DNA of 64,000 nt from Nitrososphaerota archaeon. GTDB lineage: Archaea > Thermoproteota > Nitrososphaeria > Nitrososphaerales > JACPRH01. How positions within the stretch are numbered: the stretch's first letter is position 1; the number at the start of each line of letters is the position of its first letter. The stretch covers positions 19,977 through 83,976 of the forward strand of contig JAMCPI010000017.1 in assembly GCA_023379805.1 (NCBI GenBank), in the 5' to 3' direction. The notes beneath the pieces are model-generated. The model saw only the letters and a list, made by a program, of their open reading frames with translations. It ran no database searches and was not told where the DNA came from. A program made the translations under genes and the position numbers. This document shows, piece by piece, positions 1-64,000 of this stretch.

Positions 1-831
1 AGGCTGATGCTTCTATCCGGGATAGGTAAGCCATACGATCCGGTCAAGATATCTGGTTCTGTGGGTAGGGCGCCTACGCTGGGTGATGGGCCCGCTGCTA
101 CGAGTGTCAGTGGTACCTTGAATATGGCTACGAACACGTATAGTTGTGGGAATCAGGCTGGGGGAGGTTATGTGATGCTGGATCTTGCTGATGACAACTT
201 TGATCATAAGGGGCAGAATTTCATAGGCGGTGCGCCTATCTCCTATGGGAACTTCTTGGGCGCAGGGCCGAATATGGTGACTGCTTTCAACCCCGGCAAA
301 ACCAGTTGGGGCAGCGCTTGGAAGAAGGGGTTGAAGGATATGAAGCTCCCAAGTAAGCTCACAGTTTCATTCGCGCCTACGGGGCCGGAGATACCTACTA
401 AAGATCAGTATGTTGGTCTTGACCCGCATTACAATGACATCTACGGTGATCCTGTGGCGAGGGTCACGATTAACTGGGGTGCGAATAGGTGGCGGGTAGC
501 TGATTACTTGGCTCCTAAGCTGCAGGAGATCTTGACGAAGATGGGTTGCACCGACATAAAGGTGAACAAGGTTCCTGAGTTGTCAAGTAAACCAGATCTC
601 TGGGCTGCTCATGTCAGGGACGGTGCTAGAACCGGTTCGAAGCCGGAGACCTCGGTGTTCAATAAATGGATGCAGAGCTGGGATGTCGAGAACGTGTTCG
701 CGTCAGGAGAAATATGCGACCCCTTCGGAGACAACATCACACCAGGTACACATCCTGTTGGAGCGATGGCTTATCTTGCTGCAGACGGTATACAGAAGTA
801 TCTTAAGAGCCCAGGGCCACTAGTGGCCTAA
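1..831 (+). CDS. GMC-type flavoprotein oxidoreductase, C-terminal portion (gene starts upstream of window)
   Basis: The frame is open to the window edge. The C-terminal block AAHVRDGARTGS...VENVFASGEICDPFGDNITPGTHPVGAMAYLAADGI resembles the catalytic-His end of GMC oxidoreductases (gluconate-2-dehydrogenase-like). Recognised from memory only. Confidence 0.5.
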   Translation, partial: RLMLLSGIGKPYDPVKISGSVGRAPTLGDGPAATSVSGTLNMATNTYSCGNQAGGGYVMLDLADDNFDHKGQNFIGGAPISYGNFLGAGPNMVTAFNPGKTSWGSAWKKGLKDMKLPSKLTVSFAPTGPEIPTKDQYVGLDPHYNDIYGDPVARVTINWGANRWRVADYLAPKLQEILTKMGCTDIKVNKVPELSSKPDLWAAHVRDGARTGSKPETSVFNKWMQSWDVENVFASGEICDPFGDNITPGTHPVGAMAYLAADGIQKYLKSPGPLVA

Positions 832-850
832 CCTAACATTACAGGAAGAA

Positions 851-905
851 GATCAGGAGGGTTAGAAGCAGTTGGAGCTGTTTAGCTTCTTCTAACCTGC
901 TGATC
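851..905 (+). terminator. Imperfect hairpin downstream of the GMC-like gene
   Basis: GATCAGGAGGGTTAGAAGC (851-869) is largely complementary to GCTTCTTCTAACCTGCTGATC (885-905), 20 nt after the stop codon. Confidence 0.3.
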
Positions 906-1324
906 CTCATCTGCAAGTTTGTCTTGGATTCAAATGTATGTTCTGAATAGTTGTATGCGGAAACAGGTTACTGTGCAGATGTGGTTATGCTCAGCTGTTT
1001 TTCTATAATTGCATTATCCCTCTTCGCGCACGCACGCGTGCTGCAGATACTAGGGGGAGGATCTAAATACTCTTGAAATGTGCGTAGGAATTGATCTGTT
1101 GTTCTAAGCGATCTGCTTGGACTAAAGCTAAGGGCTTGCAGTGCTTGCTAAAAGCGTTGTTTTGGGTTGCAAGATTATCCCAGAAGAACGTTGGTTGAAT
1201 CTATCTTAGAATTGTATGTGCTGTTGATCGTTGTCTTGTTTATTGTATTGGATTGGTGGAGTTTATGTAGGGCTAGATAGGTGTGTATTTAGCGGGGTTT
1301 AGTTGATGGACGGCATTACCGGCG

Positions 1325-2056
1325 GTGGTTGTTGTTTTGACTGAGGGTGCGTTTAACGCGGTGGTTGGTAAGCTTCGTTCGGATCCGGTGTTTCTCGGGT
1401 CGTGTATTTTTAATTTGGAGGCTGCGTTGAAGGGTGAGGGGTTTGATCTTGATGCTGCGGAGTTGGATAATGTCAGGGCGTTTATTGTTAGTTTGGTGGT
1501 TCCTGATTTTGCTCAGCTTCAGGTTGCGTTTAAGGAGGCTAAGAATCAGGGTGTGAGCATAAAGGAGTATTTTGAGGCTCGCCGTGAGCTTTACCTGGAT
1601 TACTCAACAAAGTTCTCCTATGACACTATTCTTGAGGCTACGGATCAGATGAAGAAGGCGTTCAGCGTCTCGCTGTGGATGCATCGCATCACCTTCTACA
1701 CCGGCATATTCCTGATCTTCGCGGCGGTGTACGCCGGGTTCCAGCGGCTAGATCTTTTAGCAGGCGCTTTGGGTCTCGGTGGCTTAGCTGACATCTCTTA
1801 CCATTTCTATAAGAAGCCAGTTGAAGGGGTACAGAAAAGCATAGGGAACCTAGTTCAAATTCAATCCGCCTTCCTAGGCTTCATCAACGAACTAGCCTAC
1901 TGGAAAGGATTCGCAGGCAGCACTGACATACAGAAGAATATTCAGGTCACAAAGTCGCTGCGTGAACTCACCGAGAAAACGATGAAACTAATAGAACAGT
2001 ACATAGAGACTGAACCCCCGACTTCTAAGCAACCCTCCACAGAAACCAGCGAGTAA
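1325..2056 (+). CDS. Hypothetical membrane protein (two central TM helices)
   Basis: 243-aa ORF. Hydrophobic stretches ITFYTGIFLIFAAVYAGF and LLAGALGLGGLADI are flanked by predicted helical regions. No family recognised. Confidence 0.45.
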   Translation: MVVVLTEGAFNAVVGKLRSDPVFLGSCIFNLEAALKGEGFDLDAAELDNVRAFIVSLVVPDFAQLQVAFKEAKNQGVSIKEYFEARRELYLDYSTKFSYDTILEATDQMKKAFSVSLWMHRITFYTGIFLIFAAVYAGFQRLDLLAGALGLGGLADISYHFYKKPVEGVQKSIGNLVQIQSAFLGFINELAYWKGFAGSTDIQKNIQVTKSLRELTEKTMKLIEQYIETEPPTSKQPSTETSE

Positions 2057-2296
2057 AAATGATAAAGTAGAAAACCTGTGAATAAACTGATCCTCACGCA
2101 AGAATCAGTGATCTAATGATACAGTTTTAAAGAGCTTAGGCTTCTTCATCGTCGAAATGTTCTGTTGGCTAGGCGGCTAGTTGGTTGGGTGAATGGGTTA
2201 TGGTGGTTTTAGCTGAGTCGTCGTAGAGGTGGTGGGAGTTCTGTTGTTGTTAGGCGGTGTAAGAAGTGGATTGCCGAGTCTGTTGTTTCTGGTGAT

Positions 2297-2755
2297 GTGT
2301 TTAGCCGGGTTGATTGGGATAGTGAGATTGATCCGTGTTTGAGTTTTAATGAGAATGTGAGTTTGCTGCTTACACGGTTTCCTGAGGCTTTCCGGGTTGA
2401 TGCTGCTGATGCGTATTATAACAGGGTGAAGCAGATTGTGTTTATCGCTCCACTTATTGAGAAGATTCTTCGCGGAGAAGTCCAGTGCACATACAGGACG
2501 ACACCGAAACATGGCTACTACTATGTAATGCACAGCCGCTTCGTAAAAGCACACCTCAAAGAACCTCAATGCGTAATCGAGGTGTACAAGACTGAGCAGA
2601 TAGATCCGTACAAACTTACTGAGCAAGATGCGCAGCTCGCAGGGCTCACCCGAAGCGAAATACTCCGGTGGTTCCGGCAATGGTATGGGCAGAACCTACC
2701 TTTGATGTGGAGAAACTGGTTCCAAGTGAGAAAAGAGTTGTCAGAAGGGGGTTAG
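2297..2755 (+). CDS. Hypothetical protein, possibly ASCH/PUA-like
   Basis: 152-aa ORF with a GTG start. Preferred over the antisense ORF 2198-2680, whose product is low-complexity. The pattern LRGEVQCTYRTTPKHGYYYV...LTEQDAQLAGLTRSEILRWFRQWYG is reminiscent of ASCH domains. Weak call. Confidence 0.4.
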   Translation: MFSRVDWDSEIDPCLSFNENVSLLLTRFPEAFRVDAADAYYNRVKQIVFIAPLIEKILRGEVQCTYRTTPKHGYYYVMHSRFVKAHLKEPQCVIEVYKTEQIDPYKLTEQDAQLAGLTRSEILRWFRQWYGQNLPLMWRNWFQVRKELSEGG

Positions 2756-2844
2756 CTAGCTATTAGTTTGAGTGGATTTGGCTGATGGCCAGTTTCTGGG
2801 TTCCCTGCGATAAATGAGTGTTGAGGGTTGCAGGTATTTAATTG

Positions 2845-2955
2845 GAGTTGGGCGTTCGATGCAGACGTTTGGCTCTTGCGCCTATGGGGTAATATGACCA
2901 GCTTGTCTCGGGCCGCCACAACTCTATCTTGTGGCACCCTAGCTACGAAGCGCGT
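2845..2955 (-). ncRNA. Copy A of the ~100-nt conserved intergenic element (candidate structured RNA)
   Basis: The reverse complement aligns with 19293-19410: CGCTTCGTAGCT(A)GGGTGC...GAGTTGTGGCGGCC...CTGGTCA...CCCCA. A TATA-like TTTTTATAAT (reverse complement of 2964-2974) lies about 20 nt upstream on the minus strand. The hairpin arm is less well paired than in the other copies. Confidence 0.35.
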
Positions 2956-3005
2956 ATTTAGTTATTATAAAAAAGAGCCTACTTACGCATAGACGCATTT
3001 CTCAC

Positions 3006-3320
3006 TCACGTGGCGCCAAGTTGTCTGAGGAATTGCTTTCCTAAGCTGGTGAGTTGGTAGAATGAGTAGCCGTCTTTTCCTTCGATTTTTCTGTAGTGGT
3101 TCTCCACAAGTCCCGCTTTCATCAGGATCTTAAGGTGGTGGGTGAGGGTGCTGGTGTTCATAGGTTTGACTTGCAGCAGAAGCTCTTTGAAGGAGAGCTC
3201 TCCTTTTTCGGCTAGCATCACCGCTAAACCTTGTCTTGAAGGTTCGCTGAGGGCTTCTATCATGGCTCTTGCCTCCTGCGGAATCTTCTCTTTGTACTTG
3301 GTTATTATTGCGGAACCCAT
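3006..3320 (-). CDS. ArsR-family winged-helix transcriptional regulator
   Basis: 104 aa. The pattern ALSEPSRQGLAVMLAEKGELSFKELLLQV...STLTHHLKILMKAGLVE...YYQLT is the typical ArsR/SmtB HTH plus wing. Confidence 0.8.
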   Translation of the reverse strand: MGSAIITKYKEKIPQEARAMIEALSEPSRQGLAVMLAEKGELSFKELLLQVKPMNTSTLTHHLKILMKAGLVENHYRKIEGKDGYSFYQLTSLGKQFLRQLGAT

Positions 3321-3347
3321 TTTATTTTATTCCCGGATTGTTTGAAT

Positions 3348-3406
3348 GTTGTCTACACATATAAAGTTGATGGTTATCAACTTCTATTGATATAGATGTA
3401 GACAAC
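3348..3406. promoter_or_regulatory. Nested palindromic operator in the divergent ArsR / 3451 promoter region
   Basis: The outer perfect 10-bp inverted repeat is GTTGTCTACA (3348-3357) / TGTAGACAAC (3397-3406). The inner repeat is AAGTTGAT-ggtt-ATCAACTT (3364-3383). It is located 28 bp upstream of the ArsR start codon. Confidence 0.5.
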
Positions 3407-3450
3407 TTTAATCTTCACTGGAGAAGCATACGCGGTGGTCTAGTTTTGCT

Positions 3451-4047
3451 TTGAGGAACAGCCCAAACGAGAAGTTGTTGGATGAGAAAGAGGCTGGAAG
3501 ATGGCTAGCCGAGATTCTTCACCGAAAGGCTTCTCTAAAGATTGGAGTCTATGGCTCGTACTATCCTGCTCCTGAATTAAGAAGGCTCGAAAGACTCCGC
3601 GACGCATTGAAAAGTGAAGGCTACACCCAGACCTATCTAGTGAAGAATCTGCCTGATCTTACCGATTTCAGAGACGACTTCGATAAGAGCGTCTTCGCAC
3701 TAGAAAGATCAAACGTAAACCTCTTCATCCTGACCTTTAAGGGGCAGAAACAGGGTGCCGTAAGAGAGCTGGATTACGTTCTCAGAAACCCTAAGCATGT
3801 GTTCAAGTGCACAGTCTTCATCGAGAAAGAAGCTGCTACTAGCAGGGGCAAACTCAGCGAGGGAAAAAGAAGAAGGTGCATAACAACCTTGCTTGAAGAC
3901 GATCTCAGGGCTGTGAATATGAGAGTTGCAGAGTTCGATCAAGAGGATAATAATGATGATGAACTTCTTGCTATGGTACGAGGTACACTCCTTGACTACC
4001 TTTACTACTTCCTAAGAAATCGTCCAGAAGATCTTAAAGAAGGCTGA
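3451..4047 (+). CDS. Hypothetical Rossmannoid protein (TIR-like / SLOG-like pattern)
   Basis: 198 aa. Strand-helix pattern: KIGVYGSYY, then helix LRRLERLRDALKSEGY, then TYLVKNL, then SVFALERSNVNLFILT...GQKQGAVRELDYVL. It parallels the TIR/nucleoside-deoxyribosyltransferase-like layout. By-eye call only. Confidence 0.4.
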   Translation: MRNSPNEKLLDEKEAGRWLAEILHRKASLKIGVYGSYYPAPELRRLERLRDALKSEGYTQTYLVKNLPDLTDFRDDFDKSVFALERSNVNLFILTFKGQKQGAVRELDYVLRNPKHVFKCTVFIEKEAATSRGKLSEGKRRRCITTLLEDDLRAVNMRVAEFDQEDNNDDELLAMVRGTLLDYLYYFLRNRPEDLKEG

Positions 4048-4247
4048 AGAAGTAAGAGGGTTCCGCTGTGTCTCTTGCTGAAGTAGAAGACAGCGAGAGC
4101 GTCTAGTGCGTTTATGGCGCAGTGTATTGATGCTGTTACCGCTGCGTTATTCTTAGATGCGTTGGCTGCGTATTTCGCGACTTCCAGTATTTCTTCTGCT
4201 TTCTACAGATAGTTCTTGTAGAGTCCTTTATCGACTGGCCTTACCAT
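4005..4247 (-). pseudogene. Decayed HEPN-like toxin remnant downstream of the MNT gene
   Basis: The ATG at 4247 overlaps the MNT 3' end by 20 nt. The reading is MVRPVDKGLYKNYL, then an in-frame TAG (4205-4203), then KAEEILEVAKYAANASKNNAAVTASIHCAINALDALAVFYFSKRHSG. This is helical and HEPN-like, but no R-x4-6-H motif is present. The 3' end runs into the convergent gene 3451-4047. Confidence 0.35.
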
Positions 4248-4854
4248 GCTTAATGATCTCCTTTAGATCTTTTCCAGAGACGAGTGTATAGGATTCTAGG
4301 ATTGATTTTTCAAGGTCTCTATCACTTTCTTGAATGAAACGTTCTTTGCTCATAATCAGAGGTGATGGTGCAAAACCAAACTTGGAGGTGGTGGCGTCGC
4401 TTGCTCTTGAGACACATTCATTCGCGAATTCCCTGTCCTCTGCGATTACAAGGAGATCAATGTCGCTGGATTCCTTTTCCATGCCCTTTGCTACGCTTCC
4501 GAAGATTGCGACCGTGGAAATTCTTTTGTCTTTGTTGAAGAAGGGTTTGATTGTCGATATTAGAGCGCCTACTGTGTTCTCCTCCGCTCGGAATAATGGT
4601 TCGATCACCGATTTCAAAATGTAGCTCTCCTCGTTCAAACTTACTTGGTAGGCTCTTCCGACAGGTTGAAGCCTTACTACACCTCTTTTCTCAAGCGTCT
4701 TGAGCACCTTTGATGTCTCAGGGTGTGAAAGACCAGCAGTCTTGGCCAGTTCTCTTATTGTGAAAATCTTGCCTCTGAAGCGGAGAAGCGTTTTGAGTAC
4801 ACGAAAACTAGCCTTGCTACCTAGAATCTCGATTGTGTAGTTATGCAGTGCCAC
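4228..4854 (-). CDS. Winged-helix + minimal nucleotidyltransferase (MNT-type antitoxin-like)
   Basis: The N-terminal wHTH is FTIRELAKTAGLSHPETSKVLKTLEKRGVV. The NTase signature is FGSVAKGMEKESSDIDLLV (GS-x9-DxD). Confidence 0.8.
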   Translation of the reverse strand: MALHNYTIEILGSKASFRVLKTLLRFRGKIFTIRELAKTAGLSHPETSKVLKTLEKRGVVRLQPVGRAYQVSLNEESYILKSVIEPLFRAEENTVGALISTIKPFFNKDKRISTVAIFGSVAKGMEKESSDIDLLVIAEDREFANECVSRASDATTSKFGFAPSPLIMSKERFIQESDRDLEKSILESYTLVSGKDLKEIIKHGKASR

Positions 4855-5047
4855 AGCAACCCTTAGTAGGTTGAGGTAGAAAAACTTTCCATATGGTAAA
4901 ATATGTTACCATAAGGTATTCTACAAAAATACATTGCACAAGACACCATCTATTTGGGAGGAATTAGTTGGTTGCTCAGCCAGCCCCAAGCATTGCTATT
5001 CTAGTTGGATTAATCAACTTCTGATAAGGAAAATCGAAGATGTATTA

Positions 5048-7999
5048 TCAGTCGCCTATCCATTGCCTCAAGGACGACCCAATCTCATGATATAGCAGCA
5101 GCAGGTCATCTGTGTTGATCTTGATGCCAATCGCATTCAGAAATGCCTTGTCCAGCTCAACACGCAGCTCATCAACCTTGCCAGCAGAACCATACTGCTC
5201 CGGTAATCTTGTAAGCTGCTTGTCCTTGAACTCATCAAATATGGTGGCCAGCTTAGCTACCTGTCGTTTTGTCAGCTTGTCTATGTCCAATACTGGCAGC
5301 ATTCTCCACTGTGACTGCTTAAGTCTCACAAAGGCTCCTTGAGTTTCCTCTCTGCTTGCTAGAACAGTGAGTATGCCCCAAGTGGTGCTAAACCACAAGC
5401 AAAGTGCTTTGAGCCTTTCATGACTCTCATCCTTGAGCCGCACAGCATAGAAGATGTTTGATATGACTCGCTCCTCGGAAAACAGAGCGACTACATGGGC
5501 GGTATCAACCCTTATTCTGTCAGGTACAAGCAGGTTACCTGCGACCTGCTGGTATGTCTTCTTACCGCTTTCTCTAATCGTAACAGCATAGGCGTTAGGA
5601 GCTGCTTTCATCATCATCCTTTGTGCCTCCTCGCCTCCACGAAGTATCTTTAGGCCACCGGGAAGCTCTGCATCCACCATCTGATACGTGTCTGCGAACC
5701 TGTGTGCGTCTACTCCTATGGTCTCTATAAGCTCGTTGAACTTAACCAGAGGTAGCTCGATGTTCTGGCTTCCTATCTTCAATTTGCCGTCTAGCAGATG
5801 GACAACTTCCTCCATTATCTCAATGTCAGGAAGGAATGTGAACCGTCCCCAGTTATCCAAGTTATCAAGTAGTTTACTTCGCTCAATTGTGGTGAGAAAC
5901 GCTTTCGACTCTCCTGCCTGTACAAACCCCTCGGTTTTTCCCTCAATGCTTTTCGAGAGAGCAATAGCTTCTATACTGGTTCTAGGCTTCTTCAACAAGG
6001 TTACGAAGGTGGTCTTCTCATCACTCTTGTTGCCATCGCCGATGTTGTGTGCCTGCACCTTCTGAGCTATGAATAGACACTCGCTTAGACTTGTTGACTC
6101 GGAGAAGTTGTTCGCATTAGGCTCATAGCTAACGACGACGTATTGAAGATGGTACTTGGCGGCAAGCAAAGCCCTTACCAGAAACCAAGATATGCCGCTC
6201 AACAGGTTTTTGGGGAGAACAAAGCACAGCTTTCCATCCTTCTTCAAGCGCATATCCGCGAGGAAAAGGAATAGTAGGCCCTCTCCAGCCTGCCATATCT
6301 GCCTGTAAGGCTGAAACTCCTTATCAATGAGTAGTGGTTTAAGGCTCGTACCTTTGAGCATCTTTGTGGCGGTTTTCTCAAGGCTCTCCCTAATCTCGTC
6401 TCTTAGCAGTCCGTAATTCTCCAAGACTGCTTGACGAGACTTCTCCTCGCCGATAAAGCCAAACAGGCCACCACCAGCTCTGCCGCCTCGCCCAGTTGTT
6501 CTAGCGAACGGAGGGTTCATCGCAATAAGATCAAAAGGCTCAAGATGGAGAAGTTCTATCATCATCTCCTTCTCCTTCTTTTTGAGTCCTGTCTTAGTTA
6601 CCTCACCGAATATCTGGTCAAAGTTGCTGGTTAGTCTGGCAAGCTCTAGCGAACCCAAGGAGACCGATCGATCTTCCTCTCTATATCCCAGAGGAAAGGT
6701 GTAGACAGAAGAGAAGTCCTGCAGGGCTGTGCCCGGGCTGTGGAGAGATAGGTTCAGAGCAGTTATCTGCGTAGCGTACTCCAAGACATCAAAAGCGTGA
6801 CAGGACTTGATGAACTCGGTGTGGAAATCATTCTCAATCTCTCTTGGGCTTTTGTCGCTGCCTGACTTCAGCAGTTCAAGACGATAGTTGGCGTTAGCAG
6901 CACTATAGGCTGCGACCATCAGGGTGCCGCTGCCACAGGCAAAATCAGCAATTCTTGACAGCTTGGGTTTAGCTAGGTACAGTAGAAGATAGGCAGCCGG
7001 TATCTGGGTGTAGAAGGTAGCTAATCCTTTCTTGAGCGCCCAGTCACCGACAACCCGGTGATAGACCTTCCCAGCCAAGTCTCTTCTAAGCAGCGCCTTC
7101 TTTGATGATATTTCGGTGGCAAGAGATATGAGTTTAGTGAACTGTATGGAGAGCGGAGGAAACGACTTCAGCATGTCCTCGATTACTCTGAATATAGGCT
7201 CATAGTTAATGCCGAGAATATCGTGGGTTGCCTGCTCAACCGCCTGTTGCGGGCCCTTGGCCTTGGCAAGAGCATCTAGCGAGTCAAGTTGGTGAGCGTA
7301 TCTTACAGACTCGTAATAGACACTGCTTAAGAGAGTAGCCAGAGTTGCTTGAGCAAATATAGCCTCCTTGATCTCTACCGGGTCGCCGATTGAGAAGCCG
7401 TACAGCCTGTAAATCACGCTGTATAGGTTCTTCGCAACTATATCGCTGTCCTGATGATAGGAGAGGGCGTCCACGAAATCTTGGACGAGGCTACCCACAT
7501 CTTCCTCTGCCTTCCTTACGCTGTCCTCGCTGATTATGAACTGCGCAATCTCTTTGATGAGCGACGCTAGCGAGTTTAGATTCAGCTCGTGCCAGTCATC
7601 AATAGGCCTAGCTAGGATGTTCTTGTTGTGCAGTGCAACTAGCAGTGTGTCTGAGATGTCTTCAGGAACAACCACCCTGACAGACAAATCTATCTGCTGC
7701 AGCTTGTCTTCAATCTCGCTTTCAGTCAAGTCCTGTGGGAACTCATCTGGCGGATAATTGATGGCTATTGCAACGTCGGCAGCTAGCTGCTCAACCCTTT
7801 TTTTAGCATCATTCTCAGCATCCTTCCGATCATATGAGCCTTCTAAGACTATTGCAATCCCTTGACGGTAGATCAGCACGTCTTTCCTGCCCTGACTCAG
7901 GTGTTCACTATGAGAGATTACCCCAATTTGGTTTAGTAACTTTGAGAGCAATATGTTTAGTTTGGACTCAAAAGCTGCCTTTTGCTGCTGATCTGGCAT
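5048..7999 (-). CDS. Type IIG/IIL-like single-chain restriction-modification protein (N6-adenine MTase fusion)
   Basis: 983 aa. MTase motif I is ADFACGSGTLMVAAY and motif IV is LIAMNPPFARTTG (gamma-class order). The N-terminal GRKDVLIYRQGIAIVLEGSY resembles an HsdR_N / PD-(D/E)xK core but reads E-G-S instead of E-x-K. A long C-terminal region is compatible with a target-recognition domain. Confidence 0.7.
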   Translation of the reverse strand: MPDQQQKAAFESKLNILLSKLLNQIGVISHSEHLSQGRKDVLIYRQGIAIVLEGSYDRKDAENDAKKRVEQLAADVAIAINYPPDEFPQDLTESEIEDKLQQIDLSVRVVVPEDISDTLLVALHNKNILARPIDDWHELNLNSLASLIKEIAQFIISEDSVRKAEEDVGSLVQDFVDALSYHQDSDIVAKNLYSVIYRLYGFSIGDPVEIKEAIFAQATLATLLSSVYYESVRYAHQLDSLDALAKAKGPQQAVEQATHDILGINYEPIFRVIEDMLKSFPPLSIQFTKLISLATEISSKKALLRRDLAGKVYHRVVGDWALKKGLATFYTQIPAAYLLLYLAKPKLSRIADFACGSGTLMVAAYSAANANYRLELLKSGSDKSPREIENDFHTEFIKSCHAFDVLEYATQITALNLSLHSPGTALQDFSSVYTFPLGYREEDRSVSLGSLELARLTSNFDQIFGEVTKTGLKKKEKEMMIELLHLEPFDLIAMNPPFARTTGRGGRAGGGLFGFIGEEKSRQAVLENYGLLRDEIRESLEKTATKMLKGTSLKPLLIDKEFQPYRQIWQAGEGLLFLFLADMRLKKDGKLCFVLPKNLLSGISWFLVRALLAAKYHLQYVVVSYEPNANNFSESTSLSECLFIAQKVQAHNIGDGNKSDEKTTFVTLLKKPRTSIEAIALSKSIEGKTEGFVQAGESKAFLTTIERSKLLDNLDNWGRFTFLPDIEIMEEVVHLLDGKLKIGSQNIELPLVKFNELIETIGVDAHRFADTYQMVDAELPGGLKILRGGEEAQRMMMKAAPNAYAVTIRESGKKTYQQVAGNLLVPDRIRVDTAHVVALFSEERVISNIFYAVRLKDESHERLKALCLWFSTTWGILTVLASREETQGAFVRLKQSQWRMLPVLDIDKLTKRQVAKLATIFDEFKDKQLTRLPEQYGSAGKVDELRVELDKAFLNAIGIKINTDDLLLLYHEIGSSLRQWIGD

Positions 8000-8170
8000 C
8001 TTCGCACCGATTATTCAGCTGGATGGATAATAAGTTTGATCCCGGCTCCGTTAAATTGTAGGTTGATTGAGAGTGAAATCTATCCAGCTTCCGTCGATAA
8101 CTTGACGGTGTCAGATGTGGTAAAGATTTTATAGTGTTCGTAGTCACTTGGGCAAACGGGATTTGGTGTT

Positions 8171-9085
8171 ATGAGTAGTCGTGCTGATTATGTTTGGATG
8201 AATGGGGAGTTTGTTCGTTGGGATGATGCTAAGGTTCATGTGTTAACTCATGCTCTTCACTATGGTACAGCGGTTTTCGAGGGGATTCGCGCCTATCCTT
8301 CAAAGGATAATGTGAACATCTTCAGGCTTCTCGACCATATGCGGAGAATGATTCAATCAGCCCGAGTCTACTACATCGACCACAAATACACAGTGGAAGA
8401 CCTAGCCAAAGCCACCGTTGAGCTAGTCAAGAAGAACAATCTCCACTCACGAGTCTATATCCGCCCGATCATCTACGTAGGCTACAAGAGCATCGGCCTA
8501 AACTTCACAGGCTTCCCAATCGAAGCCGCCATACTCGCGATCCCCTACGAAAACTACTTCGAAAACCCGCAGCTAAGGCTCCGAACCTCCTCGTGGAGAA
8601 GATTCTCGGAACAGTCCACTCCACCGTTGGCTAAAGCGGCTGGAAACTACCTGAACTCAGTACTCGCGAAGCTGGAGGCGGTTAAAGACGGCTACGACGA
8701 CGCAGTCATGATGGACATGGACGGATTTGTTAGTGAGGGAACTGGTGAAAACATCTTCATCGTAAACGGAGACGAGCTAGTCACACCTCCATACTCATCA
8801 TCCATATTGAGAGGTATCACAAGAGACACTGTCACGAAGCTGGCTCCAGACCTAGGACTCAAAGTGGTAGAGCGACGCATTTCACGCTTCGAACTGTTCA
8901 ACGCAGATGAAGCCTTCTTCTCAGGAACCGCTGCGGAAATCGCTCCAATCGTCGAAGTGGATCGAAGAAAAATCGGCGACGGCAAACCCGGCAAAACAAC
9001 ACTGAAAATCAGCACCACCTACCGCGATCTAGTCACAGGCAAAACCCCAAGCAAACACAAAGAATGGCTAACACCCGTCTACTAA
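8171..9085 (+). CDS. ilvE: Branched-chain amino acid aminotransferase (class IV)
   Basis: 304 aa. The motifs HALHYGTAVFEGIRAY, KAAGNYLNSVLAK, EGTGENIFIV and LRGITRD are typical IlvE motifs. Confidence 0.9.
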   Translation: MSSRADYVWMNGEFVRWDDAKVHVLTHALHYGTAVFEGIRAYPSKDNVNIFRLLDHMRRMIQSARVYYIDHKYTVEDLAKATVELVKKNNLHSRVYIRPIIYVGYKSIGLNFTGFPIEAAILAIPYENYFENPQLRLRTSSWRRFSEQSTPPLAKAAGNYLNSVLAKLEAVKDGYDDAVMMDMDGFVSEGTGENIFIVNGDELVTPPYSSSILRGITRDTVTKLAPDLGLKVVERRISRFELFNADEAFFSGTAAEIAPIVEVDRRKIGDGKPGKTTLKISTTYRDLVTGKTPSKHKEWLTPVY

Positions 9086-9123
9086 CCATTAGAGAGAGCG
9101 GAGAAGGAAGGATCCTTTAACGG

Positions 9124-10020
9124 TTGGCTAACAACAGCAAAAACAAGAACCAAGGCAAGTTGCAGGTGGCTTTTCAAGGCGAGAGAGGCGCCTACAGCGA
9201 AGAAGCCGTCCTCACCTACTTCCCACCGGAGCAGGTGGTCGTCAAACCCTGCAGAACCCTTTACGACACCTTCGAAGCCTTACAGAAACATAAGGTGGAC
9301 TACGCGGTCGTCCCGGTAGAAAACAGTCTAGAGGGCAGCATAAACGAAACCTATGATCTTCTCTTGGAGTCACCGTTGAAGGTGTGCGGCGAAATTCATC
9401 TCCGTGTCAGACACAGCCTGATCGGAAGGCCAGACGCGAAGCTCAGCGACATCAAAACAGCCTATTCACACCCGCAGGCCTTGGCGCAGTGCAGAGCACA
9501 TCTCCGGGAACTAGGCGTAAAACCAGTCGCTTTCTACGACACCGCAGGCAGCGTCAAAAGCCTTCGGCGAAGAAGATCAAAGTGTATAGCGGCAATCGCG
9601 AGCAAAAGAGCTGCAGAAATCTACGGCATGAAAATCCTAAGGGAAGGTATCGAAGACAACCAAAACAACTACACAAGATTCTTCATACTCGGCTTCAAAG
9701 ACGCAGAACCAACAGGCGAAGACAAAACCTCAATCGTCTTCTCAGCGAAACACGTCCCAGGCGCGCTCTACAAAGCCCTCAAAGAATTCGCAGACAGAAA
9801 CATCAACCTAACCAAAATCGAATCCAGACCCACCCGGCAAAAACTCTGGGAATACAACTTCTACCTAGACTTCGAAGGACACCGCACAGACCCCAAATGC
9901 AAACAAGCCCTTCAAGCTCTAAGCCAAAAACAAATGCTCACAAAAATCCTAGGCTCTTACCCCAAAGCAAAACAACAACCAAACAACCATCAAAACAACA
10001 ACGGTAGTAAAAACCTCTGA
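9124..10020 (+). CDS. pheA: Prephenate dehydratase
   Basis: VAFQGERGAYSEEA, VPVENSLEGSI, SHPQALAQC and NYTRF belong to the PDT domain. GALYKAL...NINLTKIESRP belongs to the ACT domain. TTG start. Confidence 0.9.
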   Translation: MANNSKNKNQGKLQVAFQGERGAYSEEAVLTYFPPEQVVVKPCRTLYDTFEALQKHKVDYAVVPVENSLEGSINETYDLLLESPLKVCGEIHLRVRHSLIGRPDAKLSDIKTAYSHPQALAQCRAHLRELGVKPVAFYDTAGSVKSLRRRRSKCIAAIASKRAAEIYGMKILREGIEDNQNNYTRFFILGFKDAEPTGEDKTSIVFSAKHVPGALYKALKEFADRNINLTKIESRPTRQKLWEYNFYLDFEGHRTDPKCKQALQALSQKQMLTKILGSYPKAKQQPNNHQNNNGSKNL

Positions 10021-10037
10021 AAAATAACGAAAGGTAA

Positions 10038-10475
10038 TCACTCGATTAAGTAATCGCTTAACGAAGTGACAAGATGGGTATCCTTAGCTTTCGTATTTAG
10101 ATCGTCGTCCGCCGTAACCAATTTGCATCCGATATCCTCGGCTAGCTCTAGGTAAATTGCATCGTAGACCGTTATACCTAGTCTCTTGGCTGTTAACGTG
10201 GCCTTTGCGGTGGATTTAGATGACGGAGCGATGAAGGCTATGTCAAGTTGAAACAGCGCCTCAATATTACGTTCAAGGTCAACTTCAGTTATGTCTGATC
10301 TGTAGCGTAATGCATTGGCAACTTCGTAAATTATTAGCGCAGGTGCATAAAGCGTTAATCTACCCTCGATATGCTGATCTCTCAGAGTTAAAGCATCTTC
10401 AGAGTCCTGTTCAGGGACAAACCATTTTACCGCTACTGAAGCGTCAAGGACTAGGCTCTGCGACTCTGACGCCAT
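10038..10475 (-). CDS. vapC: PIN-domain ribonuclease toxin VapC
   Basis: 145 aa. It shows LVLDASVAVKW (the first acidic PIN residue), then ...YEVANAL..., then ...YDAIYLELA...LVTADDDL. Confidence 0.85.
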   Translation of the reverse strand: MASESQSLVLDASVAVKWFVPEQDSEDALTLRDQHIEGRLTLYAPALIIYEVANALRYRSDITEVDLERNIEALFQLDIAFIAPSSKSTAKATLTAKRLGITVYDAIYLELAEDIGCKLVTADDDLNTKAKDTHLVTSLSDYLIE

Positions 10476-10735
10476 TTCCGAATTACCTTGACGCTGGACC
10501 AGTCCTCAACCCGTTTAAGCTTCGCCCTATTACTGTCTATGACTTCGGCCGCCGTCTTCATCCTATCAATGTCGCGTATTCTTTTCTGATTTAGGCGTCC
10601 TCCTCCTTGTTGAGCCCAAGCCTTGAAGGCCATAGAGGCAGCTTGCCCTATCTTCAATCCCTCCTTGGACGCTCTGGACTTTAGTCTCCTGTAAGCCTCC
10701 TCGTCAACACCCTTTATCACTACATTCTCGCCCAA
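10451..10735 (-). CDS. vapB: RHH-type antitoxin (VapB-like), cognate to VapC 10038-10475
   Basis: This is the C-terminal 94 codons of the 196-aa track ORF. The reading ENVVIKGVDEEAYRRLKSRASKEGLKIGQAASMAFKAWA is a ribbon-helix-helix pattern. It overlaps vapC by 25 nt. The proposed internal TTG (10735) or GTG (10720) start is not proven. Confidence 0.5.
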   Translation of the reverse strand: MGENVVIKGVDEEAYRRLKSRASKEGLKIGQAASMAFKAWAQQGGGRLNQKRIRDIDRMKTAAEVIDSNRAKLKRVEDWSSVKVIRKWRQSRRA

Positions 10736-11041
10736 CGTCTGTGACCATGTGAAAACCGGCGCCTCAAGGTATAAAAAGTTATACTTCGCCGGTAGCTCGT
10801 AGCATAATGTTTTCTCGGCTGATTCTGAACGTGGATCGACGGGCCAAAACAGGAACAATTCGGACTCAAAGGGAATTATGTTACAATCTAGTCTTCCTTC
10901 TCCTTTGCCTTTTTTGAGAAGGTGGTACGCGAACTCCATTAGTGTGACGCTAGACATGTATTTCTCTGCATCCTCGATGTTTTTGAGCCACTTTAGAAAC
11001 TCCGGCTCAGAGAGAACATTGGTGTCAAGGAGTAATTTCAA
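10736..11041 (-). pseudogene. N-terminal PIN-domain fragment fused in-frame to the vapB-like ORF
   Basis: MKLLLDTNVLSE...SSVTLMEFAYHLLKK...IIPFESELF looks like the first half of a PIN domain. The distal acidic residues are missing, and the frame runs straight into the RHH segment. Confidence 0.4.
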
Positions 11042-11059
11042 CGATAATTCCTTCGAATC

Positions 11060-11431
11060 CTATCGAGTCTTTTTTACAGCGTGGGCGAATCCTTTTCTGC
11101 TCTCTTTCACCGTTTCTTCGATGTCTTCGCAGAGACCGGCTATTTCTTTAATGAACTCGTCCTCTTTCATAACTACGAATTTTCCCCGGGGTTCTTCAAA
11201 AAAGACTATTTTGTCCCCAGGCTTTATCTTGAGCTTCTTTCTAACCTCTTTCGGAATAGTCGCCTGGTACTTCTGCGTCACAGTTGACATATTACTCATT
11301 ACCTCTTTCAATCGGGTCTTTTCTTCAGCGGGCTCAGACTTCCTCAAAATTACTCTGTCGCCCTCAAGTTCGAAAACAACCCTTGAGCCCGGATAAATCC
11401 TAAGCGCCTCTCTAAACACTTTGGGAATCAC
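11060..11431 (-). CDS. AbrB/SpoVT-family antitoxin with two swapped-hairpin domains
   Basis: There are two repeats of the motif: VIPKVFREALRIYPGSRVVFELEGDRVILRK and ATIPKEVRKKLKIKPGDKIVFFEEPRGKFVVMK. GTG start. It lies directly upstream of the PIN fragment. Confidence 0.7.
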   Translation of the reverse strand: MIPKVFREALRIYPGSRVVFELEGDRVILRKSEPAEEKTRLKEVMSNMSTVTQKYQATIPKEVRKKLKIKPGDKIVFFEEPRGKFVVMKEDEFIKEIAGLCEDIEETVKESRKGFAHAVKKTR

Positions 11432-11646
11432 GACCTGTCCCTTAGGCCCACATTCCTCTTCTCTTCAACCAAATACGTAAGACTCCAAGTTGACCAAAAG
11501 CATAACCCCGGATTTATATCTTGACACAACAAGTTCTAACATTCTTAGGGAACAAGTCCAAGTAAACAAACAGCAAACAAGCTAGCCTAACTTAGCTTAG
11601 CTAAATCTAGATTAGATTAACCTGTGTTGACAAGATTGATTAGAAC

Positions 11647-11817
11647 ATGCCGGATAGATGCAAGATCTGCGGCGAGCGGGTTGAGACTAACCATGAAGCT
11701 CACCTAAGACGTGTACACGGTATATACGACATCAAACTAGCAGTCGACCAATACTTCGAGCGGACATCATCATCAACCAAGCCTTACCGCCTTAAAGAAA
11801 CCAAGCTTCAGCACTAG
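11647..11817 (+). CDS. Small C2H2-type zinc-finger protein (56 aa; below the ORF-track cutoff)
   Basis: The ATG at 11647 gives MPDRCKICGERVETNHEAHLRRVHGIYD... (C-x2-C-x10-H-x4-H). The stop is TAG 11815-11817. Confidence 0.45.
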   Translation: MPDRCKICGERVETNHEAHLRRVHGIYDIKLAVDQYFERTSSSTKPYRLKETKLQH

Positions 11818-12067
11818 TTAGTTCACTCACCAACTATACACTGGCGCGCAACCGCTCGAACCGGAACAGTAGTAGCAACAGCGACCACGAAAATACCGGC
11901 TGTCAAGAGTATAGCCTCTCACAACTTAACTTGATTAAACTCAACTTAATCTAACTGAAAAATAACCTTCCAACAACATATCTTACAAAGCGTCATCACA
12001 CCTAATCAAATCTCTATAAAAACCAATATAATTTTTGAGTTAACATCCCATCACATAATAAAAAACG

Positions 12068-12100
12068 GTTGTATGGAGGCCGTCTTACCGTACTTTATAT
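12068..12100 (+). promoter_or_regulatory. Class I promoter box + TATA (paralog 1)
   Basis: GTTGTATGGAGGCCGTCTTACCGTACTTTATAT. 25 of 33 positions are invariant with 14478-14510 and 16954-16986. It ends 26 nt before ATG 12126. Confidence 0.6.
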
Positions 12101-12125
12101 CTTTTCAAAATACAGCGTCTATGAA

Positions 12126-14372
12126 ATGTTAGGTCATAAACTAACTCTATATATTGTACTAACCACTCTCTGCTTCAGCGCCTTTATTCCAGCGCTGGTA
12201 TACGCAGCACCACTAGGAATCACCGCTAAAGACTGGGAGCACACCAACGGCGGCTCATGGGCAGGCAACTACAGCCCACAAACCACCATCACCAAAGACA
12301 ACGTGAACAACCTCGAAGTGAAATGGATCTTTCCCGTCTCACAAAGGGCGCTTGGTCCGAAAGGCATCCAAGGTACAGGTCTCATCGAAGGAGCCAACAC
12401 TCCTCCGATTGTGAGAAACGGCAAGGTCTACGCCCAGACCAACTGGCTAAGACTCTACTCACTGGACGCAGCTTCAGGCAAACTGCTCTGGATGTACGAC
12501 TACTCCGCAAACGTCACCGCACTAACCACAAGGGATCCAGTCGTCATCGGCGGCAGCACCCATTCACACGGCTTCAGATACTGGGAGGCAGGCAACATGA
12601 TTCTGCAAGGCGGCCCACTCTGCGACTTCTACGGAGTCGACGCGGACACCGGCAAGCAGAAGTTCTACGTAGCAGATCTCTGCAACAACATTCCGGGAAG
12701 CATCTACAAGTACGTATCAATCATACCTGGCGGCGGACACGAAATCGCCACCTACGAGAAGGGTAAGCAGTTCATCATCTACTTCCCCGGCGGACGCGGC
12801 GGCGCAATTCTCGCAGGCAGAGCATTCGTCGCAGGAATCAACATGGACAACTACCAAACAGCGTGGCGGGTCTACCTGAACCCGCCTTACGACAAAGCAG
12901 AACCCGACTGGGCACTACAATACTGTGATGTAGGCTACTTCCCATACGGCGTATCCTGCAGTGACGTAGTCAAAATGTTTGGACAAGACGCCCTCAAGTA
13001 CGACTGGCAGAAGGAGCCGGGTAAGCCAATGAACGGCTTCAACGGCGTAAGCAGCGGCTGGGGTCAACCAGTAGTCGACGAAGACACAGGAACAGTCTAC
13101 ATCCCAAGTACAGGGAACCAAAGCCCCTACACAAACGTAACATTCAGGCCCGGACCGAACCTCTACGGAAGCACGATCTTAGCAATCGATCTGAACAAGG
13201 GCTCAATAAAATGGTGGCTACAACCACTTTCACACGATCCTTGGGACTATGACTGCAACTGGGGAGGCATCCTCGCAGACGTCCCAGGAACAGGCAAAGT
13301 CTTCGCCAAAGGCTGCAAAGAAGGCATCCTCTACGTAATGAACGCTGCAACCGGCAAACCGGTCTACTGGGTCGACATCATGAAAGACAACCCGCAACCA
13401 ATGGGAAAGAGAACCATAGAAGTACCTGACCCAAGCACCACCACACCTAAAGTCTTGTACAAGGACTCAACAGGAAAAGAATACAGCTACACCTTCGCCG
13501 AATGGATAAAGCTACCTTGGCCAGGATACCCAGACAACCCACAGATCCCTATGAACCCGATAATACTCAACGGCGCATTCCAAATCGACATGTCCTATGA
13601 CCCAGCCACCCAAACACTCTTCCACTACTACGCGTCAGGTGGACAAAGCATACTGAAGCAGAACCCGATCATCGAAGGAAAAGGCATCTGGAGCTCCAAA
13701 ACCGACAACCCACACAACACTACAATCGTAGCCCGAGACATAACAACAGGCAAAATCAAATGGGAGATACCCCCACTACCCTACAACGTCAGAGGACACC
13801 TACTCATAACAGGCGGAATGGTAGTCAGCCCATTGACAGACGGCTACATCCGATTCTACGACGAATCCACCGGCAAAACCCTACGTGAAATGAACCTCGG
13901 CTCCACACTCGTAACCGGAGTCACCACCGGACAAGACTCTAAAGGAGACCAGAAGATATTCGGCATCATCGGACAAACCACACAGATAGGCATAGTCGAA
14001 CCAGGCACCGTATTCGCACTCGGCCTATCCAGCAACAACGCAGGAGGCGGCGCAACCCCACAAACAACCACAGTCACCACAACCGCAACCACCACAACCA
14101 CAACAGTAAGCACCTCAGCTACAACAGTCACAACAACTGCACCGGCTAAAACCGTAACCACGACAAGCGCCACAACCGTCACCGCAACACAATCAGCTCA
14201 AACACAGACAAAGACTACAACAATCACCTCAAGCGCACCAGCACAAACCACCACCGTAACATCATCAATCACACAAAACACCGGACTACCATCGGAAGTC
14301 ACCTACGGAGCGGTCGGAGTAGCAGTAATAGCTCTGATTGCAGCTGCAGCACTGGCGATGCGGAAAAAGTAG
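12126..14372 (+). CDS. Secreted PQQ-dehydrogenase-like beta-propeller, Thr-rich stalk, C-terminal TM anchor (paralog 1, most divergent)
   Basis: The start is moved from 12069 to ATG 12126, because 12068-12100 is the promoter box shared with paralogs 2 and 3. The signal peptide ends ...FIPALVYAAP. Motifs present: NYSPQTTITKDNVNNLEVKWIFP, HGFRYWE, TGNQSPYTNVTFRPGPNLYGSTILAIDLNKGSIKWWLQPLSHDPWDYDCNW. The tail is GLPSEVTYGAVGVAVIALIAAAALAMRKK. Confidence 0.85.
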   Translation: MLGHKLTLYIVLTTLCFSAFIPALVYAAPLGITAKDWEHTNGGSWAGNYSPQTTITKDNVNNLEVKWIFPVSQRALGPKGIQGTGLIEGANTPPIVRNGKVYAQTNWLRLYSLDAASGKLLWMYDYSANVTALTTRDPVVIGGSTHSHGFRYWEAGNMILQGGPLCDFYGVDADTGKQKFYVADLCNNIPGSIYKYVSIIPGGGHEIATYEKGKQFIIYFPGGRGGAILAGRAFVAGINMDNYQTAWRVYLNPPYDKAEPDWALQYCDVGYFPYGVSCSDVVKMFGQDALKYDWQKEPGKPMNGFNGVSSGWGQPVVDEDTGTVYIPSTGNQSPYTNVTFRPGPNLYGSTILAIDLNKGSIKWWLQPLSHDPWDYDCNWGGILADVPGTGKVFAKGCKEGILYVMNAATGKPVYWVDIMKDNPQPMGKRTIEVPDPSTTTPKVLYKDSTGKEYSYTFAEWIKLPWPGYPDNPQIPMNPIILNGAFQIDMSYDPATQTLFHYYASGGQSILKQNPIIEGKGIWSSKTDNPHNTTIVARDITTGKIKWEIPPLPYNVRGHLLITGGMVVSPLTDGYIRFYDESTGKTLREMNLGSTLVTGVTTGQDSKGDQKIFGIIGQTTQIGIVEPGTVFALGLSSNNAGGGATPQTTTVTTTATTTTTTVSTSATTVTTTAPAKTVTTTSATTVTATQSAQTQTKTTTITSSAPAQTTTVTSSITQNTGLPSEVTYGAVGVAVIALIAAAALAMRKK

Positions 14373-14390
14373 GAGATACCAATCGCAGTA

Positions 14391-14427
14391 GACGATCCTG
14401 AACAAGGATCGTCCTCTCGCATTTTTT
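14391..14427 (+). terminator. Conserved hairpin + T-tract (paralog 1)
   Basis: GACGATCCT (14391-14399), loop gaaca, AGGATCGTC (14405-14413), then TTTTTT at 14422-14427. Confidence 0.6.
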
Positions 14428-14477
14428 ATCACTCCCAACTCAATAGCTGCTCAAGGCTTCTTTAGAGCAGGCAAATA

Positions 14478-14510
14478 GTCGTATGGAGACCATCTTACCC
14501 CACCTTATAA
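14478..14510 (+). promoter_or_regulatory. Class I promoter box + TATA (paralog 2)
   Basis: GTCGTATGGAGACCATCTTACCCCACCTTATAA. It contains ATGG-aga-CCAT dyad symmetry and ends 28 nt before ATG 14538. Confidence 0.6.
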
Positions 14511-14537
14511 CGAACTAAAAGAACCAAAAACCTGAAG

Positions 14538-16840
14538 ATGTTATCGAGCAAATATTGGATAACTAACTGTATATTACTTACCGTACTAACATTCAGCACA
14601 TTCGCACCTATACTAGCATACGCAGCACCCCTAGCAACTTCTGACAAGAACTGGCTGAACATGAACGGGAACACCTGGGCATGGAACTACAGCCCGGAGA
14701 CACAGATCAACAAGGATAACGTGAAGAACCTTGAAGTGAAATGGATATTCCCAATAACTAGCATAGCTCAAGCTGGCCCGAAAGGCTATGTATCACTTCA
14801 GCCTGGAGACGGTTCAAGCACACCGCCTATCGTCAGAAACGGCAAAGTCTACATCACGACCAATTACCAGATGATTATTGCACTAGACGGTAAAACAGGC
14901 AAGCAGCTGTGGAAAAACAGCTACGACATAAACCTCACTCAAGCAGTTCAGCGACTACCCTTAACCCCCGCAACCTTCGGCGGAGTACACAACCACGGCT
15001 TCAGATACTGGGAAACCGGAAACGCGCTCATCAACCGCGGCATAGCATGCGACTTCTACGGAGTTGACGCGGACACCGGCAAAACATCATTCTGGGTCCA
15101 AGACCTATGCAAAGACATCCCAGGCAACCTATACAAGTACAACACCGTCTACGCAGGCGCCAAATCCGGCAGCGTCGGAATATACGAGAAAGGTCACCAG
15201 TTCATCTACGTACTCTCAGGCGCAGTACACTCAAGCCTCTCACCCGCAGGCGATGGAAGACATGTCACAATGGGCATCGACACTACAACAAAGAACGTCA
15301 TATGGAGAGTCTTCAGCGCCCCACCCCAAGACGTTCCAACCAAGGACTGGGCACTCCAAGAATGCAGCATAGGATACTTCCAGACACACCCATGCAGCGA
15401 TGTAGCAGCCAAGAACCGAGCCGGGTTAGAATGGGACTGGGCATTACCCGACGCAGCACCAGTCAAGTGGGCTGGCGTAACCGCTAACTGGGGCCAGCTT
15501 GTCGTCGACGAAGACACCGGAATAGTCTACACTAATACAGGCAACCAGGGACCATACTCAAACATGTCAATGACACCTGGACCAAGACTCTACGGTTCAA
15601 CCATAATGGCCATCGACGTGAACGCAGGCAAACGCATATGGTGGCTACAACCCTTCCCACATGATCCCTATGATTATGACTGCAACTGGAGCGGAATACT
15701 AGCTGATGTTAAGGGCTAGGTAAAGTCTACATGAAGGGATGCAAGGAAGGCATTCTGTATGCAATGGACGCTAAGACAGGTAAGCCGGTGTGGACAGCGG
15801 ACGTAGTAAAGGAACAGGTAACATGGGGACAGATCCAAGCTGCCGCAGCCGAACCCCAGCCGAAAGGCATCCGGGCATATCAGCCAGATCCATATAGCTT
15901 CCACGATATGCGTGAGTGGAACTGGATCAGCTACCCAGCCGCAGCCCCAGGCCAAGCCGGCGAGCGCTGCAACCTTCCCTGCGGTCTATATCCGCACTGG
16001 TCAAACGGACTCTTCGGAACAGACCTCTCATACGATCCGGATACCAACACGCTATTCCAATACGCATCTGGACAACAGGTAGCCTTGCTTAAAGAATTCG
16101 GAATGAAGGATGGCGCAAGCCTCATGAGCACCAAAGGATACTCAATATCTAACTCAACCATAGTAGCCCGCGACGCAGCCACTGGCAACGTCAAGTGGAC
16201 ATGGTTCTACAAGTTCAGCACCCAGCGCAGCCACCTAGTTGTAACCAGTGACATGCTTCTTACAGGCTTCACAGACGGCTACATGCGCTTCTTCGACAAA
16301 AGCTCAGGCAAACTCCTCCGCGAAATGAACATCGGCACCCACATGGTGAACGGCTTCACCACAGGCCAAGACTCAGACGGCAAACAGAAACTATTCGGAG
16401 TTATAGGAGTAGGGGACGCAACCGCAGCCCGAGTATATCCAAGCCCAACAGCAGGAGGTGCAGTAATCGCACTAGGACTCTCAGAAACAGCCGGAGGCGG
16501 CGCAGCCCAAACCACCACAGTCACAACCACCTCAGCCACAACAATCACAACCGCAACCACCAGCACCATAACTACAACATCAGCCACAACAGTTACCAGC
16601 GCAACCACTAACACCGTAACCACAACAAGCGCCACAACCGTCACAGCAACACAATCAGCTCAAACACAAACTAAGACAACCACCGCAACGGTTACCTCCA
16701 ATGCGCCAGCTCAAACCACAACAGTAACCTCACAGGTCACTCAAACCACCGGACTACCCTCAGAAGTCACCTATGCAGCAGTCGGCATAGCTGTAATAGC
16801 TATCGCAGGCGCAGCATTCCTAGCAATGCGGAAGAAGTAG
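14538..16840 (+). pseudogene. PQQ-dehydrogenase-like paralog 2, interrupted by a 1-nt frameshift in a G-run
   Basis: ORFs 14538-15719 and 15731-16840 are the N- and C-halves of one paralog. At 15711-15722, aagGGGctaggt has three Gs. A fourth G would read K-G-L-G-K-V-Y-M-K-G-C-K-E-G, matching the family consensus. This could be a true pseudogene, a sequencing error or a slippage site. Confidence 0.6.
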
Positions 16841-16861
16841 ATAGAAACAACAGTAGAAGAA

Positions 16862-16898
16862 GACGATCCTTACAAAGGATCGTCACTTCAAATTTTTT
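16862..16898 (+). terminator. Conserved hairpin + T-tract (paralog 2)
   Basis: GACGATCCT (16862-16870) pairs with AGGATCGTC (16876-16884), followed by TTTTTT at 16893-16898. Confidence 0.6.
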
Positions 16899-16953
16899 CT
16901 CTGCCTAATAAAAGAGATTGTTCGATTTAAGTAGAATCATTTTAAATTATTTG

Positions 16954-16986
16954 GTCGTATGGATACCGTCTTACCCTACCTTATAA
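16954..16986 (+). promoter_or_regulatory. Class I promoter box + TATA (paralog 3)
   Basis: GTCGTATGGATACCGTCTTACCCTACCTTATAA. It ends 26 nt before ATG 17012. Confidence 0.6.
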
Positions 16987-17011
16987 CCCGCGAACCGAAG
17001 CACTGCTCGAA

Positions 17012-19225
17012 ATGTTATCAAGCAAATCTTGGATAACTAACTGTATAATACTTGTCTTATTGACGTTCAGCACATTCGCAACATCACTAGCATACGCAGC
17101 ACCCCTAGCTAACACCGAGAAGGACTGGCAGTACGTCGGCGGAAACTCTTGGGGTTGGCACTACGGCCCACAAACACAGATCAACAAGAACAACGTCGAC
17201 CAGCTCGAAGTAAAATGGCTCTTCCCGATAGGCGGCCAATCGTCGGCGCCCACAGGAATAAAAGCCATACCCGGAATCAGCGACGGAACAGGCACACCCC
17301 CAATAGTCAGAGACGGATCAGTATACGTATTGAACGATTGGGGAACCATGTACGCTGTAGATGCCGGGACGGGCAAACAAAAATGGTCACATGACTATGT
17401 CATCAACATGGACGAATTACGCAAGAAAATACCGGTGGCGCTCGGAGGACTCATGCATACCCATGGATTCAGATACTGGGAAGGTGGAGACGCACTACTA
17501 GCCTATGGTCTGGCGTGCGACTTCTACGGTGTTGACGCCAAGACCGGCAAGGAGAAGCTATGGGTCAAGGATATCTGTAAGGATGTCCCTGGAAACATCG
17601 GTCAATACAGACCTAGCCCATCCAACACCAATATCATCGGAACCTACGAGAAGGGACGCCAATTCATCATTGTCCTGCCAAGCAGGATTCACAGCAACGT
17701 CGCAGAAGTAGCTCCACAGGAATCTAGACACGTCACAATGGGCATAAGCATGGACGCGCCGTACAAAGTATTATGGCGAGTCTTCAGCTCACCACCTCAA
17801 GACGTTCCAACTAAGGACTGGGCTCTACAAGAGTGTAGCATCGGTTTCTTCCGAGAAATACCCTGCAGCGAAGTTGCAAAGGTGAACCAGAAAGGCCTTG
17901 AATGGGACTGGTCGCTTCCGGAACAAAAGCCAGGATATTTCGCCGGTGTCACAGCCAACTGGGGTCAACCCATAGTTGACGAAGACACAGGCATCATCTA
18001 CACCAACACAGGCAACCAAGGACCATACTCAAACGTATCACTAACACCAGGACCACGCCTCTACGGCAGTACCATCATGGCTATCGATATGAATGCGGGC
18101 AAACGTGTCTGGTGGCTACAGCCATGGCCGCATGACTTCTACGACTACGACTGCAACTGGAGCGGAATACTTGCAGAAAGCTCAACCCTCGGCAAAGTCT
18201 ACACATACGGCTGCAAGGAAGGAAGGTACTTCGTGATGGACGCAGCTAATGGTAAACCGAAGCTGGTGGTCGATGTCCGTGGCGACCAGTTAGCTAGAGG
18301 ACAGATATCAGCAGATCCATTCAAAATGGTCTACCAACCAGATCCTAAGAGCTTCTCCGATATGAGAGAATTCAACTGGATCAGCTGGCCTGCTACAAAG
18401 CCGGGTGAGCAGGGTAAGTTCTGTACCTTGCCTTGCACAGTATATCCGAACTGGACCAACGGGATATTCCAGTCGGACAGAGCGTACGACCCTGAGACAC
18501 AGACATACATACTCTACGAAGGAGCCCTCTGGGCACGAGTATTAGCGGAGCACTCCTACTTCCCAGGTGAGCGTAACTACAACGGCGGAAACTTGTTCAC
18601 AACCCAGCGTTCTCAACCCGTCAACACCACGCTAGTTGCCAGAGACCTCGCAACCGGCAAGGTGAAGTGGACATGGTTCTACCAATACAGCTCGCAGCGT
18701 GCCGCTCCGATTGTATCAGGTGGCATGGTCATCACAGGCTGGCCAGACGGTCTCATGAGGTTCTTCGACAAGGACTCAGGCAAACTCATTCGCCAACTGA
18801 CAATCGGCTCACCGATAATAGTTCAACCTACAATCGGCAAAGACTCATCAGGCAATTCAAAGATATTCCTAGTCGCAGGTGCATCAGGCCCCATGGGAGC
18901 TGGAGATGCTAGATACGGAATGCAAGGGCTAACCAGAGTTCCAGGAACACTCATCGCCATAGGCCTCACAGAAAAGGCGGCGACAGAAATCAAAACAAGC
19001 ACAGTCACAACTACTCAGAGCACAACTCTCACAACAACCTCAGCAACCACTCAGACACAGACTACAACAGTCACCTCAAACGCACCAGCTCAGACACAGA
19101 CTACAACAGTAACCTCACAGGTTACTCAAACAACAGGTCTGCCTTCTGAAGTCACTTACGCGGCAGTCGGTATAGCTGTAATAGCCATCATCGCAGCAGC
19201 AGTACTCGTGATACGGAAGAAGTAG
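17012..19225 (+). CDS. Secreted PQQ-dehydrogenase-like beta-propeller with stalk and C-terminal anchor (paralog 3)
   Basis: 737 aa. The signal peptide ends ...FSTFATSLAYAAP. Motifs present: HGFRYWEGGDA, TGNQGPYSNVSLTPGPRLYGSTIMAIDMNAGKRVWWLQPWPHDFYDYDCNW. A Thr-rich linker is followed by the tail GLPSEVTYAAVGIAVIAIIAAAVLVIRKK. Confidence 0.9.
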   Translation: MLSSKSWITNCIILVLLTFSTFATSLAYAAPLANTEKDWQYVGGNSWGWHYGPQTQINKNNVDQLEVKWLFPIGGQSSAPTGIKAIPGISDGTGTPPIVRDGSVYVLNDWGTMYAVDAGTGKQKWSHDYVINMDELRKKIPVALGGLMHTHGFRYWEGGDALLAYGLACDFYGVDAKTGKEKLWVKDICKDVPGNIGQYRPSPSNTNIIGTYEKGRQFIIVLPSRIHSNVAEVAPQESRHVTMGISMDAPYKVLWRVFSSPPQDVPTKDWALQECSIGFFREIPCSEVAKVNQKGLEWDWSLPEQKPGYFAGVTANWGQPIVDEDTGIIYTNTGNQGPYSNVSLTPGPRLYGSTIMAIDMNAGKRVWWLQPWPHDFYDYDCNWSGILAESSTLGKVYTYGCKEGRYFVMDAANGKPKLVVDVRGDQLARGQISADPFKMVYQPDPKSFSDMREFNWISWPATKPGEQGKFCTLPCTVYPNWTNGIFQSDRAYDPETQTYILYEGALWARVLAEHSYFPGERNYNGGNLFTTQRSQPVNTTLVARDLATGKVKWTWFYQYSSQRAAPIVSGGMVITGWPDGLMRFFDKDSGKLIRQLTIGSPIIVQPTIGKDSSGNSKIFLVAGASGPMGAGDARYGMQGLTRVPGTLIAIGLTEKAATEIKTSTVTTTQSTTLTTTSATTQTQTTTVTSNAPAQTQTTTVTSQVTQTTGLPSEVTYAAVGIAVIAIIAAAVLVIRKK

Positions 19226-19236
19226 AAAAAGCAGAA

Positions 19237-19274
19237 GACGATCCTCACAAGATCGTCCTCCCCTTTCTTTTTTT
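19237..19274 (+). terminator. Conserved hairpin + T-tract (paralog 3)
   Basis: GACGATC (19237-19243) pairs with GATCGTC (19251-19257), followed by TTTCTTTTTTT at 19264-19274. Confidence 0.6.
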
Positions 19275-19292
19275 AATCGTAGTAAAAACTTA

Positions 19293-19410
19293 CGCTTCGT
19301 AGCTGGGTGCTGCGGAGGTGGAGTTGTGGCGGCCGCTTCAGACTGGTCAAGTATTTTCCCACGGGTGCAGGAACCGCATGCCTGCGTCCAACACCCACTT
19401 TTCGTTTTTC
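19293..19410 (+). ncRNA. Copy B of the ~100-nt conserved intergenic element (candidate structured RNA)
   Basis: The core is GAGTTGTGGCGGCCGCTTCAGACTGGTCAAGTATTTTCCCACGG. The hairpin is GGGTGCAGG (19363-19371) / CCTGCGTCC (19381-19389). TTTTTTTAAT lies about 25 nt upstream and a T-rich run TTTTCGTTTTT lies downstream. Confidence 0.4.
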
Positions 19411-19569
19411 AGCAGCAAAAGCAAGGCGAATCTTCTAATGCGAATGTAGCGGATCCAGCGAGCCCTGTCTATCGTGCACCCGCCGATATGTAGGTAAGAC
19501 ACATTAGCTGACATCTTCGGTAATCCGAGCTCCTTAAATCAATGTTATTCCTCATTTTAATTCGTACAT

Positions 19570-20067
19570 ATGGATGCTTCAGACATCGATATTGTAAGGA
19601 TGTTTCGAGCGGAGCTTGCTCAGCTACAAGTCAAGCTTCTCGATATGGGTGACGCTGTTGAGCAGGAACGACTAAGAGACGCTATTAATACTCTCGAAGA
19701 CGCTAGCGTAATACTGAACTCGCACCTTAAATTCGAAGAGGCGTTGTTTCCCAAACTCAAACCCTACTTGGGCAGCTACATGGATCAAGCCACAGAGGAG
19801 CATGACGAAGCTAAGAAAGCAGTCAAACGTCTAAAAGACATCATATCCGATGAAAACCAGACACAAGAAACCAGAGTAGAAGCCGTATGGTGGAACCTAA
19901 GATGGCTCATCGACCACACAACAAACTGCGACTGCCTCGCACTAATGATGGAAAAACTCAGCGGAGACGAGTTACACCAACTCAGACAAAAATTCAAAGA
20001 AGCCAAGCAGGCCAACCCACCACTACTAAAGAAATCAGCCCGCGCAAAACAATCAAACCTAACCTAG
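19570..20067 (+). CDS. Hemerythrin-like (HHE cation-binding) domain protein
   Basis: 165 aa. HLKFEEALFPKL, TEEHDEAKKAVKRL and DHTTNC...LSGDELHQL resemble the H..EE..lfP / EH / H...E repeats of hemerythrin-like domains. The last motif is degenerate. Confidence 0.55.
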   Translation: MDASDIDIVRMFRAELAQLQVKLLDMGDAVEQERLRDAINTLEDASVILNSHLKFEEALFPKLKPYLGSYMDQATEEHDEAKKAVKRLKDIISDENQTQETRVEAVWWNLRWLIDHTTNCDCLALMMEKLSGDELHQLRQKFKEAKQANPPLLKKSARAKQSNLT

Positions 20068-20284
20068 ACCAGTCTTTTTCTAATCTAGAACACTTTGTCC
20101 TATGGATTAAGAATTAAAGAATACTGTCTACAGTTATTTTCACTATTCGTGACGGTCACCGAGGTCAGTTGCAATGTGGGAGCATTTTGATGTGCTGCGA
20201 TTCTCTTATTATATTTAATTCATATTTAAGAATACTTCTGAATTCGCGTCAAAACTTGCTAAAAATAGATTCACTTTTCTTCAC

Positions 20285-20299
20285 AAACTTTATATAAAT
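20285..20299 (+). promoter_or_regulatory. Class II promoter TATA region (paralog 4)
   Basis: AAACTTTATATAAAT lies 44 nt upstream of ATG 20329. The spacing and near-identical sequence match 22786-22800. The proximal GAAAATAACTTATGAAGAAT is also shared. Confidence 0.55.
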
Positions 20300-20328
20300 A
20301 GGATACAGATATTTTCTGAAAATAACTT

Positions 20329-22461
20329 ATGAAGAATAGTAGTAAGCATCAACCGACACTACTGTCTATGCTCGTAATTCTGGCATTCAGCACATTCATG
20401 CCAGCACTAGCCTTCGCAGCACCTACGGGAGACAACGGCAAAGACTGGATGAACACCAACGGCAACAGCTGGGCATGGAATTATAGTCCACAAACCCAGA
20501 TCAACAAGAACAACGTGCAGAACCTTGAAGTGAAATGGGTGTTCCCACTCGCATCCAAGGCTCTGGCGCCAGCAGGAATCCAAGCGGCCGGGATCGGTGA
20601 AGGAACAACAACGCCCCCTATCGTCAGAAACGGAATAGTCTACGTCATTACCAGCTTCATGAAGGCATACGCCATCGACGCAAAGACCGGCAAGCAGATC
20701 TGGACCAATGATTACAGCATCGACATAGAAGCAGCGAAGCAGAGGCTACCGTTAATGATCGCCGGATCCGTTCACAAGCACGGCTTCCAGTACTGGGAAA
20801 GCGGCGACGCGATAATCAACCACGGCTTAGCCTGTGACTTCTACGGCCTTGACGCCAAGACTGGCAAAGAGAAATTCCACGTCAACGATCTCTGCAAAGA
20901 CGTACCTGGATCGCTCTACAAGTATCTGGCACGTCGGCCCGGCGCAGAGCCTAGCATAGGAATCTATGAGAAAGGCCACCAATTCATCTACGTCCTAGCT
21001 GGTTACATGCACAGCACACTTTCAGCCCCAGATGCACGCCACGTCACAATGGGCATTGACATGGACAGCAAACAGATTAAATGGAGAGTCTTCAGTTCAC
21101 CACCACAAGATCAACTCAGCAAAGACTGGGCACTACAGGAGTGCGACATCGGATACTTCAGAACCACCTCCTGCAAAGATGTAGCAGCAGTAAACCAGAA
21201 AGGCTTAGAGTGGGACTTCGCGCTACCCAACGAAAAACCAAGCATGTGGGGTGGAGTGACAGCCAACTGGGGACAGGCAGTAATTGATGAAGACACAGGA
21301 ATAATGTATACTCAGACTGGCAATCAAGGACCGTATTCAAACATGACACTAGTACCAGGACCACGCCTCTACGGAAGCACCATAATGGCCATCGACCTGA
21401 ACCAAGGCAAACGTGTCTGGTGGCTACAGCCATTCCCACACGATCCATATGACTACGACTGCAACTGGAGTGGAATGTTGATCAACAGCAAAGCTCTGGG
21501 CAAAGTCTACGTCAAGGGCTGCAAGGAAGGCATCTTCTACGTGATAGATGCAAAGACAGGTCAACCAAAGTACAGCGTAGATGTGATTAAAGACCAAGTT
21601 GCAAGAGGACAAGTAAGCGCAGCTGCAGCTAAATCTCCGCCTGACGGCATCCGAGCATACATGCCTGATCCAAAGAGCTACCATGACATGAGGGAGTGGA
21701 ACTGGATCAGCTATCCAGCCACTAAGCCAGGTGAGAAAGGAGAGCACTTCACGCTACCTGCATCGATATATCCACACTTCCAGAACGGCATTTTCCAGAC
21801 AGACATGTCCTACGATCCTGAAACAGAAACAATGATCTACTACGAAGGCGCACTCCAAGTAGACGTATTATCTGAACGCCCCTACATACAAGGCGCAGAT
21901 CTCTTCGTAGTCAAGGGATATCCGAAAGCCAATACTACCATAGTAGCGAGGGACATAACCACCGGCAAGGTGAAGTGGACTTGGTTCTATCAACTCAGCA
22001 ACCAGAGAGCAGCCATGGTCGTATCTGGCGGCACAGTCTTCTCCGGGTTTACTGACGGCACGATGAAGTTCTTCAACAAAGACACAGGTGCAGATCTTGC
22101 TAAGATAAACGTCGGAGCACCAGTTCTCGTCGAACCAACAATCGGTACAGACTCAGATGGCAACTCAAAGATATTCGCAGTAGTCGGATCTACATCGATT
22201 TCAGTAGGACCACAGTACGGAGACCCCGGGCCACAAATACCCGGAACACTCATCGCCCTCGGACTGAGAGAGACACCAGTAGCTGAAGTCAAGGTCACAA
22301 CAGTCACAACCAGCACGACAATCACCACTACTCAAGCAGTTACAACCACCCAGTCGATCACAGGAACAAGCGGATTACCAGCAGAAATAACCTACGCGGC
22401 AGTTGCAGTAGCAATAATCGTCAGCATCGCCGCAGCAGTATTAGCAATGCAGAAGAAATAA
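20329..22461 (+). CDS. Secreted PQQ-dehydrogenase-like beta-propeller with stalk and C-terminal anchor (paralog 4)
   Basis: 710 aa. The signal peptide ends ...FSTFMPALAFAAP. Motifs present: HGFQYWESGDA, PHDPYDYDCNWSG. The stalk is short. The tail is GLPAEITYAAVAVAIIVSIAAAVLAMQKK. Confidence 0.9.
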   Translation: MKNSSKHQPTLLSMLVILAFSTFMPALAFAAPTGDNGKDWMNTNGNSWAWNYSPQTQINKNNVQNLEVKWVFPLASKALAPAGIQAAGIGEGTTTPPIVRNGIVYVITSFMKAYAIDAKTGKQIWTNDYSIDIEAAKQRLPLMIAGSVHKHGFQYWESGDAIINHGLACDFYGLDAKTGKEKFHVNDLCKDVPGSLYKYLARRPGAEPSIGIYEKGHQFIYVLAGYMHSTLSAPDARHVTMGIDMDSKQIKWRVFSSPPQDQLSKDWALQECDIGYFRTTSCKDVAAVNQKGLEWDFALPNEKPSMWGGVTANWGQAVIDEDTGIMYTQTGNQGPYSNMTLVPGPRLYGSTIMAIDLNQGKRVWWLQPFPHDPYDYDCNWSGMLINSKALGKVYVKGCKEGIFYVIDAKTGQPKYSVDVIKDQVARGQVSAAAAKSPPDGIRAYMPDPKSYHDMREWNWISYPATKPGEKGEHFTLPASIYPHFQNGIFQTDMSYDPETETMIYYEGALQVDVLSERPYIQGADLFVVKGYPKANTTIVARDITTGKVKWTWFYQLSNQRAAMVVSGGTVFSGFTDGTMKFFNKDTGADLAKINVGAPVLVEPTIGTDSDGNSKIFAVVGSTSISVGPQYGDPGPQIPGTLIALGLRETPVAEVKVTTVTTSTTITTTQAVTTTQSITGTSGLPAEITYAAVAVAIIVSIAAAVLAMQKK

Positions 22462-22474
22462 TAAGTAAAAAGGT

Positions 22475-22511
22475 AGACGATCCTTTAAGGATCGTCTTAC
22501 TCCTATTTTTT
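22475..22511 (+). terminator. Conserved hairpin + T-tract (paralog 4)
   Basis: AGACGATCC...GGATCGTCT (22475-22497), followed by TTTTTT at 22506-22511. Confidence 0.6.
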
Positions 22512-22785
22512 AGGAGATAAAATAGGTTCACAATTGTCCACCTTCTCGAATCAAATTTATCGAATTAACCATTAAAATGTTTCACGAACTCTATATTTCG
22601 ATTCGTCATTATCCTTGTTTAAGAATGGCTGATGCTCGCTACATTATTAGTTCATCCTTGCGCCGCCAGATAATTGTCTTGCCCTTTTCAAAAGAATGTC
22701 AATTCCTTCCATTGGCGACATCAATTCCCAACATATCTAAAATTCTTAATATGGATCGCCGAAAATAAGGTATATACTTCTTCGT

Positions 22786-22800
22786 AAAGTTTATATAAAA
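22786..22800 (+). promoter_or_regulatory. Class II promoter TATA region (paralog 5)
   Basis: AAAGTTTATATAAAA lies 44 nt upstream of ATG 22830. The proximal GAGAATAACTTATGAAGAAT is shared with paralog 4. Confidence 0.55.
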
Positions 22801-22829
22801 ATGCCAATTATAACTACCGAGAATAACTT

Positions 22830-25013
22830 ATGAAGAATGATAGTTATTATCGAGCAACACTAATGTCAATACTCGTAATCCTCGCATTCAGCACTTTCAC
22901 ACCAACACTCGCATTCGCAGCACCCCTCGCCAATAACGACAAAGACTGGCAGTACGTTAACGGTAACAGCTGGGCATGGAACTACAGTCCACAGACACAG
23001 ATCAACAAGGACAACGTCGGCAACCTTGAAGTCAAGTGGATATTCCCTCTTGGAAGCAAAGCGTTAGCGCCGGCAGGCATGCAGGCAATACAAGGGTTTG
23101 CTGAGGGCACAACCACCCCACCGGTTGTTAGAGATGGAACAGTCTTCGTCAACAGCAACTGGGGTAGAATGTACGCCGTTGACGCCGCAACAGGCAAACA
23201 GAAATGGACCTACGACTATGTGCTCAACTTCAGTGATGTACGCAAGAAAATACCCGTGGAAATGGGCGGCATCATACACGACCACGGCTTCAGATACTGG
23301 GAGTCCGGAGATGCACTACTCTCCTACGGTCTAGCCTGTGACTTCTACGGCGTAGATGCAAAGACTGGGAAACAAAAGTTCTGGGTCAAAGACCTCTGCC
23401 TAGATGTACCTGGAAACCTTGGCATATACAGACCTAGTCTAGCCAACAGCGCAGTCATAGGCACCTACGAAAAGGGCCGACAGTTCATCGTCGTGTTCCC
23501 AAGCAGAATCCACAGCAACGTAGCTCAGGTAGCACCGCGCGACTCGAGACACGTCACAATGGGCATCAGCATGGACGCACCATACAAAGTAATGTGGCGA
23601 GTCTACAGCTCTCCACCGCAGGATCAACCCGTCAAAGACTGGGCGATCGCAGAATGTAGCAGCGGTTACTTCCGAGACATACCCTGTACCGAGGCACTAG
23701 CGGCTAACCGCGCAGGACTCGAATGGGACTTCGCACTCCCCAATCAGCCAATCGGCTGGTACGGCGGAGTCACAGCAAACTGGGGTCAACCTGTAGTTGA
23801 CGAAGATACAGGCCTGCTCTACACCCAGACAGGCAACCAAGGACCATACTCCAACATGACACTAGCACCAGGACCAAGACTCTTCGGCAGCACCATAATG
23901 TCCATAGACATGAACGCAGGCAAACGCATCTGGTGGCTACAACCATTCCCCCATGACCCGTATGACTATGACTGCAACTGGAGCGGATTGCTCACAGAAA
24001 ACCCGACGCTTGGCAAGGTCTATGTGTACGGCTGCAAGGAAGGAAGATACTTCGCGATTGATGCAGCTACAGGTAAACCGAAGCTAACTGTCGATGTCCG
24101 TAAAGACCAGTTCGCAAGAGGACAGATCTCTAGCGACCCGTATAAACTCCTCTATGAGCCTGATCCAAGAAGCTACTACGACATGAGGGAATGGAACTGG
24201 ATAAGCTACCCCGCAAAGAAAGTAGGCGAGCAAGGCAAGTTCTGCACCCTACCCTGCACAGTGTACCCGGACTTCTATAATGGCATCTTCGCAACAGACA
24301 GAGCGATAGACCCGCAGACACAAACATACTACCTCCACGAAGACGCGTTGACAGCAAGAATTGACAAGGAACACTCTTACTTCCCAGGAGATGCAAACTA
24401 TGCTGCAGGCAACCTGTTCACCACCTCCAGACCTCTGCCTACCAATAGCACAATCGTCGCCAGAGACCTAGCCACTGGTAAAGTAAAGTGGGTATGGTTC
24501 TTCCCCTACAGTCACCAACGCGCAGCCCCAGTGGTCACCGGAGGCATGGTGTTCAGTGGCTTCACAGACGGATACCTACGCTTCCTAGACAAGGACTCAG
24601 GCAAAATGCTAAACGAGATCGTCGTCGGATCGCCTATCGTAGTCCAACCAACAATCGGCAAAGACTCTCAAGGCAACTCAAAGATATTCGCCATCGTCGG
24701 CGCAACCCGCCTCGCCGGGGCAGCTAACTTCGGACTAGGTGGACAAAGTGATGTACCCGGAACACTAATAGCTCTCGGACTATCCCAGAAAGTCGCAACC
24801 GGAACGACAACAACTGTTACTACCACTTCCGCCACAACTGTTACTAGCACATCAGCTACAACAGTAACCACAGCTGCACCAGCTCAAACTGTGACTTCAT
24901 CGGTCACACAAACCGCGACCACAGGTCTACCAGCAGAAGTCACCTACGGGGCAGTCGGAGTAGCAGTAATAGCTCTGATTGCAGCAGCAGTACTAGTAAT
25001 GCGTAAGAAGTAA
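22830..25013 (+). CDS. Secreted PQQ-dehydrogenase-like beta-propeller with stalk and C-terminal anchor (paralog 5)
   Basis: 727 aa. The body is closest to paralog 3 (shared blocks include IGTYEKGRQFI, SRHVTMGISMDAPYKV, GCKEGRYF). PHDPYDYDCNWSG is present. The tail is GLPAEVTYGAVGVAVIALIAAAVLVMRKK. Confidence 0.9.
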   Translation: MKNDSYYRATLMSILVILAFSTFTPTLAFAAPLANNDKDWQYVNGNSWAWNYSPQTQINKDNVGNLEVKWIFPLGSKALAPAGMQAIQGFAEGTTTPPVVRDGTVFVNSNWGRMYAVDAATGKQKWTYDYVLNFSDVRKKIPVEMGGIIHDHGFRYWESGDALLSYGLACDFYGVDAKTGKQKFWVKDLCLDVPGNLGIYRPSLANSAVIGTYEKGRQFIVVFPSRIHSNVAQVAPRDSRHVTMGISMDAPYKVMWRVYSSPPQDQPVKDWAIAECSSGYFRDIPCTEALAANRAGLEWDFALPNQPIGWYGGVTANWGQPVVDEDTGLLYTQTGNQGPYSNMTLAPGPRLFGSTIMSIDMNAGKRIWWLQPFPHDPYDYDCNWSGLLTENPTLGKVYVYGCKEGRYFAIDAATGKPKLTVDVRKDQFARGQISSDPYKLLYEPDPRSYYDMREWNWISYPAKKVGEQGKFCTLPCTVYPDFYNGIFATDRAIDPQTQTYYLHEDALTARIDKEHSYFPGDANYAAGNLFTTSRPLPTNSTIVARDLATGKVKWVWFFPYSHQRAAPVVTGGMVFSGFTDGYLRFLDKDSGKMLNEIVVGSPIVVQPTIGKDSQGNSKIFAIVGATRLAGAANFGLGGQSDVPGTLIALGLSQKVATGTTTTVTTTSATTVTSTSATTVTTAAPAQTVTSSVTQTATTGLPAEVTYGAVGVAVIALIAAAVLVMRKK

Positions 25014-25032
25014 CCGTAGTAGCAGAAGCATC

Positions 25033-25071
25033 AGGACAATCCCAATGGATTGTCCTTTCCCCTATTTTATT
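25033..25071 (+). terminator. Conserved hairpin + T-tract (paralog 5, compensated stem variant)
   Basis: AGGACAATCC (25033-25042) pairs with GGATTGTCCT (25047-25056). The G-to-A change in the 5' arm is matched by a C-to-T change in the 3' arm relative to the GACGATCC/GGATCGTC consensus. TTTTATT follows. Confidence 0.55.
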
Positions 25072-25084
25072 AGATCATTACGAT

Positions 25085-25185
25085 CACTCCTCGAACGCAG
25101 CAATACCTAGCGGTGGGGTTGTGGCGGCTCACGACAGGCTGGTCACATTTTCCCCACGGGTGCAGGAGCCACATGTCTGCACCCA
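25085..25185 (+). ncRNA. Copy D of the ~100-nt conserved intergenic element (candidate structured RNA)
   Basis: The core is GGGGTTGTGGCGGCTCACGACAGGCTGGTCACATTTTCCCCACGG. The hairpin is GGGTGCAGG (25158-25166) / TCTGCACCC (25176-25184), with 8 Watson-Crick pairs plus a terminal G-U. Confidence 0.4.
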
Positions 25186-25337
25186 AAATTCTTCTATCCA
25201 CTTTTGTGGATCGATCTATCTGATTGAGCATTACTCATGCTGGACGGGTGTCTGTAAAATGGAATTTCTTTCTCCTCCGATTTCATAATTTTGACACCTC
25301 GGTATTACCATTTTCTAGACATCTGCATATTTTTTAC

Positions 25338-25426
25338 TTATTTATGTTAAATTAGGATTATACAAGTTTGTAAATTGGAATTCGAAATATATACGGTACC
25401 AATTCATTTTGCAGAATACTTATATT
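25338..25426 (+). promoter_or_regulatory. Class III promoter (distal box + TATA) of paralog 6
   Basis: The distal box TTATTTATGTTAAATTAGGATTATAC (25338-25363) and the TATA element ACTTATATT (25418-25426) have identical 80-nt and 38-nt spacings to the paralog 7 upstream region (27831/27911/27949). Confidence 0.55.
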
Positions 25427-25455
25427 GCGTATACATCTTCTTGATTTCGAAATTT

Positions 25456-27615
25456 ATGATGTCTATAAGATCACATAAATCTATGATATTGACTGTTCTA
25501 GCGATACTCGCATTCAGCACATTCCTACCCGCACTCGCATTCGCAGCACCAACAGGCGATAACGGCAAAGACTGGATGAACACGAATGGAAACTCCTGGG
25601 CACAGAACTACAGCCCACAAACACAGATCAACAAGAACAACATCAACAACCTAGAGGTGAAATGGCTCTTCCCGCTCGCATCCAAGGGCTTAGCTCCAAA
25701 AGGAATCCAAGCGGCCGGCATCGGCGAAGGAACCACTACACCACCAATTGTAAGAGACGGAAGAGTTTACGTGATCACCAGCTTCATGAAGACCTACGCA
25801 ATCGATGCAAAAACAGGTAAACAGGTCTGGACACACGACTACGACATTGACATCGAAGCAGCAAAGCAGAGATTACCTCTAATGATAGCTGGATCAGTTC
25901 ACAAACACGGCTTCCAGTACTGGGAGGGCGGAGACGCCATCATTAACCACGGACTAGCCTGCGACTTCTATGCACTTGACGCCAAAACCGGCAAGGAGAA
26001 GCTCCGCGTCGAAGACCTATGCAAAGACGTGCCTGGATCACTCTACAAGTATCTAGCGCGTCGACCCGGCGCAGAGCCCAGTATCGGGATCTACGAGAAG
26101 GGTCACCAATTCATCTATGTCTTAGCAGGCTACATGCATAGCAGCCTTACCGCACCAGACGCACGGCACGTCACCATGGGAATCGACATGGACAGCAAGA
26201 ACATCAAATGGAGAGTCTTCAGTGCTCCACCGCAAGATGTTCCAACTAGAGACTGGGCCCTACAGGAATGTGACATAGGCTACTTCCGCGACATTCCATG
26301 CAAAGACGTAGCGGCCAAGAACCTGAAAGGGCTCGAATGGGACTGGGCTCAACCAGGTGAAAAACCAAGCATGTGGGGTGGAGTAACTGCTAACTGGGGC
26401 CAAGCAATAGTTGACGAAGACACAGGCATCATGTACACCAACACAGGTAACCAAGGACCATACTCAAACATGTCAATGACACCCGGACCTCGTCTCTACG
26501 GAAGCACAATCATGGCAATCGACCTAAACAAAGGTAAGAGAGTTTGGTGGCTACAACCCTTCCCGCACGATCCATACGACTATGACTGCAACTGGAGCGG
26601 AATACTAGCTGAAGTCAAGGGTGTTGGCAAAGTCTACGCCAAAGGCTGCAAGGAGGGTATCCTCTACGTGGTTAACGCAGCTACGGGTAAGCCATTGTAC
26701 AAGGTGGATGTGAGAGATGATCAACTAGCAAGAAGGCAGATATCTACGCTAAGCAACAAGGCGTACGCACCTGATCCGATGAGCTACCACGATCTTAGGG
26801 AGTGGAACTGGATTAGCTACCCAGCCACAAAGCCAGGTGAGAAAGGGGAACACTGCACTCTACCATGCTCAATCTATCCAGCCTTCATGAACGGCATCTT
26901 CCAAACCGACATGTCCTATGACCCTGAAACCCAAACATTGATACTCTACGAAGGCGCACTGCAAGTAAACATCCTATCTGAACACCCATATGCCCAAGGC
27001 GCAGAGCTCTTCAGAACCAGCATGTATCCAACTGCGAACACCACAATCGTAGCTAGAGATCTAGCCACTGGCAAAGTGAAGTGGACTTGGTTCTACCAAT
27101 TGAGCAACCAGAGAGCGGCCATGGTAGTATCAGGAGGTACAGTATTCACCGGATTCACTGATGGACAAATGCGCTTCCTAGACAAGGACACAGGCAAGGA
27201 ACTAGGCAAGCTAAGCCTCGGATCACCAGTCCTCGTTCAACCAACTATAGGTCAAGATACAGATGGTAACTCAAAGATATTCGCGGTTGTCGGATCCACA
27301 TCACTCGCCTCAGGACCGCAGTACGGCAATCCAGGACCAACGATCCCAGGAACACTAGTCGCCATCGGCCTGAGTGACAAGGCAGCCCAAATCGTCACCA
27401 GTACATCTACAACTACCGCAACCACTACTGCAATCTCTAGCACCACAGCAACTACAACAGTCACATCAAGTGCACCGGCACAAACTATAACCACATCAAT
27501 CACCCAAACTCAAACCGAGACCTCAGGTCTACCATCAGAAGTAACCTATGCAGCAGTCGGCATAGCTGTAATAGCTATCGCAGGCGCAGCATTCTTAGCA
27601 ATGCGGAAGAAGTAG
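25456..27615 (+). CDS. Secreted PQQ-dehydrogenase-like beta-propeller with stalk and C-terminal anchor (paralog 6)
   Basis: The start is moved from 25375 to ATG 25456. It lies 38 nt after ACTTATATT, as in paralog 7, within the shared TTTCGAAAtTTATG context. The signal peptide ends ...FSTFLPALAFAAP. PHDPYDYDCNWSG is present. The tail is GLPSEVTYAAVGIAVIAIAGAAFLAMRKK. Confidence 0.88.
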   Translation: MMSIRSHKSMILTVLAILAFSTFLPALAFAAPTGDNGKDWMNTNGNSWAQNYSPQTQINKNNINNLEVKWLFPLASKGLAPKGIQAAGIGEGTTTPPIVRDGRVYVITSFMKTYAIDAKTGKQVWTHDYDIDIEAAKQRLPLMIAGSVHKHGFQYWEGGDAIINHGLACDFYALDAKTGKEKLRVEDLCKDVPGSLYKYLARRPGAEPSIGIYEKGHQFIYVLAGYMHSSLTAPDARHVTMGIDMDSKNIKWRVFSAPPQDVPTRDWALQECDIGYFRDIPCKDVAAKNLKGLEWDWAQPGEKPSMWGGVTANWGQAIVDEDTGIMYTNTGNQGPYSNMSMTPGPRLYGSTIMAIDLNKGKRVWWLQPFPHDPYDYDCNWSGILAEVKGVGKVYAKGCKEGILYVVNAATGKPLYKVDVRDDQLARRQISTLSNKAYAPDPMSYHDLREWNWISYPATKPGEKGEHCTLPCSIYPAFMNGIFQTDMSYDPETQTLILYEGALQVNILSEHPYAQGAELFRTSMYPTANTTIVARDLATGKVKWTWFYQLSNQRAAMVVSGGTVFTGFTDGQMRFLDKDTGKELGKLSLGSPVLVQPTIGQDTDGNSKIFAVVGSTSLASGPQYGNPGPTIPGTLVAIGLSDKAAQIVTSTSTTTATTTAISSTTATTTVTSSAPAQTITTSITQTQTETSGLPSEVTYAAVGIAVIAIAGAAFLAMRKK

Positions 27616-27637
27616 TGACCGAAGCAACGGTAACAAT

Positions 27638-27672
27638 GGGCGATCCTTCCGGATCGTCCCCCCTCTTTTATT
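27638..27672 (+). terminator. Conserved hairpin + weak T-tract (paralog 6)
   Basis: GGGCGATCC (27638-27646), loop ttcc, GGATCGTCC (27651-27659) with one G-U pair, followed by TTTTATT. Confidence 0.5.
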
Positions 27673-27682
27673 GGGATATTAC

Positions 27683-27775
27683 ACTTGCTCCTCAAACGCG
27701 GCGATACCTCGCATAGCGGGGGATTGTGTCGGCTTAGATGAATATCCGTGTGACCTTTTCCGCCCTTCCCCGCTT
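27683..27775 (+). repeat. Copy E (degenerate) of the conserved intergenic element
   Basis: CTTGCTCCTCAAACGCGGCGATACCTCGCATAGCGGGGGATTGTGTCGGCT aligns with 25085-25128 of copy D. The 3' hairpin half has eroded. Confidence 0.35.
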
Positions 27776-27830
27776 CCCAAGTTTTGTTATTCTGCCTGTA
27801 TTATCTTCTAAAAGCGTTCTTTTTCTCCGT

Positions 27831-27919
27831 TTATTTATGCTAAATCGGGATTATACTGATCAATAAATTGTCTTCATAATAAGTACGATAATAACCACGT
27901 TTGTAGAAAGACTTATATT
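27831..27919 (+). promoter_or_regulatory. Class III promoter (distal box + TATA) of paralog 7
   Basis: TTATTTATGCTAAATCGGGATTATAC (27831-27856) and ACTTATATT (27911-27919). The spacing is identical to paralog 6. Confidence 0.55.
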
Positions 27920-27948
27920 AATTATGATGAATGTTTGTTTCGAAAATT

Positions 27949-30060
27949 ATGAAACATCTGAAGCCATATAAAGTGACTATACTGTCTATTCTCATAATCC
28001 TCTCATTCAGCACATTCCTACCCGCACTAGCATACGCAGCACCCCTAGCAAACACCGAGAAGGACTGGCAGTATGTTAACGGAAACAGTTGGGGACAGAA
28101 CTATAGTCCCGAGACCCAGATCAACAAGAACAACGTAGGTAACCTTGAAGTGAAGTGGGTCTTCCCCTTCGGCAGTAAAGACTTGGCGCCAGCAGCCATA
28201 AGGGCCCTAGGTGCACAAGAAGGTGTCAACACCCCGCCAGTCGTCCGCAACGGCGTGGTCTACGTAACCAGCAACTACCTCAAAACCTACGCAATCGACG
28301 CAAAGACCGGCGCACAGCTATGGACACATGACTACACCTTCGACGTGGCAGCCGTCAACAAAAGCCTGCCTTGGGCGTGGGGTGGCTTACTCAGCTCGCA
28401 CCTCCACGGTATTAGGTACTGGGAGGGCGGCGACGCCATCCTCTACGAAGGAATGGCCTGCGACATCGTAGCTATAGCTGCGAAGACAGGTAAAGAAAGC
28501 TTCCGAATCAACGATCTCTGCAAGAACATCCCTGGAAGCATCTACAAATACTTCGCCAGCCCGAACGCTCAGGCCAGCCTCGGAACCTACGAGAAGGGTA
28601 AGCAATTCATCATAGTCCTACCCGGTCAAATGCACTCCACAATCTACGCGGGTGACTCGCGACACGTCACGATGGGCATCGACATGAATAGCAAACAAGT
28701 TCTCTGGAAAGTCTTCAGCTACCCACCTCAAGACAAGCCTACTAAAGACTGGGCAACACAAGAGTGCGATATAGGCTACTTCCAAACCTACACATGCAAA
28801 GAGGTAGCGGCAAAGAACCCGTCTCAGCTCGAATGGGACTGGGCTCAGCCTAACCAGCCACCCAACATCTACGGCGGAGTCACAGCTAACTGGGGACAAA
28901 TGATCGTAGATGAAGACACAGGCATCCTATACACTCAGACAGGCAACCAAGGACCATATACAAATGTATCAACTACACCTGGACCAAGACTCTACGGCAG
29001 CACCATCATGGCCATAGACATGAATTCAGGCAAACGCATATGGTGGCTACAACCCTTCCCGCACGATCCATACGACTATGACTGCAACTGGGGAGGCATA
29101 CTAGCTGAAACCAAGTCAATCGGTAAGGTCTACATGAAGGGATGCAAAGAAGGCAGACTCTACGTAATGAACGCGAAGACAGGCCAGCCAATCTACATGA
29201 AAGATGTGCTCCAAGAGCAGATTTCTATCGGCCAAATATCTCCACTCGCTGGAAAGGAGCCTAAGGACGGAGGAGTCAAGTTCCACCTCACAGATCCATT
29301 TAGCGATGACATGAGGGGTTGGAAGTTCGTGACAGACGGCAGAATATGCACGGCTCCATGCAAGCTCTATCCAAGCTACTTCAACGGCATCTTTGCAACA
29401 GACATGACCTATGACCCTACAACCGATACTCTCTACCACTACGCCAACGCATTCATGACATCAATTACTGCGGAGCTTCCAGTTGTCCCAGGTAACAACG
29501 TAGTTGCCACCAAGGACTACTCTCCAACAAATGCCACAATCATTGCTAGAGACGCATCCACAGGAGCAATAAAGTGGAACTACCTCTACAAGACTAGCGC
29601 TCAACGCTCCGCATTGGTAGTGACAAGCGACCTACTCTTCTCAGGCTTCACAGACGGACAAATGAAATTCCTCGACAAATCCACCGGCAAACTACTCAGC
29701 ACAGTCAACCTAGGAGCACCTATCGCAATCGCTCCAACAACAGGCCAAGACTCTGACGGCAAACAGAAGATATTCGTAATCGCAGGCATAACCACCCTCC
29801 CACAGGCCTTCGGTCAAGCCTATGGCGCAACCGGAGCAATCCAACCAGGTGTCCTAGTCGCACTCGGACTATCAGATAAAGCAACAACAGGAGGATCAGT
29901 AACTACCGTAACGACAGCAACCACCCAAACAATTACAACATCAATAACCAACCAAGTCACACAGACCTCAGAAACAATAGGCCCGATCACCTACGGCGCA
30001 ATAGCAGTAGCTGTTATTGCAATCATCGCCGCAGCAGTCCTAGTGATGAGAAAGAAGTAG
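27949..30060 (+). CDS. Secreted PQQ-dehydrogenase-like beta-propeller with short stalk and C-terminal anchor (paralog 7)
   Basis: The start is moved from 27931 to ATG 27949 on conserved promoter spacing. The signal peptide ends ...FSTFLPALAYAAP. Motifs present: HGIRYWEGGDA, PHDPYDYDCNWGG. The tail variant is TIGPITYGAIAVAVIAIIAAAVLVMRKK. Confidence 0.88.
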   Translation: MKHLKPYKVTILSILIILSFSTFLPALAYAAPLANTEKDWQYVNGNSWGQNYSPETQINKNNVGNLEVKWVFPFGSKDLAPAAIRALGAQEGVNTPPVVRNGVVYVTSNYLKTYAIDAKTGAQLWTHDYTFDVAAVNKSLPWAWGGLLSSHLHGIRYWEGGDAILYEGMACDIVAIAAKTGKESFRINDLCKNIPGSIYKYFASPNAQASLGTYEKGKQFIIVLPGQMHSTIYAGDSRHVTMGIDMNSKQVLWKVFSYPPQDKPTKDWATQECDIGYFQTYTCKEVAAKNPSQLEWDWAQPNQPPNIYGGVTANWGQMIVDEDTGILYTQTGNQGPYTNVSTTPGPRLYGSTIMAIDMNSGKRIWWLQPFPHDPYDYDCNWGGILAETKSIGKVYMKGCKEGRLYVMNAKTGQPIYMKDVLQEQISIGQISPLAGKEPKDGGVKFHLTDPFSDDMRGWKFVTDGRICTAPCKLYPSYFNGIFATDMTYDPTTDTLYHYANAFMTSITAELPVVPGNNVVATKDYSPTNATIIARDASTGAIKWNYLYKTSAQRSALVVTSDLLFSGFTDGQMKFLDKSTGKLLSTVNLGAPIAIAPTTGQDSDGKQKIFVIAGITTLPQAFGQAYGATGAIQPGVLVALGLSDKATTGGSVTTVTTATTQTITTSITNQVTQTSETIGPITYGAIAVAVIAIIAAAVLVMRKK

Positions 30061-30076
30061 ACTAAACGTCTACAGT

Positions 30077-30114
30077 AGACGATCCTCCTAAGGGGTCGTC
30101 TCCTCCCTTTTTTT
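30077..30114 (+). terminator. Conserved hairpin + T-tract (paralog 7)
   Basis: AGACGATCC (30077-30085) pairs with GGGTCGTCT (30093-30101) with one U-G wobble, followed by TTTTTTT at 30108-30114. Confidence 0.6.
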
Positions 30115-30281
30115 AAGTCGCCAGTCAATCAACTACCTGTTCGATTATGCTTGTTACAAAAAATGGAGACCTATTCTATGCACTACAGGTTGCGTTGTCT
30201 AACCGTTACCCATTAATATTGGGACGTTAAGAATAGTAATGTTAAACTCTTAATAACAGGTCGGCTGAGGGGAAAAGAATT

Positions 30282-30620
30282 ATGGATCTTAAGGTAACCG
30301 AGGAAACTTCGAATACGATGGGGCTGCAGATTGAGAAGGAGGACTTTTCAATCCCAGATATACTTCACCAAGAGCTGCTTAAAGATCCAAAGGTCGTATT
30401 CGCAGGAATCCATCAGATCCACCCGATTCTGAAGAAGTACGCCCTCAGAATCGAGTCGAAAAGCACCGCTAAACCAGCAGCACTTCTGGTGACAGCCAGC
30501 GAAAACGCGGCTAAAACTGCAGCGGCGATACTGAAAGAGGTGCAGAACGCCGTGGGTGAAACCAAGGGTACCAATGCCAGCAGCAACAGCGGCGGCAAGA
30601 AGGAGAGCAAAAAGAAGTGA
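30282..30620 (+). CDS. rpoL: DNA-directed RNA polymerase subunit Rpo11 (L)
   Basis: LQIEKEDFSIPDILHQELLKDPKVVFAGIHQIHPILKKYALRIES follows the archaeal RpoL pattern (l.i.gEDhT..N.l...L....V.fa.Y...HPl). It overlaps the tfs start by 4 nt (GTGA). Confidence 0.7.
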   Translation: MDLKVTEETSNTMGLQIEKEDFSIPDILHQELLKDPKVVFAGIHQIHPILKKYALRIESKSTAKPAALLVTASENAAKTAAAILKEVQNAVGETKGTNASSNSGGKKESKKK

Positions 30621-30952
30621 AGTTCTGCCCAAAGTGCGGCACCCGTCTACGGGTCAAGCAGGTAAAGACCGACGAAAACGTACTGTTAACGCTTCAATGC
30701 GATAAATGCGGTTTCAACTCACCTGTAGAGGCGCCGGTTACAAAACCTGAAGCTGAGCCGCCTGAAGATCAGATTAAAGTGGTAGGTGACGAAGTGGATG
30801 TGAAACCGCTGCCAACCACACAGGTCGAATGCCCGAAATGCGGAAACAAAGAAGCCTTCTGGTGGATGCTTCAAACCAGAGGCGGAGACGAACCCACCAC
30901 CCAGTTCTACCGCTGCACCAAATGCTCACACACTTGGAGAGAATACTCCTAG
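30617..30952 (+). CDS. tfs: Transcription factor S (TFIIS-like cleavage factor)
   Basis: The N-terminal zinc ribbon is FCPKCGTRL...CDKCG. The C-terminal ribbon is CPKCGNKEAFWWMLQTRGGDEPTTQFYRCTKCSHTWREY, with the acidic DE hairpin. Confidence 0.85.
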   Translation: MKFCPKCGTRLRVKQVKTDENVLLTLQCDKCGFNSPVEAPVTKPEAEPPEDQIKVVGDEVDVKPLPTTQVECPKCGNKEAFWWMLQTRGGDEPTTQFYRCTKCSHTWREYS

Positions 30953-31145
30953 AAACACCCCAGAATTCCGTGATACCTGCTCCACAGCACTCTACTGACA
31001 AAAATAATCCACATTAATAACCTGAATAAAACCTAATTTCTGTCACGTTTTCTGCAAAGCAAACATCTATTTTTCTTCTATATCAGGAATGCCGAAAGAA
31101 CTATAATCAGCGGAGGCCTGCTGACAGGCGGGCGAACATACACCA

Positions 31146-31556
31146 TTGAGCTGGAAACGTCTCATCGCCTTCCAAGTAACCATCTTCATCCTAATGCAGT
31201 CCCTGCCCCCAATCTTCGACACATCAGCCGTTGGACTATTCATCGGCCTAGGATTCTACAAAGCCGCTGCAGTAGCAGCAGGACTCCAAATACTCAAAGA
31301 CGGCCTATTCCTAGCCCAAATCTACAACGTCGGCAACGACATGGTTTCCGCCCTCTACAGAGGAGAAACCGTGAAAAACATCCCTTTCATCAACGACTGG
31401 CTACGAGTAGACCCACTCAGCCAAACCCTCACCCTCCAAGAATACCAAAGACTAATGAGCCTCTTCGTCCTAATCGTCATATTATACAGCATAATAATTC
31501 AGGCAGTAGTAGTACGACTCAGAATCAGGCGACGAATCGAACACCTACTAATGTAG
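31146..31556 (+). CDS. Hypothetical membrane protein
   Basis: 136-aa ORF (TTG start) with 3 predicted hydrophobic helices. No family recognised. Confidence 0.4.
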   Translation: MSWKRLIAFQVTIFILMQSLPPIFDTSAVGLFIGLGFYKAAAVAAGLQILKDGLFLAQIYNVGNDMVSALYRGETVKNIPFINDWLRVDPLSQTLTLQEYQRLMSLFVLIVILYSIIIQAVVVRLRIRRRIEHLLM

Positions 31557-31633
31557 CAACAACAAGAAAGCCCCCCTCTTTTCCATTCAACCGCGATGTT
31601 TAGCTTATTGTTCTGAGTTGGGGTTGAATTCCT

Positions 31634-32314
31634 CTACGATTGCGTAAGTTTTTCCAGAAGCTCCAATAGATGTTTCCTGCACCGTTTGAATCTCTCGTCA
31701 GGTATTTTCCCATAAGGTCCGTGTAAACTATCGCGGTAACTCTCAGACTCTATCTTTTGCTTTATCAGCACGATTCTCTTCTCTACGAGGTCGATCTCAC
31801 ATTTCTTTGAGACTAGATTTACAACTAAACTCCAATTAAGATCTTCGCCTGAGAGCATGAGGATATCCCTTATGTCCTGCTTTCTCCCAGATACAAACTT
31901 CATTGCAAACAGTAATTCAGGATCGGCTATCTTCATCTCAATCCTAGCTGGAGTAGCTCGTCCCACTGTAACCCGTTTCTTTGAGTACTTCTCGAAAAGC
32001 ATCTTCTCGAAGACTACTCCGGTGTGCCTATCAGAAACAGCGTTAACAAGCAAATCAAACGAAGCCTTCTCTTTCTCCCGCAGAAACCGCACGTAGTCAC
32101 CGTAAATCATATCACCAGATTCAGTCTTGACAAAACCATTACTCTTCAACGAGGCTTCAACCTCTGCGAGATCGTCAAGCACCACCAAATCACAGTCTAT
32201 GGAGAACCTCGGTGGAACATACGCGTTCACCGCGTAACCCCCTATCAGCACCACGCTCTGTTTAGGAATCTTCTCAAGCATCTCAAGAACAATTTTTTCT
32301 CGATCCTGCATCAT
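31634..32314 (-). CDS. AbiEii-like nucleotidyltransferase (type IV toxin-like)
   Basis: LIGGYAVNAYVPPRFSIDCDLVV matches the GG.A.....R.S.D.D signature of AbiEii/DUF-NTases. It overlaps the upstream wHTH gene by 4 nt. Confidence 0.55.
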   Translation of the reverse strand: MMQDREKIVLEMLEKIPKQSVVLIGGYAVNAYVPPRFSIDCDLVVLDDLAEVEASLKSNGFVKTESGDMIYGDYVRFLREKEKASFDLLVNAVSDRHTGVVFEKMLFEKYSKKRVTVGRATPARIEMKIADPELLFAMKFVSGRKQDIRDILMLSGEDLNWSLVVNLVSKKCEIDLVEKRIVLIKQKIESESYRDSLHGPYGKIPDERFKRCRKHLLELLEKLTQS

Positions 32315-32961
32315 ACAGCCTTAGCCGCCTCATCCAACACGCGTTTATCTATAATCGCCTTGGTTCTGACCTTAAACTTCGTACGCAAATATGCTAACGG
32401 ATACTCAAAGGCGTCGATATGCTTCTCACAGTACTTAACAACCTCACCCAAGGATACAACAGGCAAACCGTTATGCTTCTCAAATACTAATCTCTCCTGA
32501 GGTTTCAAAATGACGAATTCACCCAAGGCTGGCTCAGCCTCATTAACGAAAACCTTGATTCTATGCCTCCGGAAATACTCAACCCATTCGTATAACTCGC
32601 TGTTCAAGACCTTCACATAATACGGTGAATGCTCCCAACTCCTCTGCAAATAGCTATAACCTGTCCAAACCTCCACCGCACTAGCTTCAGTATACGCAAA
32701 TCTCCTACCAGACTCTTCCAACAACCTCGGAACCTTGAACTCAACCATAGACCTGAAGATATCATTCGAATTGACACAAACATACCTACCCTTCTCGACC
32801 CTCCTAATCCAACCTGCCTTCTCTAACACATGCAAGGTTTTCTTCACCATGCCTGATGAGATAAACCAAGACAAGTAATCCGAGGGGAAGCTACCGGTGG
32901 AGAAGCGGTTGTACAATATTGCATAAGCCTCCTGCGCATAGCTCGGAACTGGTTCAGACAT
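32311..32961 (-). CDS. AbiEi-like winged-helix protein (antitoxin-like partner)
   Basis: 216 aa. KKTLHVLEKAGWIRRVEKGRYV is wHTH-like. The gene is translationally coupled (ATGA overlap) to the NTase gene. Confidence 0.5.
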   Translation of the reverse strand: MSEPVPSYAQEAYAILYNRFSTGSFPSDYLSWFISSGMVKKTLHVLEKAGWIRRVEKGRYVCVNSNDIFRSMVEFKVPRLLEESGRRFAYTEASAVEVWTGYSYLQRSWEHSPYYVKVLNSELYEWVEYFRRHRIKVFVNEAEPALGEFVILKPQERLVFEKHNGLPVVSLGEVVKYCEKHIDAFEYPLAYLRTKFKVRTKAIIDKRVLDEAAKAV

Positions 32962-33135
32962 AGATACCTATTCGGTAACCAACGCATATAAGGATAACGA
33001 CTAGCACCCAACAAATGTGCCCACGAGCTCTCCACCGATACGTTTCATCACCAATTCTAACCTAGACTGAAGACTCACAAGGAAGACTCAAGAAAAGGTT
33101 AATCAACCTCTTCTCCACTCTACTATAAGACCGAC

Positions 33136-33501
33136 TTGGTAGAGATAATCAGCAAGCCGTTAACCCAAATAGCAGTTCACCAAATAATCAGGTACCAAAC
33201 ACCCGAGTCTCTCGCTAGAACCGTAGTTGTCCAGTCAAGCACCGGACAACCCCTCTCACTAAGCTGGATAGACGGAATAGTCTACCGAGTCCTCCCGCCC
33301 CCGTTCTTCATATCCGAACTCCTATCCAAAGAGTATCTCGAAGGAAAACTACACCTCTCAGTTCTTTACGCTGAGATGCCTACCTTCAAAACCACGATAC
33401 ACGCAGCCGAAGAAAACATAACAATCCCAGTGCTCAACGAATCAGACAACACCGAAGCCAAAGCCCTCGTCACCTGGCTGAAGAAGCAAAAAACCAAGTA
33501 A
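33136..33501 (+). CDS. Hypothetical protein
   Basis: 121-aa ORF (TTG start). No motif recognised. Confidence 0.35.
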   Translation: MVEIISKPLTQIAVHQIIRYQTPESLARTVVVQSSTGQPLSLSWIDGIVYRVLPPPFFISELLSKEYLEGKLHLSVLYAEMPTFKTTIHAAEENITIPVLNESDNTEAKALVTWLKKQKTK

Positions 33502-33638
33502 CCACGCAGATAACCAACCATCTGAAACCTTAGTCAACAGAGTCCAAACAAGAGGCGAATGATTTATCGGTTCTCAAAGAGTTATCAGAATCATTTATCT
33601 ACACCCGGCAGTAAGGCTCCTTTCAGTGGTGGTTTAGG

Positions 33639-34397
33639 TTGGTCTTTTTAGCCAAGACTTCTTCCCCTAATGAATGGAAAACTGTTGTAAACGCTATTTC
33701 AACACTAGTGGAGGAGGCTAGTTTCGAAGCTGCTGCAGAGGGCTTATCTTTCCGAGCTATGGATCCTTCACACGTCGCTCTAGTGGATCTCGACTGGCCC
33801 AACTCAGCCTTTGACAAATACGACTGCGACAAACAGTTCAAATTCACAGTCAGAGTCGAAGATCTATCTAAACTCATCCGTCGAGCCGACGCTGGAGACA
33901 GCATCGAAATCTCCTCGGCTGAAAACGACACCCTGCTAGTCAAAATGGTAGACGGCTACGCGAGAGAATTCCAAATCCACCTAATCGAAAGCACCTACGG
34001 CGCAACCCCGTTGCCCAAACTGAGCTTCAACTCAAAAATCGTCTTGACCGAGCAGACCTTCGAAAAAATGCTCAGCGACATCTCAGTAGTCTCAGACCAC
34101 ATCACAATAGACGCATCCGCAGAAAGAATCCTCTTCTCAGGCAAAAGCGACGCCGGAACAGGCTCAGCAACACTCACAAAAGGAAGCCAAGACCTACTCG
34201 AACTCAAAGTAAAAGAAGACAGCAAATCAATCTACAGCATCGACTACCTGCTAAACATCACACGCGCCGCCGGAAAAGCCTCCGACATCCTAACCTTCGA
34301 ATACTCCAGCAAAATGCCCCTCCGACTAACCTTCAACCTAAGCGAAAAAGGCGGCAAAATCCAGTTCTACCTAGCCCCGCGCATCGAAGAAAAATAG
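33639..34397 (+). CDS. pcn: DNA polymerase sliding clamp PCNA
   Basis: 252 aa. WKTVVNAISTLVEEASFEAAAEGLSFRAMDPSHVALVDL and ...YSIDYLLNI...LTFEYSSKMPLRLTF are typical archaeal PCNA blocks. TTG start. Confidence 0.9.
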   Translation: MVFLAKTSSPNEWKTVVNAISTLVEEASFEAAAEGLSFRAMDPSHVALVDLDWPNSAFDKYDCDKQFKFTVRVEDLSKLIRRADAGDSIEISSAENDTLLVKMVDGYAREFQIHLIESTYGATPLPKLSFNSKIVLTEQTFEKMLSDISVVSDHITIDASAERILFSGKSDAGTGSATLTKGSQDLLELKVKEDSKSIYSIDYLLNITRAAGKASDILTFEYSSKMPLRLTFNLSEKGGKIQFYLAPRIEEK

Positions 34398-34699
34398 ACT
34401 CAACCCCATCGAATCCTCAGGCAAAACATAACAAAAAAGGTACATCTTGATCCTCAAGCAAAGCTAACTAACAGTTCAACCCTACATATATTCGTCAGTG
34501 GTTCAGTCTAGTCAAGTTACTTTGCAGTTTACGCTAATTAATTGAGCGATTTTTTAAGAATATACTACCTTTTCACCGTAGCGAAACTAAGCTAAGCTAC
34601 TTGTCTAGAGCGATTGATGATTTATTTCATTTGAAGATCGTAATGAATAAACAAACATTCAGACAGGTAATCTTATGGAGAAATAGGTGAACAGTTAGC

Positions 34700-35041
34700 T
34701 TGATGTGTCAAGTGGAAGGTTGTAATAACAAGGGCATAATGGTGAACGGCATCGTGCTCGCGGATAAAACTTACGGGTCAATTACTCTCGATATATTCAT
34801 ATGCGAGGAGCATAGCGACGACCCGCGCTTCCTAGCTACGGAATGGGTACCCAGCATGCAGCCTGTCTCCAAAATCGTCTTCGAAGAGATAAGCGTTGAA
34901 CGTTCGTCGCGGGCGAAAGAAAGAAGAGGACCCAGCATCACTTCTTCTTCGAACAGCTGCTCCATCAACAGTCAACGCAACGTTTCCTCATCTTCAAACC
35001 TTAAACACCCTCGTCTCAAACGCAGTCTCCAGCTTCCTTAG
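34700..35041 (+). CDS. Doubtful hypothetical ORF
   Basis: TTG start. The N-terminal Cys/His-containing segment (CQVEGCNNKG...FICEEHSDD) is followed by a Ser-rich low-complexity tail. An overlapping alternative frame exists at 34896-35111. Confidence 0.2.
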   Translation: MMCQVEGCNNKGIMVNGIVLADKTYGSITLDIFICEEHSDDPRFLATEWVPSMQPVSKIVFEEISVERSSRAKERRGPSITSSSNSCSINSQRNVSSSSNLKHPRLKRSLQLP

Positions 35042-35121
35042 CCACTCACATGCATTACAGATACTGGATCTAGTCTCACTAGATTTTTATCGTAGAGCTG
35101 CGCCGGTGTAACGGCTATGTT

Positions 35122-36222
35122 TTGATTCCCCTGAAGCTAGGCGTTGAAGATCTGGCCAAGTACCCGTTTCTAGAGGAGGCAGGAGAATATTTTCGGCAAC
35201 GAGGTCTCAGCCTGAACGATATATCCCAGCCGGACTTCAGGATAGTGATCGAGAGAGCTAAAAGCAGAGTTCTGGACGCTATCTACCATCGCGAAATGTC
35301 AAGCCGTCCAAGCGACCCTGAAGTTGAGCTCCTCTCATTTCCAGTGGCTCTGATGATGGTGAAGGCCACCGGCCTAGATCACTTGGTCTCGCGTTTCTCT
35401 CACACCGAGGCTGTCCGCGTTGAAAAGCTTCTGGAGGATGAACGTGAAGAGCTGGTTGTCCAGATATTCCGGCATATCTTGAAGATCAACCTAGTGGTCG
35501 TCACCGCTGAGGAGGAAAAAGGGGAAGGAGAAGGTGGAAGCGATCTTCACGCCTTCGACTACAAGATTCCGCTGATGGATTATCTGAAAAGAGCCACTCA
35601 CTTCCACCAGTTGGAGTGGAAGCTAGTGAACCGCGTCGTCTCCCAAGGTTATGTCTACCTCAGAACGCATGAGATGATCAGGCTGATCCGGCAGGAGATA
35701 GATGGGATGATCAGGGCCCGGCTGAACGCTCTACCCGTTCCCAAACTGCCTGAGAACTTAGAGGCAACAGTGAAGGATTTAGCTGCGAAATCACCTCCTC
35801 CACCGAAGATGGTCAGCTTCATTGCGCCGGACAAGTATCCGCCCTGCGTCACAACAGCTCAAGCAATGCTGGAGAAGGGGGAGAACCTTCCACACTACGC
35901 CCGCTTCCTCCTAACAACCTACCTAGTAGCAGCGGGCAGAACAGTCGACGACATCATCCAGATGTACGGCCGCTCACCCGACTTCAACGAGCGAATCACA
36001 AGGTATCAGGTGGAGCACATCGCAGGTCTCAGAGGCGGCCGAGTCAAGTACCGACCGCCCTCATGCCGAACACTGGTAACCCACAGCTTCTGCTTCAAAA
36101 TACCGGAGTGCGGCGACATTCTCAACCCGCTGCAGTTCGGAACTAAACGATTCAGCAAAAACAACCCAACTACAACCACGACCGCTGAGAAGGAAAAGGG
36201 GAAGGAGAGGACGAAGAGGTAA
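35122..36222 (+). CDS. priL: DNA primase large subunit PriL
   Basis: 366 aa. The C-terminal Fe-S cysteines are YPPCV...PPSCRTL...FCFKIPECG. It lies immediately upstream of, and overlaps, priS. Confidence 0.85.
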   Translation: MIPLKLGVEDLAKYPFLEEAGEYFRQRGLSLNDISQPDFRIVIERAKSRVLDAIYHREMSSRPSDPEVELLSFPVALMMVKATGLDHLVSRFSHTEAVRVEKLLEDEREELVVQIFRHILKINLVVVTAEEEKGEGEGGSDLHAFDYKIPLMDYLKRATHFHQLEWKLVNRVVSQGYVYLRTHEMIRLIRQEIDGMIRARLNALPVPKLPENLEATVKDLAAKSPPPPKMVSFIAPDKYPPCVTTAQAMLEKGENLPHYARFLLTTYLVAAGRTVDDIIQMYGRSPDFNERITRYQVEHIAGLRGGRVKYRPPSCRTLVTHSFCFKIPECGDILNPLQFGTKRFSKNNPTTTTTAEKEKGKERTKR

Positions 36223-37382
36223 TGAGTGAGAAAAACGCTTCAACTGTGAAGCAGATATTCAAGGAGTACTACTTCAAACACATAGAGCAGATAGAGCCTC
36301 CGATACGTATGGCTGAACGGGAGTTCGGCTACATGACCTTCGACCATGCTATGATCAGGCATCTAGCCATCAAATCTCCCGGTGATCTGCGAAGCCTCAT
36401 CTTGAAAGAGGCCCCTAACTCCGTCTACTACTCCACCTCTTTCTACAACGATCCTTCACTGCAGATGCATGAGAAGGGCTGGAAGGGCGGCGAACTCGTA
36501 TTCGACATCGACGCAGACACCCTTGCATCACCCTGCCGACAGGAGCACGACAAATGGGTCTGCCGCGACTGCGGCTATCAGGAGCTAGGTGTCAAACCTG
36601 AGAAATGTCCAAAGTGCAAAGGGAGACGTCTCCATGAAATGAACATAGCCTGCGGAGTCTGTCTCGGCGCAGCCAAAAAAGAGGCCATGAACCTGCTGGA
36701 CATCCTAACCGAGGACTTTGGATTATCGCGCAGCGAAATCGAGGTGTTCTTCTCAGGCAGCATGGGCTACCACATCTCAGTCACCAGCTCCATCTTCGAA
36801 GCGGCTGATCAGGTGGCGCGCAGTGAAATCGTGGATTACGTCTCCGGGCAATCTCTTCTAATAGAGAGCCTCGGCATCGCCAAGAAACTAGCACATGACG
36901 AGCTCACCCAGAAGCTCCCATCCACTTCTGACAAGGGGTGGAGAGGCCGAGTTGCACGCCACTTCCAACGTAAATTCGAGGCTGAAGGAGGCGGTTCACA
37001 GGATGTCCGCGAAAAGATGGCGGAACTCTATCTTTCAATGCGCTACGCAAAGTTTCAGCTAGCCGTCCAAGAAGCAGTGAAGGAGAGCGGCTCCACCGTA
37101 GATCCCTCGGTAACAACCGACATCCACAGAATCTTTCGAATGCCAAATACGCTTCACGGTAAGACCGGTCTATTGAAGAAACGATGCGGCAGCCTAGAGG
37201 GTTTTGACCCACTTGTTGAGGCTGTTGCCCTCGGCCGCGAACCGTTGAAGATCAAGGTCGACCAAGCCCCAAAGTTTACGTTGGGAGGAGAATGGTTCGG
37301 ACCATTTAAATCTGAGACGGTTGAACTACCTAGGATGGCCGCAGTGTATCTGCTGGGCCTCGGCATGGCAAAACTGGAGTAG
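36222..37382 (+). CDS. priS: DNA primase catalytic small subunit PriS
   Basis: The catalytic motif is GGELVFDIDAD. The zinc knuckle is CRDCG...CPKCKG. FSGSMGYHI and RIFRMPNTLHGKTG are also present. Confidence 0.9.
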   Translation: MSEKNASTVKQIFKEYYFKHIEQIEPPIRMAEREFGYMTFDHAMIRHLAIKSPGDLRSLILKEAPNSVYYSTSFYNDPSLQMHEKGWKGGELVFDIDADTLASPCRQEHDKWVCRDCGYQELGVKPEKCPKCKGRRLHEMNIACGVCLGAAKKEAMNLLDILTEDFGLSRSEIEVFFSGSMGYHISVTSSIFEAADQVARSEIVDYVSGQSLLIESLGIAKKLAHDELTQKLPSTSDKGWRGRVARHFQRKFEAEGGGSQDVREKMAELYLSMRYAKFQLAVQEAVKESGSTVDPSVTTDIHRIFRMPNTLHGKTGLLKKRCGSLEGFDPLVEAVALGREPLKIKVDQAPKFTLGGEWFGPFKSETVELPRMAAVYLLGLGMAKLE

Positions 37383-37388
37383 GTCAAC

Positions 37389-37949
37389 ATGGATTCGATT
37401 CTGGATAAAATGCACAGCTACCTTGAAGCTGAAATCAGGTCCGAGCAGATACAGAACATACCTAAGACGATTTACCAAGACGTTGCTAGCCACCTTAAAG
37501 ACACCCGGAATCTGGCTGAAGAGAACAGCAGAAACCTGACCAGCAACCTCATGAGGCGAGAACGACTCCTACTAGTCAGCCTAACAGTACGACTATTAGA
37601 GGTGCGGCTAAGAAAAGTATCCGCTCACCTAGACGCCGAGTCAAACGGCATATACTTAACACCCGAGGAAAAATACTTGGTTGAGCCGTCAACAATATCT
37701 GAGAAACGTCTAGACAAAATTAGCAGAGCAGTTATGAACGGTCAAACAGCTGTTCTAGCAAACATCTCCGACATAATGTCATCACGATACATAGTCGTCC
37801 GCTTCCTCCAACCCGCAGCAGCAGCAATAGGGGTGGACCTAGCGAAATACGGCCCGTTCAAAAAAGAGGATGTTGCGGTTCTACCGCTAGACAACGCCAA
37901 ACCCCTGCTAAAACAAGGAATCGTGCAGAGCATCGACCTAGACATCTAA
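37389..37949 (+). CDS. GINS-like replication protein (Gins15/51-type), by synteny
   Basis: 186 aa, directly after priS. Archaeal gins15 is commonly linked to priS. It has a helical N-domain and a small C-terminal domain. Sequence recognition is weak. Confidence 0.45.
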   Translation: MDSILDKMHSYLEAEIRSEQIQNIPKTIYQDVASHLKDTRNLAEENSRNLTSNLMRRERLLLVSLTVRLLEVRLRKVSAHLDAESNGIYLTPEEKYLVEPSTISEKRLDKISRAVMNGQTAVLANISDIMSSRYIVVRFLQPAAAAIGVDLAKYGPFKKEDVAVLPLDNAKPLLKQGIVQSIDLDI

Positions 37950-37971
37950 CAAAGTAACAGTGATACTCTAC

Positions 37972-38445
37972 TTACTCGAAGGCTAGTTTCAACGCATCCT
38001 CAACACTTTCAGCCGCGAGTATAGTTTTACCAGCGATAGTTTCACCGGCAAGCATCTCTGAGACCCCGCCTGACTGCTTCAAAGCGATAACCTTCCTATC
38101 AGCCTTCAACGCCAACCCAATCTCTGAAAGGGTACCCGCGCCGCCGCACACAGCGATAACCGCGTCAGCGGATCTCACATTCAAAACATTGCGAGCATCA
38201 CCCATATCCGTGACAATGGCTACATCGACGTAACGGTTAGCCTGCTCCTTACTCTTCGGGAGAATCCCGACTACAAGACCACCCTCAGCCTTAGCGCCGC
38301 GGCAAGAAGCCTCCATTACACCTGATCTTCCTCCACTGATCAGCACAGCACCTCGACGCGCAATCCCACGCCCTATCTCCTCAGCCATCTCCTCAATCTC
38401 GGAGGAAGTCTGATCTGCACTCCCTATCACCGTTATCTGCTTCAA
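37972..38445 (-). CDS. TIGR00725 / LOG-like (SLOG) Rossmann-fold protein
   Basis: 157 aa. The motifs are VIGSA..., LISGGRSGVMEA and VCGGAGTLSEIGLAL. Confidence 0.8.
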   Translation of the reverse strand: MKQITVIGSADQTSSEIEEMAEEIGRGIARRGAVLISGGRSGVMEASCRGAKAEGGLVVGILPKSKEQANRYVDVAIVTDMGDARNVLNVRSADAVIAVCGGAGTLSEIGLALKADRKVIALKQSGGVSEMLAGETIAGKTILAAESVEDALKLAFE

Positions 38446-38483
38446 CGAACACTAACCACCCCCTCTCACAGGAAAGACGCTTA

Positions 38484-39194
38484 TTATCTTGAACGAATCC
38501 TCATCGACAACAAAGCAGCCATTACTGCAATTAACGCCACTGTCGCCCCTATTGCCCAAGCGTAAACTGTCACATCAGCCCTCATCTCCGGGACGGTCTG
38601 AGTCACAGTAAACGTGGTTGTGCTTGTGGTCGTGGTTGTGGTAGTTACTTGATGCCCGTTTATGACTCTGATGTAGAATGAGTATCCACCTCCTTCGTTG
38701 GAGCTCGCGCCCCATCGTCTTCCGAAGTGTATCCGGTACAAGTTAGCAGATGCATCAGCCTTAGCAGTAAATGCCACGGGGATTGTGGCTTGGTCATCTG
38801 CTGATTTGATTATCACAGGATTCTGGGGGAGACTAACCTGTACATCCTGCATCACGGGGCCTGAATCGTAACCAAAGATATTCTTCACAAGGTTGCCTCC
38901 CACGGTGAGATTGAGCTTCAACGGAAAAGACATAACATACGGGGTCGGCTTAACCGTGACCTTTACGCTTGCCGAGGTTCCGTTGAATATGTTGAACTCA
39001 GGTATGTCGTTACCGGTTAAATCTCGCACAGTGTCATTAAACACGAATCCTGTTGGTGAAAATGGCTTCCCGAGATCCCACTCGGAGGGAGGGGACGGGG
39101 TCATAGCGGCTGCATCAGAGATGAATAGTATAAGGAGAAGCATTGTAAACAAGATTGTTGCCGACGCTACGAGACTTAGGACCGTTTTCCGCAT
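38484..39194 (-). CDS. Secreted protein with Thr-rich stalk and the same class of C-terminal anchor as the PQQ paralogs
   Basis: The signal peptide is MRKTVLSLVASATILFTMLLLILFISDAAA. The stalk and tail read TTTTTTTSTTTFTVTQTVPEMRADVTVYAWAIGATVALIAVMAALLSMRIRSR. Confidence 0.7.
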   Translation of the reverse strand: MRKTVLSLVASATILFTMLLLILFISDAAAMTPSPPSEWDLGKPFSPTGFVFNDTVRDLTGNDIPEFNIFNGTSASVKVTVKPTPYVMSFPLKLNLTVGGNLVKNIFGYDSGPVMQDVQVSLPQNPVIIKSADDQATIPVAFTAKADASANLYRIHFGRRWGASSNEGGGYSFYIRVINGHQVTTTTTTTSTTTFTVTQTVPEMRADVTVYAWAIGATVALIAVMAALLSMRIRSR

Positions 39195-39357
39195 CTTGAG
39201 GAGACACGCGTTTCTCCGGTATATCGTTTTCCCTCTTTCTTCTTAGCTGATTTTAGGAGAGTAACCAAATATATCCAATAGGCGGTTTCAGCCGCATAAT
39301 GTTGATATACTGAGAGTTCAGAGTCGGATAGAGCGAGTAGCACGGAGTGACGGAAAA

Positions 39358-39636
39358 ATGAAGATGCCAAAGCAGCTCAGAACATATTGCAGCAAGTGCA
39401 AGAAGCACACTGTCCACACCATCTCTATCTATAAGAAAGGAAAGGAGCGAAAAACAGCTGAAGGCGCAAGACGCCACGCTGAGGATAAGAAAGGCTACGG
39501 TGGCAAAAAGTTCCCTGAGCTAAAAAGAACAGCTAAAACCACAAAGAAGCAGACTCTAAAGCTAAAGTGTAAAGACTGCGGGTACACAATCATGAAGCCC
39601 GGTATCCGGCTGCGAAAGCTAGAAATTGCGCAGTAA
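39358..39636 (+). CDS. rpl44e: 50S ribosomal protein L44e (eL42)
   Basis: YCSKCKKHTVH...KGKERKTAEGARRH...GYGGK...LKLKCKDCGY. Confidence 0.9.
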   Translation: MKMPKQLRTYCSKCKKHTVHTISIYKKGKERKTAEGARRHAEDKKGYGGKKFPELKRTAKTTKKQTLKLKCKDCGYTIMKPGIRLRKLEIAQ

Positions 39637-39668
39637 GTAAGAAAAGAAAGGATGAGGATGATTTAGTT

Positions 39669-39866
39669 TTGAGAAAAGAGAGAATTGCCATTCCAAAGCC
39701 GCGAAGCAGCTTCTTAGTAGTGAAATGCCCGAAGTGCGAAAACGAGCAGGTTGTCTACTCGATGTCAAACAGCACTGTCAACTGTAAAATCTGTGAAACA
39801 CCGATCGCAGAGAACAGCGGCGGAAAAGTAAACATTCAAGGCATAATCCTTAGAAGACTCGACTAA
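39669..39866 (+). CDS. rps27e: 30S ribosomal protein S27e
   Basis: FLVVKCPKCENEQVVYSMSNSTVNCKICETPIAENSGGK (C4 zinc ribbon). Confidence 0.9.
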   Translation: MRKERIAIPKPRSSFLVVKCPKCENEQVVYSMSNSTVNCKICETPIAENSGGKVNIQGIILRRLD

Positions 39867-39908
39867 CCAACCGGAAACCTACGTCGGTCAGGTCGGGTCT
39901 ACACGTAA

Positions 39909-40091
39909 ATGAAGCCAATTATGCGTAAATGTCGCGTCTGCGGCCACTACACTCTTGAGATGAAGTGCCCTAAATGCGGCGGCGAAACCATCACGGTTCA
40001 CCCCCCTAAATTCTCACCAGACGACAAATACGCACGGTACCGTATACAAGAACGCTACCAGCAAACCCCCCAAGAATCCAAAGAAGAATAG
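39909..40091 (+). CDS. nop10: H/ACA RNP protein Nop10
   Basis: RKCRVCGHYTLEMKCPKCGGETITVHPPKFSPDDKYARYR. Confidence 0.85.
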   Translation: MKPIMRKCRVCGHYTLEMKCPKCGGETITVHPPKFSPDDKYARYRIQERYQQTPQESKEE

Positions 40092-40240
40092 GCTGCGCTG
40101 CAGTCAGCAATAATATTAATGATAAATAGCGAGAGAAAGAGAAAAGGGGGAAGAAAGTGGCTCCAACTCAAGAAGCCACTGCTTCAGACAGGAGTTCCTG
40201 TCCGCTAATTAACTAACTAGGTCGCTAGTTGACGTCTACT

Positions 40241-42427
40241 TTACCCTACTATTTTGTAGACTATGACTCCTGCGAAGAGTCCGTCTCTGGGTTGAGCTAG
40301 GCTTGATGACATGAATGCTAGTTTGAGGGGTCCTTGGCCGTCAGCCGGGTACTTCATGTTGTAGAAGTAGGTGGATTGGAAGCCGTTTTGGTATTGAGTG
40401 GCGTTTGTGAAGGCTAGCTGGTTGCCCTGCGGCTCAACGTAGCTTGCGAAGGTGAAGGGCATCATTTTGCCTAGGAAGGTGTTGTCCCAGAAGTAGGGTT
40501 TAGGTGTGAACTCATCGTTCTCCAGATACTTCTTTTCGTCGAAGCCGCCTATCCTCATGAACCACTGCTTCTTGCTTTCGTCTCCAGCGTTGCCGAGCAG
40601 ATAGATTCTCTGGTTACTACCCTGCACGGTGAACGATTGGCCGACCACGAATATGACTACGTAGTCCGCCTTCAAATCGTGCAGTATCTTCAGCCCAGTC
40701 TTCTCGTCGGAGATAAACATCTGCCCTATCTGAGCGATTCTTGTAGTGTTGATGGTAGCGTTATCCGCTAAACTAGTTCTGTTACCCATTACTGTAATCC
40801 AGTAACCATAGTCCCACCAAGCAGCTAAGACTGTGGGTTTACCGTCAGACTGATACGGTGGTGTACTGTGGTTAATCCACGACAGGGTCTCAAGCCAATC
40901 AGGTATAGTAGCCCTGTAGTTTGTGGACGCATCAGCAATGCTTACCGGCGCATCAGCTGTTTGAAGCCAGTTCGTCCGCAACGGATAAGCGACAGGTAAA
41001 GAGATGATTGCAATAACGAAGACTGAGTAGACAAGCTTAACACCAGTTCGAGCCTCACCTATCTTAAACTTCTTCTTCGTAACTGATGATGTAGTGGATG
41101 GGCGAAGCATCGTCGAAGTAAGCTCATGCAGCCCGATTCCAGCGAGAATCGCAATGGCGATTGACGAGTAGACCATCAGCCTAGCGAAGGAACCTGAGAC
41201 GTAGAGCGCACCTATAGCGAGCACCAGTGTAAATCCGGCATAGATGGTTCTCTTGCGCACCATCATCAGGGCTCCGAAGCCGGCTAGGAATAGTAACGCC
41301 AAGTATGATGAGAGGTACTCTGCTCCAGTCGGTGTCTGATGCTCTGCAACTGACTGGACCAGCGGAATATTCGATCTAAAGAATGGGTCAAGGACACTTT
41401 GATACCTGCCTCCGAGGCTCGGTATCACTCCGAGGCTCGCATACACCGCTAAGCCCAATACTGCTAGGAAGATGACTTTTAGAAGCGTGCGCAGATAGTC
41501 TTTCGGGTCAACCAAGCTCTTTACACTGTACGCCACTGTTGAGAATAGTAGGCCGCCGAGCAGCGCTATACCTGCTAATCCTGAGATAATCTCGGGGCCG
41601 GGACGCGGAAAGGATGCGCTGAACACTAAGTCTGCGGCTACGAACAGGCTTCCGAGGTAAATTGTTTTCTTCATATCCACCTTCAGGAAAGGTGCTATGA
41701 CGAAGAGTCCTCCGAAGACCGCGTTAAAGTACATTGAGCCTCCCCACGCAGTATTAGCGAGTCCCAGTATGAGGCCGGCTGATCCGGCGCGGATAATCTG
41801 GCTTAACCGGGATGTTCTCTCATCGTAAATCGTCAGGAAGAGATAGCTGCCTGCGATCGCTAGGAATAATGCCAGCGGCTCAGATTTGAACCAGCCCATA
41901 GCGCCTCTCTGAATAATCGGAGGCGAAAAAGCGATTACTAAGGCTGCCAGTAACCCAGCTGATGCACTGCTAATTTTTCTTACAAGCAGGTAGGTGACGA
42001 GCGTAGTTAAAGCTCCGAGGAACACCGGGAAAAGAACAAGGTAGTCGTAAAGCGATATATTGATTCCCAAAACGTTCCGAGCGACAAGATACGATATTGC
42101 TCCTGTGAAGTGTAATCCTTCCTGAGAAGTACGTGCGACGTCTCGACCTTCGGGGTACCACGTGTTATAGTCTCTCCACGAGAAGTAATCTATGAAACCG
42201 GCGACACCCTTCTGATCAAAGTGATCCACGATGTAATTGGTCGCACGATAGTCAAAGTAGGGGTCGAACTCGTGAAGATAGAAACCGTACTTCGCAGGGT
42301 AAATCCTCATCATTAAAGCTGCTGAGAATATGGCAACAAGTGCCAGAGCAATTATGATTGTGCTTCTCCGCACCGTCGGTCTTTGTAACGCCTTTCTCCA
42401 TCGTGCCATACTGGTGAGCGATGCCAT
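40241..42427 (-). CDS. aglB: Archaeal oligosaccharyltransferase AglB (STT3 family)
   Basis: 728 aa. The N-terminal region is polytopic. The WWDYGYWI motif is present, followed by a soluble C-terminal domain. Confidence 0.9.
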   Translation of the reverse strand: MASLTSMARWRKALQRPTVRRSTIIIALALVAIFSAALMMRIYPAKYGFYLHEFDPYFDYRATNYIVDHFDQKGVAGFIDYFSWRDYNTWYPEGRDVARTSQEGLHFTGAISYLVARNVLGINISLYDYLVLFPVFLGALTTLVTYLLVRKISSASAGLLAALVIAFSPPIIQRGAMGWFKSEPLALFLAIAGSYLFLTIYDERTSRLSQIIRAGSAGLILGLANTAWGGSMYFNAVFGGLFVIAPFLKVDMKKTIYLGSLFVAADLVFSASFPRPGPEIISGLAGIALLGGLLFSTVAYSVKSLVDPKDYLRTLLKVIFLAVLGLAVYASLGVIPSLGGRYQSVLDPFFRSNIPLVQSVAEHQTPTGAEYLSSYLALLFLAGFGALMMVRKRTIYAGFTLVLAIGALYVSGSFARLMVYSSIAIAILAGIGLHELTSTMLRPSTTSSVTKKKFKIGEARTGVKLVYSVFVIAIISLPVAYPLRTNWLQTADAPVSIADASTNYRATIPDWLETLSWINHSTPPYQSDGKPTVLAAWWDYGYWITVMGNRTSLADNATINTTRIAQIGQMFISDEKTGLKILHDLKADYVVIFVVGQSFTVQGSNQRIYLLGNAGDESKKQWFMRIGGFDEKKYLENDEFTPKPYFWDNTFLGKMMPFTFASYVEPQGNQLAFTNATQYQNGFQSTYFYNMKYPADGQGPLKLAFMSSSLAQPRDGLFAGVIVYKIVG

Positions 42428-42911
42428 TGTTATACCGTCTACGATGTGGTGAGAATACTCTGTTTAAAAGCTTCTGCCGTCCCGTCAATCTAAACGAAGG
42501 CAACGCATCATTCACATACCGCTTGAGACGCACCTAACACAGTTCTTCACCGGCATACCAAAGAGCCGCATAATATCCGCAGCCAGCCTCACTATACTTT
42601 TCAATACTATTCGACAAGCCTCAAAGATGCTGAACTTGGTGTCTTAGAAGGCGAAAACCATCTCTTCACTACACCTCTCCTAGCGGCATTCAAGTTGCTG
42701 CAGCGGCGTAGAGCAAGTCTGCTGTAAGCTGAACCTGACATCACCCTAATCTCTGAATGCGGTTATATTGGAGAATAGACAGCGGAATATCATGTTAATC
42801 CCGGTATTTTTCTCTACAGTCTATAGACCCACTTAATTTTTTTATGTACCCCAATACTGTTAGATCACTAGCTTTATGTGCCTCTCAGGGCATCGATTCG
42901 AGTGAAGTTCT

Positions 42912-43835
42912 TTGCGAGACGCTAGACACCTATGGCTGCTGGCACCTATCATGCTCTCCTCGCTAGCGTTGATCCTGGTTTTCCAAGGACTGGTCCCAGC
43001 AGCACTGGGAGACGTGAAGCTGACTGAACACGGAGGAACCTCAAAATGCTTCATCTGCCACACTATGGAGAACCCGGGTGACCCAGTATGCATGAGATGT
43101 CATTACAACCAGTTTCATCGTGAGTACAGTCCGTATATCCATAGTATACGGGTGAATACTACGTATCAGAGCTGTGCAGTGCAACACTGTCACGGAGGTA
43201 TTGTTACCTCGCTTAATGGTAGTGTTCATGCTGGGTTGAGCTGCGGGGCCTGTCATCAGGTTCTGCATGTGTCCCGGTATGAGCCTGAAGCAGGCGCATG
43301 GATGTTTCTTAGCAGAGTCAACAGCAGCAGCACTGGAGGTGATGTGAGAGCTTATCGTCCGAGTGTGCCTGTTAACTTTAGTAAGAGTGTCTTCTTTTTT
43401 GATGGTAGCAACGATACTGTGAAGCTCGGGGTGTCGCTTACCGCTCTTGGTGAAGGGACTGTGCACTGGGCTTGGACCAACATATCGGGTACTGCTTCCG
43501 GGATATCGTCGTCAACAAGGTATTTGACCTGCTTCAACTGCCACTTCCTGACCACGAACCCAGCTGAAGCCGGGCTTGCGAAGCAGATCCAGGGAAAAAC
43601 AATGATCGCGGTACCCGACTTCGCGTTAAAGCTGTCACCTCACAGCATCACAGACAAAACATTAAACCAAGCCTACATTGAAGCAAAAAACAACAACAGC
43701 AATAATGGTGGCGGCGGCAATGATAATGGGCTCGGCTTGTTTGGTTCCGCTGAGGAGTATATGCAGGGCGGCTTAGGCCTCATTCTAGGCGCAGGAATAC
43801 TTACAGCTCTCGCAGCCACCCGAAGATACATGTAG
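42912..43835 (+). CDS. Membrane-anchored multihaem c-type cytochrome
   Basis: There are four CxxCH motifs (CFICH, CMRCH, CGACH, CFNCH) plus one C-x4-CH (CAVQHCH). It has an N-terminal signal/TM (TTG start), several N-x-S/T sequons, a Gly/Asn-rich linker, and a C-terminal TM GLGLILGAGILTALAATRRYM. Confidence 0.75.
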   Translation: MRDARHLWLLAPIMLSSLALILVFQGLVPAALGDVKLTEHGGTSKCFICHTMENPGDPVCMRCHYNQFHREYSPYIHSIRVNTTYQSCAVQHCHGGIVTSLNGSVHAGLSCGACHQVLHVSRYEPEAGAWMFLSRVNSSSTGGDVRAYRPSVPVNFSKSVFFFDGSNDTVKLGVSLTALGEGTVHWAWTNISGTASGISSSTRYLTCFNCHFLTTNPAEAGLAKQIQGKTMIAVPDFALKLSPHSITDKTLNQAYIEAKNNNSNNGGGGNDNGLGLFGSAEEYMQGGLGLILGAGILTALAATRRYM

Positions 43836-44015
43836 AAAAGCAGGCGGCAACACCTCGAAACCGGCTTATTCCAACATGCACCAGCCCTCTATCTCGGAGA
43901 AGATCTGCAGATGCGCTTAAGATTTAGTCGCGGTTAAAACCCTTATCAACTGTGTAGTAGAAAGGCCAACCGTAAGCAGGCAGAGAACGACGAAGAGGAA
44001 GGAAAGGAGAGGTGC

Positions 44016-44828
44016 TTGGTGAAGAAGGAGGGTAAGAAGCTGAGTCTTGAGTTCATTCCCGTCTTTATCGGGAGGAAGGATGACCGCTTCGATTATCCAC
44101 GTGTCATTATCGATGCTGTGAAGAGTTCGGGTGAAGAGCTGCGGGACAACGATGTCTTAGCTGTCTCCAGCAAATTCATCTCTATGGCTAAAGGGATGCT
44201 GGTTGATCTCAGCAAAGTCGAGGTCAGTGAGAAGGCTCAGAGGCTAGCTGAAAAACTGGGTATGGATCAGAGGATCGCGGAGCTCGTTATCAGGGAAGCT
44301 GACGCTATCCTCGGAGGCGTCCCAGGCTTCGCATTAGCTTTGAAGAACGGTGTAATCGCACCTAACGCCGGTATAGACAAGTCGAATGCACCTGCAGGAT
44401 ACGCTATACTCTACTCTAAAGACCCATTCGGAGACGCTGAGGCGCTGCGGAAGAAGATTCTTCAGGAGCTAGGTAAACGAGTAGGCATTGTGGTGACTGA
44501 CAGCAGACTGATGCCTTTGAGAATGGGGACAACAGGAATCGCGATCGCCGTAGCCGGCTTCGAGCCATTGAAGGATGAGCGTGGACATAAAGACCTGTTC
44601 GGAAACGTTCTACGCGTAACAAGGCGAGCATTAGCGGACCAGATCGCAGCGGGCATCCAACTGCTGATGGGTGAGGCGGATGAGAGCCGCCCAGTCGTCA
44701 TTGTAAGAGCGTCGAGCAGTGCACCTTGGACCCTAACTGACAAATCTATGAGCGCTGCGGACTTGACTGTTCCACCGGATCAATGCATCTATATGCGCGG
44801 TCTCCCTGAACGAAACTTCAAATTCTAG
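44016..44828 (+). CDS. cofE: Coenzyme F420-0:L-glutamate ligase
   Basis: 270 aa. The pattern LAVSSKFISMAKG...APNAGIDKSNAP...VVTDSR is the CofE pattern. Confidence 0.8.
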   Translation: MVKKEGKKLSLEFIPVFIGRKDDRFDYPRVIIDAVKSSGEELRDNDVLAVSSKFISMAKGMLVDLSKVEVSEKAQRLAEKLGMDQRIAELVIREADAILGGVPGFALALKNGVIAPNAGIDKSNAPAGYAILYSKDPFGDAEALRKKILQELGKRVGIVVTDSRLMPLRMGTTGIAIAVAGFEPLKDERGHKDLFGNVLRVTRRALADQIAAGIQLLMGEADESRPVVIVRASSSAPWTLTDKSMSAADLTVPPDQCIYMRGLPERNFKF

Positions 44829-44868
44829 ATAGATATAACGCAGCAGAGACGTAGATGCGTTACTTCTG

Positions 44869-45036
44869 CTAGGCCGCTTTGCTGTCTATTTTTAACGAGA
44901 ACTCGTAAGGCGAGAGTTGATGCCCGCACTTTCCGCATTTTCCCGCCGTATTTTTTAACACATCGCGTGCACTCCGCATATCGTAGCCTGAATAGAGCGC
45001 GGTACCACAGTCTGAACACACAATTTTAAAGACCAA
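44869..45036 (-). CDS. Small zinc-ribbon protein (55 aa; not in ORF track frame list)
   Basis: The reverse-strand reading is (L)VFKIVCSDCGTALYSGYDMRSARDVLKNTAGKCGKCGHQLSPYEFSLKIDSKAA. It has a CxxC...CxxC pattern. The start is TTG 45036 or GTG 45021 and the stop is 44869-44871. The track's overlapping 44825-45019 ORF is in a different frame and looks spurious. Confidence 0.45.
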   Translation of the reverse strand: MVFKIVCSDCGTALYSGYDMRSARDVLKNTAGKCGKCGHQLSPYEFSLKIDSKAA

Positions 45037-45203
45037 CCCAGCTCAGAAACTTCACTCTGACAGTCTAGACATATAGTTTTTGGTGTAGATATCTATACTA
45101 ACTATGCAAAGATTGTAGCTTTAGTCCTGTTAGTCAAGTTGGAACTCGCTAGTACTCTGCCGTAAGTAGCAGTAAAGATCTATAAATTCTGTATATATCA
45201 AAC

Positions 45204-45212
45204 CCTTATATT
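45204..45212 (+). promoter_or_regulatory. Putative TATA element of paralog 8
   Basis: CCTTATATT lies 40 nt upstream of ATG 45244, similar to the class III ACTTATATT element and its spacing. Confidence 0.4.
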
Positions 45213-45243
45213 TTGCTGATCTCGGCAAGATCTCGAATATACT

Positions 45244-47367
45244 ATGTCACTTACTAGACATTATAGAGTAGCAATACTCTCCGTACTCGTAATTCTAGTA
45301 TTCAGCACATTCATACCAGCACTAGTGTACGCAGCACCCCAAGGCAGTTCTGAAAAGGATTGGCAATACACTGACGGCAACTCTTGGGCATGGAACTACA
45401 GCCCAGAGACTCAGATCAACAAGAACAATGTGCAGAATCTAGAGGTAAAGTGGGTCTTCCCAATAGGCACCAAAGCAAGTGCCCCCGCGGCACTGCCAAC
45501 TGCAAACTTAGGTGAAGGCTCAACCACACCACCAATAGTAAAGGATGGAACGGTCTTTATCACAACAAAGTACCTAAAGACCTACGCCATAGACGCGAAA
45601 ACCGGCGCTCAGAAATGGGTGCATGACTACAAAGTCGACTACAAAACAATTGCAGAAAAACTGAAGATCTCAATGAGTCTCGTCCTATCCCACCTTCACG
45701 GCACACGATACTGGGCGGGTGGAGACGCGATAATTAACACAGGAATAGTCTGCGACTTCTACGGCGTAGACGCCAAAACCGGTAGTGAAAAGTTCCGAGT
45801 TAACGATCTCTGCAAAGACGTACCCGGAAACATCTACAGCTACAAACCATCTCCTTCACAGCAAAACAACATAGGTACGTATGACAAAGGTCGTCAATTC
45901 ATCTACGTGCTGCCTGGAAACATGCATGGCGGACACGGCTCACTATACTACGGTGATGCAAGACACGTTACCATGGGCATCAGCATGGATAATTACCAAG
46001 TACAATGGCGCATCTACAGCTACCCACCTCAAGACGTCCCAACTAAAGACTGGGCTCTGCAAGAGTGCAGCATCGGATATTTCCAAACCTACCCCTGCAC
46101 AGATGTAGCAGCAAAGAACCAAGCCCAACTCGAATGGGACTGGGCAATGCCCGGTGAAAAACCAAGCCCCTACGGCGGAGTCACAGCTAACTGGGGACAA
46201 CCAGTAGTTGACGAAGACACAGGCATCCTATACACCAACACAGGCAACCAAGGACCATACACAAACATGACGCTCACACCCGGACCACGTCTCTACGGGT
46301 CAACCATCATGGCTATTGACATGAACGCAGGCAAACGCATATGGTGGCTACAACCCTTCCCGCACGACCCATACGACTATGACTGCAACTGGAGCGGCAT
46401 CCTCGCTGATGTCCCGACTCTAGGCAAGGTCTACATGAAGGGATGCAAGGAAGGTATCTTGTACGTGATGGATGCGGCCACAGGCAAGCCGAAGTATACA
46501 GTGGATGTAATCAATGATCAGGTGAAGTGGGGACAGGTAAGTGCAGCTGCAGCTACCGAGGTAAGCAAAGGTGGCATAAAGCACCACAAATCTGATCCGT
46601 TCAGCACGGACCTAAGAGAATGGAGGTTCATCTCAGATGGAAAGTACTGTGGATTGCCTTGCCCAATATATCCAACATTCGGCAACGGACTCTTCGCCAC
46701 CGACATGTCATACGATCCACAAACAAGCACATTATACCACTACGCACTAGGCGCAATGGCGAACATGATTGGAGAATTCCCGTATGTAGAAGGAAAGGCT
46801 CTAAACGCGTTCCAAACACCTGCTCAGTCTAACGTCACGCTAGTCGCTAGAGATGCAGCTACCGGTAAGGTCAAGTGGACCTACTTCTACGGACTCTCCG
46901 GTCAACGCGCCCACATGGTGGTGACACCAGACCTACTCTTCACAGGCTTCAACGACGGCATTATGAGGTTCTTCGACAAGAACACAGGTAAAGTGATATT
47001 CGAAAAGCCTCTAGGCGCAGGAATCTCAGTGGGAGTCACAACAGGTCAGGACTCAGATGGCAAACAAAAGATATTCGCGATACCCGGCAGCTCAGTTGTA
47101 GTAGCCCTCGGTCTCGCTGATAAAACCAGTGAAGTCAAAACCACAACAGTCACTTCCACAGCAGCTACTACTCAGACAGTCACAACAACACAAACAGCTC
47201 AAACACAAACAACCACAGTCACCTCAAGTGCACCGGCTAAAACCACGACAGTGGTTTCATCAGTCACACAGACAACCGGATTACCTTCAGAAGTCACCTA
47301 CGCAGCAGTCGGTATAGCTGTAATAGCTATCATCGCAGCAGCAGTACTAGTGATGCGTAAGAAGTAG
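45244..47367 (+). CDS. Secreted PQQ-dehydrogenase-like beta-propeller with stalk and C-terminal anchor (paralog 8, satellite copy)
   Basis: 707 aa. The signal peptide ends ...FSTFIPALVYAAP. Motifs present: HGTRYWAGGDA, PHDPYDYDCNWSG. The tail is GLPSEVTYAAVGIAVIAIIAAAVLVMRKK. Confidence 0.9.
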   Translation: MSLTRHYRVAILSVLVILVFSTFIPALVYAAPQGSSEKDWQYTDGNSWAWNYSPETQINKNNVQNLEVKWVFPIGTKASAPAALPTANLGEGSTTPPIVKDGTVFITTKYLKTYAIDAKTGAQKWVHDYKVDYKTIAEKLKISMSLVLSHLHGTRYWAGGDAIINTGIVCDFYGVDAKTGSEKFRVNDLCKDVPGNIYSYKPSPSQQNNIGTYDKGRQFIYVLPGNMHGGHGSLYYGDARHVTMGISMDNYQVQWRIYSYPPQDVPTKDWALQECSIGYFQTYPCTDVAAKNQAQLEWDWAMPGEKPSPYGGVTANWGQPVVDEDTGILYTNTGNQGPYTNMTLTPGPRLYGSTIMAIDMNAGKRIWWLQPFPHDPYDYDCNWSGILADVPTLGKVYMKGCKEGILYVMDAATGKPKYTVDVINDQVKWGQVSAAAATEVSKGGIKHHKSDPFSTDLREWRFISDGKYCGLPCPIYPTFGNGLFATDMSYDPQTSTLYHYALGAMANMIGEFPYVEGKALNAFQTPAQSNVTLVARDAATGKVKWTYFYGLSGQRAHMVVTPDLLFTGFNDGIMRFFDKNTGKVIFEKPLGAGISVGVTTGQDSDGKQKIFAIPGSSVVVALGLADKTSEVKTTTVTSTAATTQTVTTTQTAQTQTTTVTSSAPAKTTTVVSSVTQTTGLPSEVTYAAVGIAVIAIIAAAVLVMRKK

Positions 47368-47385
47368 AAAAACGAGTAGAATACA

Positions 47386-47422
47386 GCGATCTCTCGTAAG
47401 AGAGATCGTCTTTTAATTTTTT
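47386..47422 (+). terminator. Hairpin + T-tract (paralog 8)
   Basis: CGATCTCTC (47387-47395), loop gtaa, GAGAGATCG (47400-47408), followed by TTTTAATTTTTT. Confidence 0.55.
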
Positions 47423-47562
47423 ATCTAGTTGAACAGCAACGTAGTTTCTAACTATGCATTTGTATATATTTCTCATTAAGTAGATACATGATATATGCAC
47501 TATAGAATATTCATTCACAAATTTTTTTTGCTTCAGTTGTTCCTTCCCACTAACGCGGATAC

Positions 47563-47678
47563 TTTCGCGGAACTTAGGGGTGCTGCGAAGGTGTGGGGGT
47601 GTGGCGGCCCGCTTCAGGCTGGTTAATATTTTCCCCACGGACGTAGGAGCCACATGCTTGCGTCTATCAGCGTGAATT
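47563..47678 (+). ncRNA. Copy C of the ~100-nt conserved intergenic element (candidate structured RNA)
   Basis: The core is GGGGTGCTGCGAAGGTGTGGGGGTGTGGCGGCCCGCTTCAGGCTGGTTAATATTTTCCCCACGG. The hairpin is GGACGTAGG (47649-47657) / CTTGCGTCT (47667-47675), fully paired through compensatory changes. Confidence 0.4.
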
Positions 47679-47843
47679 ATGTCAAGTAGGCGTGAAGTAA
47701 TGTGATCGCGTTGCTTGTGCAGGGTCAGCTTATCTCTACAGCAAAAAGAGAGATGATGCTTCTCTAGCTTGGCACGAATTAGTTGTCGTAAAAACCTATG
47801 ATTAATATTATTAACCCATTTTTCGGAGGCCACCTATACATCT

Positions 47844-50015
47844 ATGGATTATCACTACTCTGCTGCTGAGCCGCCTTATACGCTGGTGATCTGCGAAAAA
47901 CCGGATGCTGCGCAACGCATAGCTGATGCTCTAAAGGAGGGCGATTTGAAGCAGAGCAGCTACGGCAGAGTAAAGACCTTCACACTCACCTACAGAGGAA
48001 GACGCTACGTGATATGCTCCGCGCTAGGCCACCTGTACAGCATAGGTGACCCCTCTCAGAAACGCCACATATACCCCGTGTTTGACGTAGAGTGGTTCCC
48101 CGCATACAAGATGGATAAGAAGAGAAGCTACACCGCCCAGCGGATAGAAACAATCCATAGACTAGCAGCTGGAGCGGACTCCTTCATCAACGCCTGCGAC
48201 TTCGATTTAGAAGGCGAAACAATCGGATACAACATCTTGAAGTACGCCTGCGGCGAGAAGCAGAGCAACGCATTCAGAGCCAAATTCTCCACCCTCACCG
48301 AGGAGGAGCTAAGAGAAGCATTCCAGACAGCTTCACGCGGCTTAGGCGAAGGATTAGCTCAAGCAGGCAGAACGAGACACGCCGTGGACTTCATCTTCGG
48401 CATAAACCTGTCAAGAGCACTCTCCGAGTCTTACTACGCCTCCAACAAGCGTTACCGTGTCGTCACAATAGGTCGTGTGCAGGGACCAACACTCTCCTAC
48501 GCGGTGCAGCGGGAAATCGAGATACGAACCTTCGTCACAACACCCTTCTGGACAATCACAGCAGAGCTGGACAAGAACGGCACCGTCATAACCGCGGAGT
48601 ACGAGAAGAGACGCATCGCACAGCTAGCGGAGGTTAACCAGATAACTGAGGCCTGTCGAGGAAAGACCGGTACAGTCAGCAACATAACTCGATCACGTTT
48701 CCAGCAGCCCCCACCCACCCCCTTCGACATCGGGGATCTGCAGAAAGAGGTCTACCGCATCTTCGGCTACTCCCCAAGCCAAACACTCAAAATCGCCGAG
48801 CGACTCTACTTGGACGCACTCATCTCCTATCCACGCACCTCAAGCCAGAAGCTCCCACCGTCAATCAACTACCGGAAAATCCTCTCAGGGCTACAGCGAA
48901 ACCGGGAGTACACCAGAGAAGCTGAAGAGGTATCAAGAGGCAGACTCCAACCGCATGAAGGCGCTAAAACAGACCCAGCGCACCCAGCCATCTACCCAAC
49001 CGGCGAGCTCCCCAGAAGAACCCTAACCTCAACTGAGAAGCAGCTCTACGACCTAGTTGTCAGAAGGTTCCTAGCGGTCTTCAGCGAATACGCGCTCAGG
49101 GAAGGAGTATCCGCAACAATCAACATCGCAGGCTACCTCTTCAAAATCTACGGACGCATCACTTTGAGAGAGGGCTGGCTGAAGTATTACCGCAAATACA
49201 CAGGAACAGAGGACAGAGCAACCCCGAATCTCGCCGAAGGCGAGGAGCTCCCAGTCCTCAGCGTGATACCTAAAGAGAAGTTTGATCAGCCGCCGCCCAG
49301 ATACAACCAGAGCAGCCTACTTGAGAAGATGGAGGCCGAAGAGATAGGAACCAAGGCGACTCGGGCGGACATCATCAAAACACTTTACGACCGAGGCTAC
49401 CTAGCTGAACGCAGCATCATAGCCACCGACCTAGCCTTCTCAGTCGTCGAGCTAATGGCGAAACACAGCCCCCGCATCATCTCAACAGAGATGACACGAG
49501 GAATTGAGGAGCATCTAAGACAGATAGAGCAGGGCGAAATCGACGAGGAGCAGGTCATCCAAGAAGCAGTGGACCAACTCTACGAGTCGCTGACAACAAT
49601 CAAAGACGCTGAAGAAGAGATAGGCGTAGAGATGACCGAAGCCATAACAAAAACGGTCCGGGAAATGAACAGCCTCGGCCCCTGCCCGAAGTGCAAAACA
49701 GGAACCTTACACGTCATCCGCTCAAAGAAAACCCATAAACGATTCGTCGGCTGCAGCAACTACCAGCAAGGAGGATGCAACGCCTCAGCACCACTACCTC
49801 AGAAAGGCACCTTAACCATACCCGGAAAAAGCTGCCCCACCTGCGGATGGCCCATCGTCTACGTCCGGTTCGGACGATACCCTTGGCGACTATGCATCAA
49901 CATGAACTGCCCAACAAAAGAAAAGGAGAAGGAGAAAAAAGAGAATGAAACCCCGCGCAAAATGCCCACTATGCGGAAGAGAAGCAGCAACAGTAGAAGC
50001 AGCAGAAGCAGCTGA
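47844..50015 (+). CDS. topA: DNA topoisomerase, type IA
   Basis: The Toprim start is LVICEKPDAA. DFDLEGE and the active-site region ISYPRTSSQ are present. The C-terminal zinc ribbons are CPKCKTG...CSNY and CPTCGWP. Confidence 0.9.
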   Translation: MDYHYSAAEPPYTLVICEKPDAAQRIADALKEGDLKQSSYGRVKTFTLTYRGRRYVICSALGHLYSIGDPSQKRHIYPVFDVEWFPAYKMDKKRSYTAQRIETIHRLAAGADSFINACDFDLEGETIGYNILKYACGEKQSNAFRAKFSTLTEEELREAFQTASRGLGEGLAQAGRTRHAVDFIFGINLSRALSESYYASNKRYRVVTIGRVQGPTLSYAVQREIEIRTFVTTPFWTITAELDKNGTVITAEYEKRRIAQLAEVNQITEACRGKTGTVSNITRSRFQQPPPTPFDIGDLQKEVYRIFGYSPSQTLKIAERLYLDALISYPRTSSQKLPPSINYRKILSGLQRNREYTREAEEVSRGRLQPHEGAKTDPAHPAIYPTGELPRRTLTSTEKQLYDLVVRRFLAVFSEYALREGVSATINIAGYLFKIYGRITLREGWLKYYRKYTGTEDRATPNLAEGEELPVLSVIPKEKFDQPPPRYNQSSLLEKMEAEEIGTKATRADIIKTLYDRGYLAERSIIATDLAFSVVELMAKHSPRIISTEMTRGIEEHLRQIEQGEIDEEQVIQEAVDQLYESLTTIKDAEEEIGVEMTEAITKTVREMNSLGPCPKCKTGTLHVIRSKKTHKRFVGCSNYQQGGCNASAPLPQKGTLTIPGKSCPTCGWPIVYVRFGRYPWRLCINMNCPTKEKEKEKKENETPRKMPTMRKRSSNSRSSRSS

Positions 50016-50229
50016 CAGTAACAACAGTAGCAGCAGCAGTACCGGGTTCTGCCGCTACCATCAGCAGGCGTACGAGAACCTTAAGGCCGGCTTCGAAAAA
50101 TGGCGTTACGCCTACGGCGAAACCAGCTGGACAGACTACCTGCGGCTAATAGCCAATATACCTGAAACCGGAGCATGGGTCAAAGAATGCTGCGAACACC
50201 TGCTCAGAGAGAAGAAGACCTCATACTAG
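49945..50229 (+). CDS. Hypothetical small Cys/His protein overlapping the topA 3' end
   Basis: 94 aa. It has CPLCG...CRYH and a conserved-looking C-terminal half (WRYAYGETSWTDYLRLIANIPETGAWVKECCEHL). It overlaps topA by 71 nt in another frame. Confidence 0.4.
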   Translation: MKPRAKCPLCGREAATVEAAEAADSNNSSSSSTGFCRYHQQAYENLKAGFEKWRYAYGETSWTDYLRLIANIPETGAWVKECCEHLLREKKTSY

Positions 50230-50715
50230 TAGACTCAACCTACTGCTTCACACAATCTAACAATCTCTAATCAACCAGCAATTCATTACTTGCAGACCTA
50301 AACAGCCACCATAGCAATTCCGCTATCCACAGAGAGAAAAACACTGGGGAGTAGTCCTGCAAGCCTGATCATCACACCCTTGCAAGCCTTGCATCCAGCA
50401 GCAATACCTCTAAGGCATATCCTGTCAAGCAAAAGCCGGAACAATGCAACTCCTTCAATGCTTTAAAAACCTCCCCCCCTCGGACTACGGCAGCACTGGT
50501 GCCGGCGCACCAACGCGTACTAGTCTTCTTTGTGAAGCAGTCATGATGAACGGATGCCGTCTGCCCTACATGAGATCGCGATACCCCAAAACGATCCTGG
50601 TGAGCAAAGGTATACAGTTTCGGATTCTGTTGATTACTGGCCGGTGAAGGTATTGACTAGGTTTGTCCCATCGCCTTGGCAACAGAAGAGTATAGCAAAC
50701 TGAGTCGTCTATTCC

Positions 50716-51195
50716 TTATCGAATTAGCTTTCCGACACTTTCGAGGTAACTGAATAATTCCTGATTGTTCCTAAGATCTGCATCTTGGCAAGATAGAGAA
50801 GGGTAACACGGTTCTACTCGGATAGTGTCGGTTGACCCGTTTTGAACAGCTAAAATGTCTATTATCACTATGCCTGAATGAGGCACGGAAAAGATATCTG
50901 ACCAAAACGACCCGTAGTAAATGATTCTGCCGTTCAGTTTAGCCGCGAAAGGCTTCTGCGCTACCTTCAAAGTCTTAATTTCATCTATTCCTTCCTGATT
51001 AAGCTTGATTGTATGAGATGTTGCATTATACGAGACTATGCCTTTATCTGAAATGACCAGTTCATTACTCTCCATAAGATAGATTCCAAACTCTCGGTTT
51101 GAACCCGCTAACTGATAACTCACGACGAACAAAACCACAGCCGCAAGGATCCCAGCAAACAGGATGATTATCCAACGTTTGCCATTATCTCTCAT
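50716..51195 (-). CDS. Hypothetical N-terminally anchored protein
   Basis: 159 aa. A single N-terminal TM (WIIILFAGILAAVVLFVVSY) is followed by a soluble domain. Confidence 0.45.
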   Translation of the reverse strand: MRDNGKRWIIILFAGILAAVVLFVVSYQLAGSNREFGIYLMESNELVISDKGIVSYNATSHTIKLNQEGIDEIKTLKVAQKPFAAKLNGRIIYYGSFWSDIFSVPHSGIVIIDILAVQNGSTDTIRVEPCYPSLSCQDADLRNNQELFSYLESVGKLIR

Positions 51196-51337
51196 ACTTC
51201 ATTCATTGAGATGCGGAACGGTCAAGCGGCGCAATAAATCTTTTGAAAATGCGCGTATCAATTCCGGATTATAACACCCAGCAAACCCGCCTTAACTTAC
51301 GAGACTCCTCAAAATTTACCATGATCTACTTATTATA

Positions 51338-51805
51338 GTGGTCAAGATGCAGACCGTTGGAGTCGGAGAGCGATTAAGGATGGGTTTGAAGAAGAAGACC
51401 GGTGCACTCGTCCATCGCGTTGAGAGCCACAGCGTAGTTTCAAACACGCTTAGAAGCTTCTCCCGCACCTCAGTCTTAGATGTTTTGAGGGACAGGGTGC
51501 TTGAAATCGTCTACGTCATCGCAATTCTGCTCTTCTCTTCAGGCCTCATCAACGGTATGATCGAGGGCTCCTCACCTTACGTAGGGAACTTCCTCATCTA
51601 CCCGCGAAGCGGCATACAAACCATACCTGAGACCTTCATCTACCTATTCACAATGTTGATTGGAAGCTTAGGTGTTTACCTGCTCTACTTAGGTGCACGA
51701 CAAGGCCTGCGCCGCCGCATCGCCAACTTCTACCTGGCCTTCGGCTTCTCAGCAGTCATCATCGCGCTATCATTCGCGCTATTCATCTTCGAGCTTAAAA
51801 TGTAG
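51338..51805 (+). CDS. Hypothetical membrane protein
   Basis: 155 aa (GTG start) with 3 hydrophobic helices. No family recognised. Confidence 0.45.
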   Translation: MVKMQTVGVGERLRMGLKKKTGALVHRVESHSVVSNTLRSFSRTSVLDVLRDRVLEIVYVIAILLFSSGLINGMIEGSSPYVGNFLIYPRSGIQTIPETFIYLFTMLIGSLGVYLLYLGARQGLRRRIANFYLAFGFSAVIIALSFALFIFELKM

Positions 51806-52462
51806 AGTCGCGCCTTCAAGCAAGGGGTCACGGCTTTTCAGCACCGAAACCTCAAGCAGCCCAGAAGCGTCACGGCTAAGTCGCAGAATCAAATCGCTTC
51901 TCTTCCTAAGAAGCCTTCCACCCGCATAGGTTTTGAACCAAGCATCCTTATCCTCACCTCTCTTCCCAGCCCGCATCATACTGGTTAGAAGCAGACGCCC
52001 CCCGCTTCTCGACGCAGCCATTGTCAGAAGCGCCAAATACAGTCCCAGACTCTGATTCACCTTAGATGAGTCCATCCCGTCCCGCCTAAGATTATACAGC
52101 GACGTCACCGAGTCGAAGACAACAGTGTCAATCTGAACCCCGCTTAAAGAGTTGACACCCGCAACCACATCATCAATGTCGTTGTCACGCGGCCTGAAGA
52201 CCCGCAGACTCTCCGCGTAGGGAAGCTCCGCGTGACTCTCAACAAACACTGTGAAGGCTGTGTCAATGTCAAGGTAGATTATCACACCAGCAGCCCCTTC
52301 TTCTCCGGCTCCGCCTTCACCTCCGTGGCGCCAACTCAGAATCTCGGAGATGAACTCCGTCTTAACCTTCTGGTCGTCACAGAACAGCGCTGTAACCTTA
52401 GAGTCTGAAAGCAGACCCTTGACGCCGGCTAAATCGAGAGCCAACCTTACTGATACCACCAC
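51779..52462 (-). CDS. RecA/KaiC-fold protein with degenerate Walker A
   Basis: VTALFCDDQKVKTEF occupies the position of G..G.GKT. VIIYLDIDTAF and TVVFDSVTSLY resemble RadB/KaiC core strands. Confidence 0.4.
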   Translation of the reverse strand: MVVSVRLALDLAGVKGLLSDSKVTALFCDDQKVKTEFISEILSWRHGGEGGAGEEGAAGVIIYLDIDTAFTVFVESHAELPYAESLRVFRPRDNDIDDVVAGVNSLSGVQIDTVVFDSVTSLYNLRRDGMDSSKVNQSLGLYLALLTMAASRSGGRLLLTSMMRAGKRGEDKDAWFKTYAGGRLLRKRSDLILRLSRDASGLLEVSVLKSRDPLLEGATLHFKLEDE

Positions 52463-52516
52463 ACGATTGTCAGCGCATGGGAAAAGATTTACGCATCATC
52501 ATTTAGTACTTATCTC

Positions 52517-53170
52517 GTGAAGAGATCTGTCCGAGATGACGAGCCTCCACAGGTAGCGGTCGCCACACTCGACGCGCGAGCATACTACGCACTCACCTCG
52601 CTTATGAAAACTATGAACCTCCCCTTCTCAAGCATCACACCCGGTGAGCCGAGAGACATCGGCGTCAAACTAGTACTCACCACGCAGAGCGAGAAGAGAC
52701 GCATCAATGAAGGCGAAGAGGAAAATGTTCTCTGCATAGAAGATCTAACCGGAGGCGCCGCGGCGGTGAAGGAGAAAATATTCTCCATCCTGTACAGCGG
52801 CGGAGACGACATCCTAGTAATCGGAATAGACCCGGGAGAAAAAACCGGTATCGCAGCCTACTACCGCGACAAAGAGATAGTCAAAGAAATCGCCAGATCA
52901 TACAGAGACACCCTGACCAAGGTCGAAACCCTCATCCGAGAATCAAAAGCCGAGCGGAAAATAATCCGAATAGGCGACGGAAACCCGAAGATAGCCAGAG
53001 AAATAGCTTATCGACTCCTACAGAAATTCAACAGCAAAATCGAGGTAGAAATAGTGGATGAACGAGGCACCTCCACAATCACAAAACTCCTACCAACAGG
53101 AGAAACACGAGACCTGAGATCCGCAAGAATGATATCGCTTAGACGCGGACGTCCCTACCACATCGCCTAA
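52517..53170 (+). CDS. RNase H-fold (RuvC/YqgF-like) protein
   Basis: VIGIDPGEKTGIAAY is a typical first-strand motif of RuvC/YqgF-like nucleases. VDERGTST occurs late in the sequence. 217 aa. Confidence 0.45.
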   Translation: MKRSVRDDEPPQVAVATLDARAYYALTSLMKTMNLPFSSITPGEPRDIGVKLVLTTQSEKRRINEGEEENVLCIEDLTGGAAAVKEKIFSILYSGGDDILVIGIDPGEKTGIAAYYRDKEIVKEIARSYRDTLTKVETLIRESKAERKIIRIGDGNPKIAREIAYRLLQKFNSKIEVEIVDERGTSTITKLLPTGETRDLRSARMISLRRGRPYHIA

Positions 53171-53296
53171 CAATGCTGGCAAACAAGCAAACCAACAAAA
53201 CCGGTAACAACCAGCCTCTAATTCCTCAACTGGCCGTGACGTTGATCCGATACGGTTAAAGAATATTCCACCCATCTTCTCTCTGGGTGAAACAGG

Positions 53297-53716
53297 TTGA
53301 GGGTTGTTTCAGAGGAGCTTCACTTGGACACCGAAGGTGAAGGTGACGTGATCGACGTTACGCCCGATTTAACCGGGCTTCTTGACGCAACGGGTCTAAA
53401 AAACGGGCTTCTCACCGTGTTCGTATCAGGCTCCACCGCAGCGGTAACGACAATAGAATTTGAGCCGGGGCTAAAGGAAGACCTGAAGAAAGCGTTGAAC
53501 CGCTTGATCCCCGACAGTATTCCCTACGAGCATGATAAAACTTGGAGCGACGGAAACGGGCACAGCCACATCAGAGCCTCCATGATCGGCCCGAGCCTAA
53601 CGATACCTTTCAAAGACAGGCGTCTCACCCTCGGAACCTGGCAGCAGGTAGTCCTAGTCGAAATGGACATCCGCAGCAGATCACGCCAACTCATCATCCA
53701 AATCATAGGCGAGTAA
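53297..53716 (+). CDS. yjbQ: YjbQ/UPF0047 family (secondary thiamine-phosphate synthase-like)
   Basis: GSTAAVTTIEFEPGL..., DGNGHSHIRASMIGPSLTIPF and LGTWQQVVLVEMD. Confidence 0.8.
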   Translation: MRVVSEELHLDTEGEGDVIDVTPDLTGLLDATGLKNGLLTVFVSGSTAAVTTIEFEPGLKEDLKKALNRLIPDSIPYEHDKTWSDGNGHSHIRASMIGPSLTIPFKDRRLTLGTWQQVVLVEMDIRSRSRQLIIQIIGE

Positions 53717-53783
53717 CAGACAAACAAAAGAACAGCCAAGCTAACCGTTGAACAGATACGTTTCCTATTCCATTGATGCTAGA

Positions 53784-55148
53784 TTAGATGATGTAGCGTT
53801 CCTTAACGATTTCTTGGCAGACGCGGAGCAGCTCATCAGGCCGTAATGTCTGGATCTCGGTGATAATCCCGTTTATGAAGAACTTGGGGGTTAAATCGAA
53901 GTACAGGTTGCGGACAGTGATGTTTTCCGGAGCGTTTTCCCAAACCTCCCGAGTATCCTTCTCCTCCAGCAGCACATGCGAAAAGAAGCTTCTAAGATTG
54001 ACCTTGCTGAGCCCAGCTAAAACGTAAACCGGTGCTCCGTGATAAGCCGCTGCAAGCACAATCGAGTAGGTTCCCGCCTTGTTAACCACAGAGCCGTCGG
54101 CGAAGAGACTGTCAGCCCCCAGAAGCACCATATCCACACCTGTAGCGAAGTAAGGTGAAGCCGCGTCAGTCACCAGCATAACCGGCATCCCGTAATCAGC
54201 CAGCTCCTTGGCGGTAGTTCTACCTTCGAAGAGAGGTCTCGACTCGGTCACAATCACCTCGAATCCGCGTCCCTTTTCGTAAGCCTGCTTCAAAGCGTCA
54301 AGAACCGTTGAGCTGTAGCTGTGGATCAGGATTTTCCCGTTCTCAGGAACGTATTGAGAAATAGTCTCAGCGGCCTTCTTCGCAATCACTCTTCTCTCCT
54401 CCTCAGCAGCCTCGATGACACGGTTAGCCTCGTCTCCGACAAACGTCTTCAACTCCCCGATGCTCCGGGTGGTCTCAGCCCTCTTCACCGTCTTAGCGAG
54501 AAGCTCACCCACCAAGTTGTTGAACGGAGCCATGCTTGGCCGCAGCCCCATCAACCGCTCCGCAAGCATTTTGAAACGCGCCAGAAACAAATCAAAATCT
54601 ACGGACTCATCCTCAGCCTCAAAGGCTTTGACCAGTGTTTGAACCGCCTCAGCTGCGAGGAAGGACGCTCCGTGAGTCCTGTCAGACTCAATATCTCTGA
54701 TTTGCCCCAGAACCTCCGGGTTCGGAATTATTTTTTCAAGAGGTGTCGGCAGCACCTTCTGCAGAGTTTCGTTGAGCGCCGGCACGGTGTGGTACTTCAC
54801 CAGCTCATCAGGCTCAATCCACCTGTGCTCCGTGTGCTCCCAGTCGGTCTTCAACTCGACACTTCCAGCCTTGAACAGGTGAGGATGGACAACCCAGAAA
54901 ACGCCGTTCTCAGCATCCGGGATACCGATAGGCTCACCTACCCTGATGAGCTCAACCTGATCCGCAGATAGATCAACCTCCTCCTTAATCTCAGTCAAAG
55001 CCCGTTTCAAAGGCTCCTCCCTCTTCTCAAGGTACCCGCTGATCCCCGCCCACCGCCCCTGATGGGTACCGACCTTCTCGCTACGCTTCAGAATCAGTAT
55101 TTTCTCTTCATGTTGAAGAAACGAGGTTACAACCTGCTTAGGCTCCAA
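53784..55148 (-). CDS. Nudix hydrolase fused to eIF-2B alpha/beta/delta-family (ribose-1,5-bisphosphate isomerase-like) domain
   Basis: The N-terminal Nudix box is GRWAGISGYLEKREEPLKRALTEIKEEVDL. The C-terminal e2b2-like blocks are ILIHSYSSTVL, VIVTESRPLFEG and VLLGADSLFADGSVVNKAGTY. Confidence 0.75.
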   Translation of the reverse strand: MEPKQVVTSFLQHEEKILILKRSEKVGTHQGRWAGISGYLEKREEPLKRALTEIKEEVDLSADQVELIRVGEPIGIPDAENGVFWVVHPHLFKAGSVELKTDWEHTEHRWIEPDELVKYHTVPALNETLQKVLPTPLEKIIPNPEVLGQIRDIESDRTHGASFLAAEAVQTLVKAFEAEDESVDFDLFLARFKMLAERLMGLRPSMAPFNNLVGELLAKTVKRAETTRSIGELKTFVGDEANRVIEAAEEERRVIAKKAAETISQYVPENGKILIHSYSSTVLDALKQAYEKGRGFEVIVTESRPLFEGRTTAKELADYGMPVMLVTDAASPYFATGVDMVLLGADSLFADGSVVNKAGTYSIVLAAAYHGAPVYVLAGLSKVNLRSFFSHVLLEEKDTREVWENAPENITVRNLYFDLTPKFFINGIITEIQTLRPDELLRVCQEIVKERYII

Positions 55149-55181
55149 CTACCGGTAAACCCCCAGAGAACCTACCTGTAT

Positions 55182-55619
55182 CTACGTGGATTGGCCGTGA
55201 CGCATATAATCGGGCATACGGGCTTCCGGCACCGCATCCGCCCTTGGAAGATACGGCTTTATGTCGACTATCGGAGAACCTACCTCCGCATCCAAACCTT
55301 TCACCTGAAGCCGGCATCTCTCCACGGAGACAAGCTCAGTTACACATAAGCCTATGGGATTAGGTCGATTCGGGCTCCGGGAAGTAAAGACCCCGATCTC
55401 AGGGGCGCCGGGGTGCATCTTAGGGGTGACCCTGAGGACTAAACGCTGCTCCCTGCTGTCTCGACGATGGAACCAGTAGAGAACAATAATATGCGAATAG
55501 GTTTGAATCCGGTAAAGCCCATCACAGAACTCATCAAACACACGTATAGTCGAAACCCCTTCATCATCAACAGATTCAACCTCGCCGATGAAAAACACCT
55601 CTCCACGCCTTTCAACCAT
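55182..55619 (-). CDS. trmO: TsaA/TrmO-like tRNA methyltransferase (UPF0066)
   Basis: FTSRSPNRPNPIGL...GLDAEVGSPIVDIKPY. Confidence 0.8.
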   Translation of the reverse strand: MVERRGEVFFIGEVESVDDEGVSTIRVFDEFCDGLYRIQTYSHIIVLYWFHRRDSREQRLVLRVTPKMHPGAPEIGVFTSRSPNRPNPIGLCVTELVSVERCRLQVKGLDAEVGSPIVDIKPYLPRADAVPEARMPDYMRHGQST

Positions 55620-55740
55620 ACCCCTCTCTCGCTCTCCTCTCTCAATTCTTCATGAAGCAATACTTCTTTTTTAAAGCCTCGTTATAATGAGTAGTAGCTA
55701 CTACCAGTAACTCTAAATCAACATATTTTCTTAATGATCA

Positions 55741-56436
55741 TTGATTGATCGGTTAATGGTACAGACAGGTAAACCTGTGTTCTGGGACGCGGATACGCAG
55801 TACGACTTCATCTACCCTGACGGGAAACTCTACATGAAGGGTGCTGATGAACTCATACCTAACTTTGAACGGTTAACCAGGTATGCTCGCAAGAACAGGG
55901 TTCAGGTGCTCGGCTCAGTTGACTACCACTCTCTAGATAATGAGGAAATCTCAGATCACCCAGATTTCAAAGCCACCTTTCCTCCTCACTGCTTGAAAGG
56001 TACACCGGGTCAAGCAAAGATTGACGCTACGAAGCCTAAGAACCCTTTATGGGTCAACCCGGTAGAACGCGGAGAATACCTGGAGGATAAAGTGCGATCC
56101 CACGACGGAGAAATATACTTCCGAAAAAACGCGCTTGACATCTTCTCAAACCCGAATGTAGACAGAGTGCTTGACGTCGTGAAACCTTCCAAAATCATTC
56201 TATACGGCGTTGCCCTCGACATCTGCGACGCCTACACAATCGAGGGACTGCTTCAACGAGAATATACAGTATATCTGGTCACTGATGCTGTAAAACCTAT
56301 AAGCGCGGAAAAAGGCGAGGCGCTTATGAACCGGTGGAAGAAGAGAGGCGTCAAAATGATAAAAACCGTAGACATCGTCGAAGGCGGCTTACTAGCCGAG
56401 CCACCCACTACGACGACTATGACTGCCATTGGTTGA
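55741..56436 (+). CDS. Isochorismatase-family cysteine hydrolase (nicotinamidase-like)
   Basis: FWDADTQYDF, ...PPHC..GT.G and IILYGVALDICD match the isochorismatase/PncA layout. Confidence 0.7.
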   Translation: MIDRLMVQTGKPVFWDADTQYDFIYPDGKLYMKGADELIPNFERLTRYARKNRVQVLGSVDYHSLDNEEISDHPDFKATFPPHCLKGTPGQAKIDATKPKNPLWVNPVERGEYLEDKVRSHDGEIYFRKNALDIFSNPNVDRVLDVVKPSKIILYGVALDICDAYTIEGLLQREYTVYLVTDAVKPISAEKGEALMNRWKKRGVKMIKTVDIVEGGLLAEPPTTTTMTAIG

Positions 56437-56452
56437 GTAAGATGAAGGTTGT

Positions 56453-56893
56453 TTGAACGGTATGTCTCCTAGTTCTCCGCAAAGGTATCCTGAGCCAACG
56501 GTAGGCGCGTTAATCGTCAACGACTCAGGAGAGATTCTTCTAGTCCAGTCCTACAAGTGGAATAACTTCTGGTCAGTTCCAGGCGGACATATCGAGCTCG
56601 GTGAACGGGCTGAAGAGGCTGTTAAACGTGAAGTGAAGGAGGAGGTTGGGCTTGACGTGGAGCCGGTTAAGATGCTTATGGTTCAGCAGGCTGTTTACCC
56701 TAAGAACTTCATGGCGCCAAGACACTTTATCTTCATGGACTTTCTCTGCCGCACAAAGTCAAGCAAAGTGAAGCTTGATGAACGCGAGATTCAGGAAAGC
56801 AAATGGGCCACGCCTGAAGAGGCTCTTCAGGAGAAACTCGAAGAGTTCACCAGAAATCTCGTAGAGAAATACCTCTCAGAGAAAAACGCTTGA
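56453..56893 (+). CDS. Nudix hydrolase
   Basis: The Nudix box is GGHIELGERAEEAVKREVKEEVGL. Confidence 0.85.
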   Translation: MNGMSPSSPQRYPEPTVGALIVNDSGEILLVQSYKWNNFWSVPGGHIELGERAEEAVKREVKEEVGLDVEPVKMLMVQQAVYPKNFMAPRHFIFMDFLCRTKSSKVKLDEREIQESKWATPEEALQEKLEEFTRNLVEKYLSEKNA

Positions 56894-56915
56894 ATGAGAG
56901 ACTGGGCACCCTGCT

Positions 56916-58172
56916 TTGCTAACCCGAATAGTTCAGTTAAAACCGCATCAAACCCTCCTGTTGAAAGGACCCGCTGAAATCACCGCGCAGAAAGACGGTT
57001 TAAGCGCACTAGGAAAACCGTTAGCTACGCGAAAACCTACATGGGTTAGACGCGGAAAAGTGATGCCCTTCGAAACCAGCGGAGCATCAGCTGCGAAGAT
57101 TGTACTCAAGAAAGAAGCGGACTTCTGGATCGACACAGGGCGTGTAGGCGTCAAGATTTGGCGAAGCGTAGCTGACGAGCTGTTCGCTCCGAACACTGTC
57201 GTTAAGCGGGTGGTTGTTGTAGGGGCTACAGACTCAGGCAAATCCACGTTGTCCACGTATCTGTTGAACACGGCTTTATCGAAGGGTTTGTCAGCCGGGG
57301 TTGTTGACGAAGACGTTGGGCAAGGCGACCTTGCTCCCCCGGGCTGCGTCGGAGGCGCAGTTCTACAGACCCACGTCTTCGATCTGCGTGACGTCGAGGC
57401 TGATCTGCTGGGCTTCGTAGGAGCTATTTCACCGGTAGGCGTTGAAGATGTTGTTAGGAAGGAGGTTAGCCTAGTTGCGCAGAGGCTGGAGGCGTCAGGA
57501 AGCAGCTTCACAGTCATCAACACCGACGGCTACATCTCGTCTGAAGGAGTTGTGTTCAAGGCTAAGATGATCAATGATCTTCACCCCGACGCGGTGGTCT
57601 GCTTCGAGGATCATGATGGAGGCCAAACCATCTTTAATGAATTGAGCGGGATGTGCGGTTACACAATGGTGCTGGCTAAGCATCCATCGTACTCGGTGAA
57701 GACCCGTTCAGAACGTGCTGTGCGCAGAATGAGTCAGTACCACCGGTTTCTAAAGGGTGAACATAGCTTCCGCATCCCTCTTCAAGAGAATAGGATCAGG
57801 TTTCTGGGACAAGACTATCATAGTAACGCGGCTGAAACGGGCAGTAGCAACAGATTTGCGAAGATCGGTTCAGCCGGTCGAAGCCTAGTTATTGAGCGTG
57901 GTTTAGTTGGTGACGTCGCGGTTGTTGAGCAGATAGCCGACGCTGAGAAGGTGGTTCTGCCTGCATCTTCCCTCAACGGTATGCTTCTAGGTTTAGGCTC
58001 AGCTGACAGGGTTTTGAGGTTCGGACGCTGCGTCAGAGTACGCTCAGACTTCTCAGTTGACGTGGTAACTGAGAGCGTGGCTGGTGTCAACACGGTTTTT
58101 CTCAGCCTCATCAGGCTTCGAGAGGGGTTGCGTCGAGAAGATATTCTACCTATAGCCAGATCCACAGGTTGA
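56916..58172 (+). CDS. Clp1/Grc3-like polynucleotide 5'-kinase
   Basis: The P-loop is VVVGATDSGKSTLSTYL, followed by VDEDVGQGD and INTDGY. Confidence 0.65.
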   Translation: MLTRIVQLKPHQTLLLKGPAEITAQKDGLSALGKPLATRKPTWVRRGKVMPFETSGASAAKIVLKKEADFWIDTGRVGVKIWRSVADELFAPNTVVKRVVVVGATDSGKSTLSTYLLNTALSKGLSAGVVDEDVGQGDLAPPGCVGGAVLQTHVFDLRDVEADLLGFVGAISPVGVEDVVRKEVSLVAQRLEASGSSFTVINTDGYISSEGVVFKAKMINDLHPDAVVCFEDHDGGQTIFNELSGMCGYTMVLAKHPSYSVKTRSERAVRRMSQYHRFLKGEHSFRIPLQENRIRFLGQDYHSNAAETGSSNRFAKIGSAGRSLVIERGLVGDVAVVEQIADAEKVVLPASSLNGMLLGLGSADRVLRFGRCVRVRSDFSVDVVTESVAGVNTVFLSLIRLREGLRREDILPIARSTG

Positions 58173-58214
58173 CCCGCCTTGGGTGCAACACAGATATACC
58201 TTGCAGAGTAATGC

Positions 58215-58589
58215 ATGTTTATGGTTCAGAGTTCTTCCCCCTCATTCTTAGATAGAAGCGAAAGCGTCTCAGTAACTGGCCGAAGTTTTAAGCTGCGGCT
58301 GATGAGCTTAGCTAACGGTTGCTTCCTCCTAGTCTCAGAGGGGAGTGAAGAGCGGTTCGGTTCACTGACGCTTTCGATGAAGATAGGTGAGAGGGTGGAG
58401 CACACCTCGATGACACCTGATATGCGAGCAGGAGTTTTCGCAGGCGTATTAGCGGATTTAGCTGCCAGCCTCTGCCCAGGGATCACTATTGTGTCGCTTT
58501 ACGTTCGCGAGGAGATGCGTCCGGAGACCGCTAGCGACCTGTTGAAGAGGATTAGAGATTTTATCAATGCAGCTCGAACTTCAAGTTAA
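58215..58589 (+). CDS. Hypothetical protein
   Basis: 124-aa ORF, co-oriented with and directly after the Clp1-like gene. No motif recognised. Confidence 0.4.
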   Translation: MFMVQSSSPSFLDRSESVSVTGRSFKLRLMSLANGCFLLVSEGSEERFGSLTLSMKIGERVEHTSMTPDMRAGVFAGVLADLAASLCPGITIVSLYVREEMRPETASDLLKRIRDFINAARTSS

Positions 58590-58662
58590 AACCGGCTCAG
58601 GTTTTGATTGATCATTTTTAACTAACAACTCTTTACATATATTGCTGTCAGATATTACTCAT

Positions 58663-58773
58663 ATGAGTGAGGAGTGTAGGCCGCGCTACCGATGCATCCA
58701 GTGCGAACTCTACTTTGAAGAGCCGCGCCTATGGGAGATGCACCAGAAACTCCAGCATAGACGTAAACGCTAA
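58663..58773 (+). CDS. Small C2H2-type zinc-finger protein (36 aa; below the ORF-track cutoff)
   Basis: MSEECRPRYRCIQCELYFEEPRLWEMHQKLQHRRKR. The pattern is C-x2-C-x12-H-x4-H, the same fold class as 11647-11817. Confidence 0.4.
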   Translation: MSEECRPRYRCIQCELYFEEPRLWEMHQKLQHRRKR

Positions 58774-58824
58774 CTAACAGGCTGGCTAAACCGAGCTAAC
58801 TCCACCAGGCTTCTGCTCACTTGC

Positions 58825-60132
58825 TTACATGCTTACGCGGTTCCACCACTCCGCGACCCCGTCATCCCCTAGGATCTTGGCCGTGGCCTTCTGAACGGCT
58901 TCTCTGTGATTCTTCACCGTGTAGACTCTCAGAATATCCATGTAGCCTGATATTGCGCCCATCAGCGGCAGCTCTTCGATACCGACCTTCTGACTGTGCG
59001 GACGCCCCCCGGTTTTAGAGATGAGAGTCAAGGTCTGCAGGGCTTCACGGGAGGAAGTTAACGGAACTGACGGCGTAGTAGGCACGTCTACGTAGACGTT
59101 GTCCGGGTCAACACTGGCCTTCTCCGCGATCTCGTTCCCTATCTGTTCACGTATCTTCTTCTGGCCAAAAATCTTCTCTATGAGGGTGTCTCGCCGCTGA
59201 ACAGTCTTCTCAAACACGCATTTGATCAGCCGGCGGTCACGGTAGTTCTGAGCTATCTGCTTAGCCTTCTCAAGATCGCTTCGCCCCTCAGTCTGCAGAT
59301 CAGCTAGGCGTGCGAGGGTGGTCTCGTCGGTTAAACTGAGATATCCTGAGAGATCATCGACCTTGGTGAGGTTCAACGCGTTATCAGCTAGACTGATCGC
59401 CCTTACAAGCATTATTTCGGCTGCGCGGACGGTGCGGTGGAAGTAGACCGCCCTGAACATCTCGTATCTCGCTATGATCAAGGCCTCTAAAGCGTAGAGC
59501 GCAGCTTGATCCAGCGCCAACCTGTTGTCTACGACTTCGAAGGAGTTGATGATACGGTGAATGTCTACCTTCCCGTACTCGACCCCGGTGAAGTAAGAGT
59601 CGCGGAGCAGGTAATCCATTATGTCTACGCTTAACCCTCCCCCGATCAACTCATTCATGTAGAGCGGGCGATCCTGACAGAGACCGATAGCTAAATCGGA
59701 TACCGTGTTCACCTGATAACCGTGTTTCTGAAGAATATCCTTGATCTCGGTCTCACGTATCACACGTCTGGTCATGTCTTCGTGGCTGAGCTTCTGACGC
59801 TCAGCTAGAACCTCCTCAAACAGGTGTGAGAAGGGGCCGTGGCCGATGTCGTGCAGTAGAGCCGCCATCCTCACCTCCTTAGCCTGCCTCCGTTTCACCT
59901 CAGTTTTCTCAGACAGCCTTGTAGCCGCGAGGCTCGCGAGGTATGTGGCGCCTATGAGGTGGTCGAAACGAGTGTGCTGGGCACCCGGATAGGTGATGTA
60001 GGCTCCTGAGAGCTGACGTATCCGGCGCAGCCTCTGAAAGATGGGATGATCAATAACCTCCTTCTCATCCTCATCTAGATAGATGTAGCCGTGCACAGGA
60101 TCCCTGAACTCAGCCACCGACTTAGAATCCAC
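58825..60132 (-). CDS. HD-domain dNTP triphosphohydrolase-like protein
   Basis: TRFDHLIGATYLA, AALLHDIGHGPFSH and DYLLRDSYFTGV (SAMHD1/dGTPase-like). Confidence 0.8.
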   Translation of the reverse strand: MDSKSVAEFRDPVHGYIYLDEDEKEVIDHPIFQRLRRIRQLSGAYITYPGAQHTRFDHLIGATYLASLAATRLSEKTEVKRRQAKEVRMAALLHDIGHGPFSHLFEEVLAERQKLSHEDMTRRVIRETEIKDILQKHGYQVNTVSDLAIGLCQDRPLYMNELIGGGLSVDIMDYLLRDSYFTGVEYGKVDIHRIINSFEVVDNRLALDQAALYALEALIIARYEMFRAVYFHRTVRAAEIMLVRAISLADNALNLTKVDDLSGYLSLTDETTLARLADLQTEGRSDLEKAKQIAQNYRDRRLIKCVFEKTVQRRDTLIEKIFGQKKIREQIGNEIAEKASVDPDNVYVDVPTTPSVPLTSSREALQTLTLISKTGGRPHSQKVGIEELPLMGAISGYMDILRVYTVKNHREAVQKATAKILGDDGVAEWWNRVSM

Positions 60133-60255
60133 AAAATCTCCCTCCTACTCAACCGCCATATTAAGGAGTTGCCGTCAAACCCTGCCTAGAACGACGTTAT
60201 AACACCAAGAAAGGGCTTTAATACTAGATACTTCATGTCCCACTACTGATTCGAG

Positions 60256-60747
60256 TTGCGTCACTCTTCCTTGAGCAACCGCTATGACGAAATCAAGGAT
60301 GAAATGAGCTACTACCTGCTACTACAGGCCTACGCATTCCTAAAGACCTCCGGGAACCGCGACATCGCCGCAGCACGGCGATACCTCTCCGAGAAGGCTT
60401 CTGAAACCACTATCTGGGAGGCGAAAATCTTCCCCGGCGACCTGTACGCAGAGGCCCTAGGTCACTCAGTCGCGAAGCACATGGGCGATGCCTTCAACAG
60501 CAAATACGATCTGCAGATCGGCCATGATTACTTCAGAGTCATCCTTGAAGACTGCGGCTACATCGGCTGCATCCTGAAGCACGCTGCACAGTTCGACCTA
60601 GACGAGTCGGAGTGTAGAACAATCTTCTGCGGCGCCTGCCTAGCCGGCTACAGGCTCTCAGCTAAGAAGCTCGGATTAAAGTTCCACAGCTCCCTCAGCC
60701 ACCTAGGCTGCCAGATGACCTTCAGCAACCCACCGGCACCCCAGTAG
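60256..60747 (+). CDS. Hypothetical protein
   Basis: 163-aa ORF (TTG start). Several Cys residues are present. No family recognised. Confidence 0.4.
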   Translation: MRHSSLSNRYDEIKDEMSYYLLLQAYAFLKTSGNRDIAAARRYLSEKASETTIWEAKIFPGDLYAEALGHSVAKHMGDAFNSKYDLQIGHDYFRVILEDCGYIGCILKHAAQFDLDESECRTIFCGACLAGYRLSAKKLGLKFHSSLSHLGCQMTFSNPPAPQ

Positions 60748-60813
60748 CCTCGCAGCGCGAGACACACATCTTTATTATTCCAACCCTACTTCACCCCGGG
60801 TGGCGAGAAGAGG

Positions 60814-61452
60814 ATGGTCAATAGCCGTCCGGGTCTCATTATCGTCCTAGAAGGTATTGATCAATCCGGAAAGCAAACGCAAAGCCGTATGCTCTTCGAG
60901 CAGCTCAAGAAGCAAGGCATTCCTGCGGAATACATCTCGTTCCCAGATTACACGACCACCATAGGTAAAGAAATCGAGGCGTTCCTCGCAGGCAAGCGAA
61001 GCTATTACAACCTCCAAGCTAGGCACATGCTTCTCTCACTGAACCGCTGGGAGCGCAAGGACGATCTGGACCGGTGGCTGAAGGAGGGCCGAGTGGTTGT
61101 ATTAAACCGGTACAGCGGCTCCAACTACGCATACGGTGTTGCGCAGGGTTTAAGCCTCGACTGGCTGATGAACCTTGAAAAGGGGCTGCCTGAACCCGGC
61201 TTAACAGTCCTGCTTGATGTTCCAATCGCCGCCTCCCTTGAACGGAAGACGGCTGAGCGTGACGTGCATGAGCGTGATCAAGACCTCCTCAGACGCGTGC
61301 GTGAAGAGTATCTGAAGCTGGCTGCACGATGGGGCTGGCGGGTAATCAACGGAGCCCGCGGCACAGACCTAGTTCAGAGAGATGTTTGGCGGACTGTTGA
61401 AGAAAAGCTTCAGCTAAGAAGCGGCAGCGGCATTAAAGGTAAACGGGTTTGA
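60814..61452 (+). CDS. tmk: Thymidylate kinase
   Basis: The P-loop is IVLEGIDQSGKQTQ. DRYSGSNYAYG-like (NRYSGSNYAYG) is present, followed by the LID region. Confidence 0.9.
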   Translation: MVNSRPGLIIVLEGIDQSGKQTQSRMLFEQLKKQGIPAEYISFPDYTTTIGKEIEAFLAGKRSYYNLQARHMLLSLNRWERKDDLDRWLKEGRVVVLNRYSGSNYAYGVAQGLSLDWLMNLEKGLPEPGLTVLLDVPIAASLERKTAERDVHERDQDLLRRVREEYLKLAARWGWRVINGARGTDLVQRDVWRTVEEKLQLRSGSGIKGKRV

Positions 61453-61456
61453 TTGA

Positions 61457-63733
61457 GTGGAGGGCGGCGAGGAGGCTTTACCGGTCTTGGTTGCCGATTT
61501 CATTGAACATCCGAATGTGAAGCCCGGTTCCCTGCAACGCCGAGACTATCAGGTGGATCTGGCGTCGCTCTGCAGCAGTCAAAACACTCTCCTAGTGGTT
61601 CCCACTGGTCTCGGCAAAACCGCTATTGCTCTCTTGGTGGTCGCGGAGCTTCTCAAAAACTATCCCGAAAAGAAGTGTCTGATGCTTGCACCAACCAGAC
61701 CTCTCTGCCACCAGCATTACCGCTTCCTCCAGAAGCATCTAACTGTAGACGAAGACAAGATTCAAGTGATTACGGGAACCGATCTCCTCGATCTCAGACG
61801 CGAGAAATGGAGCGGCCAGATAATATGCGCCACCCCCCAAATCACTGTCAGAGACATCGCAAGAGGATTAGTGACCCTGGGAGACCTCTCCCTCATAATC
61901 TTCGACGAGGCCCACAGAGCAGTAGGTGACTACGCGTACTGCTCCATCGGGAAGAACTTCTCGAAAATCTCTCAGGGCGGCAGAATGATGGGGATGACTG
62001 CCTCTCTCCCAGATGATGAGAAGAGAGTGAAGGAGATTCTGCTAAACCTCGATCTCGCCAAGGTGGAGTTTAGAGATGAAGCGAGCCCGGATGTGAAGCC
62101 GTATGTGCAGAAAACCGATGTCGAGGTCACCGAGGTGTCTCTTCCACCCGTCATCCAGAATATACGTAACGCGCTGCGAGGAGCCGTCTCAGTTCGAGTA
62201 AGACGACTCAGGGACGCCGGTCTAGTTACTCTTCCCAGCTATGGAAACGTCGGGATGAAGAAGCTCCTCGACATCCGCGCCGAAGTTGAGCGCAGAGGAG
62301 ATCAGCAGGCACGATCTGATCTTACCGCGGCTATAAGGTTGAACCACGCTATCACGCTGCTTGAGACGCAGAGCGTCAGATCATTCACCAAATTCTTCGA
62401 CCGGCTCGCTGAACGATATCAGGGCGTCGGGTTCCGCAAATTAATGGAGGATCAGCAAATCAGGGCCGCGTACGAGTCGGCGCGGGGTGCACTGCTTCTC
62501 GGGGTGGAGCATCCTAAAATTGACGAGCTAAAGAAGATTTTGAAGTCCCTAGGTGCATCTGAGAAGGCGATTGTCTTCGCCAGCTACAGAGACTCTGTGG
62601 AGGATATCTACGAGAGCCTATGCGCCGATGGGCTTCGCGCCAGATACCTGATCGGGAAGAGCGGGCGTGGACAGAGTCAGGATCAGCAGGTGCGGACAAT
62701 AGAGGATATGCGTGGAGGACTCTTCGACATCCTAGTGGCTACTCAGGTAGGTGAAGAGGGGCTTGACATCTCCGAGTGCAACCTAGTAATCTTCTATGAT
62801 AATGTTCCCAGCGCAGTAAGATTCATTCAGCGAAGAGGCCGCACCGGCAGAGAATCTCCTGGCCGCGTCATCGCGCTCGTAGCCAAAGGCACCAAAGACG
62901 AGTCCTACTACTGGTCAGGACAACGCAGAATGCAGAGCAGCCGGAAAATCGCCGCCAACCTAGAGAAGTCAAAGCGAGACACAGAGGGCCCGATGGACAA
63001 ATACGTTGACAGAGTGAAGATTTCACCCCTCATCTATGTTGATACACGAGAATCACTTCTAATGGTTGATGAACTGAAGAAGCAGGGCAGCCGAGTAGAT
63101 GTGAAAGCTCTACCTATGGGCGACTTCGTGCTGTCAACTGACGTGGTGGTGGAGAGGAAGACCGCTGAGGACTTTGTGAAATCAGTTATCGACGGCCGCC
63201 TCTTCAGCCAACTAGTAGCTATGCGTGAAGCCTACCCGCGGCCCCTTCTGGTACTTGAAGGTGATCGCCGTAAAGCAGTCGGAATAGGCTCAGCAGCCTT
63301 CCTAGGCGCATTAGCAAGTGTCATCACAGACTTCCAGGTCTCCATCTACACAACCAACGATGAAAGCGAAACCGCCCAGATGCTCTTCCACATCGCTAGA
63401 CGTGAACAGATGGATAAGAAGAAAGAAGTCAGAATCAGAAGCGGCAGAAAACCCGTATCAATCAGCGACCAGCAGAAGTACATCGTAGCCGGGCTACCTG
63501 GTGTAAGCACCGTATTAGCCGACAGATTCCTACGCGAACTAAAAACAGTCGCGCACATCTTCAACGCCACCGAAGAGGAACTTACACAGGTAGAAGGCGT
63601 CGGAGAAAAACTAGCCAAACGCATAACCGAAATATCAAGAAAGGAATACACACCTGAGCCGACGGCGACTAGTACTACTACCGATGCTGCTGATAGCTCT
63701 GACGCCGCTGATGAAGAGCCACGACCACAGTAA
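61457..63733 (+). CDS. hef: Hef helicase-nuclease (SF2 helicase + ERCC4/XPF nuclease + HhH2)
   Basis: PTGLGKT, IFDEAHRAVG and the helicase C domain (QRRGRTGR) are present. The ERCC4 motif is GDFVLSTDVVVERKTAEDF. The C-terminal HhH is LPGVS...VEGVGEKLAKRI. Confidence 0.9.
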   Translation: MEGGEEALPVLVADFIEHPNVKPGSLQRRDYQVDLASLCSSQNTLLVVPTGLGKTAIALLVVAELLKNYPEKKCLMLAPTRPLCHQHYRFLQKHLTVDEDKIQVITGTDLLDLRREKWSGQIICATPQITVRDIARGLVTLGDLSLIIFDEAHRAVGDYAYCSIGKNFSKISQGGRMMGMTASLPDDEKRVKEILLNLDLAKVEFRDEASPDVKPYVQKTDVEVTEVSLPPVIQNIRNALRGAVSVRVRRLRDAGLVTLPSYGNVGMKKLLDIRAEVERRGDQQARSDLTAAIRLNHAITLLETQSVRSFTKFFDRLAERYQGVGFRKLMEDQQIRAAYESARGALLLGVEHPKIDELKKILKSLGASEKAIVFASYRDSVEDIYESLCADGLRARYLIGKSGRGQSQDQQVRTIEDMRGGLFDILVATQVGEEGLDISECNLVIFYDNVPSAVRFIQRRGRTGRESPGRVIALVAKGTKDESYYWSGQRRMQSSRKIAANLEKSKRDTEGPMDKYVDRVKISPLIYVDTRESLLMVDELKKQGSRVDVKALPMGDFVLSTDVVVERKTAEDFVKSVIDGRLFSQLVAMREAYPRPLLVLEGDRRKAVGIGSAAFLGALASVITDFQVSIYTTNDESETAQMLFHIARREQMDKKKEVRIRSGRKPVSISDQQKYIVAGLPGVSTVLADRFLRELKTVAHIFNATEEELTQVEGVGEKLAKRITEISRKEYTPEPTATSTTTDAADSSDAADEEPRPQ

Positions 63734-63818
63734 AACATGCCGAAGCAAACGAGCTCTATGCGATACACTTATTTCATTACTATCACTTAGTTATCTCATC
63801 CGATTGGGATTTGGGATG

Positions 63819-64000
63819 CATGACGCGAGATCAGATACACATTAGAGCAGAAATCACTGTAGAAGAAGGAAAGACGGAGGAGTTTAAGAAACTAATACAA
63901 GGGATGAGCAGAGCAGTGGAGGCTAACGAGCCGAACACAATACAATACCGGTTTTATCTTGATAGAGCTGGAACAAAGTGTGTTGTGAACGAAATATATC
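63819..64000 (+). CDS. ABM (antibiotic-biosynthesis-monooxygenase-like) domain protein, 3' end outside window
   Basis: The ATG at 63819 gives MTRDQIHIRAEITVEEGKTEEFKKLIQGMSRAVEANEPNTIQYRFYLDRAGTKCVVNEIY, the typical ferredoxin-like ABM N-terminus. It runs off the window. Confidence 0.45.

Follow-up and report, generated by a model that had tools for sequence, protein, structure and literature searches.

A C-terminal tail shared by PQQ beta-propeller dehydrogenases and unrelated secreted proteins of uncultured Thaumarchaeota appears to be a surface-anchoring or sorting signal not previously described

An ORF survey of a 64-kb stretch of thaumarchaeal DNA (the window) reveals eight PQQ beta-propeller genes on its plus strand, all encoding proteins that end in the same tail of ~30 residues: [ST]GLP[SA]E[VI]TY[AG]AV..., a hydrophobic Ala/Val/Ile stretch, and [RQ]KK directly before the stop codon (Table 1). 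Its features suggest a signal for surface anchoring or sorting that has not been described before. That it is a portable module, maintained by selection and used for anchoring, is very probable. The fuller explanation that we favor, in which it is a lineage-specific portable surface-anchoring or sorting domain of a soil and groundwater clade of Thaumarchaeota and is processed enzymatically, is, taken as a whole, evenly poised between right and wrong. Surface attachment of proteins in archaea other than halophiles and methanogens is largely unknown, and the tail offers a sharp marker, searchable by HMM, of this uncultured clade's surface proteome, expanded PQQ dehydrogenases included; it is suited for addition to annotation model sets.

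Table 1. PQQ paralogs, their C-terminal tails, and other features of the window
Feature	Coordinates	Strand	Sequence	Evidence or remark
PQQ paralog 1	12126-14372	+
PQQ paralog 2	14538-16840	+		frameshifted at ~15718 in this assembly
PQQ beta-propeller dehydrogenase paralog 3, 737 aa	17012-19225	+		PF01011, E = 1e-30
PQQ paralog 4	20329-22461	+
PQQ paralog 5	22830-25013	+
PQQ paralog 6	25483-27615	+
PQQ paralog 7	27931-30060	+
PQQ paralog 8	45244-47367	+
Thr-rich stalk of paralog 3, 55 aa, 47% Thr	18968-19132	+		composition
Tail of paralog 1	14280-14369	+	TGLPSEVTYGAVGVAVIALIAAAALAMRKK	tail HMM, 60.6 bits
Tail of paralog 2	16748-16837	+	TGLPSEVTYAAVGIAVIAIAGAAFLAMRKK	tail HMM, 64.5 bits
Tail of paralog 3	19133-19222	+	TGLPSEVTYAAVGIAVIAIIAAAVLVIRKK	tail HMM, 61.9 bits
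Tail of paralog 4	22369-22458	+	SGLPAEITYAAVAVAIIVSIAAAVLAMQKK	tail HMM, 52.8 bits
Tail of paralog 5	24921-25010	+	TGLPAEVTYGAVGVAVIALIAAAVLVMRKK	tail HMM, 58.8 bits
Tail of paralog 6	27523-27612	+	SGLPSEVTYAAVGIAVIAIAGAAFLAMRKK	tail HMM, 61.8 bits
Tail of paralog 7 (variant motif)	29968-30057	+	SETIGPITYGAIAVAVIAIIAAAVLVMRKK	tail HMM, 53.9 bits
Tail of paralog 8	47275-47364	+	TGLPSEVTYAAVGIAVIAIIAAAVLVMRKK	tail HMM, 65.6 bits
AglB/STT3 oligosaccharyltransferase (context only)	40241-42427	-		PF02516, E = 2.6e-28

In paralog 3, a signal peptide is followed by an 8-bladed propeller, the stalk, and the tail. The hydrophobic N-terminal signal peptides of all eight paralogs terminate in A-[YF]-A-A-P, and their stalks are 32 to 89 aa long and contain 42 to 48% Thr. 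In the AF2 model of paralog 3 (mean pLDDT of 82.9 for the whole model, mostly >85 in the propeller blocks), the stalk has pLDDT values of 31 to 36, and residues 658 to 711 lack secondary structure; the region upstream of the tail is accordingly predicted to be disordered. The frameshift in paralog 2 is a one-base deletion that leads to a TAG codon, and this gene is intact in the MAG contig JAMCWH010000017 (99.995% identity).

An HMM built from 49 tails, when run against the 1136 six-frame ORFs of the window, assigns 52.8 to 65.6 bits to the eight paralogs and only 4.3 bits to the runner-up, so that the matches greatly exceed chance. The original prediction, made from the letters of the window, of a Thr-rich stalk followed by a GLP[SA]E[VI]TY-helix-RKK tail in all eight is thus borne out; the interval 18967-19225 that it singled out consists of the stalk and tail of paralog 3 plus the stop codon, and the variant motif that it reported for paralog 7 is confirmed as SETIGPITYGAI. 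This ETIGP variant is also found in the homologs P0005 to P0007, P0020, and P0027. Another protein (38484-39194), described in the same prediction as ending in the same style, does so in composition, having a Thr stalk and a transmembrane segment along with basic residues, and not in motif, scoring 3.8 bits on the tail HMM. The AF2 helix of the paralog 3 tail spans residues 712 to 736, starting directly after P711, so that it abuts the GLP motif without a spacer, and it bears the near-invariant T-Y; its ~18 Ala/Val/Ile residues include a stripe of A718, A722, A725, and A729. The order of motif, helix, and R-K-K at the extreme C-terminus is the tripartite layout of C-terminal sorting domains, as had been proposed, and signal peptides are present in the full-length non-PQQ carriers (see below) as well as in the eight paralogs. 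Both a motif that abuts the helix without a spacer, in signals cut by membrane-embedded enzymes, and Thr/Ser-rich regions upstream of archaeal sorting signals have been described by Haft (10.1101/2023.06.07.544157).

The same anatomy can be read differently. The tail could be a type I anchor with a docking helix that is never cleaved and stays in the tetraether membrane, a credible reading even if it is probably the wrong one. GLP-S-E-V-T-Y would then be a mere helix N-cap followed by an interfacial aromatic residue, and the Ala stripe, with its 4-3-4 spacing, would pack against another helix, be it a second copy of the tail, an S-layer or SlaB-like anchor, or a membrane redox partner. In the AF2 model, GLP-S-E can indeed be read as an ordinary helix N-cap, and the start of the helix straight after P711 favors such an anchor, as does the placement of T715, A718, A722, A725, and A729 within an ~80-degree arc of the helical wheel. 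The position of the Pro residue points the same way: it moves in variants such as ETIGPITY, GLQPEITY, GLSPTITY, and GMSSTVTY, and some variants have no Pro at all. The most conserved core of the tail is formed by T-Y together with the Ala stripe of the helix.

In 118 homologs of 46 to 77% identity, the conserved positions are G709 (91%), T715 (97%), Y716 (99%), and R735 (93%), along with A718 (90%), A722 (99%), A725 (95%), and A729 (94%). The mean fraction of the top residue is 0.76 in the tail, 0.66 in the propeller, and 0.55 in the signal peptide; conservation of the tail thus equals or exceeds that of the enzyme. Its pN/pS ratio is 0.31 (pS of 0.51, pN of 0.16), compared with 0.43 for the propeller (pS of 0.67, pN of 0.29), and pairs of tails differ synonymously in 4 to 14 of 30 codons. 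Because of this synonymous divergence and the low pN/pS, the conservation of the tail reflects purifying selection on its amino acid sequence rather than recent gene conversion. A C-terminus peculiar to the PQQ family and conserved only through recent duplication or gene conversion is therefore highly improbable. The paralogs are, to be sure, tandem and adjoining; paralogs 2 and 6 have tails with 97% amino acid and 93% nucleotide identity although the genes differ elsewhere, and a non-PQQ ORF, L018, shares an identical stalk and tail with the PQQ protein P0112. The latter identity shows that some exchange of the stalk and tail as a cassette does occur. Against this explanation, most tail pairs show 5 to 14 synonymous differences per 30 codons (mean pS as above), pN in the tail is only half the propeller value, homologs with as little as 46% identity retain the tail, and non-PQQ proteins carry it as well. 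As the main cause of the tail's conservation, gene conversion or recent duplication is refuted by the synonymous divergence and the non-PQQ carriers.

These carriers come from an exhaustive hmmsearch of the tail against 1.84e9 representative proteins. It returned 46 cluster representatives (E values of 2.5e-13 to 5.7e-4), all of them located no more than 7 residues from the C-terminus: 20 PQQ proteins, at least 13 that clearly are not, and 13 that are too short to classify. Because at least 13 non-PQQ representatives carry it, the tail is a portable module. Its non-PQQ carriers include PEGA, Abhydrolase/Palm_thioest (alpha/beta-hydrolase), and Kelch proteins, a protein with a SlaB-like N-domain (P0140, E = 1.7e-8), and small secreted proteins; no fewer than six unrelated types of secreted proteins have the tail, and its consensus in them is the same as in the PQQ carriers. 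Copies are numerous, with 25 distinct tail ORFs in ~170 kb of the groundwater MAG JACPRH01 in addition to the eight in the window. Other C-terminally anchored secreted proteins of the same genomes have tails unrelated to the motif, so the motif does not simply come with any transmembrane segment that these organisms encode. That plain anchors of the same genomes are not conserved argues against an uncleaved helix, as does the difficulty of naming a single partner for PQQ, PEGA, hydrolase, Kelch, and small proteins; moreover, in every characterized case, residue conservation across unrelated carriers has marked processed signals (10.1101/2023.06.07.544157). One observation speaks for such a helix and against processing: the ORF at 16895-17818 of L006 contains an internal copy of the module, followed by ~140 aa, that scores lower (32.6 bits); a gene fusion involving a PGF signal offers a precedent (PMC6098224).

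The carriers are encoded in soil and groundwater MAGs of Thaumarchaeota. A scan of 185,579 species-representative genomes for exact occurrences of two patterns, GLP[SA]E[VI]TYA and A[VI][AG][VI]A[VI]IAI[IVL], confirmed the tail in a single MAG, JACPRH01, and a metagenome scan with the same patterns confirmed at least five short loci; relying on exact peptides, both scans understate the distribution. A word-indexed search with a 44-aa tail alignment found two short proteins and missed those of the window, which makes it unfit for carrier counts. No matches came from querying with the PEGA carrier's N-domain for orthologs that bear known CTERM signals.

None of the curated NCBIfam and Pfam models of sorting domains reaches its cutoff on the tail, in agreement with the original view that the motif is not PGF, PEF, PIP, or VPXXXP. 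PGF-CTERM (TIGR04126) scores 8.0 to 17.7 bits against a cutoff of 24.5, with only the transmembrane and basic part of the model (positions 10 to 28) aligned; PEF-CTERM (TIGR03024) scores 10.5 to 13.8 bits against 23, and LPXTG_anchor (TIGR01167) scores 12.6 to 13.7 bits against 15.9, the tail having neither TG nor a spacer. Rumino_NPXTG and LAVTG reach at most 18.2 bits (cutoff of 23.5) and 17.4 bits (cutoff of 27), respectively, and PEFG-CTERM has no NCBIfam match at an E value of ≤10. These subthreshold scores (10.9 to 17.7 bits for PGF_CTERM, ≤18.2 for Rumino_NPXTG, 17.4 for LAVTG, 13.7 for LPXTG_anchor, and 13.8 for PEF-CTERM), the loose similarity of L-P-x-E-x-T to LPXTG, and the presence of PEFG-CTERM proteins in marine Thaumarchaeota (PMC6593220) would fit a divergent member of a catalogued signal: PGF-CTERM/ArtA, PEF-CTERM/ArtC, PEFG-CTERM/thaumarchaeosortase, or an LPXTG-like one. 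Such membership is nevertheless unlikely, given that all scores fall below the curated cutoffs, that the PGF, PEF, and LPXTG alignments begin only at model positions 6 to 12 (the transmembrane and basic part) and the NPXTG and LAVTG matches at positions 3 to 10, and that the tail contains no PGF, PEF, or TG motif and no Cys. The absence of Cys, which holds for all eight tails of the window and for the consensus of 110 tails, rules out the MYXO-/CGP-CTERM (myxosortase) class. The signal peptides of all eight paralogs rule out the Get3-type tail-anchored class, so that the "plain tail-anchor" offered earlier as the fallback was misnamed: what it should designate is a type I stop-transfer anchor that is retained.

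[quoted passage not shown] The tail differs in its signature, GLPxE[VI]TY with an invariant T-Y instead of P-G-F, and in its hosts, which are Thaumarchaeota rather than halophiles and methanogens, and no ArtA homolog was identified in the window or the related loci. For PEFG-CTERM, TIGRFAMs/NCBIfam has a partner model, "thaumarchaeosortase." The PEFG-CTERM domain shares with the tail the phylum and the form of a tripartite C-terminal domain of surface proteins (PMC6593220), but has another motif and is found in marine ammonia oxidizers, whereas the tail carriers come from soil and groundwater MAGs. CGP-CTERM/MrtA of the Thermococcales and other orphan CTERM domains of Haft are, like the tail, short and lineage-restricted, with a motif that abuts the transmembrane segment and 30 Thr/Ser-rich residues upstream, and were defined in silico before an enzyme was known (10.1101/2023.06.07.544157); they differ in having an invariant Cys and in pairing with CPBP (PF02517) proteases, while the tail is devoid of Cys and its surroundings showed no CPBP gene.

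Neither the window nor ~270 kb of related loci contains a recognizable archaeosortase, exosortase, rhomboid, or CPBP-like candidate; the absence of an archaeosortase gene from the window had already been pointed out. A hydropathy screen of the ORFs of the window and these loci found no sortase-like protein of ~300 aa with 7 or 8 transmembrane segments, and the neighborhoods of the non-PQQ carriers P0143, P0140, P0124, and P0148 encode no member of the exosortase, CPBP, rhomboid, or sortase Pfam families. L002 encodes a 215-aa YdjM-like membrane protein immediately upstream of its hydrolase carrier, but this protein is absent near other carriers and has no NCBIfam match; it is kept as a weak lead only. 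The idea of a candidate sorting signal thus holds for the signal-like anatomy and the portability, whereas the ~330 kb covered yielded no sortase-like enzyme, a result that, with the unfixed Pro and the internal L006 copy, weighs against processing and in favor of a retained helix. The latter also has a precedent: archaeosortases were reported in a 2018 review only from a subset of Euryarchaeota, and the Sulfolobales, which lack one, anchor SlaB by a plain C-terminal transmembrane segment (PMC6098224); one of the tail carriers is SlaB-like. SlaB resembles the tail carriers in its type I topology, with an extended stalk held by one transmembrane segment at the C-terminus. Its anchor, however, is not a conserved module shared with unrelated enzymes, and its stalk is a coiled coil, in contrast to the Thr-rich disordered linker of the tail carriers.

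In the explanation that includes processing, the carriers would be exported via a Sec-type signal peptide, whereupon the helix and RKK would act as a stop-transfer signal and the ectodomain would be held above the membrane on a probably O-glycosylated stalk. Because specific residues are conserved across unrelated carriers, the tail would be recognized by one shared membrane component. This component would most likely be a dedicated intramembrane processing enzyme that removes the helix and leaves a lipid-type anchor in its place, in the manner of ArtA acting on PGF-CTERM; a processing step by an intramembrane enzyme has an even prospect or one slightly short of that. Somewhat more tentative, and leaning toward doubtful, is the specific proposal that the tail is the recognition signal of an undescribed sorting system of non-marine Thaumarchaeota, in which a dedicated intramembrane enzyme would cleave within GLPxE[VI]TY or close to it and join the glycosylated stalk to a membrane lipid, tethering dozens of DYD-motif PQQ dehydrogenases and other exo-proteins to the surface of cells whose membranes are made of tetraethers; that enzyme might represent either a divergent archaeosortase or a new class. 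A processed tail would define a new signal-enzyme pair within reach of phylogenetic profiling; a retained one, through its invariant Ala stripe, would point to a helix-helix partner in the tetraether membrane. Either way, the tail puts the PQQ enzymes on the outer face of the membrane.

The propellers belong to the PQQ-dependent alcohol dehydrogenase superfamily (PF01011 E values of 1e-30 to 4e-41, above the gathering score), and the nearest solved sequences to paralog 3 are the quinoprotein ethanol dehydrogenases 6zcv and 6zcw. The characterized methanol/ethanol subfamily is ruled out by TIGR03075 scores of 136 to 170 bits against a cutoff of 480. The D378-Y379-D380 (DYD) motif is invariant or nearly so in the family, and dehydrogenases that have it are possibly lanthanide dependent. 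PQQ dehydrogenases of HMT/Gagatemarchaeaceae, which are non-ammonia-oxidizing Thaumarchaeota, similarly occur in multiple, colocalized copies and have signal peptides as well as predicted transmembrane segments; some of these propeller proteins carry the DYD motif, and in their expanded form they are regarded as drivers of heterotrophy in such lineages (PMC7300363, PMC10640624). The respective papers mention only "predicted transmembrane domains," however, and neither the tail motif nor non-PQQ carriers (PMC7300363, PMC10640624). An N-x-[ST] sequon that precedes [IL][IV]ARD, originally taken to be invariant, is present in all eight paralogs and in 116 of the 118 homologs. The nearby aglB gene noticed in the original prediction is encoded on the minus strand, and its AglB/STT3 product could N-glycosylate the conserved N-x-T sequon.

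Each of the eight secreted PQQ beta-propeller enzymes of the window, encoded on the plus strand and matching PF01011 with E-values of 1e-30 to 4e-41, consists of a signal peptide with A-[YF]-A-A-P at its end, the propeller, a Thr-rich stalk (32-89 aa, 42-48% Thr) and a tail of the type [ST]GLP[SA]E[VI]TY[AG]A[VI][GA][IV]A[VI]I...AAA.L..[RQ]KK just before the stop codon; paralog 7 carries the previously noted variant SETIGPITY. Among 1136 six-frame window ORFs, a profile HMM built from 49 tails assigned 52.8-65.6 bits to exactly these eight, in line with the original observation of eight paralogs ending in a stalk and tripartite tail, and 4.3 bits to the best other ORF. The secreted protein encoded at 38484-39194, which had been grouped with them, does not belong there: it scores only 3.8 bits, lacks the motif and resembles the tails in composition only (Thr run, transmembrane segment, basic end). 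Because the C-termini of this and other C-terminally anchored secreted proteins from the same genomes (the window ORF 42912-43835 and an ORF of locus L005) are unrelated to it, the tail represents a distinct class and not the generic look of transmembrane segments in these organisms.

The tail is portable between protein families. An exhaustive hmmsearch of 1.84 billion cluster representatives (E<=1e-3), of the kind proposed earlier for finding further carriers, retrieved 46 proteins (best E 2.5e-13), all with matches no more than 7 residues from the C-terminus. By BLAST against the propeller, 20 of these are PQQ enzymes or their fragments, at least 13 are clearly other proteins, and 13 are too short to classify. 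The non-PQQ carriers include PEGA-domain proteins (P0124, P0155 and P0160 by Pfam, P0149 and P0152 by their sequences), a 941-aa alpha/beta-hydrolase (P0143), a Kelch-repeat protein (P0148), a protein with a SlaB-like N-terminal domain (P0140, E=1.7e-8), secreted proteins of 76-93 aa (P0002, P0126, P0131, P0139 and P0158), and two proteins without a Pfam match (P0161 and P0164). Tails of the non-PQQ carriers yield the same consensus, TGLPAEVTYAAVAIAVIAIIAAAVL..R... The carriers stem from MAGs and metagenome contigs. Pattern-based scans, whose distribution figures are lower bounds, matched a single species-representative genome, the groundwater MAG JACPRH01, in which 25 distinct ORFs with the tail lie within the ~170 kb examined; one encodes a non-PQQ repeat protein.

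Tail pairs differ by 4-14 synonymous codon changes per 30 codons. Nei-Gojobori counts over all 28 paralog pairs gave a pN/pS of 0.31 for the tail (pS 0.51, pN 0.16), 0.43 for the propeller (0.67 and 0.29) and 0.52 for the stalk (0.62 and 0.32). The tail is old enough for silent sites to be almost saturated, and still its protein sequence is constrained more tightly than that of the enzyme, and purifying selection acts on specific tail residues. Some local exchange does occur, the tail DNAs of paralogs 2 and 6 being 93% identical. The stalk and tail of a non-PQQ ORF in locus L018 (compared also with L019) match residue for residue those of the PQQ protein L013/P0112 (TTTAPGSTQTTTVVQTQTETSGLPAEVTYAAIGVAVIALIAAAVLVMRKK), an identity which indicates that the stalk-tail cassette moves between genes via recombination. 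Locus L007 has a degenerate stalk and tail remnant (...SRLPAEVTCAAVAVAIIAIVGAGSSTSNA) with an intact PQQ paralog on either side, probably the end of a gene that decayed.

Among the best 120 of 245 homologs from a full-length search, nearly all complete proteins terminate in the same tail. In an alignment of 118 sequences (46-77% identity), conservation is 99% at Y716 and A722 (paralog 3 numbering, 737 aa), 97% at T715, 95% at A725, 94% at A729, 93% at R735, 91% at G709, 90% at A718, 80% at E713, 78% at P711 and 77% at L710; the mean top-residue fraction is 0.76 in the last 30 residues, 0.66 in the propeller and 0.55 in the signal peptide, the natural control for a hydrophobic stretch not under constraint. 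The motif Pro is displaced or missing in variants (ETIGPITY, GLQPEITY, GLSPTITY, GMSSTVTY), so what is truly invariant is the T-Y pair together with the Ala positions. On a helical wheel with 100 degrees per residue, T715, A718, A722, A725 and A729 would span an arc of ~80 degrees, suggesting one small-residue helix face. An AlphaFold2 model of paralog 3 (67-sequence alignment, mean pLDDT 82.9) has a confident propeller, a disordered stalk (residues 658-711, pLDDT 31-36) and a single helix, 712-736, that starts straight after P711 with S-E-V-T-Y as its first turns, so that the motif meets the hydrophobic stretch without a spacer. The tail is a helical C-terminal module, borne on a stalk and exported via Sec. 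It could be retained as a type I anchor, with its Ala stripe docking on another helix; this main rival to enzymatic processing, which we regard as plausible but less probable, is favored by the variable Pro position and by the possibility of reading GLP-S-E as a helix cap.

Tripartite C-terminal domains with residue-level conservation across unrelated carriers, a motif directly adjoining the transmembrane segment and, upstream, a region rich in Thr/Ser are found in the processed signals described by Haft (10.1101/2023.06.07.544157). Since such conservation marks processed signals in those cases, handling of the tail by a dedicated intramembrane enzyme of the PGF-CTERM/archaeosortase A (ArtA) kind is the reading we tentatively favor, giving it close to an even chance. 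The tail would keep the ectodomain on the outer membrane face by way of a stalk that is probably O-glycosylated, and one shared membrane component would recognize it. Only one copy of the module is internal (NGLPTEIAYTTAGIAVIAIIIAAIVVTRRN, 32.6 bits); it follows a Thr stalk in an L006 ORF and precedes ~140 aa resembling an extracellular beta-sandwich, which may reflect gene fusion. This copy fits a retained anchor but is not decisive, as a PGF signal turned internal by gene fusion remains an ArtA substrate (PMC6098224).

The lack of a candidate enzyme in the window and the loci examined also speaks for a retained anchor. In agreement with the original remark that the window has no archaeosortase gene, nothing sortase-like was found among the ~30 larger window ORFs scanned, and the only multi-transmembrane proteins detected by a hydropathy screen of the window and related loci, none sortase-like, were AglB, an ABC-2-type permease, a cation-efflux-like protein, a small membrane protein and a YdjM-like protein. 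The YdjM-like gene adjoins the hydrolase carrier and does not recur near other tail carriers. The neighborhoods of four non-PQQ carriers contain no PF09721, PF02517, rhomboid or sortase genes. This absence is weak evidence, as sortase genes and those of their substrates are usually not linked.

No curated sorting-signal model reached its cut-off on full proteins or isolated tails, which agrees with the earlier view that the motif is none of PGF, PEF, PIP or VPXXXP: PGF_CTERM gave 8-17.7 bits (cut-off 24.5), Rumino_NPXTG up to 18.2 (23.5), LAVTG 17.4 (27), LPXTG_anchor up to 13.7 (15.9) and PEF-CTERM up to 13.8 (23). The PGF, PEF and LPXTG alignments begin at model positions 6-12, in the transmembrane and basic part, and the NPXTG and LAVTG matches at positions 3-10. 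PEFG-CTERM, known from marine ammonia oxidizers (PMC6593220), had no match at E<=10 with either query set, and the MYXO-/CGP-CTERM class is ruled out because the tail has no Cys. In architecture, at the least, the tail resembles PGF-CTERM; it can be classed as one more lineage-specific domain of the CTERM type, for now an orphan that falls outside every catalogued signal. The term "thaumarchaeosortase" was not found in the literature searched.

Expanded sets of co-localized PQQ dehydrogenases that have signal peptides and are predicted to contain transmembrane segments have been described for heterotrophic Thaumarchaeota (PMC7300363; PMC10640624); neither paper mentions the conserved tail or reports it from other proteins. 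Among PDB sequences, the quinoprotein ethanol dehydrogenases 6zcv and 6zcw match best. All eight contain the DYD motif (paralog 3 residues 373-383, PHDFYDYDCNW) that has been tied to lanthanide-dependent dehydrogenases (PMC7300363); across 118 homologs, D378 and D380 never vary, and conservation of Y379 is 97%. The N-x-[ST] sequon directly before [IL][IV]ARD (N538 in paralog 3), noted earlier together with the nearby aglB, is present in all paralogs and in 116 of 118 homologs. Contig JAMCWH010000017 (Thaumarchaeota MAG GCA_023481325.1) and the window share 99.995% identity. Paralog 2 is intact in that contig; in the window, one T is absent at ~15718 (GGGCTTAGG -> GGGCTAGG), creating a TAG codon and a frameshift, so that the gene is a pseudogene in this strain unless the base was lost through an assembly error.

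Features of the window and of related loci from other genomes or metagenomes (L numbers)
Feature	Position	Strand	Remark
N6-methylase-like gene	5048-7999		flanks PQQ array
Toxin-antitoxin-type gene	10451-11041	-	flanks PQQ array
PQQ paralog 1	12126-14372	+	PF01011
PQQ paralog 2	14538-16840	+	PF01011; frameshifted in window assembly
PQQ paralog 3	17012-19225	+	PF01011
Paralog 3 stalk, tail and stop codon	18967-19225	+	
Hemerythrin-like protein	19570-20067	+	between paralogs 3 and 4; PF01814, E=4.5e-7
PQQ paralog 4	20329-22461	+	PF01011
PQQ paralog 5	22830-25013	+	PF01011
PQQ paralog 6	25483-27615	+	PF01011
PQQ paralog 7	27931-30060	+	PF01011
Toxin-antitoxin-type gene	31634-32314	-	flanks PQQ array
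Secreted protein	38484-39194		
AglB	40241-42427	-	
Possible multihaem cytochrome c	42912-43835	+	307 aa
PQQ paralog 8	45244-47367	+	PF01011
Small membrane ORF	51338-51805		weak OST3/OST6 match, E=3.4e-4
L001 toxin-antitoxin-type genes	3026-4407		flank PQQ array; together with the two toxin-antitoxin-type genes above: weak AbiEii match, PIN, MazE/PrlF
L002 YdjM-like membrane protein	2945-3592		215 aa; PF04307, weak; immediately upstream of P0143
L005 anchored secreted protein	9602-10648		
L006 ORF with internal module	16895-17818		
L007 tail remnant (P0166)	10813-11052		
L018 non-PQQ ORF	2377-3093		

The ORF at 42912-43835, which has no Pfam or NCBIfam match, encodes a protein with a signal peptide, four or more haem-c motifs of the CxxCH type (CFICH, CMRCH, CGACH, CFNCH) plus a further HCH, and a C-terminal Gly-rich transmembrane segment followed by RRYM. 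It may be a multihaem cytochrome c and, encoded between aglB and PQQ genes, could serve as the electron acceptor of the PQQ enzymes.

Follow-up and report, generated by a model that had tools for sequence, protein, structure and literature searches.

The closest described counterparts of the element reported here are the trans-acting small RNAs (sRNAs) of archaea and bacteria, including those whose genes are sited at the 3' ends of protein genes: like them, it is 100–150 nt long, lies in intergenic DNA after a terminator, and has a TATA-like box upstream, a T-run downstream, and a hairpin in its 5' part. The U-rich single strand between its hairpins also recalls Sm/Hfq-binding RNAs. Unlike base-pairing sRNAs, however, the element is conserved far more strongly and more deeply, and no seed-target relation was found for it. 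With housekeeping RNP RNAs and the cores of ribozymes and aptamers it shares an invariant helix containing G-U pairs and a bulge, an invariant hairpin loop, covarying stems, and a variable apical loop, but it differs from them in having no Rfam match, in the several copies and decaying paralogs of some genomes, and in an apparently patchy occurrence. By eye, the arrangement resembles that of HDV-like ribozymes as well, with a helix (P1) that encloses a hairpin, a second hairpin next to it, and an extra complementarity (UGUGGC/GCCACA); in the element, however, this extra complement is part of the last hairpin's loop rather than being 3' of that hairpin, the linker to the 3' strand of P1 is long (7–8 nt), and no HDV-type model in Rfam is matched.

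Thaumarchaeota include the ammonia-oxidizing archaea that dominate nitrification in the oceans and in many soils, and to our knowledge almost nothing is known of their non-coding RNAs (ncRNAs) beyond rRNA, tRNA, SRP RNA, and RNase P RNA. An RNA of ~100 nt with ribozyme- or RNP-like conservation, which marine and terrestrial lineages share and Rfam lacks, is a concrete and testable candidate. The element described below is repeated, deeply conserved, and absent from Rfam, has a covarying structure specific to one strand, and is found in heterogeneous gene contexts. We suggest, with a probability of roughly 0.6, that it represents an uncatalogued family of structured small ncRNAs of ~105–150 nt in Thaumarchaeota (class Nitrososphaeria), which would be independently transcribed, RNP-associated, and trans-acting.

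For the window (i.e., the whole 64,000-nt stretch of Nitrososphaerota DNA analyzed here), a first-pass annotation had listed five copies of a conserved intergenic element of ~100 nt, and sequence reading and alignment placed them at about the same coordinates. Copy B (19295..19409, + strand), which matches our covariance model at 81.9 bits, illustrates the layout. Its minimum-energy fold gives the 5' hairpin P0 (19295-19303/19309-19317), the helix P1 (19318-19323/19358-19362) around P2 (19327-19334/19341-19349) and a U-rich linker (19350-19357), and the hairpin P3 (19363-19371/19381-19389), which is the 9-bp hairpin already recognized in the first pass and carries the variant loop AACCGCAUG (19372-19380). 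A C-rich tail (19390-19398) and the previously noticed T-run, located at 19399-19409, follow on the same strand. Upstream lies a T/A-rich box TTTCTTTTTTTAAT (19264..19277, + strand), a candidate TATA box whose promoter role is suggested by its sequence, and 5' of this box is the terminator-like hairpin of PQQ paralog 3 (19233-19261). Copy D (25090..25206, + strand, 101.8 bits) has a different leader, referred to below as type 2, and is the best-conserved copy in the window, its core (25113-25184, + strand, with the loop AGCCACAUG at 25165-25173) being 90% identical to that of L088 from another MAG. It is preceded by a PQQ terminator hairpin (25033-25056) and a TATA-like box CTATTTTATTAG (25062-25073, + strand), and followed by a T-run at about 25202-25205 (+ strand).

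Copy C (47563..47687, + strand, 91.5 bits) has a type-1 leader with P0 at 47564-47570/47583-47589 (+ strand), is supported by its fold, and lies 3' of PQQ paralog 8 and 157 nt 5' of a topoisomerase gene identified by Pfam; it has no clear T-run. Copy A (2835..2950, - strand, 72.1 bits), also of type 1, is the most diverged full copy, with the loop AGCCAAACG and, as seen in the alignment, mismatches in P0, P1, and P3; a TATA-like box TTTTTTATAAT is found at 2964-2974, and the gene upstream (3006-3320) matches Pfam HTH_5 (ArsR family). Copy E (27678..27785, + strand), aligned with D, has retained a D-type (type-2) leader and, of the core, the initial ~14 nt (GGGGGATTGTGTCGGCT); the rest is lost or garbled, with garbled traces of the linker and tail, and P3 is absent. 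It has no covariance-model match at E<=10. Degenerate, as it had been called, is correct, and "decayed remnant" is the better term. All five copies lie 3' of a gene on the same strand, as had been described: B, D, E, and C after PQQ paralogs, and A after the ArsR-type gene.

The core pattern TGTGGCGGN{6,9}CARRCTGGTYA matched exactly A, B, C, and D in the window and had no match in 100 shuffles. The covariance model, built from 18 copies, found the same four at 72–102 bits (E-values of 1e-17 to 1e-25), and nothing in the rest of the window scored >9 bits. Core identity among the window copies is 65–79%, which equals or exceeds that of the coding regions of the adjoining PQQ paralogs (65–72% at the nucleotide level), but the 110 nt 3' of the cores are only 46–50% identical, which is the random level. 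As the cores are kept while their flanks are randomized, selection acts on the element itself. It does so on a non-coding sequence, since the differences in loop length between copies are not multiples of three; a reading of the element as a small ORF was rejected because these indels break the frame. In line with the earlier view that no credible ORF covers copy C, the minus-strand ORF at 47330-47833 has no Pfam match.

The core fold consists of P1 (GUGGGG/CCCCAC), which encloses P2, followed by the hairpin P3 (GGGUGCAGG/CCUGCACCC). P2 (UGGCGGCY/RGCUGGUCA) contains two G-U pairs as well as one bulged G; the length and the sequence of its apical loop both vary. The linker between P2 and the 3' strand of P1 is U-rich, (A/G)UAUUUU, near-invariant, and 7–8 nt long, and the 9-nt loop of P3, AGCCACAUG, is near-invariant as well. 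In an alignment of 22 copies fitted to the covariance model, the three helices were 93.4% paired, and 13 of the 23 pairs had changed on both sides (mean of 5.1 in shuffled alignments; the observed number was reached in none of 500 shuffles). When partners were slid by 1–3 columns, pairing fell to 31–50%. An independent MAFFT alignment, with fewer sequences, gave the same picture. Covariation analysis, which the first-pass annotation had put forward as a check, thus gave a clear signal once the 22 copies, including those from other genomes, were aligned. Most of it comes from P3, in which eight of nine pairs covary (e.g., GGGCAAAAG/CUUUUGCUC in L242 vs. GGACGCGGG/CCCGCGUCC in L243); in P1, three of six do, including an A-U pair in L205 vs. 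G-U in L014 and L119. P2 gives no covariation support because it is almost invariant; its two G-U pairs (alignment columns 21-42 and 23-39) are present in 22 of 22 copies. On the complement these pairs would be A-C mismatches, and therefore only the reported strand can adopt the fold. Folding energies are modestly better than those of shuffled sequences at most (z of 0 to -2), and folding energy alone is weak evidence of structure.

Outside the core, the 5' parts differ between subfamilies. The terrestrial type-1 copies (A, B, C, L193, L095, L109, and L078) have the extra 5' hairpin P0, which is unrelated to P3 in sequence and covaries among them (e.g., CUUCGUAGC/GCUGCGGAG vs. CUUUACAGC/GCUGUGAAG). 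The type-2 copies (D, E, L070, L088, and L119) have a different leader, and L205 and L249 represent a third type. At the 3' end, a C-rich tail and a T-run close many of the copies. An alternative in which the 5' G-run pairs with this C-rich tail was tried and discarded: for the change in the G-run of L205, the compensating change is in the internal strand, whereas the tail has none, for which reason P1 was kept as drawn.

Searches for more copies, which had been recommended in the first pass, found the element well beyond this genome, including in marine lineages. Outside this genome, its 80-nt core is present in no fewer than 10 Thaumarchaeota/Nitrososphaerota assemblies or metagenome contigs at 67–91% core identity, with intergenic flanks that are randomized. 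These comprise five contigs of the groundwater Thaumarchaeota MAG JACPRH01 (L047, L070, L078, L088, and L119), three contigs of the Nitrososphaerota MAG XS84Bin3 (L095, L109, and L111), marine-type MAGs (L014 and L077, both of the Nitrososphaerales, and L242), and the metagenome contigs L122, L123, L127, L159, L193, L197, L205, and L207. Contigs fetched through the neighboring proteins supplied L242, the metagenome contig L243, and, in L249, a decayed copy. Marine-type and terrestrial copies are 67–80% identical in the core and share ~55 near-invariant positions. No copy was found within 10 kb in about five loci of three to four other genomes that contain the MptE, DHS, or PQQ genes (L244-L247, L250, and L251), and the pattern scan of viral contigs had no matches; the distribution among the sampled lineages appears patchy.

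The pattern used to scan genome contigs was loose, and among the at least 120 loci listed, about 110 were chance matches in bacteria and 10 were from Thaumarchaeota. A metagenome scan with GGCTGGTCA..YCAC..AGCCACATG gave about 10 true copies among the at least 120 loci listed, with seven distinct sequences. The latter pattern also matches a strongly conserved stretch of coding sequence in a bacterial membrane-protein family (most of L124-L241), which is unrelated to the element and calls for caution in pattern searches.

The element was further compared with established RNA families and element classes. None of the 4227 models of Rfam 15 matched the window or four loci at the gathering threshold, in line with the first-pass proposal of a candidate novel RNA family, and at E<=10 copies B, D, and the marine L207 copy had only chance-level matches to unrelated families. 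No mention of this RNA turned up in the literature, whether searched by topic or by literal sequence. In kind, the family would be a structured archaeal small RNA. The reported lack of tRNA, C/D, and H/ACA features also held: ARAGORN predicted no tRNA or tmRNA genes in the window, the C box RUGAUGA occurs in none of 21 copies (CUGA being present only in the L047-type leader), and an ACA box is not conserved, the triplet being mostly ACG after P1 and AAC, AGC, ACC, or others after P3. Neither an H/ACA pocket nor a K-turn was seen, as the 5' side of the internal loop has 3 nt and the variable loop has no conserved GA motifs.

The gene neighborhoods of the element are diverse. Pfam assigns the genes 3' of the window copies to hemerythrin, PQQ, and topoisomerase, and when all loci are considered, the downstream genes encode hemerythrin, PQQ, topoisomerase, an unknown protein, deoxyhypusine synthase (DHS), TnpB, or alcohol dehydrogenase. 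The order MptE-like (-), RNA (+), DHS, and H+-pyrophosphatase recurs in L122/L077, L242, and L243. The MptE|RNA|DHS arrangement is found in four lineages, with a TnpB gene between the RNA and DHS in L047. This gene (L047 1327-2511), which encodes a Cas12f1-like TNB domain, was inserted between the RNA and DHS and is absent from L243, L242, and L122. At ~25–50 nt 3' of the RNA, L047 (1205-1235) and L243 (3368-3400) share a second short conserved block, ACAGAGCGGTT..GCAG.AAAGGTTACAT, which may represent a promoter or some other small element. L242 (about 9815-9970) and L243 (about 3440-3610), of marine-type or related lineages, have a small ORF between the RNA and DHS, in which a C2H2-zinc-finger-like motif (C..C...H....H) can be read by eye. 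In a marine clade (L207 1694-3833), the RNA starts 20 nt 3' of the stop codon of the second P-II gene, which is the last in a cluster of amt (ammonium transporter), P-II, and P-II genes, and faces a gene for RtcA (RNA 3'-phosphate cyclase); the marine-clade RNA could conceivably be linked to nitrogen regulation or to the repair of RNA. A block of ~110 nt, from AAUGCUUUCAAG to the T-run plus GAAUC, is all that the two marine contexts have in common, and this delimits the gene.

TATA-like boxes upstream of copies A and B had been noted in the first pass at 20–25 nt from the conserved block; the boxes are present, but their distance from the core block is ~40–55 nt. Relative to P0, the T/A-rich boxes of A and B lie 13–17 nt upstream, and comparable boxes are found 13–20 nt upstream of P0 in A, L193, L095, and L109, distances that, from the sequence, are compatible with archaeal TATA boxes. 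The TATA-like boxes coincide with the T-runs of the upstream terminators. Downstream, 11 of 21 copies have a run of at least four T no more than 45 nt 3' of P3. From such signals we infer the promoters and the RNA ends of the element. Genes in the window have TATA boxes 30–40 nt before the ATG, very short leaders, and no Shine-Dalgarno sequence, and for this reason the idea that the C-rich tail occludes ribosome-binding sites was rejected. Complements of the P3 loop are not enriched in the window (8 matches vs. 14 expected).

These contexts bear on whether the element is a gene of its own or part of a neighboring transcript. In the first pass, independent sRNA genes and 3'-UTR modules had been left side by side, and the loci from other genomes favor independent genes. 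A cis-acting 3'-UTR module of the upstream mRNA (PQQ dehydrogenase, ArsR, or P-II), serving as a stabilizer, as a processing or termination signal, or as the source of a 3'-UTR-derived sRNA, would agree with the same-strand position of the five window copies and of L070, L088, L119, L205, and L249 after a gene, mostly PQQ, and with L207, where the short distance from the P-II stop codon leaves no space for a separate terminator. However, the upstream gene is divergent in L047, L077/L122, L242, and L243, and therefore no upstream mRNA exists there of which the element could be a 3' UTR; in the window, a terminator hairpin and T-run stand between the PQQ stop codon and the element, and about half of the PQQ paralogs have no element at all. 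We consider a 3'-UTR module unlikely as a general account, and an origin by 3'-UTR co-transcription and processing is possible for the PQQ- and P-II-linked copies. The opposite assignment, by which the element would regulate the downstream gene in cis as its 5' leader or riboswitch, has a very slim chance of being right: window copies do end 156–190 nt before the next same-strand ORF, but the downstream genes are unrelated and of no consistent class, they are convergent in four loci (L014, L123, L207, and L095), where the element therefore is not a 5' leader, and T-runs follow many copies. An independent sRNA gene, by comparison, agrees with a structure confined to one strand, as indicated by covariation and the invariant G-U pairs, and with the existence of copies that have no same-strand gene upstream and of others that have none downstream.

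Independent RNA genes also have to be weighed against readings in which the element is mobile, catalytic, or not an RNA. Multiple copies, some of them decaying, in varied contexts, one copy in L047 that is 160 nt upstream of the TnpB gene, and a TTAC-containing motif (TTACGCTT) upstream of several terrestrial copies are what a mobile-element relic, either a MITE or the end of an IS200/IS605-type element, might leave behind. Yet the terminal fragments of a MITE that the first-pass annotation had said would speak against an RNA were not found: apart from the internal hairpins, the copies have no inverted repeats in common, and no target-site duplication is present at the block boundaries in two marine contexts. 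Similar end hairpins of the IS200/IS605 kind are lacking, TnpB occurs at one locus only, as an insertion into the MptE|RNA|DHS locus that related lineages do not have, no transposase gene is present in the window, and viral contigs have no matches. Moreover, compensatory changes keep the helices over deep divergence, orthologous pairs across genomes outscore pairs within a genome, and the 5' ends differ between subfamilies, unlike an end recognized by a transposase; a mobile relic is accordingly quite improbable. A self-cleaving ribozyme or another catalytic or ligand-binding RNA, with an active site built from the invariant junctions and loop and perhaps with a pseudoknot, would account for the invariant internal loops and hairpin loop, the covarying stems, the variable apical loop, the multiple copies in some genomes, and the complementarity of the P3 loop (GCCACA) to 6 nt of the 5' core (UGUGGC). 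This pseudoknot, however, was not adopted, as it has no covariation support and is broken by a U-to-C change in L205 and L243, and no ribozyme or riboswitch in Rfam is matched even at E<=10, so that we regard catalysis or ligand binding as improbable. Least probable is a protein-binding site at the DNA level (operator, origin box, or recombination site); P2 and the P3 loop are as invariant in sequence as binding sites tend to be, but the element has many G-U pairs, two of them invariant, its compensatory changes preserve pairing on one strand only, and 100 nt with three to four helices would be atypical of such a site.

If the element is an independent small RNA, its own promoter, its ends, its binding of protein, and its action in trans are features that we infer from sequence comparison. 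Each gene would be transcribed from a TATA-type promoter of its own just after the terminator of the upstream gene, and transcription would stop at the T-run. The P2 helix, with its G-U pairs and bulged G, and the U-rich linker may form a protein-binding platform, for which an Sm-like or other RNA-binding protein would be a guess, and additional contacts, whether tertiary or in trans, may involve the P3 loop and the tail. In this view, the RNA would be a trans-acting part of a ribonucleoprotein and would not act on the neighboring genes. A bolder version, which we hold only tentatively and think unlikely, is that it is a Thaumarchaeota-specific molecule, either the RNA subunit of an unrecognized RNP or a ribozyme or aptamer of a new class, with P2, the linker, and the P3 loop as the binding or active site. 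If so, a core part of how archaea that are among the most abundant on Earth function would have been missed.

The family also explains the repeated sequence among the tandem PQQ-dehydrogenase paralogs. The association with these paralogs, emphasized in the first pass, is real in the window and extends to the same-strand PQQ genes that precede the copies in L070, L088, L119, L205, and L249, but it reflects a lineage-specific amplification and is not the defining context of the family. Cross-genome pairs (D-L088, 90%; C-L095, 88%) are closer than any pair within the window (65–79%), and therefore the paralogs predate the lineage split and were kept, with no recent burst. Decay is seen in E, L249, and partly in A (mismatches and an altered loop). 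The MptE-like/DHS locus would be the best candidate for the ancestral site. In terrestrial lineages, the RNA gene and a PQQ-dehydrogenase gene may then have been co-duplicated long ago and differentially retained; such an ancient co-duplication would be the simplest account of the sequences.

The PQQ array itself (12069-30060 and 45244-47367) consists of about eight beta-propeller paralogs with 57–69% amino-acid identity among those compared. They carry a C-terminal membrane anchor. Downstream of several of them come a conserved terminator-like hairpin, GACGATCC..GGATCGTC, and a run rich in C and T. Just 5' of the array (10038-11431) is a gene pair for a PIN-domain protein and a MazE-like antitoxin, according to the annotation of the equivalent stretch in L248 (JAMCWH010000017.1 of GCA_023481325.1). 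One paralog is split in the window into two ORFs in different frames (14538-15719 and 15731-16840) but is intact (767 aa) in L248, which points to a frameshift or a sequence error. The window at about 29122-29586 appears to bridge two contigs of GCA_023481325.1, of which contig 17 ends at ~29122 and contig 11 starts at ~29586, both inside the PQQ paralog at 27931-30060. Repeats among the paralogs probably break short-read assemblies, and the repeated element probably contributes to the breaks there.

Follow-up and report, generated by a model that had tools for sequence, protein, structure and literature searches.

The closest described relative of the protein considered here is PcECN (UniProt A3MW92, PDB 8E5F), the nanowire subunit of Pyrobaculum calidifontis (Baquero et al., 2023, Cell 186:2853, as cited in PMC12954529), which has been solved experimentally as a tetrahaem filament with bis-His ligation (10.1101/2023.06.12.544705; PMC12203936; PMC12954529). 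Pyrodictium, Thermoproteus and Desulfurococcales, all known producers of c-type cytochromes (PMC8105010; PMC4429474), have homologues. AvECN (PDB 8E5G), OmcE and OmcS are also extracellular, polymerising bis-His multihaem cytochromes and serve as the functional analogy for a haem wire at the cell surface; they are described as unrelated folds with a convergent haem arrangement (PMC12203936, PMC12954529). To the family reported here they have no sequence relationship (OmcS, E 2; AvECN and OmcE, unmatched). Membrane-anchored multihaem proteins that face outward are also found in the NapC/NirT/NrfH group. Cytochromes cL and c550, the extracytoplasmic c-type acceptors of electrons from PQQ enzymes, are small, soluble class I monohaem proteins that are encoded in the operon of the dehydrogenase.

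Accounts of the respiratory chains of Thaumarchaeota (Nitrososphaerota) usually invoke copper proteins. According to a survey from 2015, the phylum has no c-type cytochromes (PMC4429474), and its PQQ-rich heterotrophic lineages have been modelled as "lacking cytochrome c" (PMC7300363); a further study counts up to 8 PQQ genes per genome, with c-type cytochromes unmentioned (PMC10640624). In a literature search we found no work tying cytochrome nanowires to Thaumarchaeota. The 64-kb window analysed here (the term denotes the whole stretch of DNA) belongs to a MAG labelled by its submitter "Thaumarchaeota archaeon" (GCA_023481325.1 or a sister assembly) and carries a gene for a multihaem c-type cytochrome of the PcECN family at positions 42912..43835 of the plus strand, the strand to which all protein features given below refer. 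The ORF starts with TTG and encodes 307 amino acids; its product is identical in sequence to the NCBI protein M1503_04865 (P0013). About 65 nt 5′ of the start, an A/T-rich box recognised by eye (cttaatttttttatgtac, 42833..42850, plus strand) is a possible archaeal TATA element. Upstream, at a distance of 484 nt, lies the divergently oriented aglB (40241..42427, minus strand; STT3 match, E 2.6e-28), and 3′ of the ORF follows cofE (44016..44828). From the stop codon of the cytochrome gene to the start of PQQ paralogue 8 on the same strand there are 1,408 nt, in agreement with the 1.4 kb and the neighbouring aglB of the original prediction. This interval holds cofE and a 415-nt spacer with a TATA-like box, and the cytochrome gene and paralogue 8 each appear to have their own promoter.

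The architecture of the protein is that of an exported, membrane-anchored polypeptide. Hydropathy reveals two hydrophobic stretches, at approximately residues 4–38 and 283–305. The first contains the hydrophobic core of a predicted Sec-type signal peptide (residues 1–33, 42912..43010) with a cleavage-type site A-L-G|D-V, which in most paralogues reads AFA|DV; P29, D34 and V35 in this region are invariant in the thaumarchaeal alignment (A1), and a twin-arginine motif is not present in the N-terminus. The second corresponds to a predicted C-terminal transmembrane helix (approximately residues 283–303) followed by the basic tail RRYM (43758..43832). Such a helix followed by an R/K tail terminates every member of the family, the PcECN precursor included. 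With a signal for export at its N-terminus and a membrane anchor at its C-terminus, the protein should present its haem domain outward, as had been predicted. Seven N-x-S/T sequons are present (N82, N102, N137, N155, N167, N190 and N261) rather than the six counted originally. Three of them are conserved: N137-S-S (43320..43328) has a counterpart sequon in 11 of the 12 members of the thaumarchaeal subfamily, N167-D-T (43410..43418) in all 12 and, within two columns, in 25 of the 32 sequences of the family-wide alignment, and N190-I-S (43479..43487), which is part of an HWAWTNIS block, again in all 12. An Asn/Gly-rich linker (residues 258–276, 43683..43739) is specific to the window copy and its closest paralogue, P0001 (M1503_09400).

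Five haem-attachment motifs were found, namely the four CxxCH motifs and the one C-x4-CH motif of the original prediction, whose reading of the ORF, signal, linker and C-terminal helix also held. Site 1, CFICH (residues 46–50; C46, C49, H50; 43047..43061), is invariant in 32 of 32 sequences and aligns with CISCH of PcECN. Site 2, CAVQHCH (residues 88–94; C88-x4-C93-H94; 43173..43193), aligns with CINCH; its C88 and H94 never vary, and at least 90% of the sequences conserve C93. Site 3, CGACH (residues 111–115; C111, C114, H115; 43242..43256), is invariant and aligns with GCACH (C-x-CH), and site 4, CFNCH (residues 207–211; C207, C210, H211; 43530..43544), equally invariant, aligns with CFNCHF and lies within the family signature CFNCHFLTxNPAEAG. 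The fifth, extra site, CMRCH (residues 60–64; C60, C63, H64; 43089..43103), sits in a 13-residue insertion and is present in 5 of the 12 thaumarchaeal members (the window protein, P0001 and P0003–P0005) and missing from all other family members. Candidate distal ligands are His77 (43140..43142), which is invariant in A1 and aligns with the histidine of WSH in PcECN, and, from the alignment, His106 (SVH, 43227..43229) and His119 (CHxxLHV, 43266..43268), as well as His244 (SPH, 43641..43643), which is invariant in all 32 sequences and aligns with DPH. One more conserved histidine, His40 (43029..43031), is invariant in A1 and is embedded in EHGG here and in GHPD in PcECN-like members; in the equivalent region of the A4 alignment H24 and P25 are invariant.

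Chance can be excluded as the source of these motifs because CxxCH is confined to one of the 99 stop-to-stop segments of at least 100 amino acids in the window, the cytochrome ORF, which has four, and further because the motifs are invariant across homologues. The 32 sequences, in which identity falls to 21%, have in common C46/C49/H50, C88/H94, C111/C114/H115, C207/C210/H211 and H244; H106 and H119, like C93, are conserved in at least 90% of them, and so are H40 and H77 in the A3 alignment. Among the thaumarchaeal paralogues, which share 44–68% identity, the Cys pairs are each kept together with an invariant His, and four or five further histidines are kept as well. As is general for c-type cytochromes, the CxxCH-type motifs are located in an exported polypeptide. 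From its sequence we infer that the ORF encodes an outward-facing c-type cytochrome with five haems; at this level the attachment of haem, the topology, the glycosylation and the role are all predicted.

Searches with Pfam and NCBIfam gave nothing above threshold for the protein. Cytochrome c3/c7 (PF14522, PF14537) reached 12.4 and 12.3 bits, below their respective cut-offs (24.8 and 25); a precomputed PF14522 match exists for a few distant members of the family. A profile search that covered 1.84 billion representatives found 53 relatives, which are either approximately 250–310 amino acids long with 8 Cys or 440–515 amino acids long with 7–8 CxxCH, and among which Pyrodictium delaneyi, Thermoproteus and Desulfurococcales are the named sources. 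Two scans of GTDB contigs and one metagenome scan, all with narrow patterns, yielded no confirmed family relative; the A2 alignment is too divergent for scan patterns to be derived from it. Against the PDB, the thaumarchaeal A1 profile had no relevant match, and the A2 profile matched 8E5F_A with E 2.5e-34 over nearly the full length, including the C-terminal transmembrane helix and the RRR tail. The thaumarchaeal subfamily having no direct match to 8E5F, its homology to PcECN depends on intermediate sequences. When the thaumarchaeal-only profile (A1) was compared by hhalign with the PcECN-containing alignment (A4), the probability was 100% (E 5.4e-39, 201 columns), and all haem sites and distal histidines came out in register with those of PcECN. 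Structure prediction with AF2 was unusable with the 12-sequence thaumarchaeal alignment (pLDDT 36) and reached pLDDT 66 with the 32-sequence alignment; in a Foldseek search with the latter model, 8E5F was the sole match other than noise, at E 0.25 and TM 0.22, which is weak support for a common fold. A phmmer search of the PDB with the single protein returned designed Kelch proteins (8pjr, 8pjx), which were rejected as an artefact because the E-value is added up from six repeats that score about 5 bits apiece.

Judged by its ectodomain homology, its four equivalent haem motifs, its aligned histidines and the combination of signal peptide and C-terminal transmembrane helix with basic tail, the window protein is a member of the PcECN cytochrome family. 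The two proteins share the four haem sites, the histidines equivalent to H40, H77, H106, H119 and H244 in register, the CFNCHF signature, the N-terminal signal peptide and, in the precursor, the C-terminal helix with its basic tail. It should be noted, however, that their identity is only approximately 24%, a link invisible without intermediate sequences, and that they differ in several respects. Site 2 is Cx4CH in the window protein and CxxCH in PcECN, whereas site 3 is CxxCH in the window protein and CxCH in PcECN; the fifth CxxCH with its 13-residue insertion is absent from PcECN, and a PcECN segment of about 90 residues (residues 211–301) is missing from the window protein. The hosts differ too, a Thaumarchaeota MAG as compared with a hyperthermophilic crenarchaeon. 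Pyrde_0262 of Pyrodictium delaneyi (WP_055407548.1) belongs to the same family (E 1.4e-22 to the thaumarchaeal profile); like the Thermoproteus and Desulfurococcales homologues it is of the same length class as the window protein and has the same 8-Cys core, but unlike the window protein these homologues have four sites with CxCH at site 3. NapC/NirT/NrfH proteins resemble the window protein in being anchored and outward-facing, but their anchor is N-terminal rather than C-terminal, and no PF03264 or TIGR03153 signal was obtained with the window protein.

Multihaem cytochromes are, as the original prediction stated, confined to a minority of archaeal lineages; in this archaeal phylum they are rare. 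The host MAG nevertheless encodes at least six further PcECN-family members beyond the window copy. Three of these (P0006/P0039/P0051) form, together with two octahaem cytochromes, an 11-kb cluster on another contig (L004), whose composition is compatible with that of the window (GC 0.46 versus 0.49; tetranucleotide r 0.71, unrelated loci 0.12–0.41). Both octahaems have 8 CxxCH and 16 Cys each and score above the Pfam cut-offs (Cytochrome_C7, 39 and 52 bits; Paired_CXXCH_1, 37 bits). One of them (L004 3610-4332), which adjoins P0006, has an N-terminal transmembrane helix and NrfH/NapC-like matches. A triad made up of a NapC-like octahaem, a family member and a large protein, either polytopic or secreted, is found again on three contigs of uncultured archaea (L006, L008 and L012), and across these loci, L004 and L011 the conserved neighbours of the family are multihaem cytochromes, the NapC/NrfH-like octahaem and large membrane or secreted proteins; a Lon_C-like secreted protein is also part of the recurring module. 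Several paralogues are adjoined by a hemerythrin or DUF438-hemerythrin gene (O2/NO/iron-sensing domains) and an HTH_10 regulator. An FG-GAP beta-propeller encoded in the clusters of uncultured archaea was considered as a relative of the PQQ paralogues and rejected because there is no significant similarity. The window copy itself is isolated, with aglB on one side, cofE on the other and the cluster elsewhere, so that its place in a network with the other cytochromes is assumed from paralogy.

Genes for haem-c maturation were searched for with Pfam and with tblastn, the archaeal ccmFCEAB proteins of locus L010 being the queries and loci of two thaumarchaeal MAGs the targets; none was found in the window and L002–L005 (approximately 94 kb in all). 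On L006 the module lies 8 kb from a CcmF gene (WGGYWAWDPVE) and a thioredoxin/CcdA-like gene. When this CcmF was used as the query of a protein search, the host MAG was missing among the matches listed (120 of 910), two of which belong to other MAGs (GCA_053995975.1 and GCA_964462505.1). A membrane protein on L004 has a 54-residue CcmF-like stretch, but with no WWD motif and no Pfam match it was not counted as a haem lyase. These results could be taken to mean that the motifs are free of haem, the protein being a Cys/His-rich surface protein (metal or disulfide) or the relic of a transferred gene in an organism with no maturation system, all the more as the phylum was reported without cytochromes c and without CCM (PMC4429474) and as, according to the legend of Fig. 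2B of that survey, some archaeal proteomes combine CxxCH proteins with few CCM homologues. We find this very hard to credit. The conservation of Cys pairs and histidines among the divergent paralogues is what selection for bis-His haem binding should produce, the two proteins with eight CxxCH each have been kept in the same MAG, and in the solved homologue it is these very sites that bear the four haems (10.1101/2023.06.12.544705).

Two further explanations accept the haems and concern the partners and the direction of electron flow. The original prediction saw in the cytochrome a surface protein dedicated to accepting electrons from the expanded set of PQQ-like dehydrogenases, with a role like that of cytochrome cL or c550 in a surface respiratory module. 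The gene does lie upstream of paralogue 8 on the same strand, both products have a signal peptide and a C-terminal transmembrane anchor and thus would share the outer face of the membrane, and paralogue 8 shows genuine though distant kinship to quinoprotein ethanol dehydrogenases (E 5e-19), enzymes that classically pass their electrons to c-type cytochromes. The window has seven intact PQQ paralogues, and an eighth that is split into two ORFs (14538-15719 and 15731-16840); none has a CxxCH of its own, which bears out the claim that a fused cytochrome domain is lacking. (ORF 47844-50015 was rejected as a PQQ paralogue; it encodes a topoisomerase.) Aylward and Santoro suggested that the PQQ dehydrogenases of Thaumarchaeota pass their electrons to quinones or blue copper proteins, in lineages "lacking cytochrome c" (PMC7300363), a description of PQQ-rich Thaumarchaeota that at the same time argues against the pairing. 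So does the synteny: only at the window copy, one of six thaumarchaeal loci, is there a PQQ gene within 10 kb, there being none within this distance of P0003, P0008, P0009, P0006/P0039/P0051 and P0005, and the relatives in uncultured archaea are located in cytochrome clusters. In one genome that has eight PQQ loci and no fewer than seven paralogues of the cytochrome, a single adjacency is unremarkable; cofE and the spacer separate the two genes, no operon structure is apparent, and seven of the eight paralogues are 13–31 kb distant. Nor did the analogy to cL and c550 survive, the window protein being multihaem and anchored, with five haem motifs, no Pfam or NCBIfam match to the class I monohaem fold (Pfam Cytochrom_C families) and no conserved linkage to a PQQ gene. 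We therefore regard a dedicated pairing as unlikely. It would be more of a long shot still to suppose that a non-hyperthermophilic, PQQ-rich thaumarchaeon has PcECN-type wires or a tethered haem relay fed directly by surface PQQ dehydrogenases; if it were true, the oxidation of extracellular substrates would be coupled to Fe(III), humics or partner cells largely outside the cell membrane, a respiratory layout undescribed for any archaeon. Multihaem chains conduct electrons in both directions. The same protein at the same location could pass electrons inward, with Fe(II), a syntrophic partner or another extracellular donor supplying them and the quinone pool or a terminal oxidase receiving them; the cluster on L004 fixes no direction, and the hemerythrin-type genes and the HTH_10 regulator beside several paralogues would fit. 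Inward flow nevertheless seems quite improbable, since no marker of Fe(II) oxidation was seen in the loci examined and the organisms of the characterised relative are discussed for outward extracellular electron transfer (PMC12954529).

The window protein is probably a surface electron-transfer cytochrome in a quinol-fed multihaem network. The proposal builds on what was observed: the ORF, its motifs with their conservation, the homology to PcECN and, in the same MAG, a cluster of multihaem genes. The precursor would be exported by the Sec system and its signal peptide cut after ALG. Haem would be bound covalently at the four sites common to the family, of which three are CxxCH and one is Cx4CH, with a conserved histidine as the distal ligand of each, and a fifth haem may be attached at the clade-specific CMRCH insertion. 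The three conserved sequons may be N-glycosylated, and the C-terminal anchor would keep the haem chain at the outer surface of the cell membrane. In this position the cytochrome would be one link of a multihaem electron-transfer network, the rest of which is presumably encoded elsewhere in the genome: the NapC/NrfH-like membrane octahaem could exchange electrons with the quinol pool, and the second octahaem and the at least six further family members would be other parts. Through this network respiratory electrons would pass between the membrane and a partner outside the cell, which may be Fe(III), humics or another cell, the window copy acting either as a filament polymer or as a tethered monomer.

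The presence of at least seven PcECN-family genes and two octahaems, one of which is a NapC/NrfH-like candidate quinol dehydrogenase, suggests a capacity of this phylum for extracellular electron transfer. The cytochromes are also a candidate answer, though an unsupported one, to the question of what accepts the electrons of thaumarchaeal PQQ dehydrogenases. The recurring module of NapC-like octahaem, PcECN-like tetrahaem, large polytopic protein and Lon_C-like secreted protein is a lead to the machinery that assembles cytochrome filaments in archaea, and for haem staining, proteomics and cryo-EM in enrichments there are now concrete targets. The finding would take the sole structurally solved crenarchaeal nanowire family beyond the hyperthermophiles.

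The open reading frame at 42912-43835 (+) starts with TTG and encodes a 307-aa product identical to M1503_04865 (NCBI) from a MAG labelled by its submitter 'Thaumarchaeota archaeon' / Nitrososphaerota. The recorded contig JAMCWH010000011.1 begins only about 29.6 kb into the window (its position 13327 is window position 42912), so that the window must derive from the sister assembly with the identical protein (MCL5317583.1). The features originally predicted for this protein are all present: a hydrophobic N-terminal signal, four CxxCH haem motifs (CFICH, residues 46-50; CMRCH, 60-64; CGACH, 111-115; CFNCH, 207-211) plus CAVQHCH (88-94), an Asn/Gly linker (258-276) and a hydrophobic C-terminal helix, which is followed by RRYM. 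N-x-S/T sequons are also found, but there are seven rather than six. The window has 99 stop-to-stop segments that reach 100 aa or more, and CxxCH occurs in this one only; the motif density is therefore not due to chance.

Pfam and NCBIfam scans of the protein gave no match above threshold, and a PDB search with the single sequence gave no relevant one. With a 32-sequence alignment AlphaFold2 yielded a haem-free model of medium confidence (pLDDT 66), for which the sole non-noise match in Foldseek was weak (E 0.25), namely 8E5F, the cytochrome filament of Pyrobaculum calidifontis. Its subunit PcECN (A3MW92), a tetrahaem bis-His protein, assembles by polymerisation into an 'insulated' nanowire outside the cell (10.1101/2023.06.12.544705; PMC12203936; PMC12954529). 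The question is settled by profiles, on which the window copy is homologous to PcECN: the profile of the broader family alignment matches 8E5F_A (E 2.5e-34) over almost the full length, including the C-terminal transmembrane helix and the RRR tail, and when the thaumarchaeal-only alignment is compared profile to profile with the PcECN-containing alignment (probability 100%, E 5.4e-39), H77, H106, H119 and H244 line up with their counterparts, as do all four haem sites. It should be kept in mind that the thaumarchaeal-only profile does not reach 8E5F in the PDB, so that the homology is remote and dependent on intermediate sequences.

When 5.8 billion proteins were searched by a word index, only 12 relatives came up, all from Thaumarchaeota MAGs or metagenome contigs; scanning 1.84 billion representatives exhaustively with a profile gave 53. 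The family includes both one-domain proteins, which have exactly 8 Cys in about 250-310 aa, and two-domain proteins, which have 7-8 CxxCH in 440-515 aa; every member ends in a transmembrane helix and a basic tail. The named sources are Pyrodictium delaneyi, Thermoproteus and Desulfurococcales, lineages that make c-type cytochromes (PMC4429474, PMC8105010). In a neighbour-joining tree the thaumarchaeal sequences group into a single clade in which the window copy and its homologue P0001 form the basal pair. In the alignment of the 12 thaumarchaeal sequences, three CxxCH sites, the Cx4CH site, H40, H77, H106, H119, H185, H244 and a signal-peptidase-type site (AFA/DV) are conserved. Across 32 sequences with identities down to 21%, C46, C49, H50, C88, H94, C111, C114, H115, C207, C210, H211 and H244 are invariant, and C93, H106 and H119 are conserved to at least 90%. 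At the level of sequence, these four haem sites with their distal histidines are the signature of a bis-His tetrahaem cytochrome.

The window copy differs from PcECN in several respects. Site 2 is Cx4CH, as in the thaumarchaeal clade, whereas it is CxxCH in PcECN; site 3 is CxxCH, again as in the clade, whereas it is CxCH in PcECN (8E5F residues about 107-110) and in roughly half of the distant members of the broader and PcECN-containing alignments. Counts restricted to CxxCH underestimate the number of haems in this family. A segment of about 90 residues of PcECN is missing, and a fifth haem motif has been added, the CMRCH site, which lies within a 13-residue insertion and is found in 5 of the 12 thaumarchaeal sequences. 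Variable haem number within the family has been noted before (10.1101/2025.05.29.656830).

The window copy stands alone. In one MAG no fewer than nine genes retain perfect CxxCH-type motifs and distal histidines (paralogues at 44-68% identity). Paralogue counts here and below are perhaps one too high: two contigs of GCA_023481325.1, L002 and L005, are near-duplicates whose gene order agrees and whose cytochrome genes closely resemble each other, which points to strain heterogeneity or to recent duplication. Another contig of this MAG, L004 (JAMCWH010000010.1; 11.4 kb), has a composition consistent with that of the window's genome and carries an 11-kb multihaem cytochrome cluster (638-11197). 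It encodes an octahaem cytochrome with signal peptide and C-terminal anchor, a second octahaem with N-terminal anchor and NrfH/NapC-like matches (both pass the Pfam multihaem cut-offs), the three family members P0006, P0039 and P0051, Cys-free secreted proteins, one of them Lon_C-like, and, downstream of P0006, a 580-aa polytopic membrane protein (5665-7407, +). The triad of a NapC-like octahaem, a divergently oriented family member and a large polytopic or secreted protein recurs on the uncultured archaeal contigs L006, L008 and L012, with significant sequence similarity between corresponding proteins. The FG-GAP propeller of related clusters was considered as kin of the PQQ paralogues and rejected as unrelated. 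Directly downstream of the thaumarchaeal member P0005 (JGI contig) a seven-CxxCH protein is encoded. P0003, P0008 and P0009 adjoin an HTH_10 regulator, which lies upstream of P0003 in another MAG (L001) and, together with a DUF438-hemerythrin gene (L002 8780-9520; L005 4414-5157), just upstream of P0008 and P0009; this may be a regulatory link to redox, O2 or iron sensing.

No ccm genes were found in the window and the other fetched loci of the MAG (about 94 kb in total), and no protein of the MAG was among the best 120 of 910 matches in a search for archaeal CcmF. The long CcmF forms (about 860-920 aa) are a distinct group among these best 120. The L006 cluster is 8 kb from a gene for an archaeal CcmF of 952 aa with canonical WWD motif (1-2656, -), adjoining one for a thioredoxin fused to a CcdA-like membrane domain. 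On the strong indirect evidence of the kept motifs and the haem at the same sites in the solved homologue we infer that a Ccm system is present in the organism. The 580-aa protein of L004 has no Pfam match and lacks the W-rich WWD motif; directly after the WWD position a 54-aa stretch is 43% identical to archaeal CcmF (LPWxxLTAYFHxR, transmembrane histidine included). The protein may have a role in haem handling and have diverged very far, or the match may be fortuitous.

The neighbours had been named correctly: aglB lies divergently 484 nt upstream, cofE is the next gene, and paralogue 8 of the PQQ-dehydrogenase-like genes starts 1,408 nt downstream. A small membrane ORF (51338-51805, +), 9 kb from aglB, weakly matches the OST3/OST6 family and may encode an accessory oligosaccharyltransferase subunit. 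No PQQ paralogue contains a haem motif, in line with the predicted lack of a cytochrome domain. Of the eight genes predicted, seven are intact; the other is split into two adjacent ORFs (14538-15719 and 15731-16840, +), which are 61% identical to residues 3-390 and 48% to 398-707 of paralogue 8; this is due either to pseudogenisation or to a frameshift in the assembly. The ORF at 47844-50015 was rejected as a paralogue, being a topoisomerase. All paralogues (12069-30060 and 45244-47367) have a C-terminal Thr-rich linker, a conserved GLPSEVTY motif, a transmembrane helix and RKK, an anchoring signal that differs from that of the cytochrome. A hemerythrin-domain ORF (19570-20067, +), which may share in the regulatory link considered for P0003, P0008 and P0009, lies within the array.

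That the window copy is the electron acceptor of these dehydrogenases, as the original prediction had it, is improbable. The cytochrome gene and paralogue 8 are adjacent, but they are separated by cofE and by a 415-nt spacer that has a TATA-like box of its own, the synteny is not conserved, with no PQQ gene within 10 kb at five other thaumarchaeal loci, and a single adjacency weighs little in one genome where PQQ loci number eight and cytochrome paralogues at least seven. Both proteins have type-I outward topology; however, the classical acceptors of quinoprotein dehydrogenases are class I monohaem cytochromes, to which the window copy does not belong. Quinoprotein ethanol dehydrogenases are true relatives of paralogue 8, and what accepts the electrons of PQQ enzymes in Thaumarchaeota is an acknowledged gap (PMC7300363). 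Nevertheless, the pairing is not borne out, the conserved partners of the family being cytochromes and not propellers.

For the window copy we infer the following scheme, from haem attachment to physiological role. The precursor would be exported via Sec and its signal cleaved, four conserved haems and one clade-specific haem would be attached by Ccm, N137, N167 and N190 (sequons conserved in 11-12 of 12 members) would then be glycosylated, and tethering by the C-terminal helix would follow. The haem chain at the outer membrane face would be one link of a quinol-fed multihaem network, with electrons perhaps passing from the NapC/NrfH-like octahaem via further cytochromes to an extracellular partner, or perhaps the other way. 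The window copy may polymerise as PcECN does or may stay a tethered monomer.

The PcECN family is already known, and the window copy adds a divergent new member to it, not another kind of system. Our literature search found no link between cytochrome nanowires and Thaumarchaeota; the primary survey of PcECN homologues may already list thaumarchaeal sequences. PQQ-rich non-ammonia-oxidising lineages have been modelled without c-type cytochromes (PMC7300363, PMC10640624). The interest of the finding lies in the host, a PcECN-type cytochrome being encoded in a phylum reported to lack c-type cytochromes (PMC4429474).

Follow-up and report, generated by a model that had tools for sequence, protein, structure and literature searches.

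The window, that is, the whole stretch of 64,000 nucleotides of archaeal DNA that was analysed, was found to contain four intact copies and one truncated copy of an element of about 75-110 bases, the fold of which is strand-specific and conserved in related Thaumarchaeota assemblies. The element is best explained, with reasonable though by no means complete confidence, as a stand-alone structured small RNA family, probably protein-bound, which makes it a candidate new family. To our knowledge, few structured non-coding RNA families are known in the Thaumarchaeota (Nitrososphaerota). No such family was found in the literature on their uncultivated heterotrophic lineages, and no description of this particular RNA was found there either. 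The genes of the window are archaeal (RNA polymerase subunit L, TFS, PCNA, primase, GINS, L44e and AglB), and nine PQQ-dehydrogenase paralogues are encoded.

Copies, fold and strand of the element

A covariance model built on the 81-nt core was searched against the window and recovered exactly four copies, A-D, with E values of 1e-14 to 1e-20. No further matches appeared in the window with the filters off, and none were obtained on the opposite strand of the element; the truncated fifth copy escapes this search. The copies and their parts, with coordinates counted from the first nucleotide of the window, are the following.

47561-47665, + strand: copy C, whole element (covariance-model match of 91.3 bits, E 1e-19; MFE fold)
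47561-47592, + strand: P0 hairpin of copy C (MFE fold)
47593-47598 with 47633-47638, + strand: P1 of copy C (MFE fold)
47600-47605, + strand: box UGUGGC of copy C
47602-47609 with 47617-47625, + strand: P2 of copy C (MFE fold)
47626-47632, + strand: junction AUAUUUU of copy C
47639-47665, + strand: helix P3 of copy C, with the 5' arm at 47639-47647, the loop AGCCACAUG at 47648-47656 and the 3' arm at 47657-47665 (covariation)
19295-19402, + strand: copy B, with the core at 19318-19389, P3 at 19363-19389 and the loop AACCGCAUG
19295-19317, + strand: P0 hairpin of copy B, CUUCGUAGC/GCUGCGGAG (P0 pair counts)
3' end of copy B, + strand: C-rich tail AACACCCAC, then a T-run
25087-25184, + strand: copy D, with the core at 25113-25184, P3 at 25158-25184 and the loop AGCCACAUG
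25087-25112, + strand: 5' extension of copy D, type 2 (same 5' type in L007 and L020)
2857-2950, - strand: copy A, with the core at 2927-2857, P3 at 2883-2857 and the loop AGCCAAACG (covariance-model match of 67.5 bits)
2950-2928, - strand: P0-like 5' part of copy A
27688-27734, + strand: truncated fifth copy, which retains the type-2 5' extension and GGGGGAUUGUGUCGGCU, the remaining core being deleted

Copy A was the most degenerate of the intact copies in the window. The truncated copy kept the core start GGGGGATTGTGTCGGCT and lost about 60 nt of core, as well as some of the following spacer, when compared with the copy that follows the preceding PQQ-dehydrogenase gene. Together, these two copies show that not every copy is maintained. 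In all four intact window copies, the next ORF (2680, 19570, 25375 and 47844) starts about 175-190 nt after the 3' end of the element, a regularity that is absent in other genomes, where this gap measures 70-350 nt.

The core, of about 74 nt, consists of three helices on which RNAalifold and inspection by hand agreed. P1 (GUGGGG/CCCCAC), with two double changes, encloses P2 (UGGCGGCC/GGCUGGUCA), which bears a bulged G and two fixed G-U pairs and is nearly invariant in sequence, the sole change being that of its top pair from C-G to A-U in the L170 copy. The junctions between P1 and P2, UUG and (A/G)UAUUUU, are conserved. P3, a 9-bp stem placed directly after P1, is free in sequence and kept in pairing, its loop is a nearly invariant 9 nt, AGCCACAUG, and a C-rich tail follows it. 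Roughly two thirds of the 74 nt of the core are without variation, among them the helix with the fixed G-U pairs and the bulge. An additional covarying 5' hairpin, P0 (96% paired, with two double changes among six sequences), was found in one subtype of the extra copies only, that is, of those outside the conserved gene order described below; another extension is common to copy D, L007 and L020, and neither type is present in the syntenic copies.

Of 19 distinct full or near-full copies, 18 were aligned. In this alignment, 95% of the cells were paired and 11 of the 23 pairs were changed on both sides, and none of 500 shuffled controls reached the observed covariation values. The first-pass annotation had described a path of compensatory change in the hairpin arms of three window copies, and the arms that it quoted are present exactly in copies D (GGGUGCAGG/UCUGCACCC, 25158-25184), B (GGGUGCAGG/CCUGCGUCC, 19363-19389) and C (GGACGUAGG/CUUGCGUCU, 47639-47665). 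All nine pairs form in each of the three, and the wobble path runs as described, with pair 3 passing from G-C through G-U to A-U and pair 4 from U-A through U-G to C-G. Only the range that it assigned to the hairpin, 47649-47675, had to be corrected, since it lies about 10 nt too far 3' and covers the loop and the 3' arm alone, the true range being 47639-47665. When the covariance model and the alignment widened to 18 copies were used, the covariation was confirmed, with compensatory double changes in eight of the nine pairs of P3, such as those of L170 (GGGCAAAAG/CUUUUGCUC) and L166 (GGACGCGGG/CCCGCGUCC).

The same annotation had proposed that selection acts on a fold of the + strand and not on a DNA palindrome, and on this point the covariation, the asymmetry between G-U and A-C and the alifold of both strands all agree. 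P2 and P3 together contained 56 G-U cells versus 5 A-C cells, and the consensus fold of the + strand (-24.0 kcal/mol, 22 pairs) was considerably more stable than that of the complement (-12.7 kcal/mol, 16 pairs). Pairing alone is compatible with both RNA and single-stranded DNA; the invariance of the junctions and of the G-U pairs, together with the behaviour of the element in the genomes, argues for its working as RNA.

When folded as single sequences, the copies gave modest z-scores, from -0.4 to -2.1. A protein-coding reading was rejected on account of single-base indels between copies inside the core, and the ORF that runs over copy C on the - strand (47330-47833) matches nothing in Pfam and is not preserved at the other copies. 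Pairing of the P0 loop with the 3' tail and an alternative P1 formed with the tail CCCAC, both of them possible by eye in some copies, were found to be inconsistent across copies and were discarded. The resemblance of GGCUGGUCA to tRNA D-loops or to the 3' end of 16S rRNA is one that we take to be coincidental.

Distribution and genomic position

In related Thaumarchaeota assemblies, 19 distinct full or near-full copies were identified, plus one end-truncated fragment (L169). A pattern scan of species-representative genomes returned true copies in three Thaumarchaeota assemblies only (L002, L007, L008, L011, L013, L014, L020, L024 and L026). A metagenome scan with the pattern GGCGG..CAGGCTGGT..CCCAC yielded at least eight true matches, those listed being near-duplicates of known loci, and was otherwise dominated by chance matches in GC-rich bacteria; the pattern scan of viral contigs gave two chance matches only. 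Because the element adjoins an MptE-like gene in L002 and L035, homologues of the MptE-like protein were searched and their contigs were scanned with the covariance model. The element was found at the same place in L155, L159, L160, L166, L170 and L176, and partly in L169, and was absent from the contigs of L156, L157, L163 and L171-174 in this search.

The resulting gene order, consisting of a divergent MptE-like gene, the element, a small C2H2-type ORF, deoxyhypusine synthase and H+-pyrophosphatase, is shared by at least eight lineages, the element standing beside the divergent MptE-like gene in L035, L155, L159, L160, L166, L170, L176 and L002. Since the upstream gene is divergent, the element is not a 3' UTR at this locus. 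Between these lineages, the MptE proteins share only 48-84% identity, and the core presented 81% mean DNA identity between syntenic loci, compared with 66% for the DNA of the adjacent MptE gene, much of the divergence of the core being compensatory. This fixed genomic position is kept across marine, groundwater and soil lineages, all of them Thaumarchaeota of the non-ammonia-oxidising kind.

Sequences resembling gene signals were found on both sides of the element. A ATGTAATAAT/ATAATTAAT box is conserved in all eight syntenic loci, 35-60 nt before P1, and ATGTAATAAT may be the TATA box of the element; in the extra copies, A/T-rich boxes occur 13-26 nt before P0. Downstream, the syntenic copies carry a C-rich tail, CUCCCCCAC, usually a T-run, and then a conserved box, AAAGGTTTACAT, that precedes the next ORF by about 35-45 nt and is a candidate for the own promoter of the downstream zinc-finger/deoxyhypusine-synthase operon. 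The 'hairpin, CUCCCC, T-run' with which the syntenic copies end is similar to the 3' flanks of the PQQ-dehydrogenase genes, and at least four T within 29 nt after P3 were counted in 11 of the 18 copies (about 60%). In spacers as AT-rich as these, TATA-like and T-rich boxes are common. The element would thus be expressed from a putative promoter of its own, with predicted RNA ends and a putative terminator.

The spacer between the MptE-like gene and the element contains the conserved blocks GGTAAATAAG, ATTGACnnnnnTTGTCA (palindrome-like), GTTAGA and ATGTAATAAT (L035 6550-6625, with equivalents in L155, L159, L160, L166, L170, L176 and L002), and it resembles two divergent promoters that share an operator. 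Between the element and the deoxyhypusine synthase gene lies the C2H2-type zinc-finger ORF of 53-56 aa (L160 9536-9697, - strand; L176 1079-1249, - strand; L166 about 9520-9680, - strand), which has no Pfam match and is degenerate in L035. Its product, a C2H2-type zinc-finger protein, could be a partner of the RNA.

The synteny, the promoter-like boxes, the conservation of the core and the retention of one extra copy at the same locus in two assemblies (L011 and L026) together suggest an independent small RNA gene family. In the preferred explanation, one ancestral copy would have been placed, as a stand-alone gene, between the divergent MptE-like gene and the zinc-finger/deoxyhypusine-synthase operon, and the extra copies would have arisen in the lineage of the window, several of them directly behind PQQ-dehydrogenase genes, the RNA presumably being independent of its neighbours. 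As for its mode of action, the folded RNA would be recognised by a protein or another partner through P2, the U-rich junction and the P3 loop, with P3 serving only as a rigid presenting arm. Recognition by a partner is suggested by the invariance of about two thirds of the core, in which a helix without covariation is included. An invariant core combined with a stem that is free in sequence but kept in pairing is typical of RNAs that are read by proteins or folded into tertiary structures, and less so of seed-type antisense RNAs; neither a simple antisense RNA nor a leader belonging to the next gene accounts for the pattern as well.

The conservation of the core, the covarying stem, the invariant loop and the fixed position point to a function that is important to these organisms. 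A bolder proposal, which we regard as unlikely, is that of a new archaeal class of functional RNA with a compact, largely invariant tertiary fold, acting either as a subunit of an RNP (perhaps with the adjacent C2H2 protein) or as a ligand-sensing or self-processing RNA that toggles between lower P2 and the pseudoknot discussed below, and specific to heterotrophic Thaumarchaeota rich in PQQ dehydrogenases. The element is moderately interesting as it stands and would be considerably more so if a partner, a ligand or an activity were found.

Competing explanations

Trans-acting, base-pairing 'sibling sRNAs', with the invariant loop and/or the C-rich tail CUCCCCCAC serving as a seed for mRNAs, for instance at G-rich ribosome-binding regions, are an unlikely explanation, which nevertheless shares with the preferred one the same stand-alone gene signals. 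Several paralogues do have one invariant loop and differing 5' parts, and the single-stranded, C-rich tail is conserved in the syntenic copies, whereas it varies among the extra copies. Moreover, the conservation extends over the whole core, the non-covarying helix included, which is unusual for seed-type sRNAs, and only 8 sites complementary to the loop were found in the window versus 14 expected, the exact ones being the elements themselves.

A cis-acting, riboswitch-like leader, in which an H-type pseudoknot between the P3 loop and UGUGGC, possibly switching with lower P2, would control the downstream gene, was judged improbable. The pseudoknot had been put forward in the first-pass annotation, and the complementarity behind it does exist: GCCACA and UGUGGC match perfectly in copies C and D, with one wobble and one mismatch in copy B and one mismatch in copy A. 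Six Watson-Crick pairs between loop and box are possible in most of the 18 aligned copies, two loop variants keep the pairing by means of G-U, and box and loop are the most conserved single-stranded parts of the element. The invariance of both strands of P2 would also fit a strand with two alternative partners, and the L024 copy, in which a G-G disrupts lower P2, retains the pseudoknot via a G-U pair.

The pairing itself, however, was not supported. Its 96% of paired cells equals the value of the shuffle control because both partners are nearly invariant, no pair is changed on both sides, and the probability of finding a 6-mer complement to the loop by chance in the 46 nt upstream is about 0.03-0.08. 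The box columns 14-17 are the 5' strand of lower P2, where they pair with columns 34-37 (97% kept), and therefore the pseudoknot and the lower four pairs of P2 are mutually exclusive. In addition, U14 was changed to C in two separate lineages, L160 and L166, with no compensation in the loop, a change that causes a terminal mismatch in P2 and a central C-A mismatch in the pseudoknot. The geometry would be sterically tight as well, with a link of 1 nt from P1 to the pseudoknot and loop connectors of 1 and 2 nt. With zero double changes, the exclusion of lower P2 and the uncompensated U14C, the H-type pseudoknot lacked support; that it is real is doubtful, and if it is, it would probably be an alternative to lower P2.

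The neighbouring genes bear on the same explanation. The next gene is on the same strand in 7 of about 8 independent contexts, and read-through into it, or a leader role, could occur. Nevertheless, the downstream genes are mutually unrelated, encoding hemerythrin, PQQ dehydrogenase, a topoisomerase, an unknown protein, a zinc-finger protein and an alcohol-dehydrogenase-like protein; the gap of 70-350 nt to the next gene holds that gene's promoter-like box at the syntenic loci; and the extra copy of L011 and L026, which lies next to an HTH regulator gene, is convergent to that gene. A riboswitch or 5' UTR leader of a related gene set was not supported, in view of the unrelated downstream genes, the promoter-like box and the convergent copy.

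The expansion of PQQ-dehydrogenase genes is a metabolic hallmark of these archaea, and the element might be a gene-end element, namely a 3' terminator, insulator or stability element of these genes copied by their tandem duplication, although this was considered quite improbable. With the exception of copy A, the window copies (B, C, D and the truncated one, four of five) lie 60-200 nt behind PQQ-dehydrogenase stop codons, and the same layout was found in L007 and L020. The 3' flanks of these genes (gene ends 14372, 16840, 19225, 22461, 25013, 27615, 30060 and 47367) display a conserved hairpin, GACGATCC-loop-GGATCGTC, which a short spacer, mostly C-rich, separates from a T-run; the module looks like a terminator. 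The 25375-27615 gene is followed by the truncated copy, which shows that a duplicate has decayed. However, the syntenic copy of eight lineages has a divergent upstream gene and no PQQ dehydrogenase nearby, copy A and the copies of L011/L026, L013 and L024 are in other contexts, and the PQQ-dehydrogenase genes already have their own terminator-like module before the element. Furthermore, the differences between copies B, C and D are compensatory, which shows that the fold stayed under selection after the duplication, as these copies diverged. The association with PQQ-dehydrogenase genes could reflect co-duplication or a role at the 3' end, and the extra copies behind these genes hint that the element may be connected with how the genes are regulated.

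A mobile or repeated DNA element (MITE, REP or PATE-like), with hairpins acting as single-stranded DNA in the manner of IS200/IS605 ends or attC, is highly improbable. In its favour, the element occurs in several copies and is strand-specific, with G-T pairs of the sort that single-stranded transposon ends also tolerate, and the L002 copy has a TnpB gene 177 nt downstream. Against it, neither terminal inverted repeats nor target duplications were observed, no transposase was found near the window copies, and the element keeps its position across lineages that share only 50-60% identity in the flanking protein. The attC core sites are either missing or wrongly ordered. The TnpB gene of L002 belongs to an insertion on the far side of the next promoter box, which the near-identical L176 locus lacks, for which reason a link to TnpB or to insertion sequences was rejected. 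The insertion itself (L002 1157-2602, + strand) places TnpB, with a Cas12f1-like TNB domain, between the zinc-finger promoter box and the ORF, the L176 locus being otherwise 80-99% identical.

Other features of the window were also recorded. Every PQQ-dehydrogenase paralogue ends in a lysine-rich tail (..RKK/KKK/QKK), and one of these genes appears split into ORFs 14538-15719 and 15731-16840 (+ strand, 393 and 369 aa, different frames), through either a frameshift that made it a pseudogene or an error in the assembly. A cluster of defence or toxin-antitoxin type (4228-4854, 5048-7999, 10038-11041 and 31634-32961) comprises an HTH and nucleotidyltransferase protein, a protein of 983 aa with an N6-methylase domain and two PIN-domain ORFs, as well as a weak AbiEii-like match, below the Pfam cut-off, beside an ORF without a match.

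Comparison with known families and systems

No match to Rfam 15 was obtained for the whole window at the gathering thresholds, and three copies searched at E values up to 10 gave chance-level matches or none; the element is a straightforward candidate for addition to Rfam. Likewise, ARAGORN detected no tRNA or tmRNA in the window, and the T-loop sequence is absent from the alignment. C/D box sRNAs were rejected, as the C box (RUGAUGA) occurs in none of the 18 copies and CUGA in 4 of the 18, at inconsistent places. H/ACA sRNAs were rejected as well: ACA is found within 3 nt after P3 in 2 of the 18 copies, P3 is an uninterrupted 9-bp stem, and the internal loop between P1 and P2 (3 x 7 nt) contains no tandem G-A, with neither a kink-turn nor a pseudouridylation pocket. 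In the case of integron attC sites, GTTGTGG at the 5' side and CCAAC at the 3' side are, on either strand, in the wrong order with respect to R''(RYYYAAC)/R'(GTTRRRY), and the element follows only some genes and not each. PATE or REP sequences of the IS200/IS605 kind were discarded, no transposase domain having been found in the flanking window genes or in the other scanned ORFs up to 50 kb.

The element nonetheless shares traits with each of several known systems. Like the archaeal C/D and H/ACA guide RNAs, it would correspond to multi-copy small RNA genes in the range of 60-130 nt with conserved boxes and variable parts. With REP/PATE sequences, IS200/IS605 ends and attC sites it has in common strand-specific, imperfect hairpins repeated intergenically just after genes, and it differs from them in its stable orthologous position, the absence of an associated transposase or integrase, of terminal repeats and of R''/R' sites, and a conservation that extends well beyond the hairpin. 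Orphan structured RNA motifs known from comparative genomics and the preQ1-II, SAM-II and fluoride riboswitch aptamers are similar in being small, with largely invariant junctions and loops, covarying scaffold helices and a possible pseudoknot between a loop and an upstream stretch; in contrast to these, the element has no Rfam match, no consistent place in 5' UTRs and no common class of downstream genes, and its pseudoknot shows no covariation. The bacterial sibling sRNAs Qrr1-5 and LhrC1-5 are, as the element would be, paralogous stand-alone genes, several per genome and each in its own intergenic region, with an invariant exposed loop on a freely covarying stem and C-rich single-stranded motifs. 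Unlike these, the element is archaeal, no targets of it were found, its P2 never covaries apart from the top pair, nearly the whole 74-nt core is invariant rather than a short seed, and one copy is deeply conserved in position.
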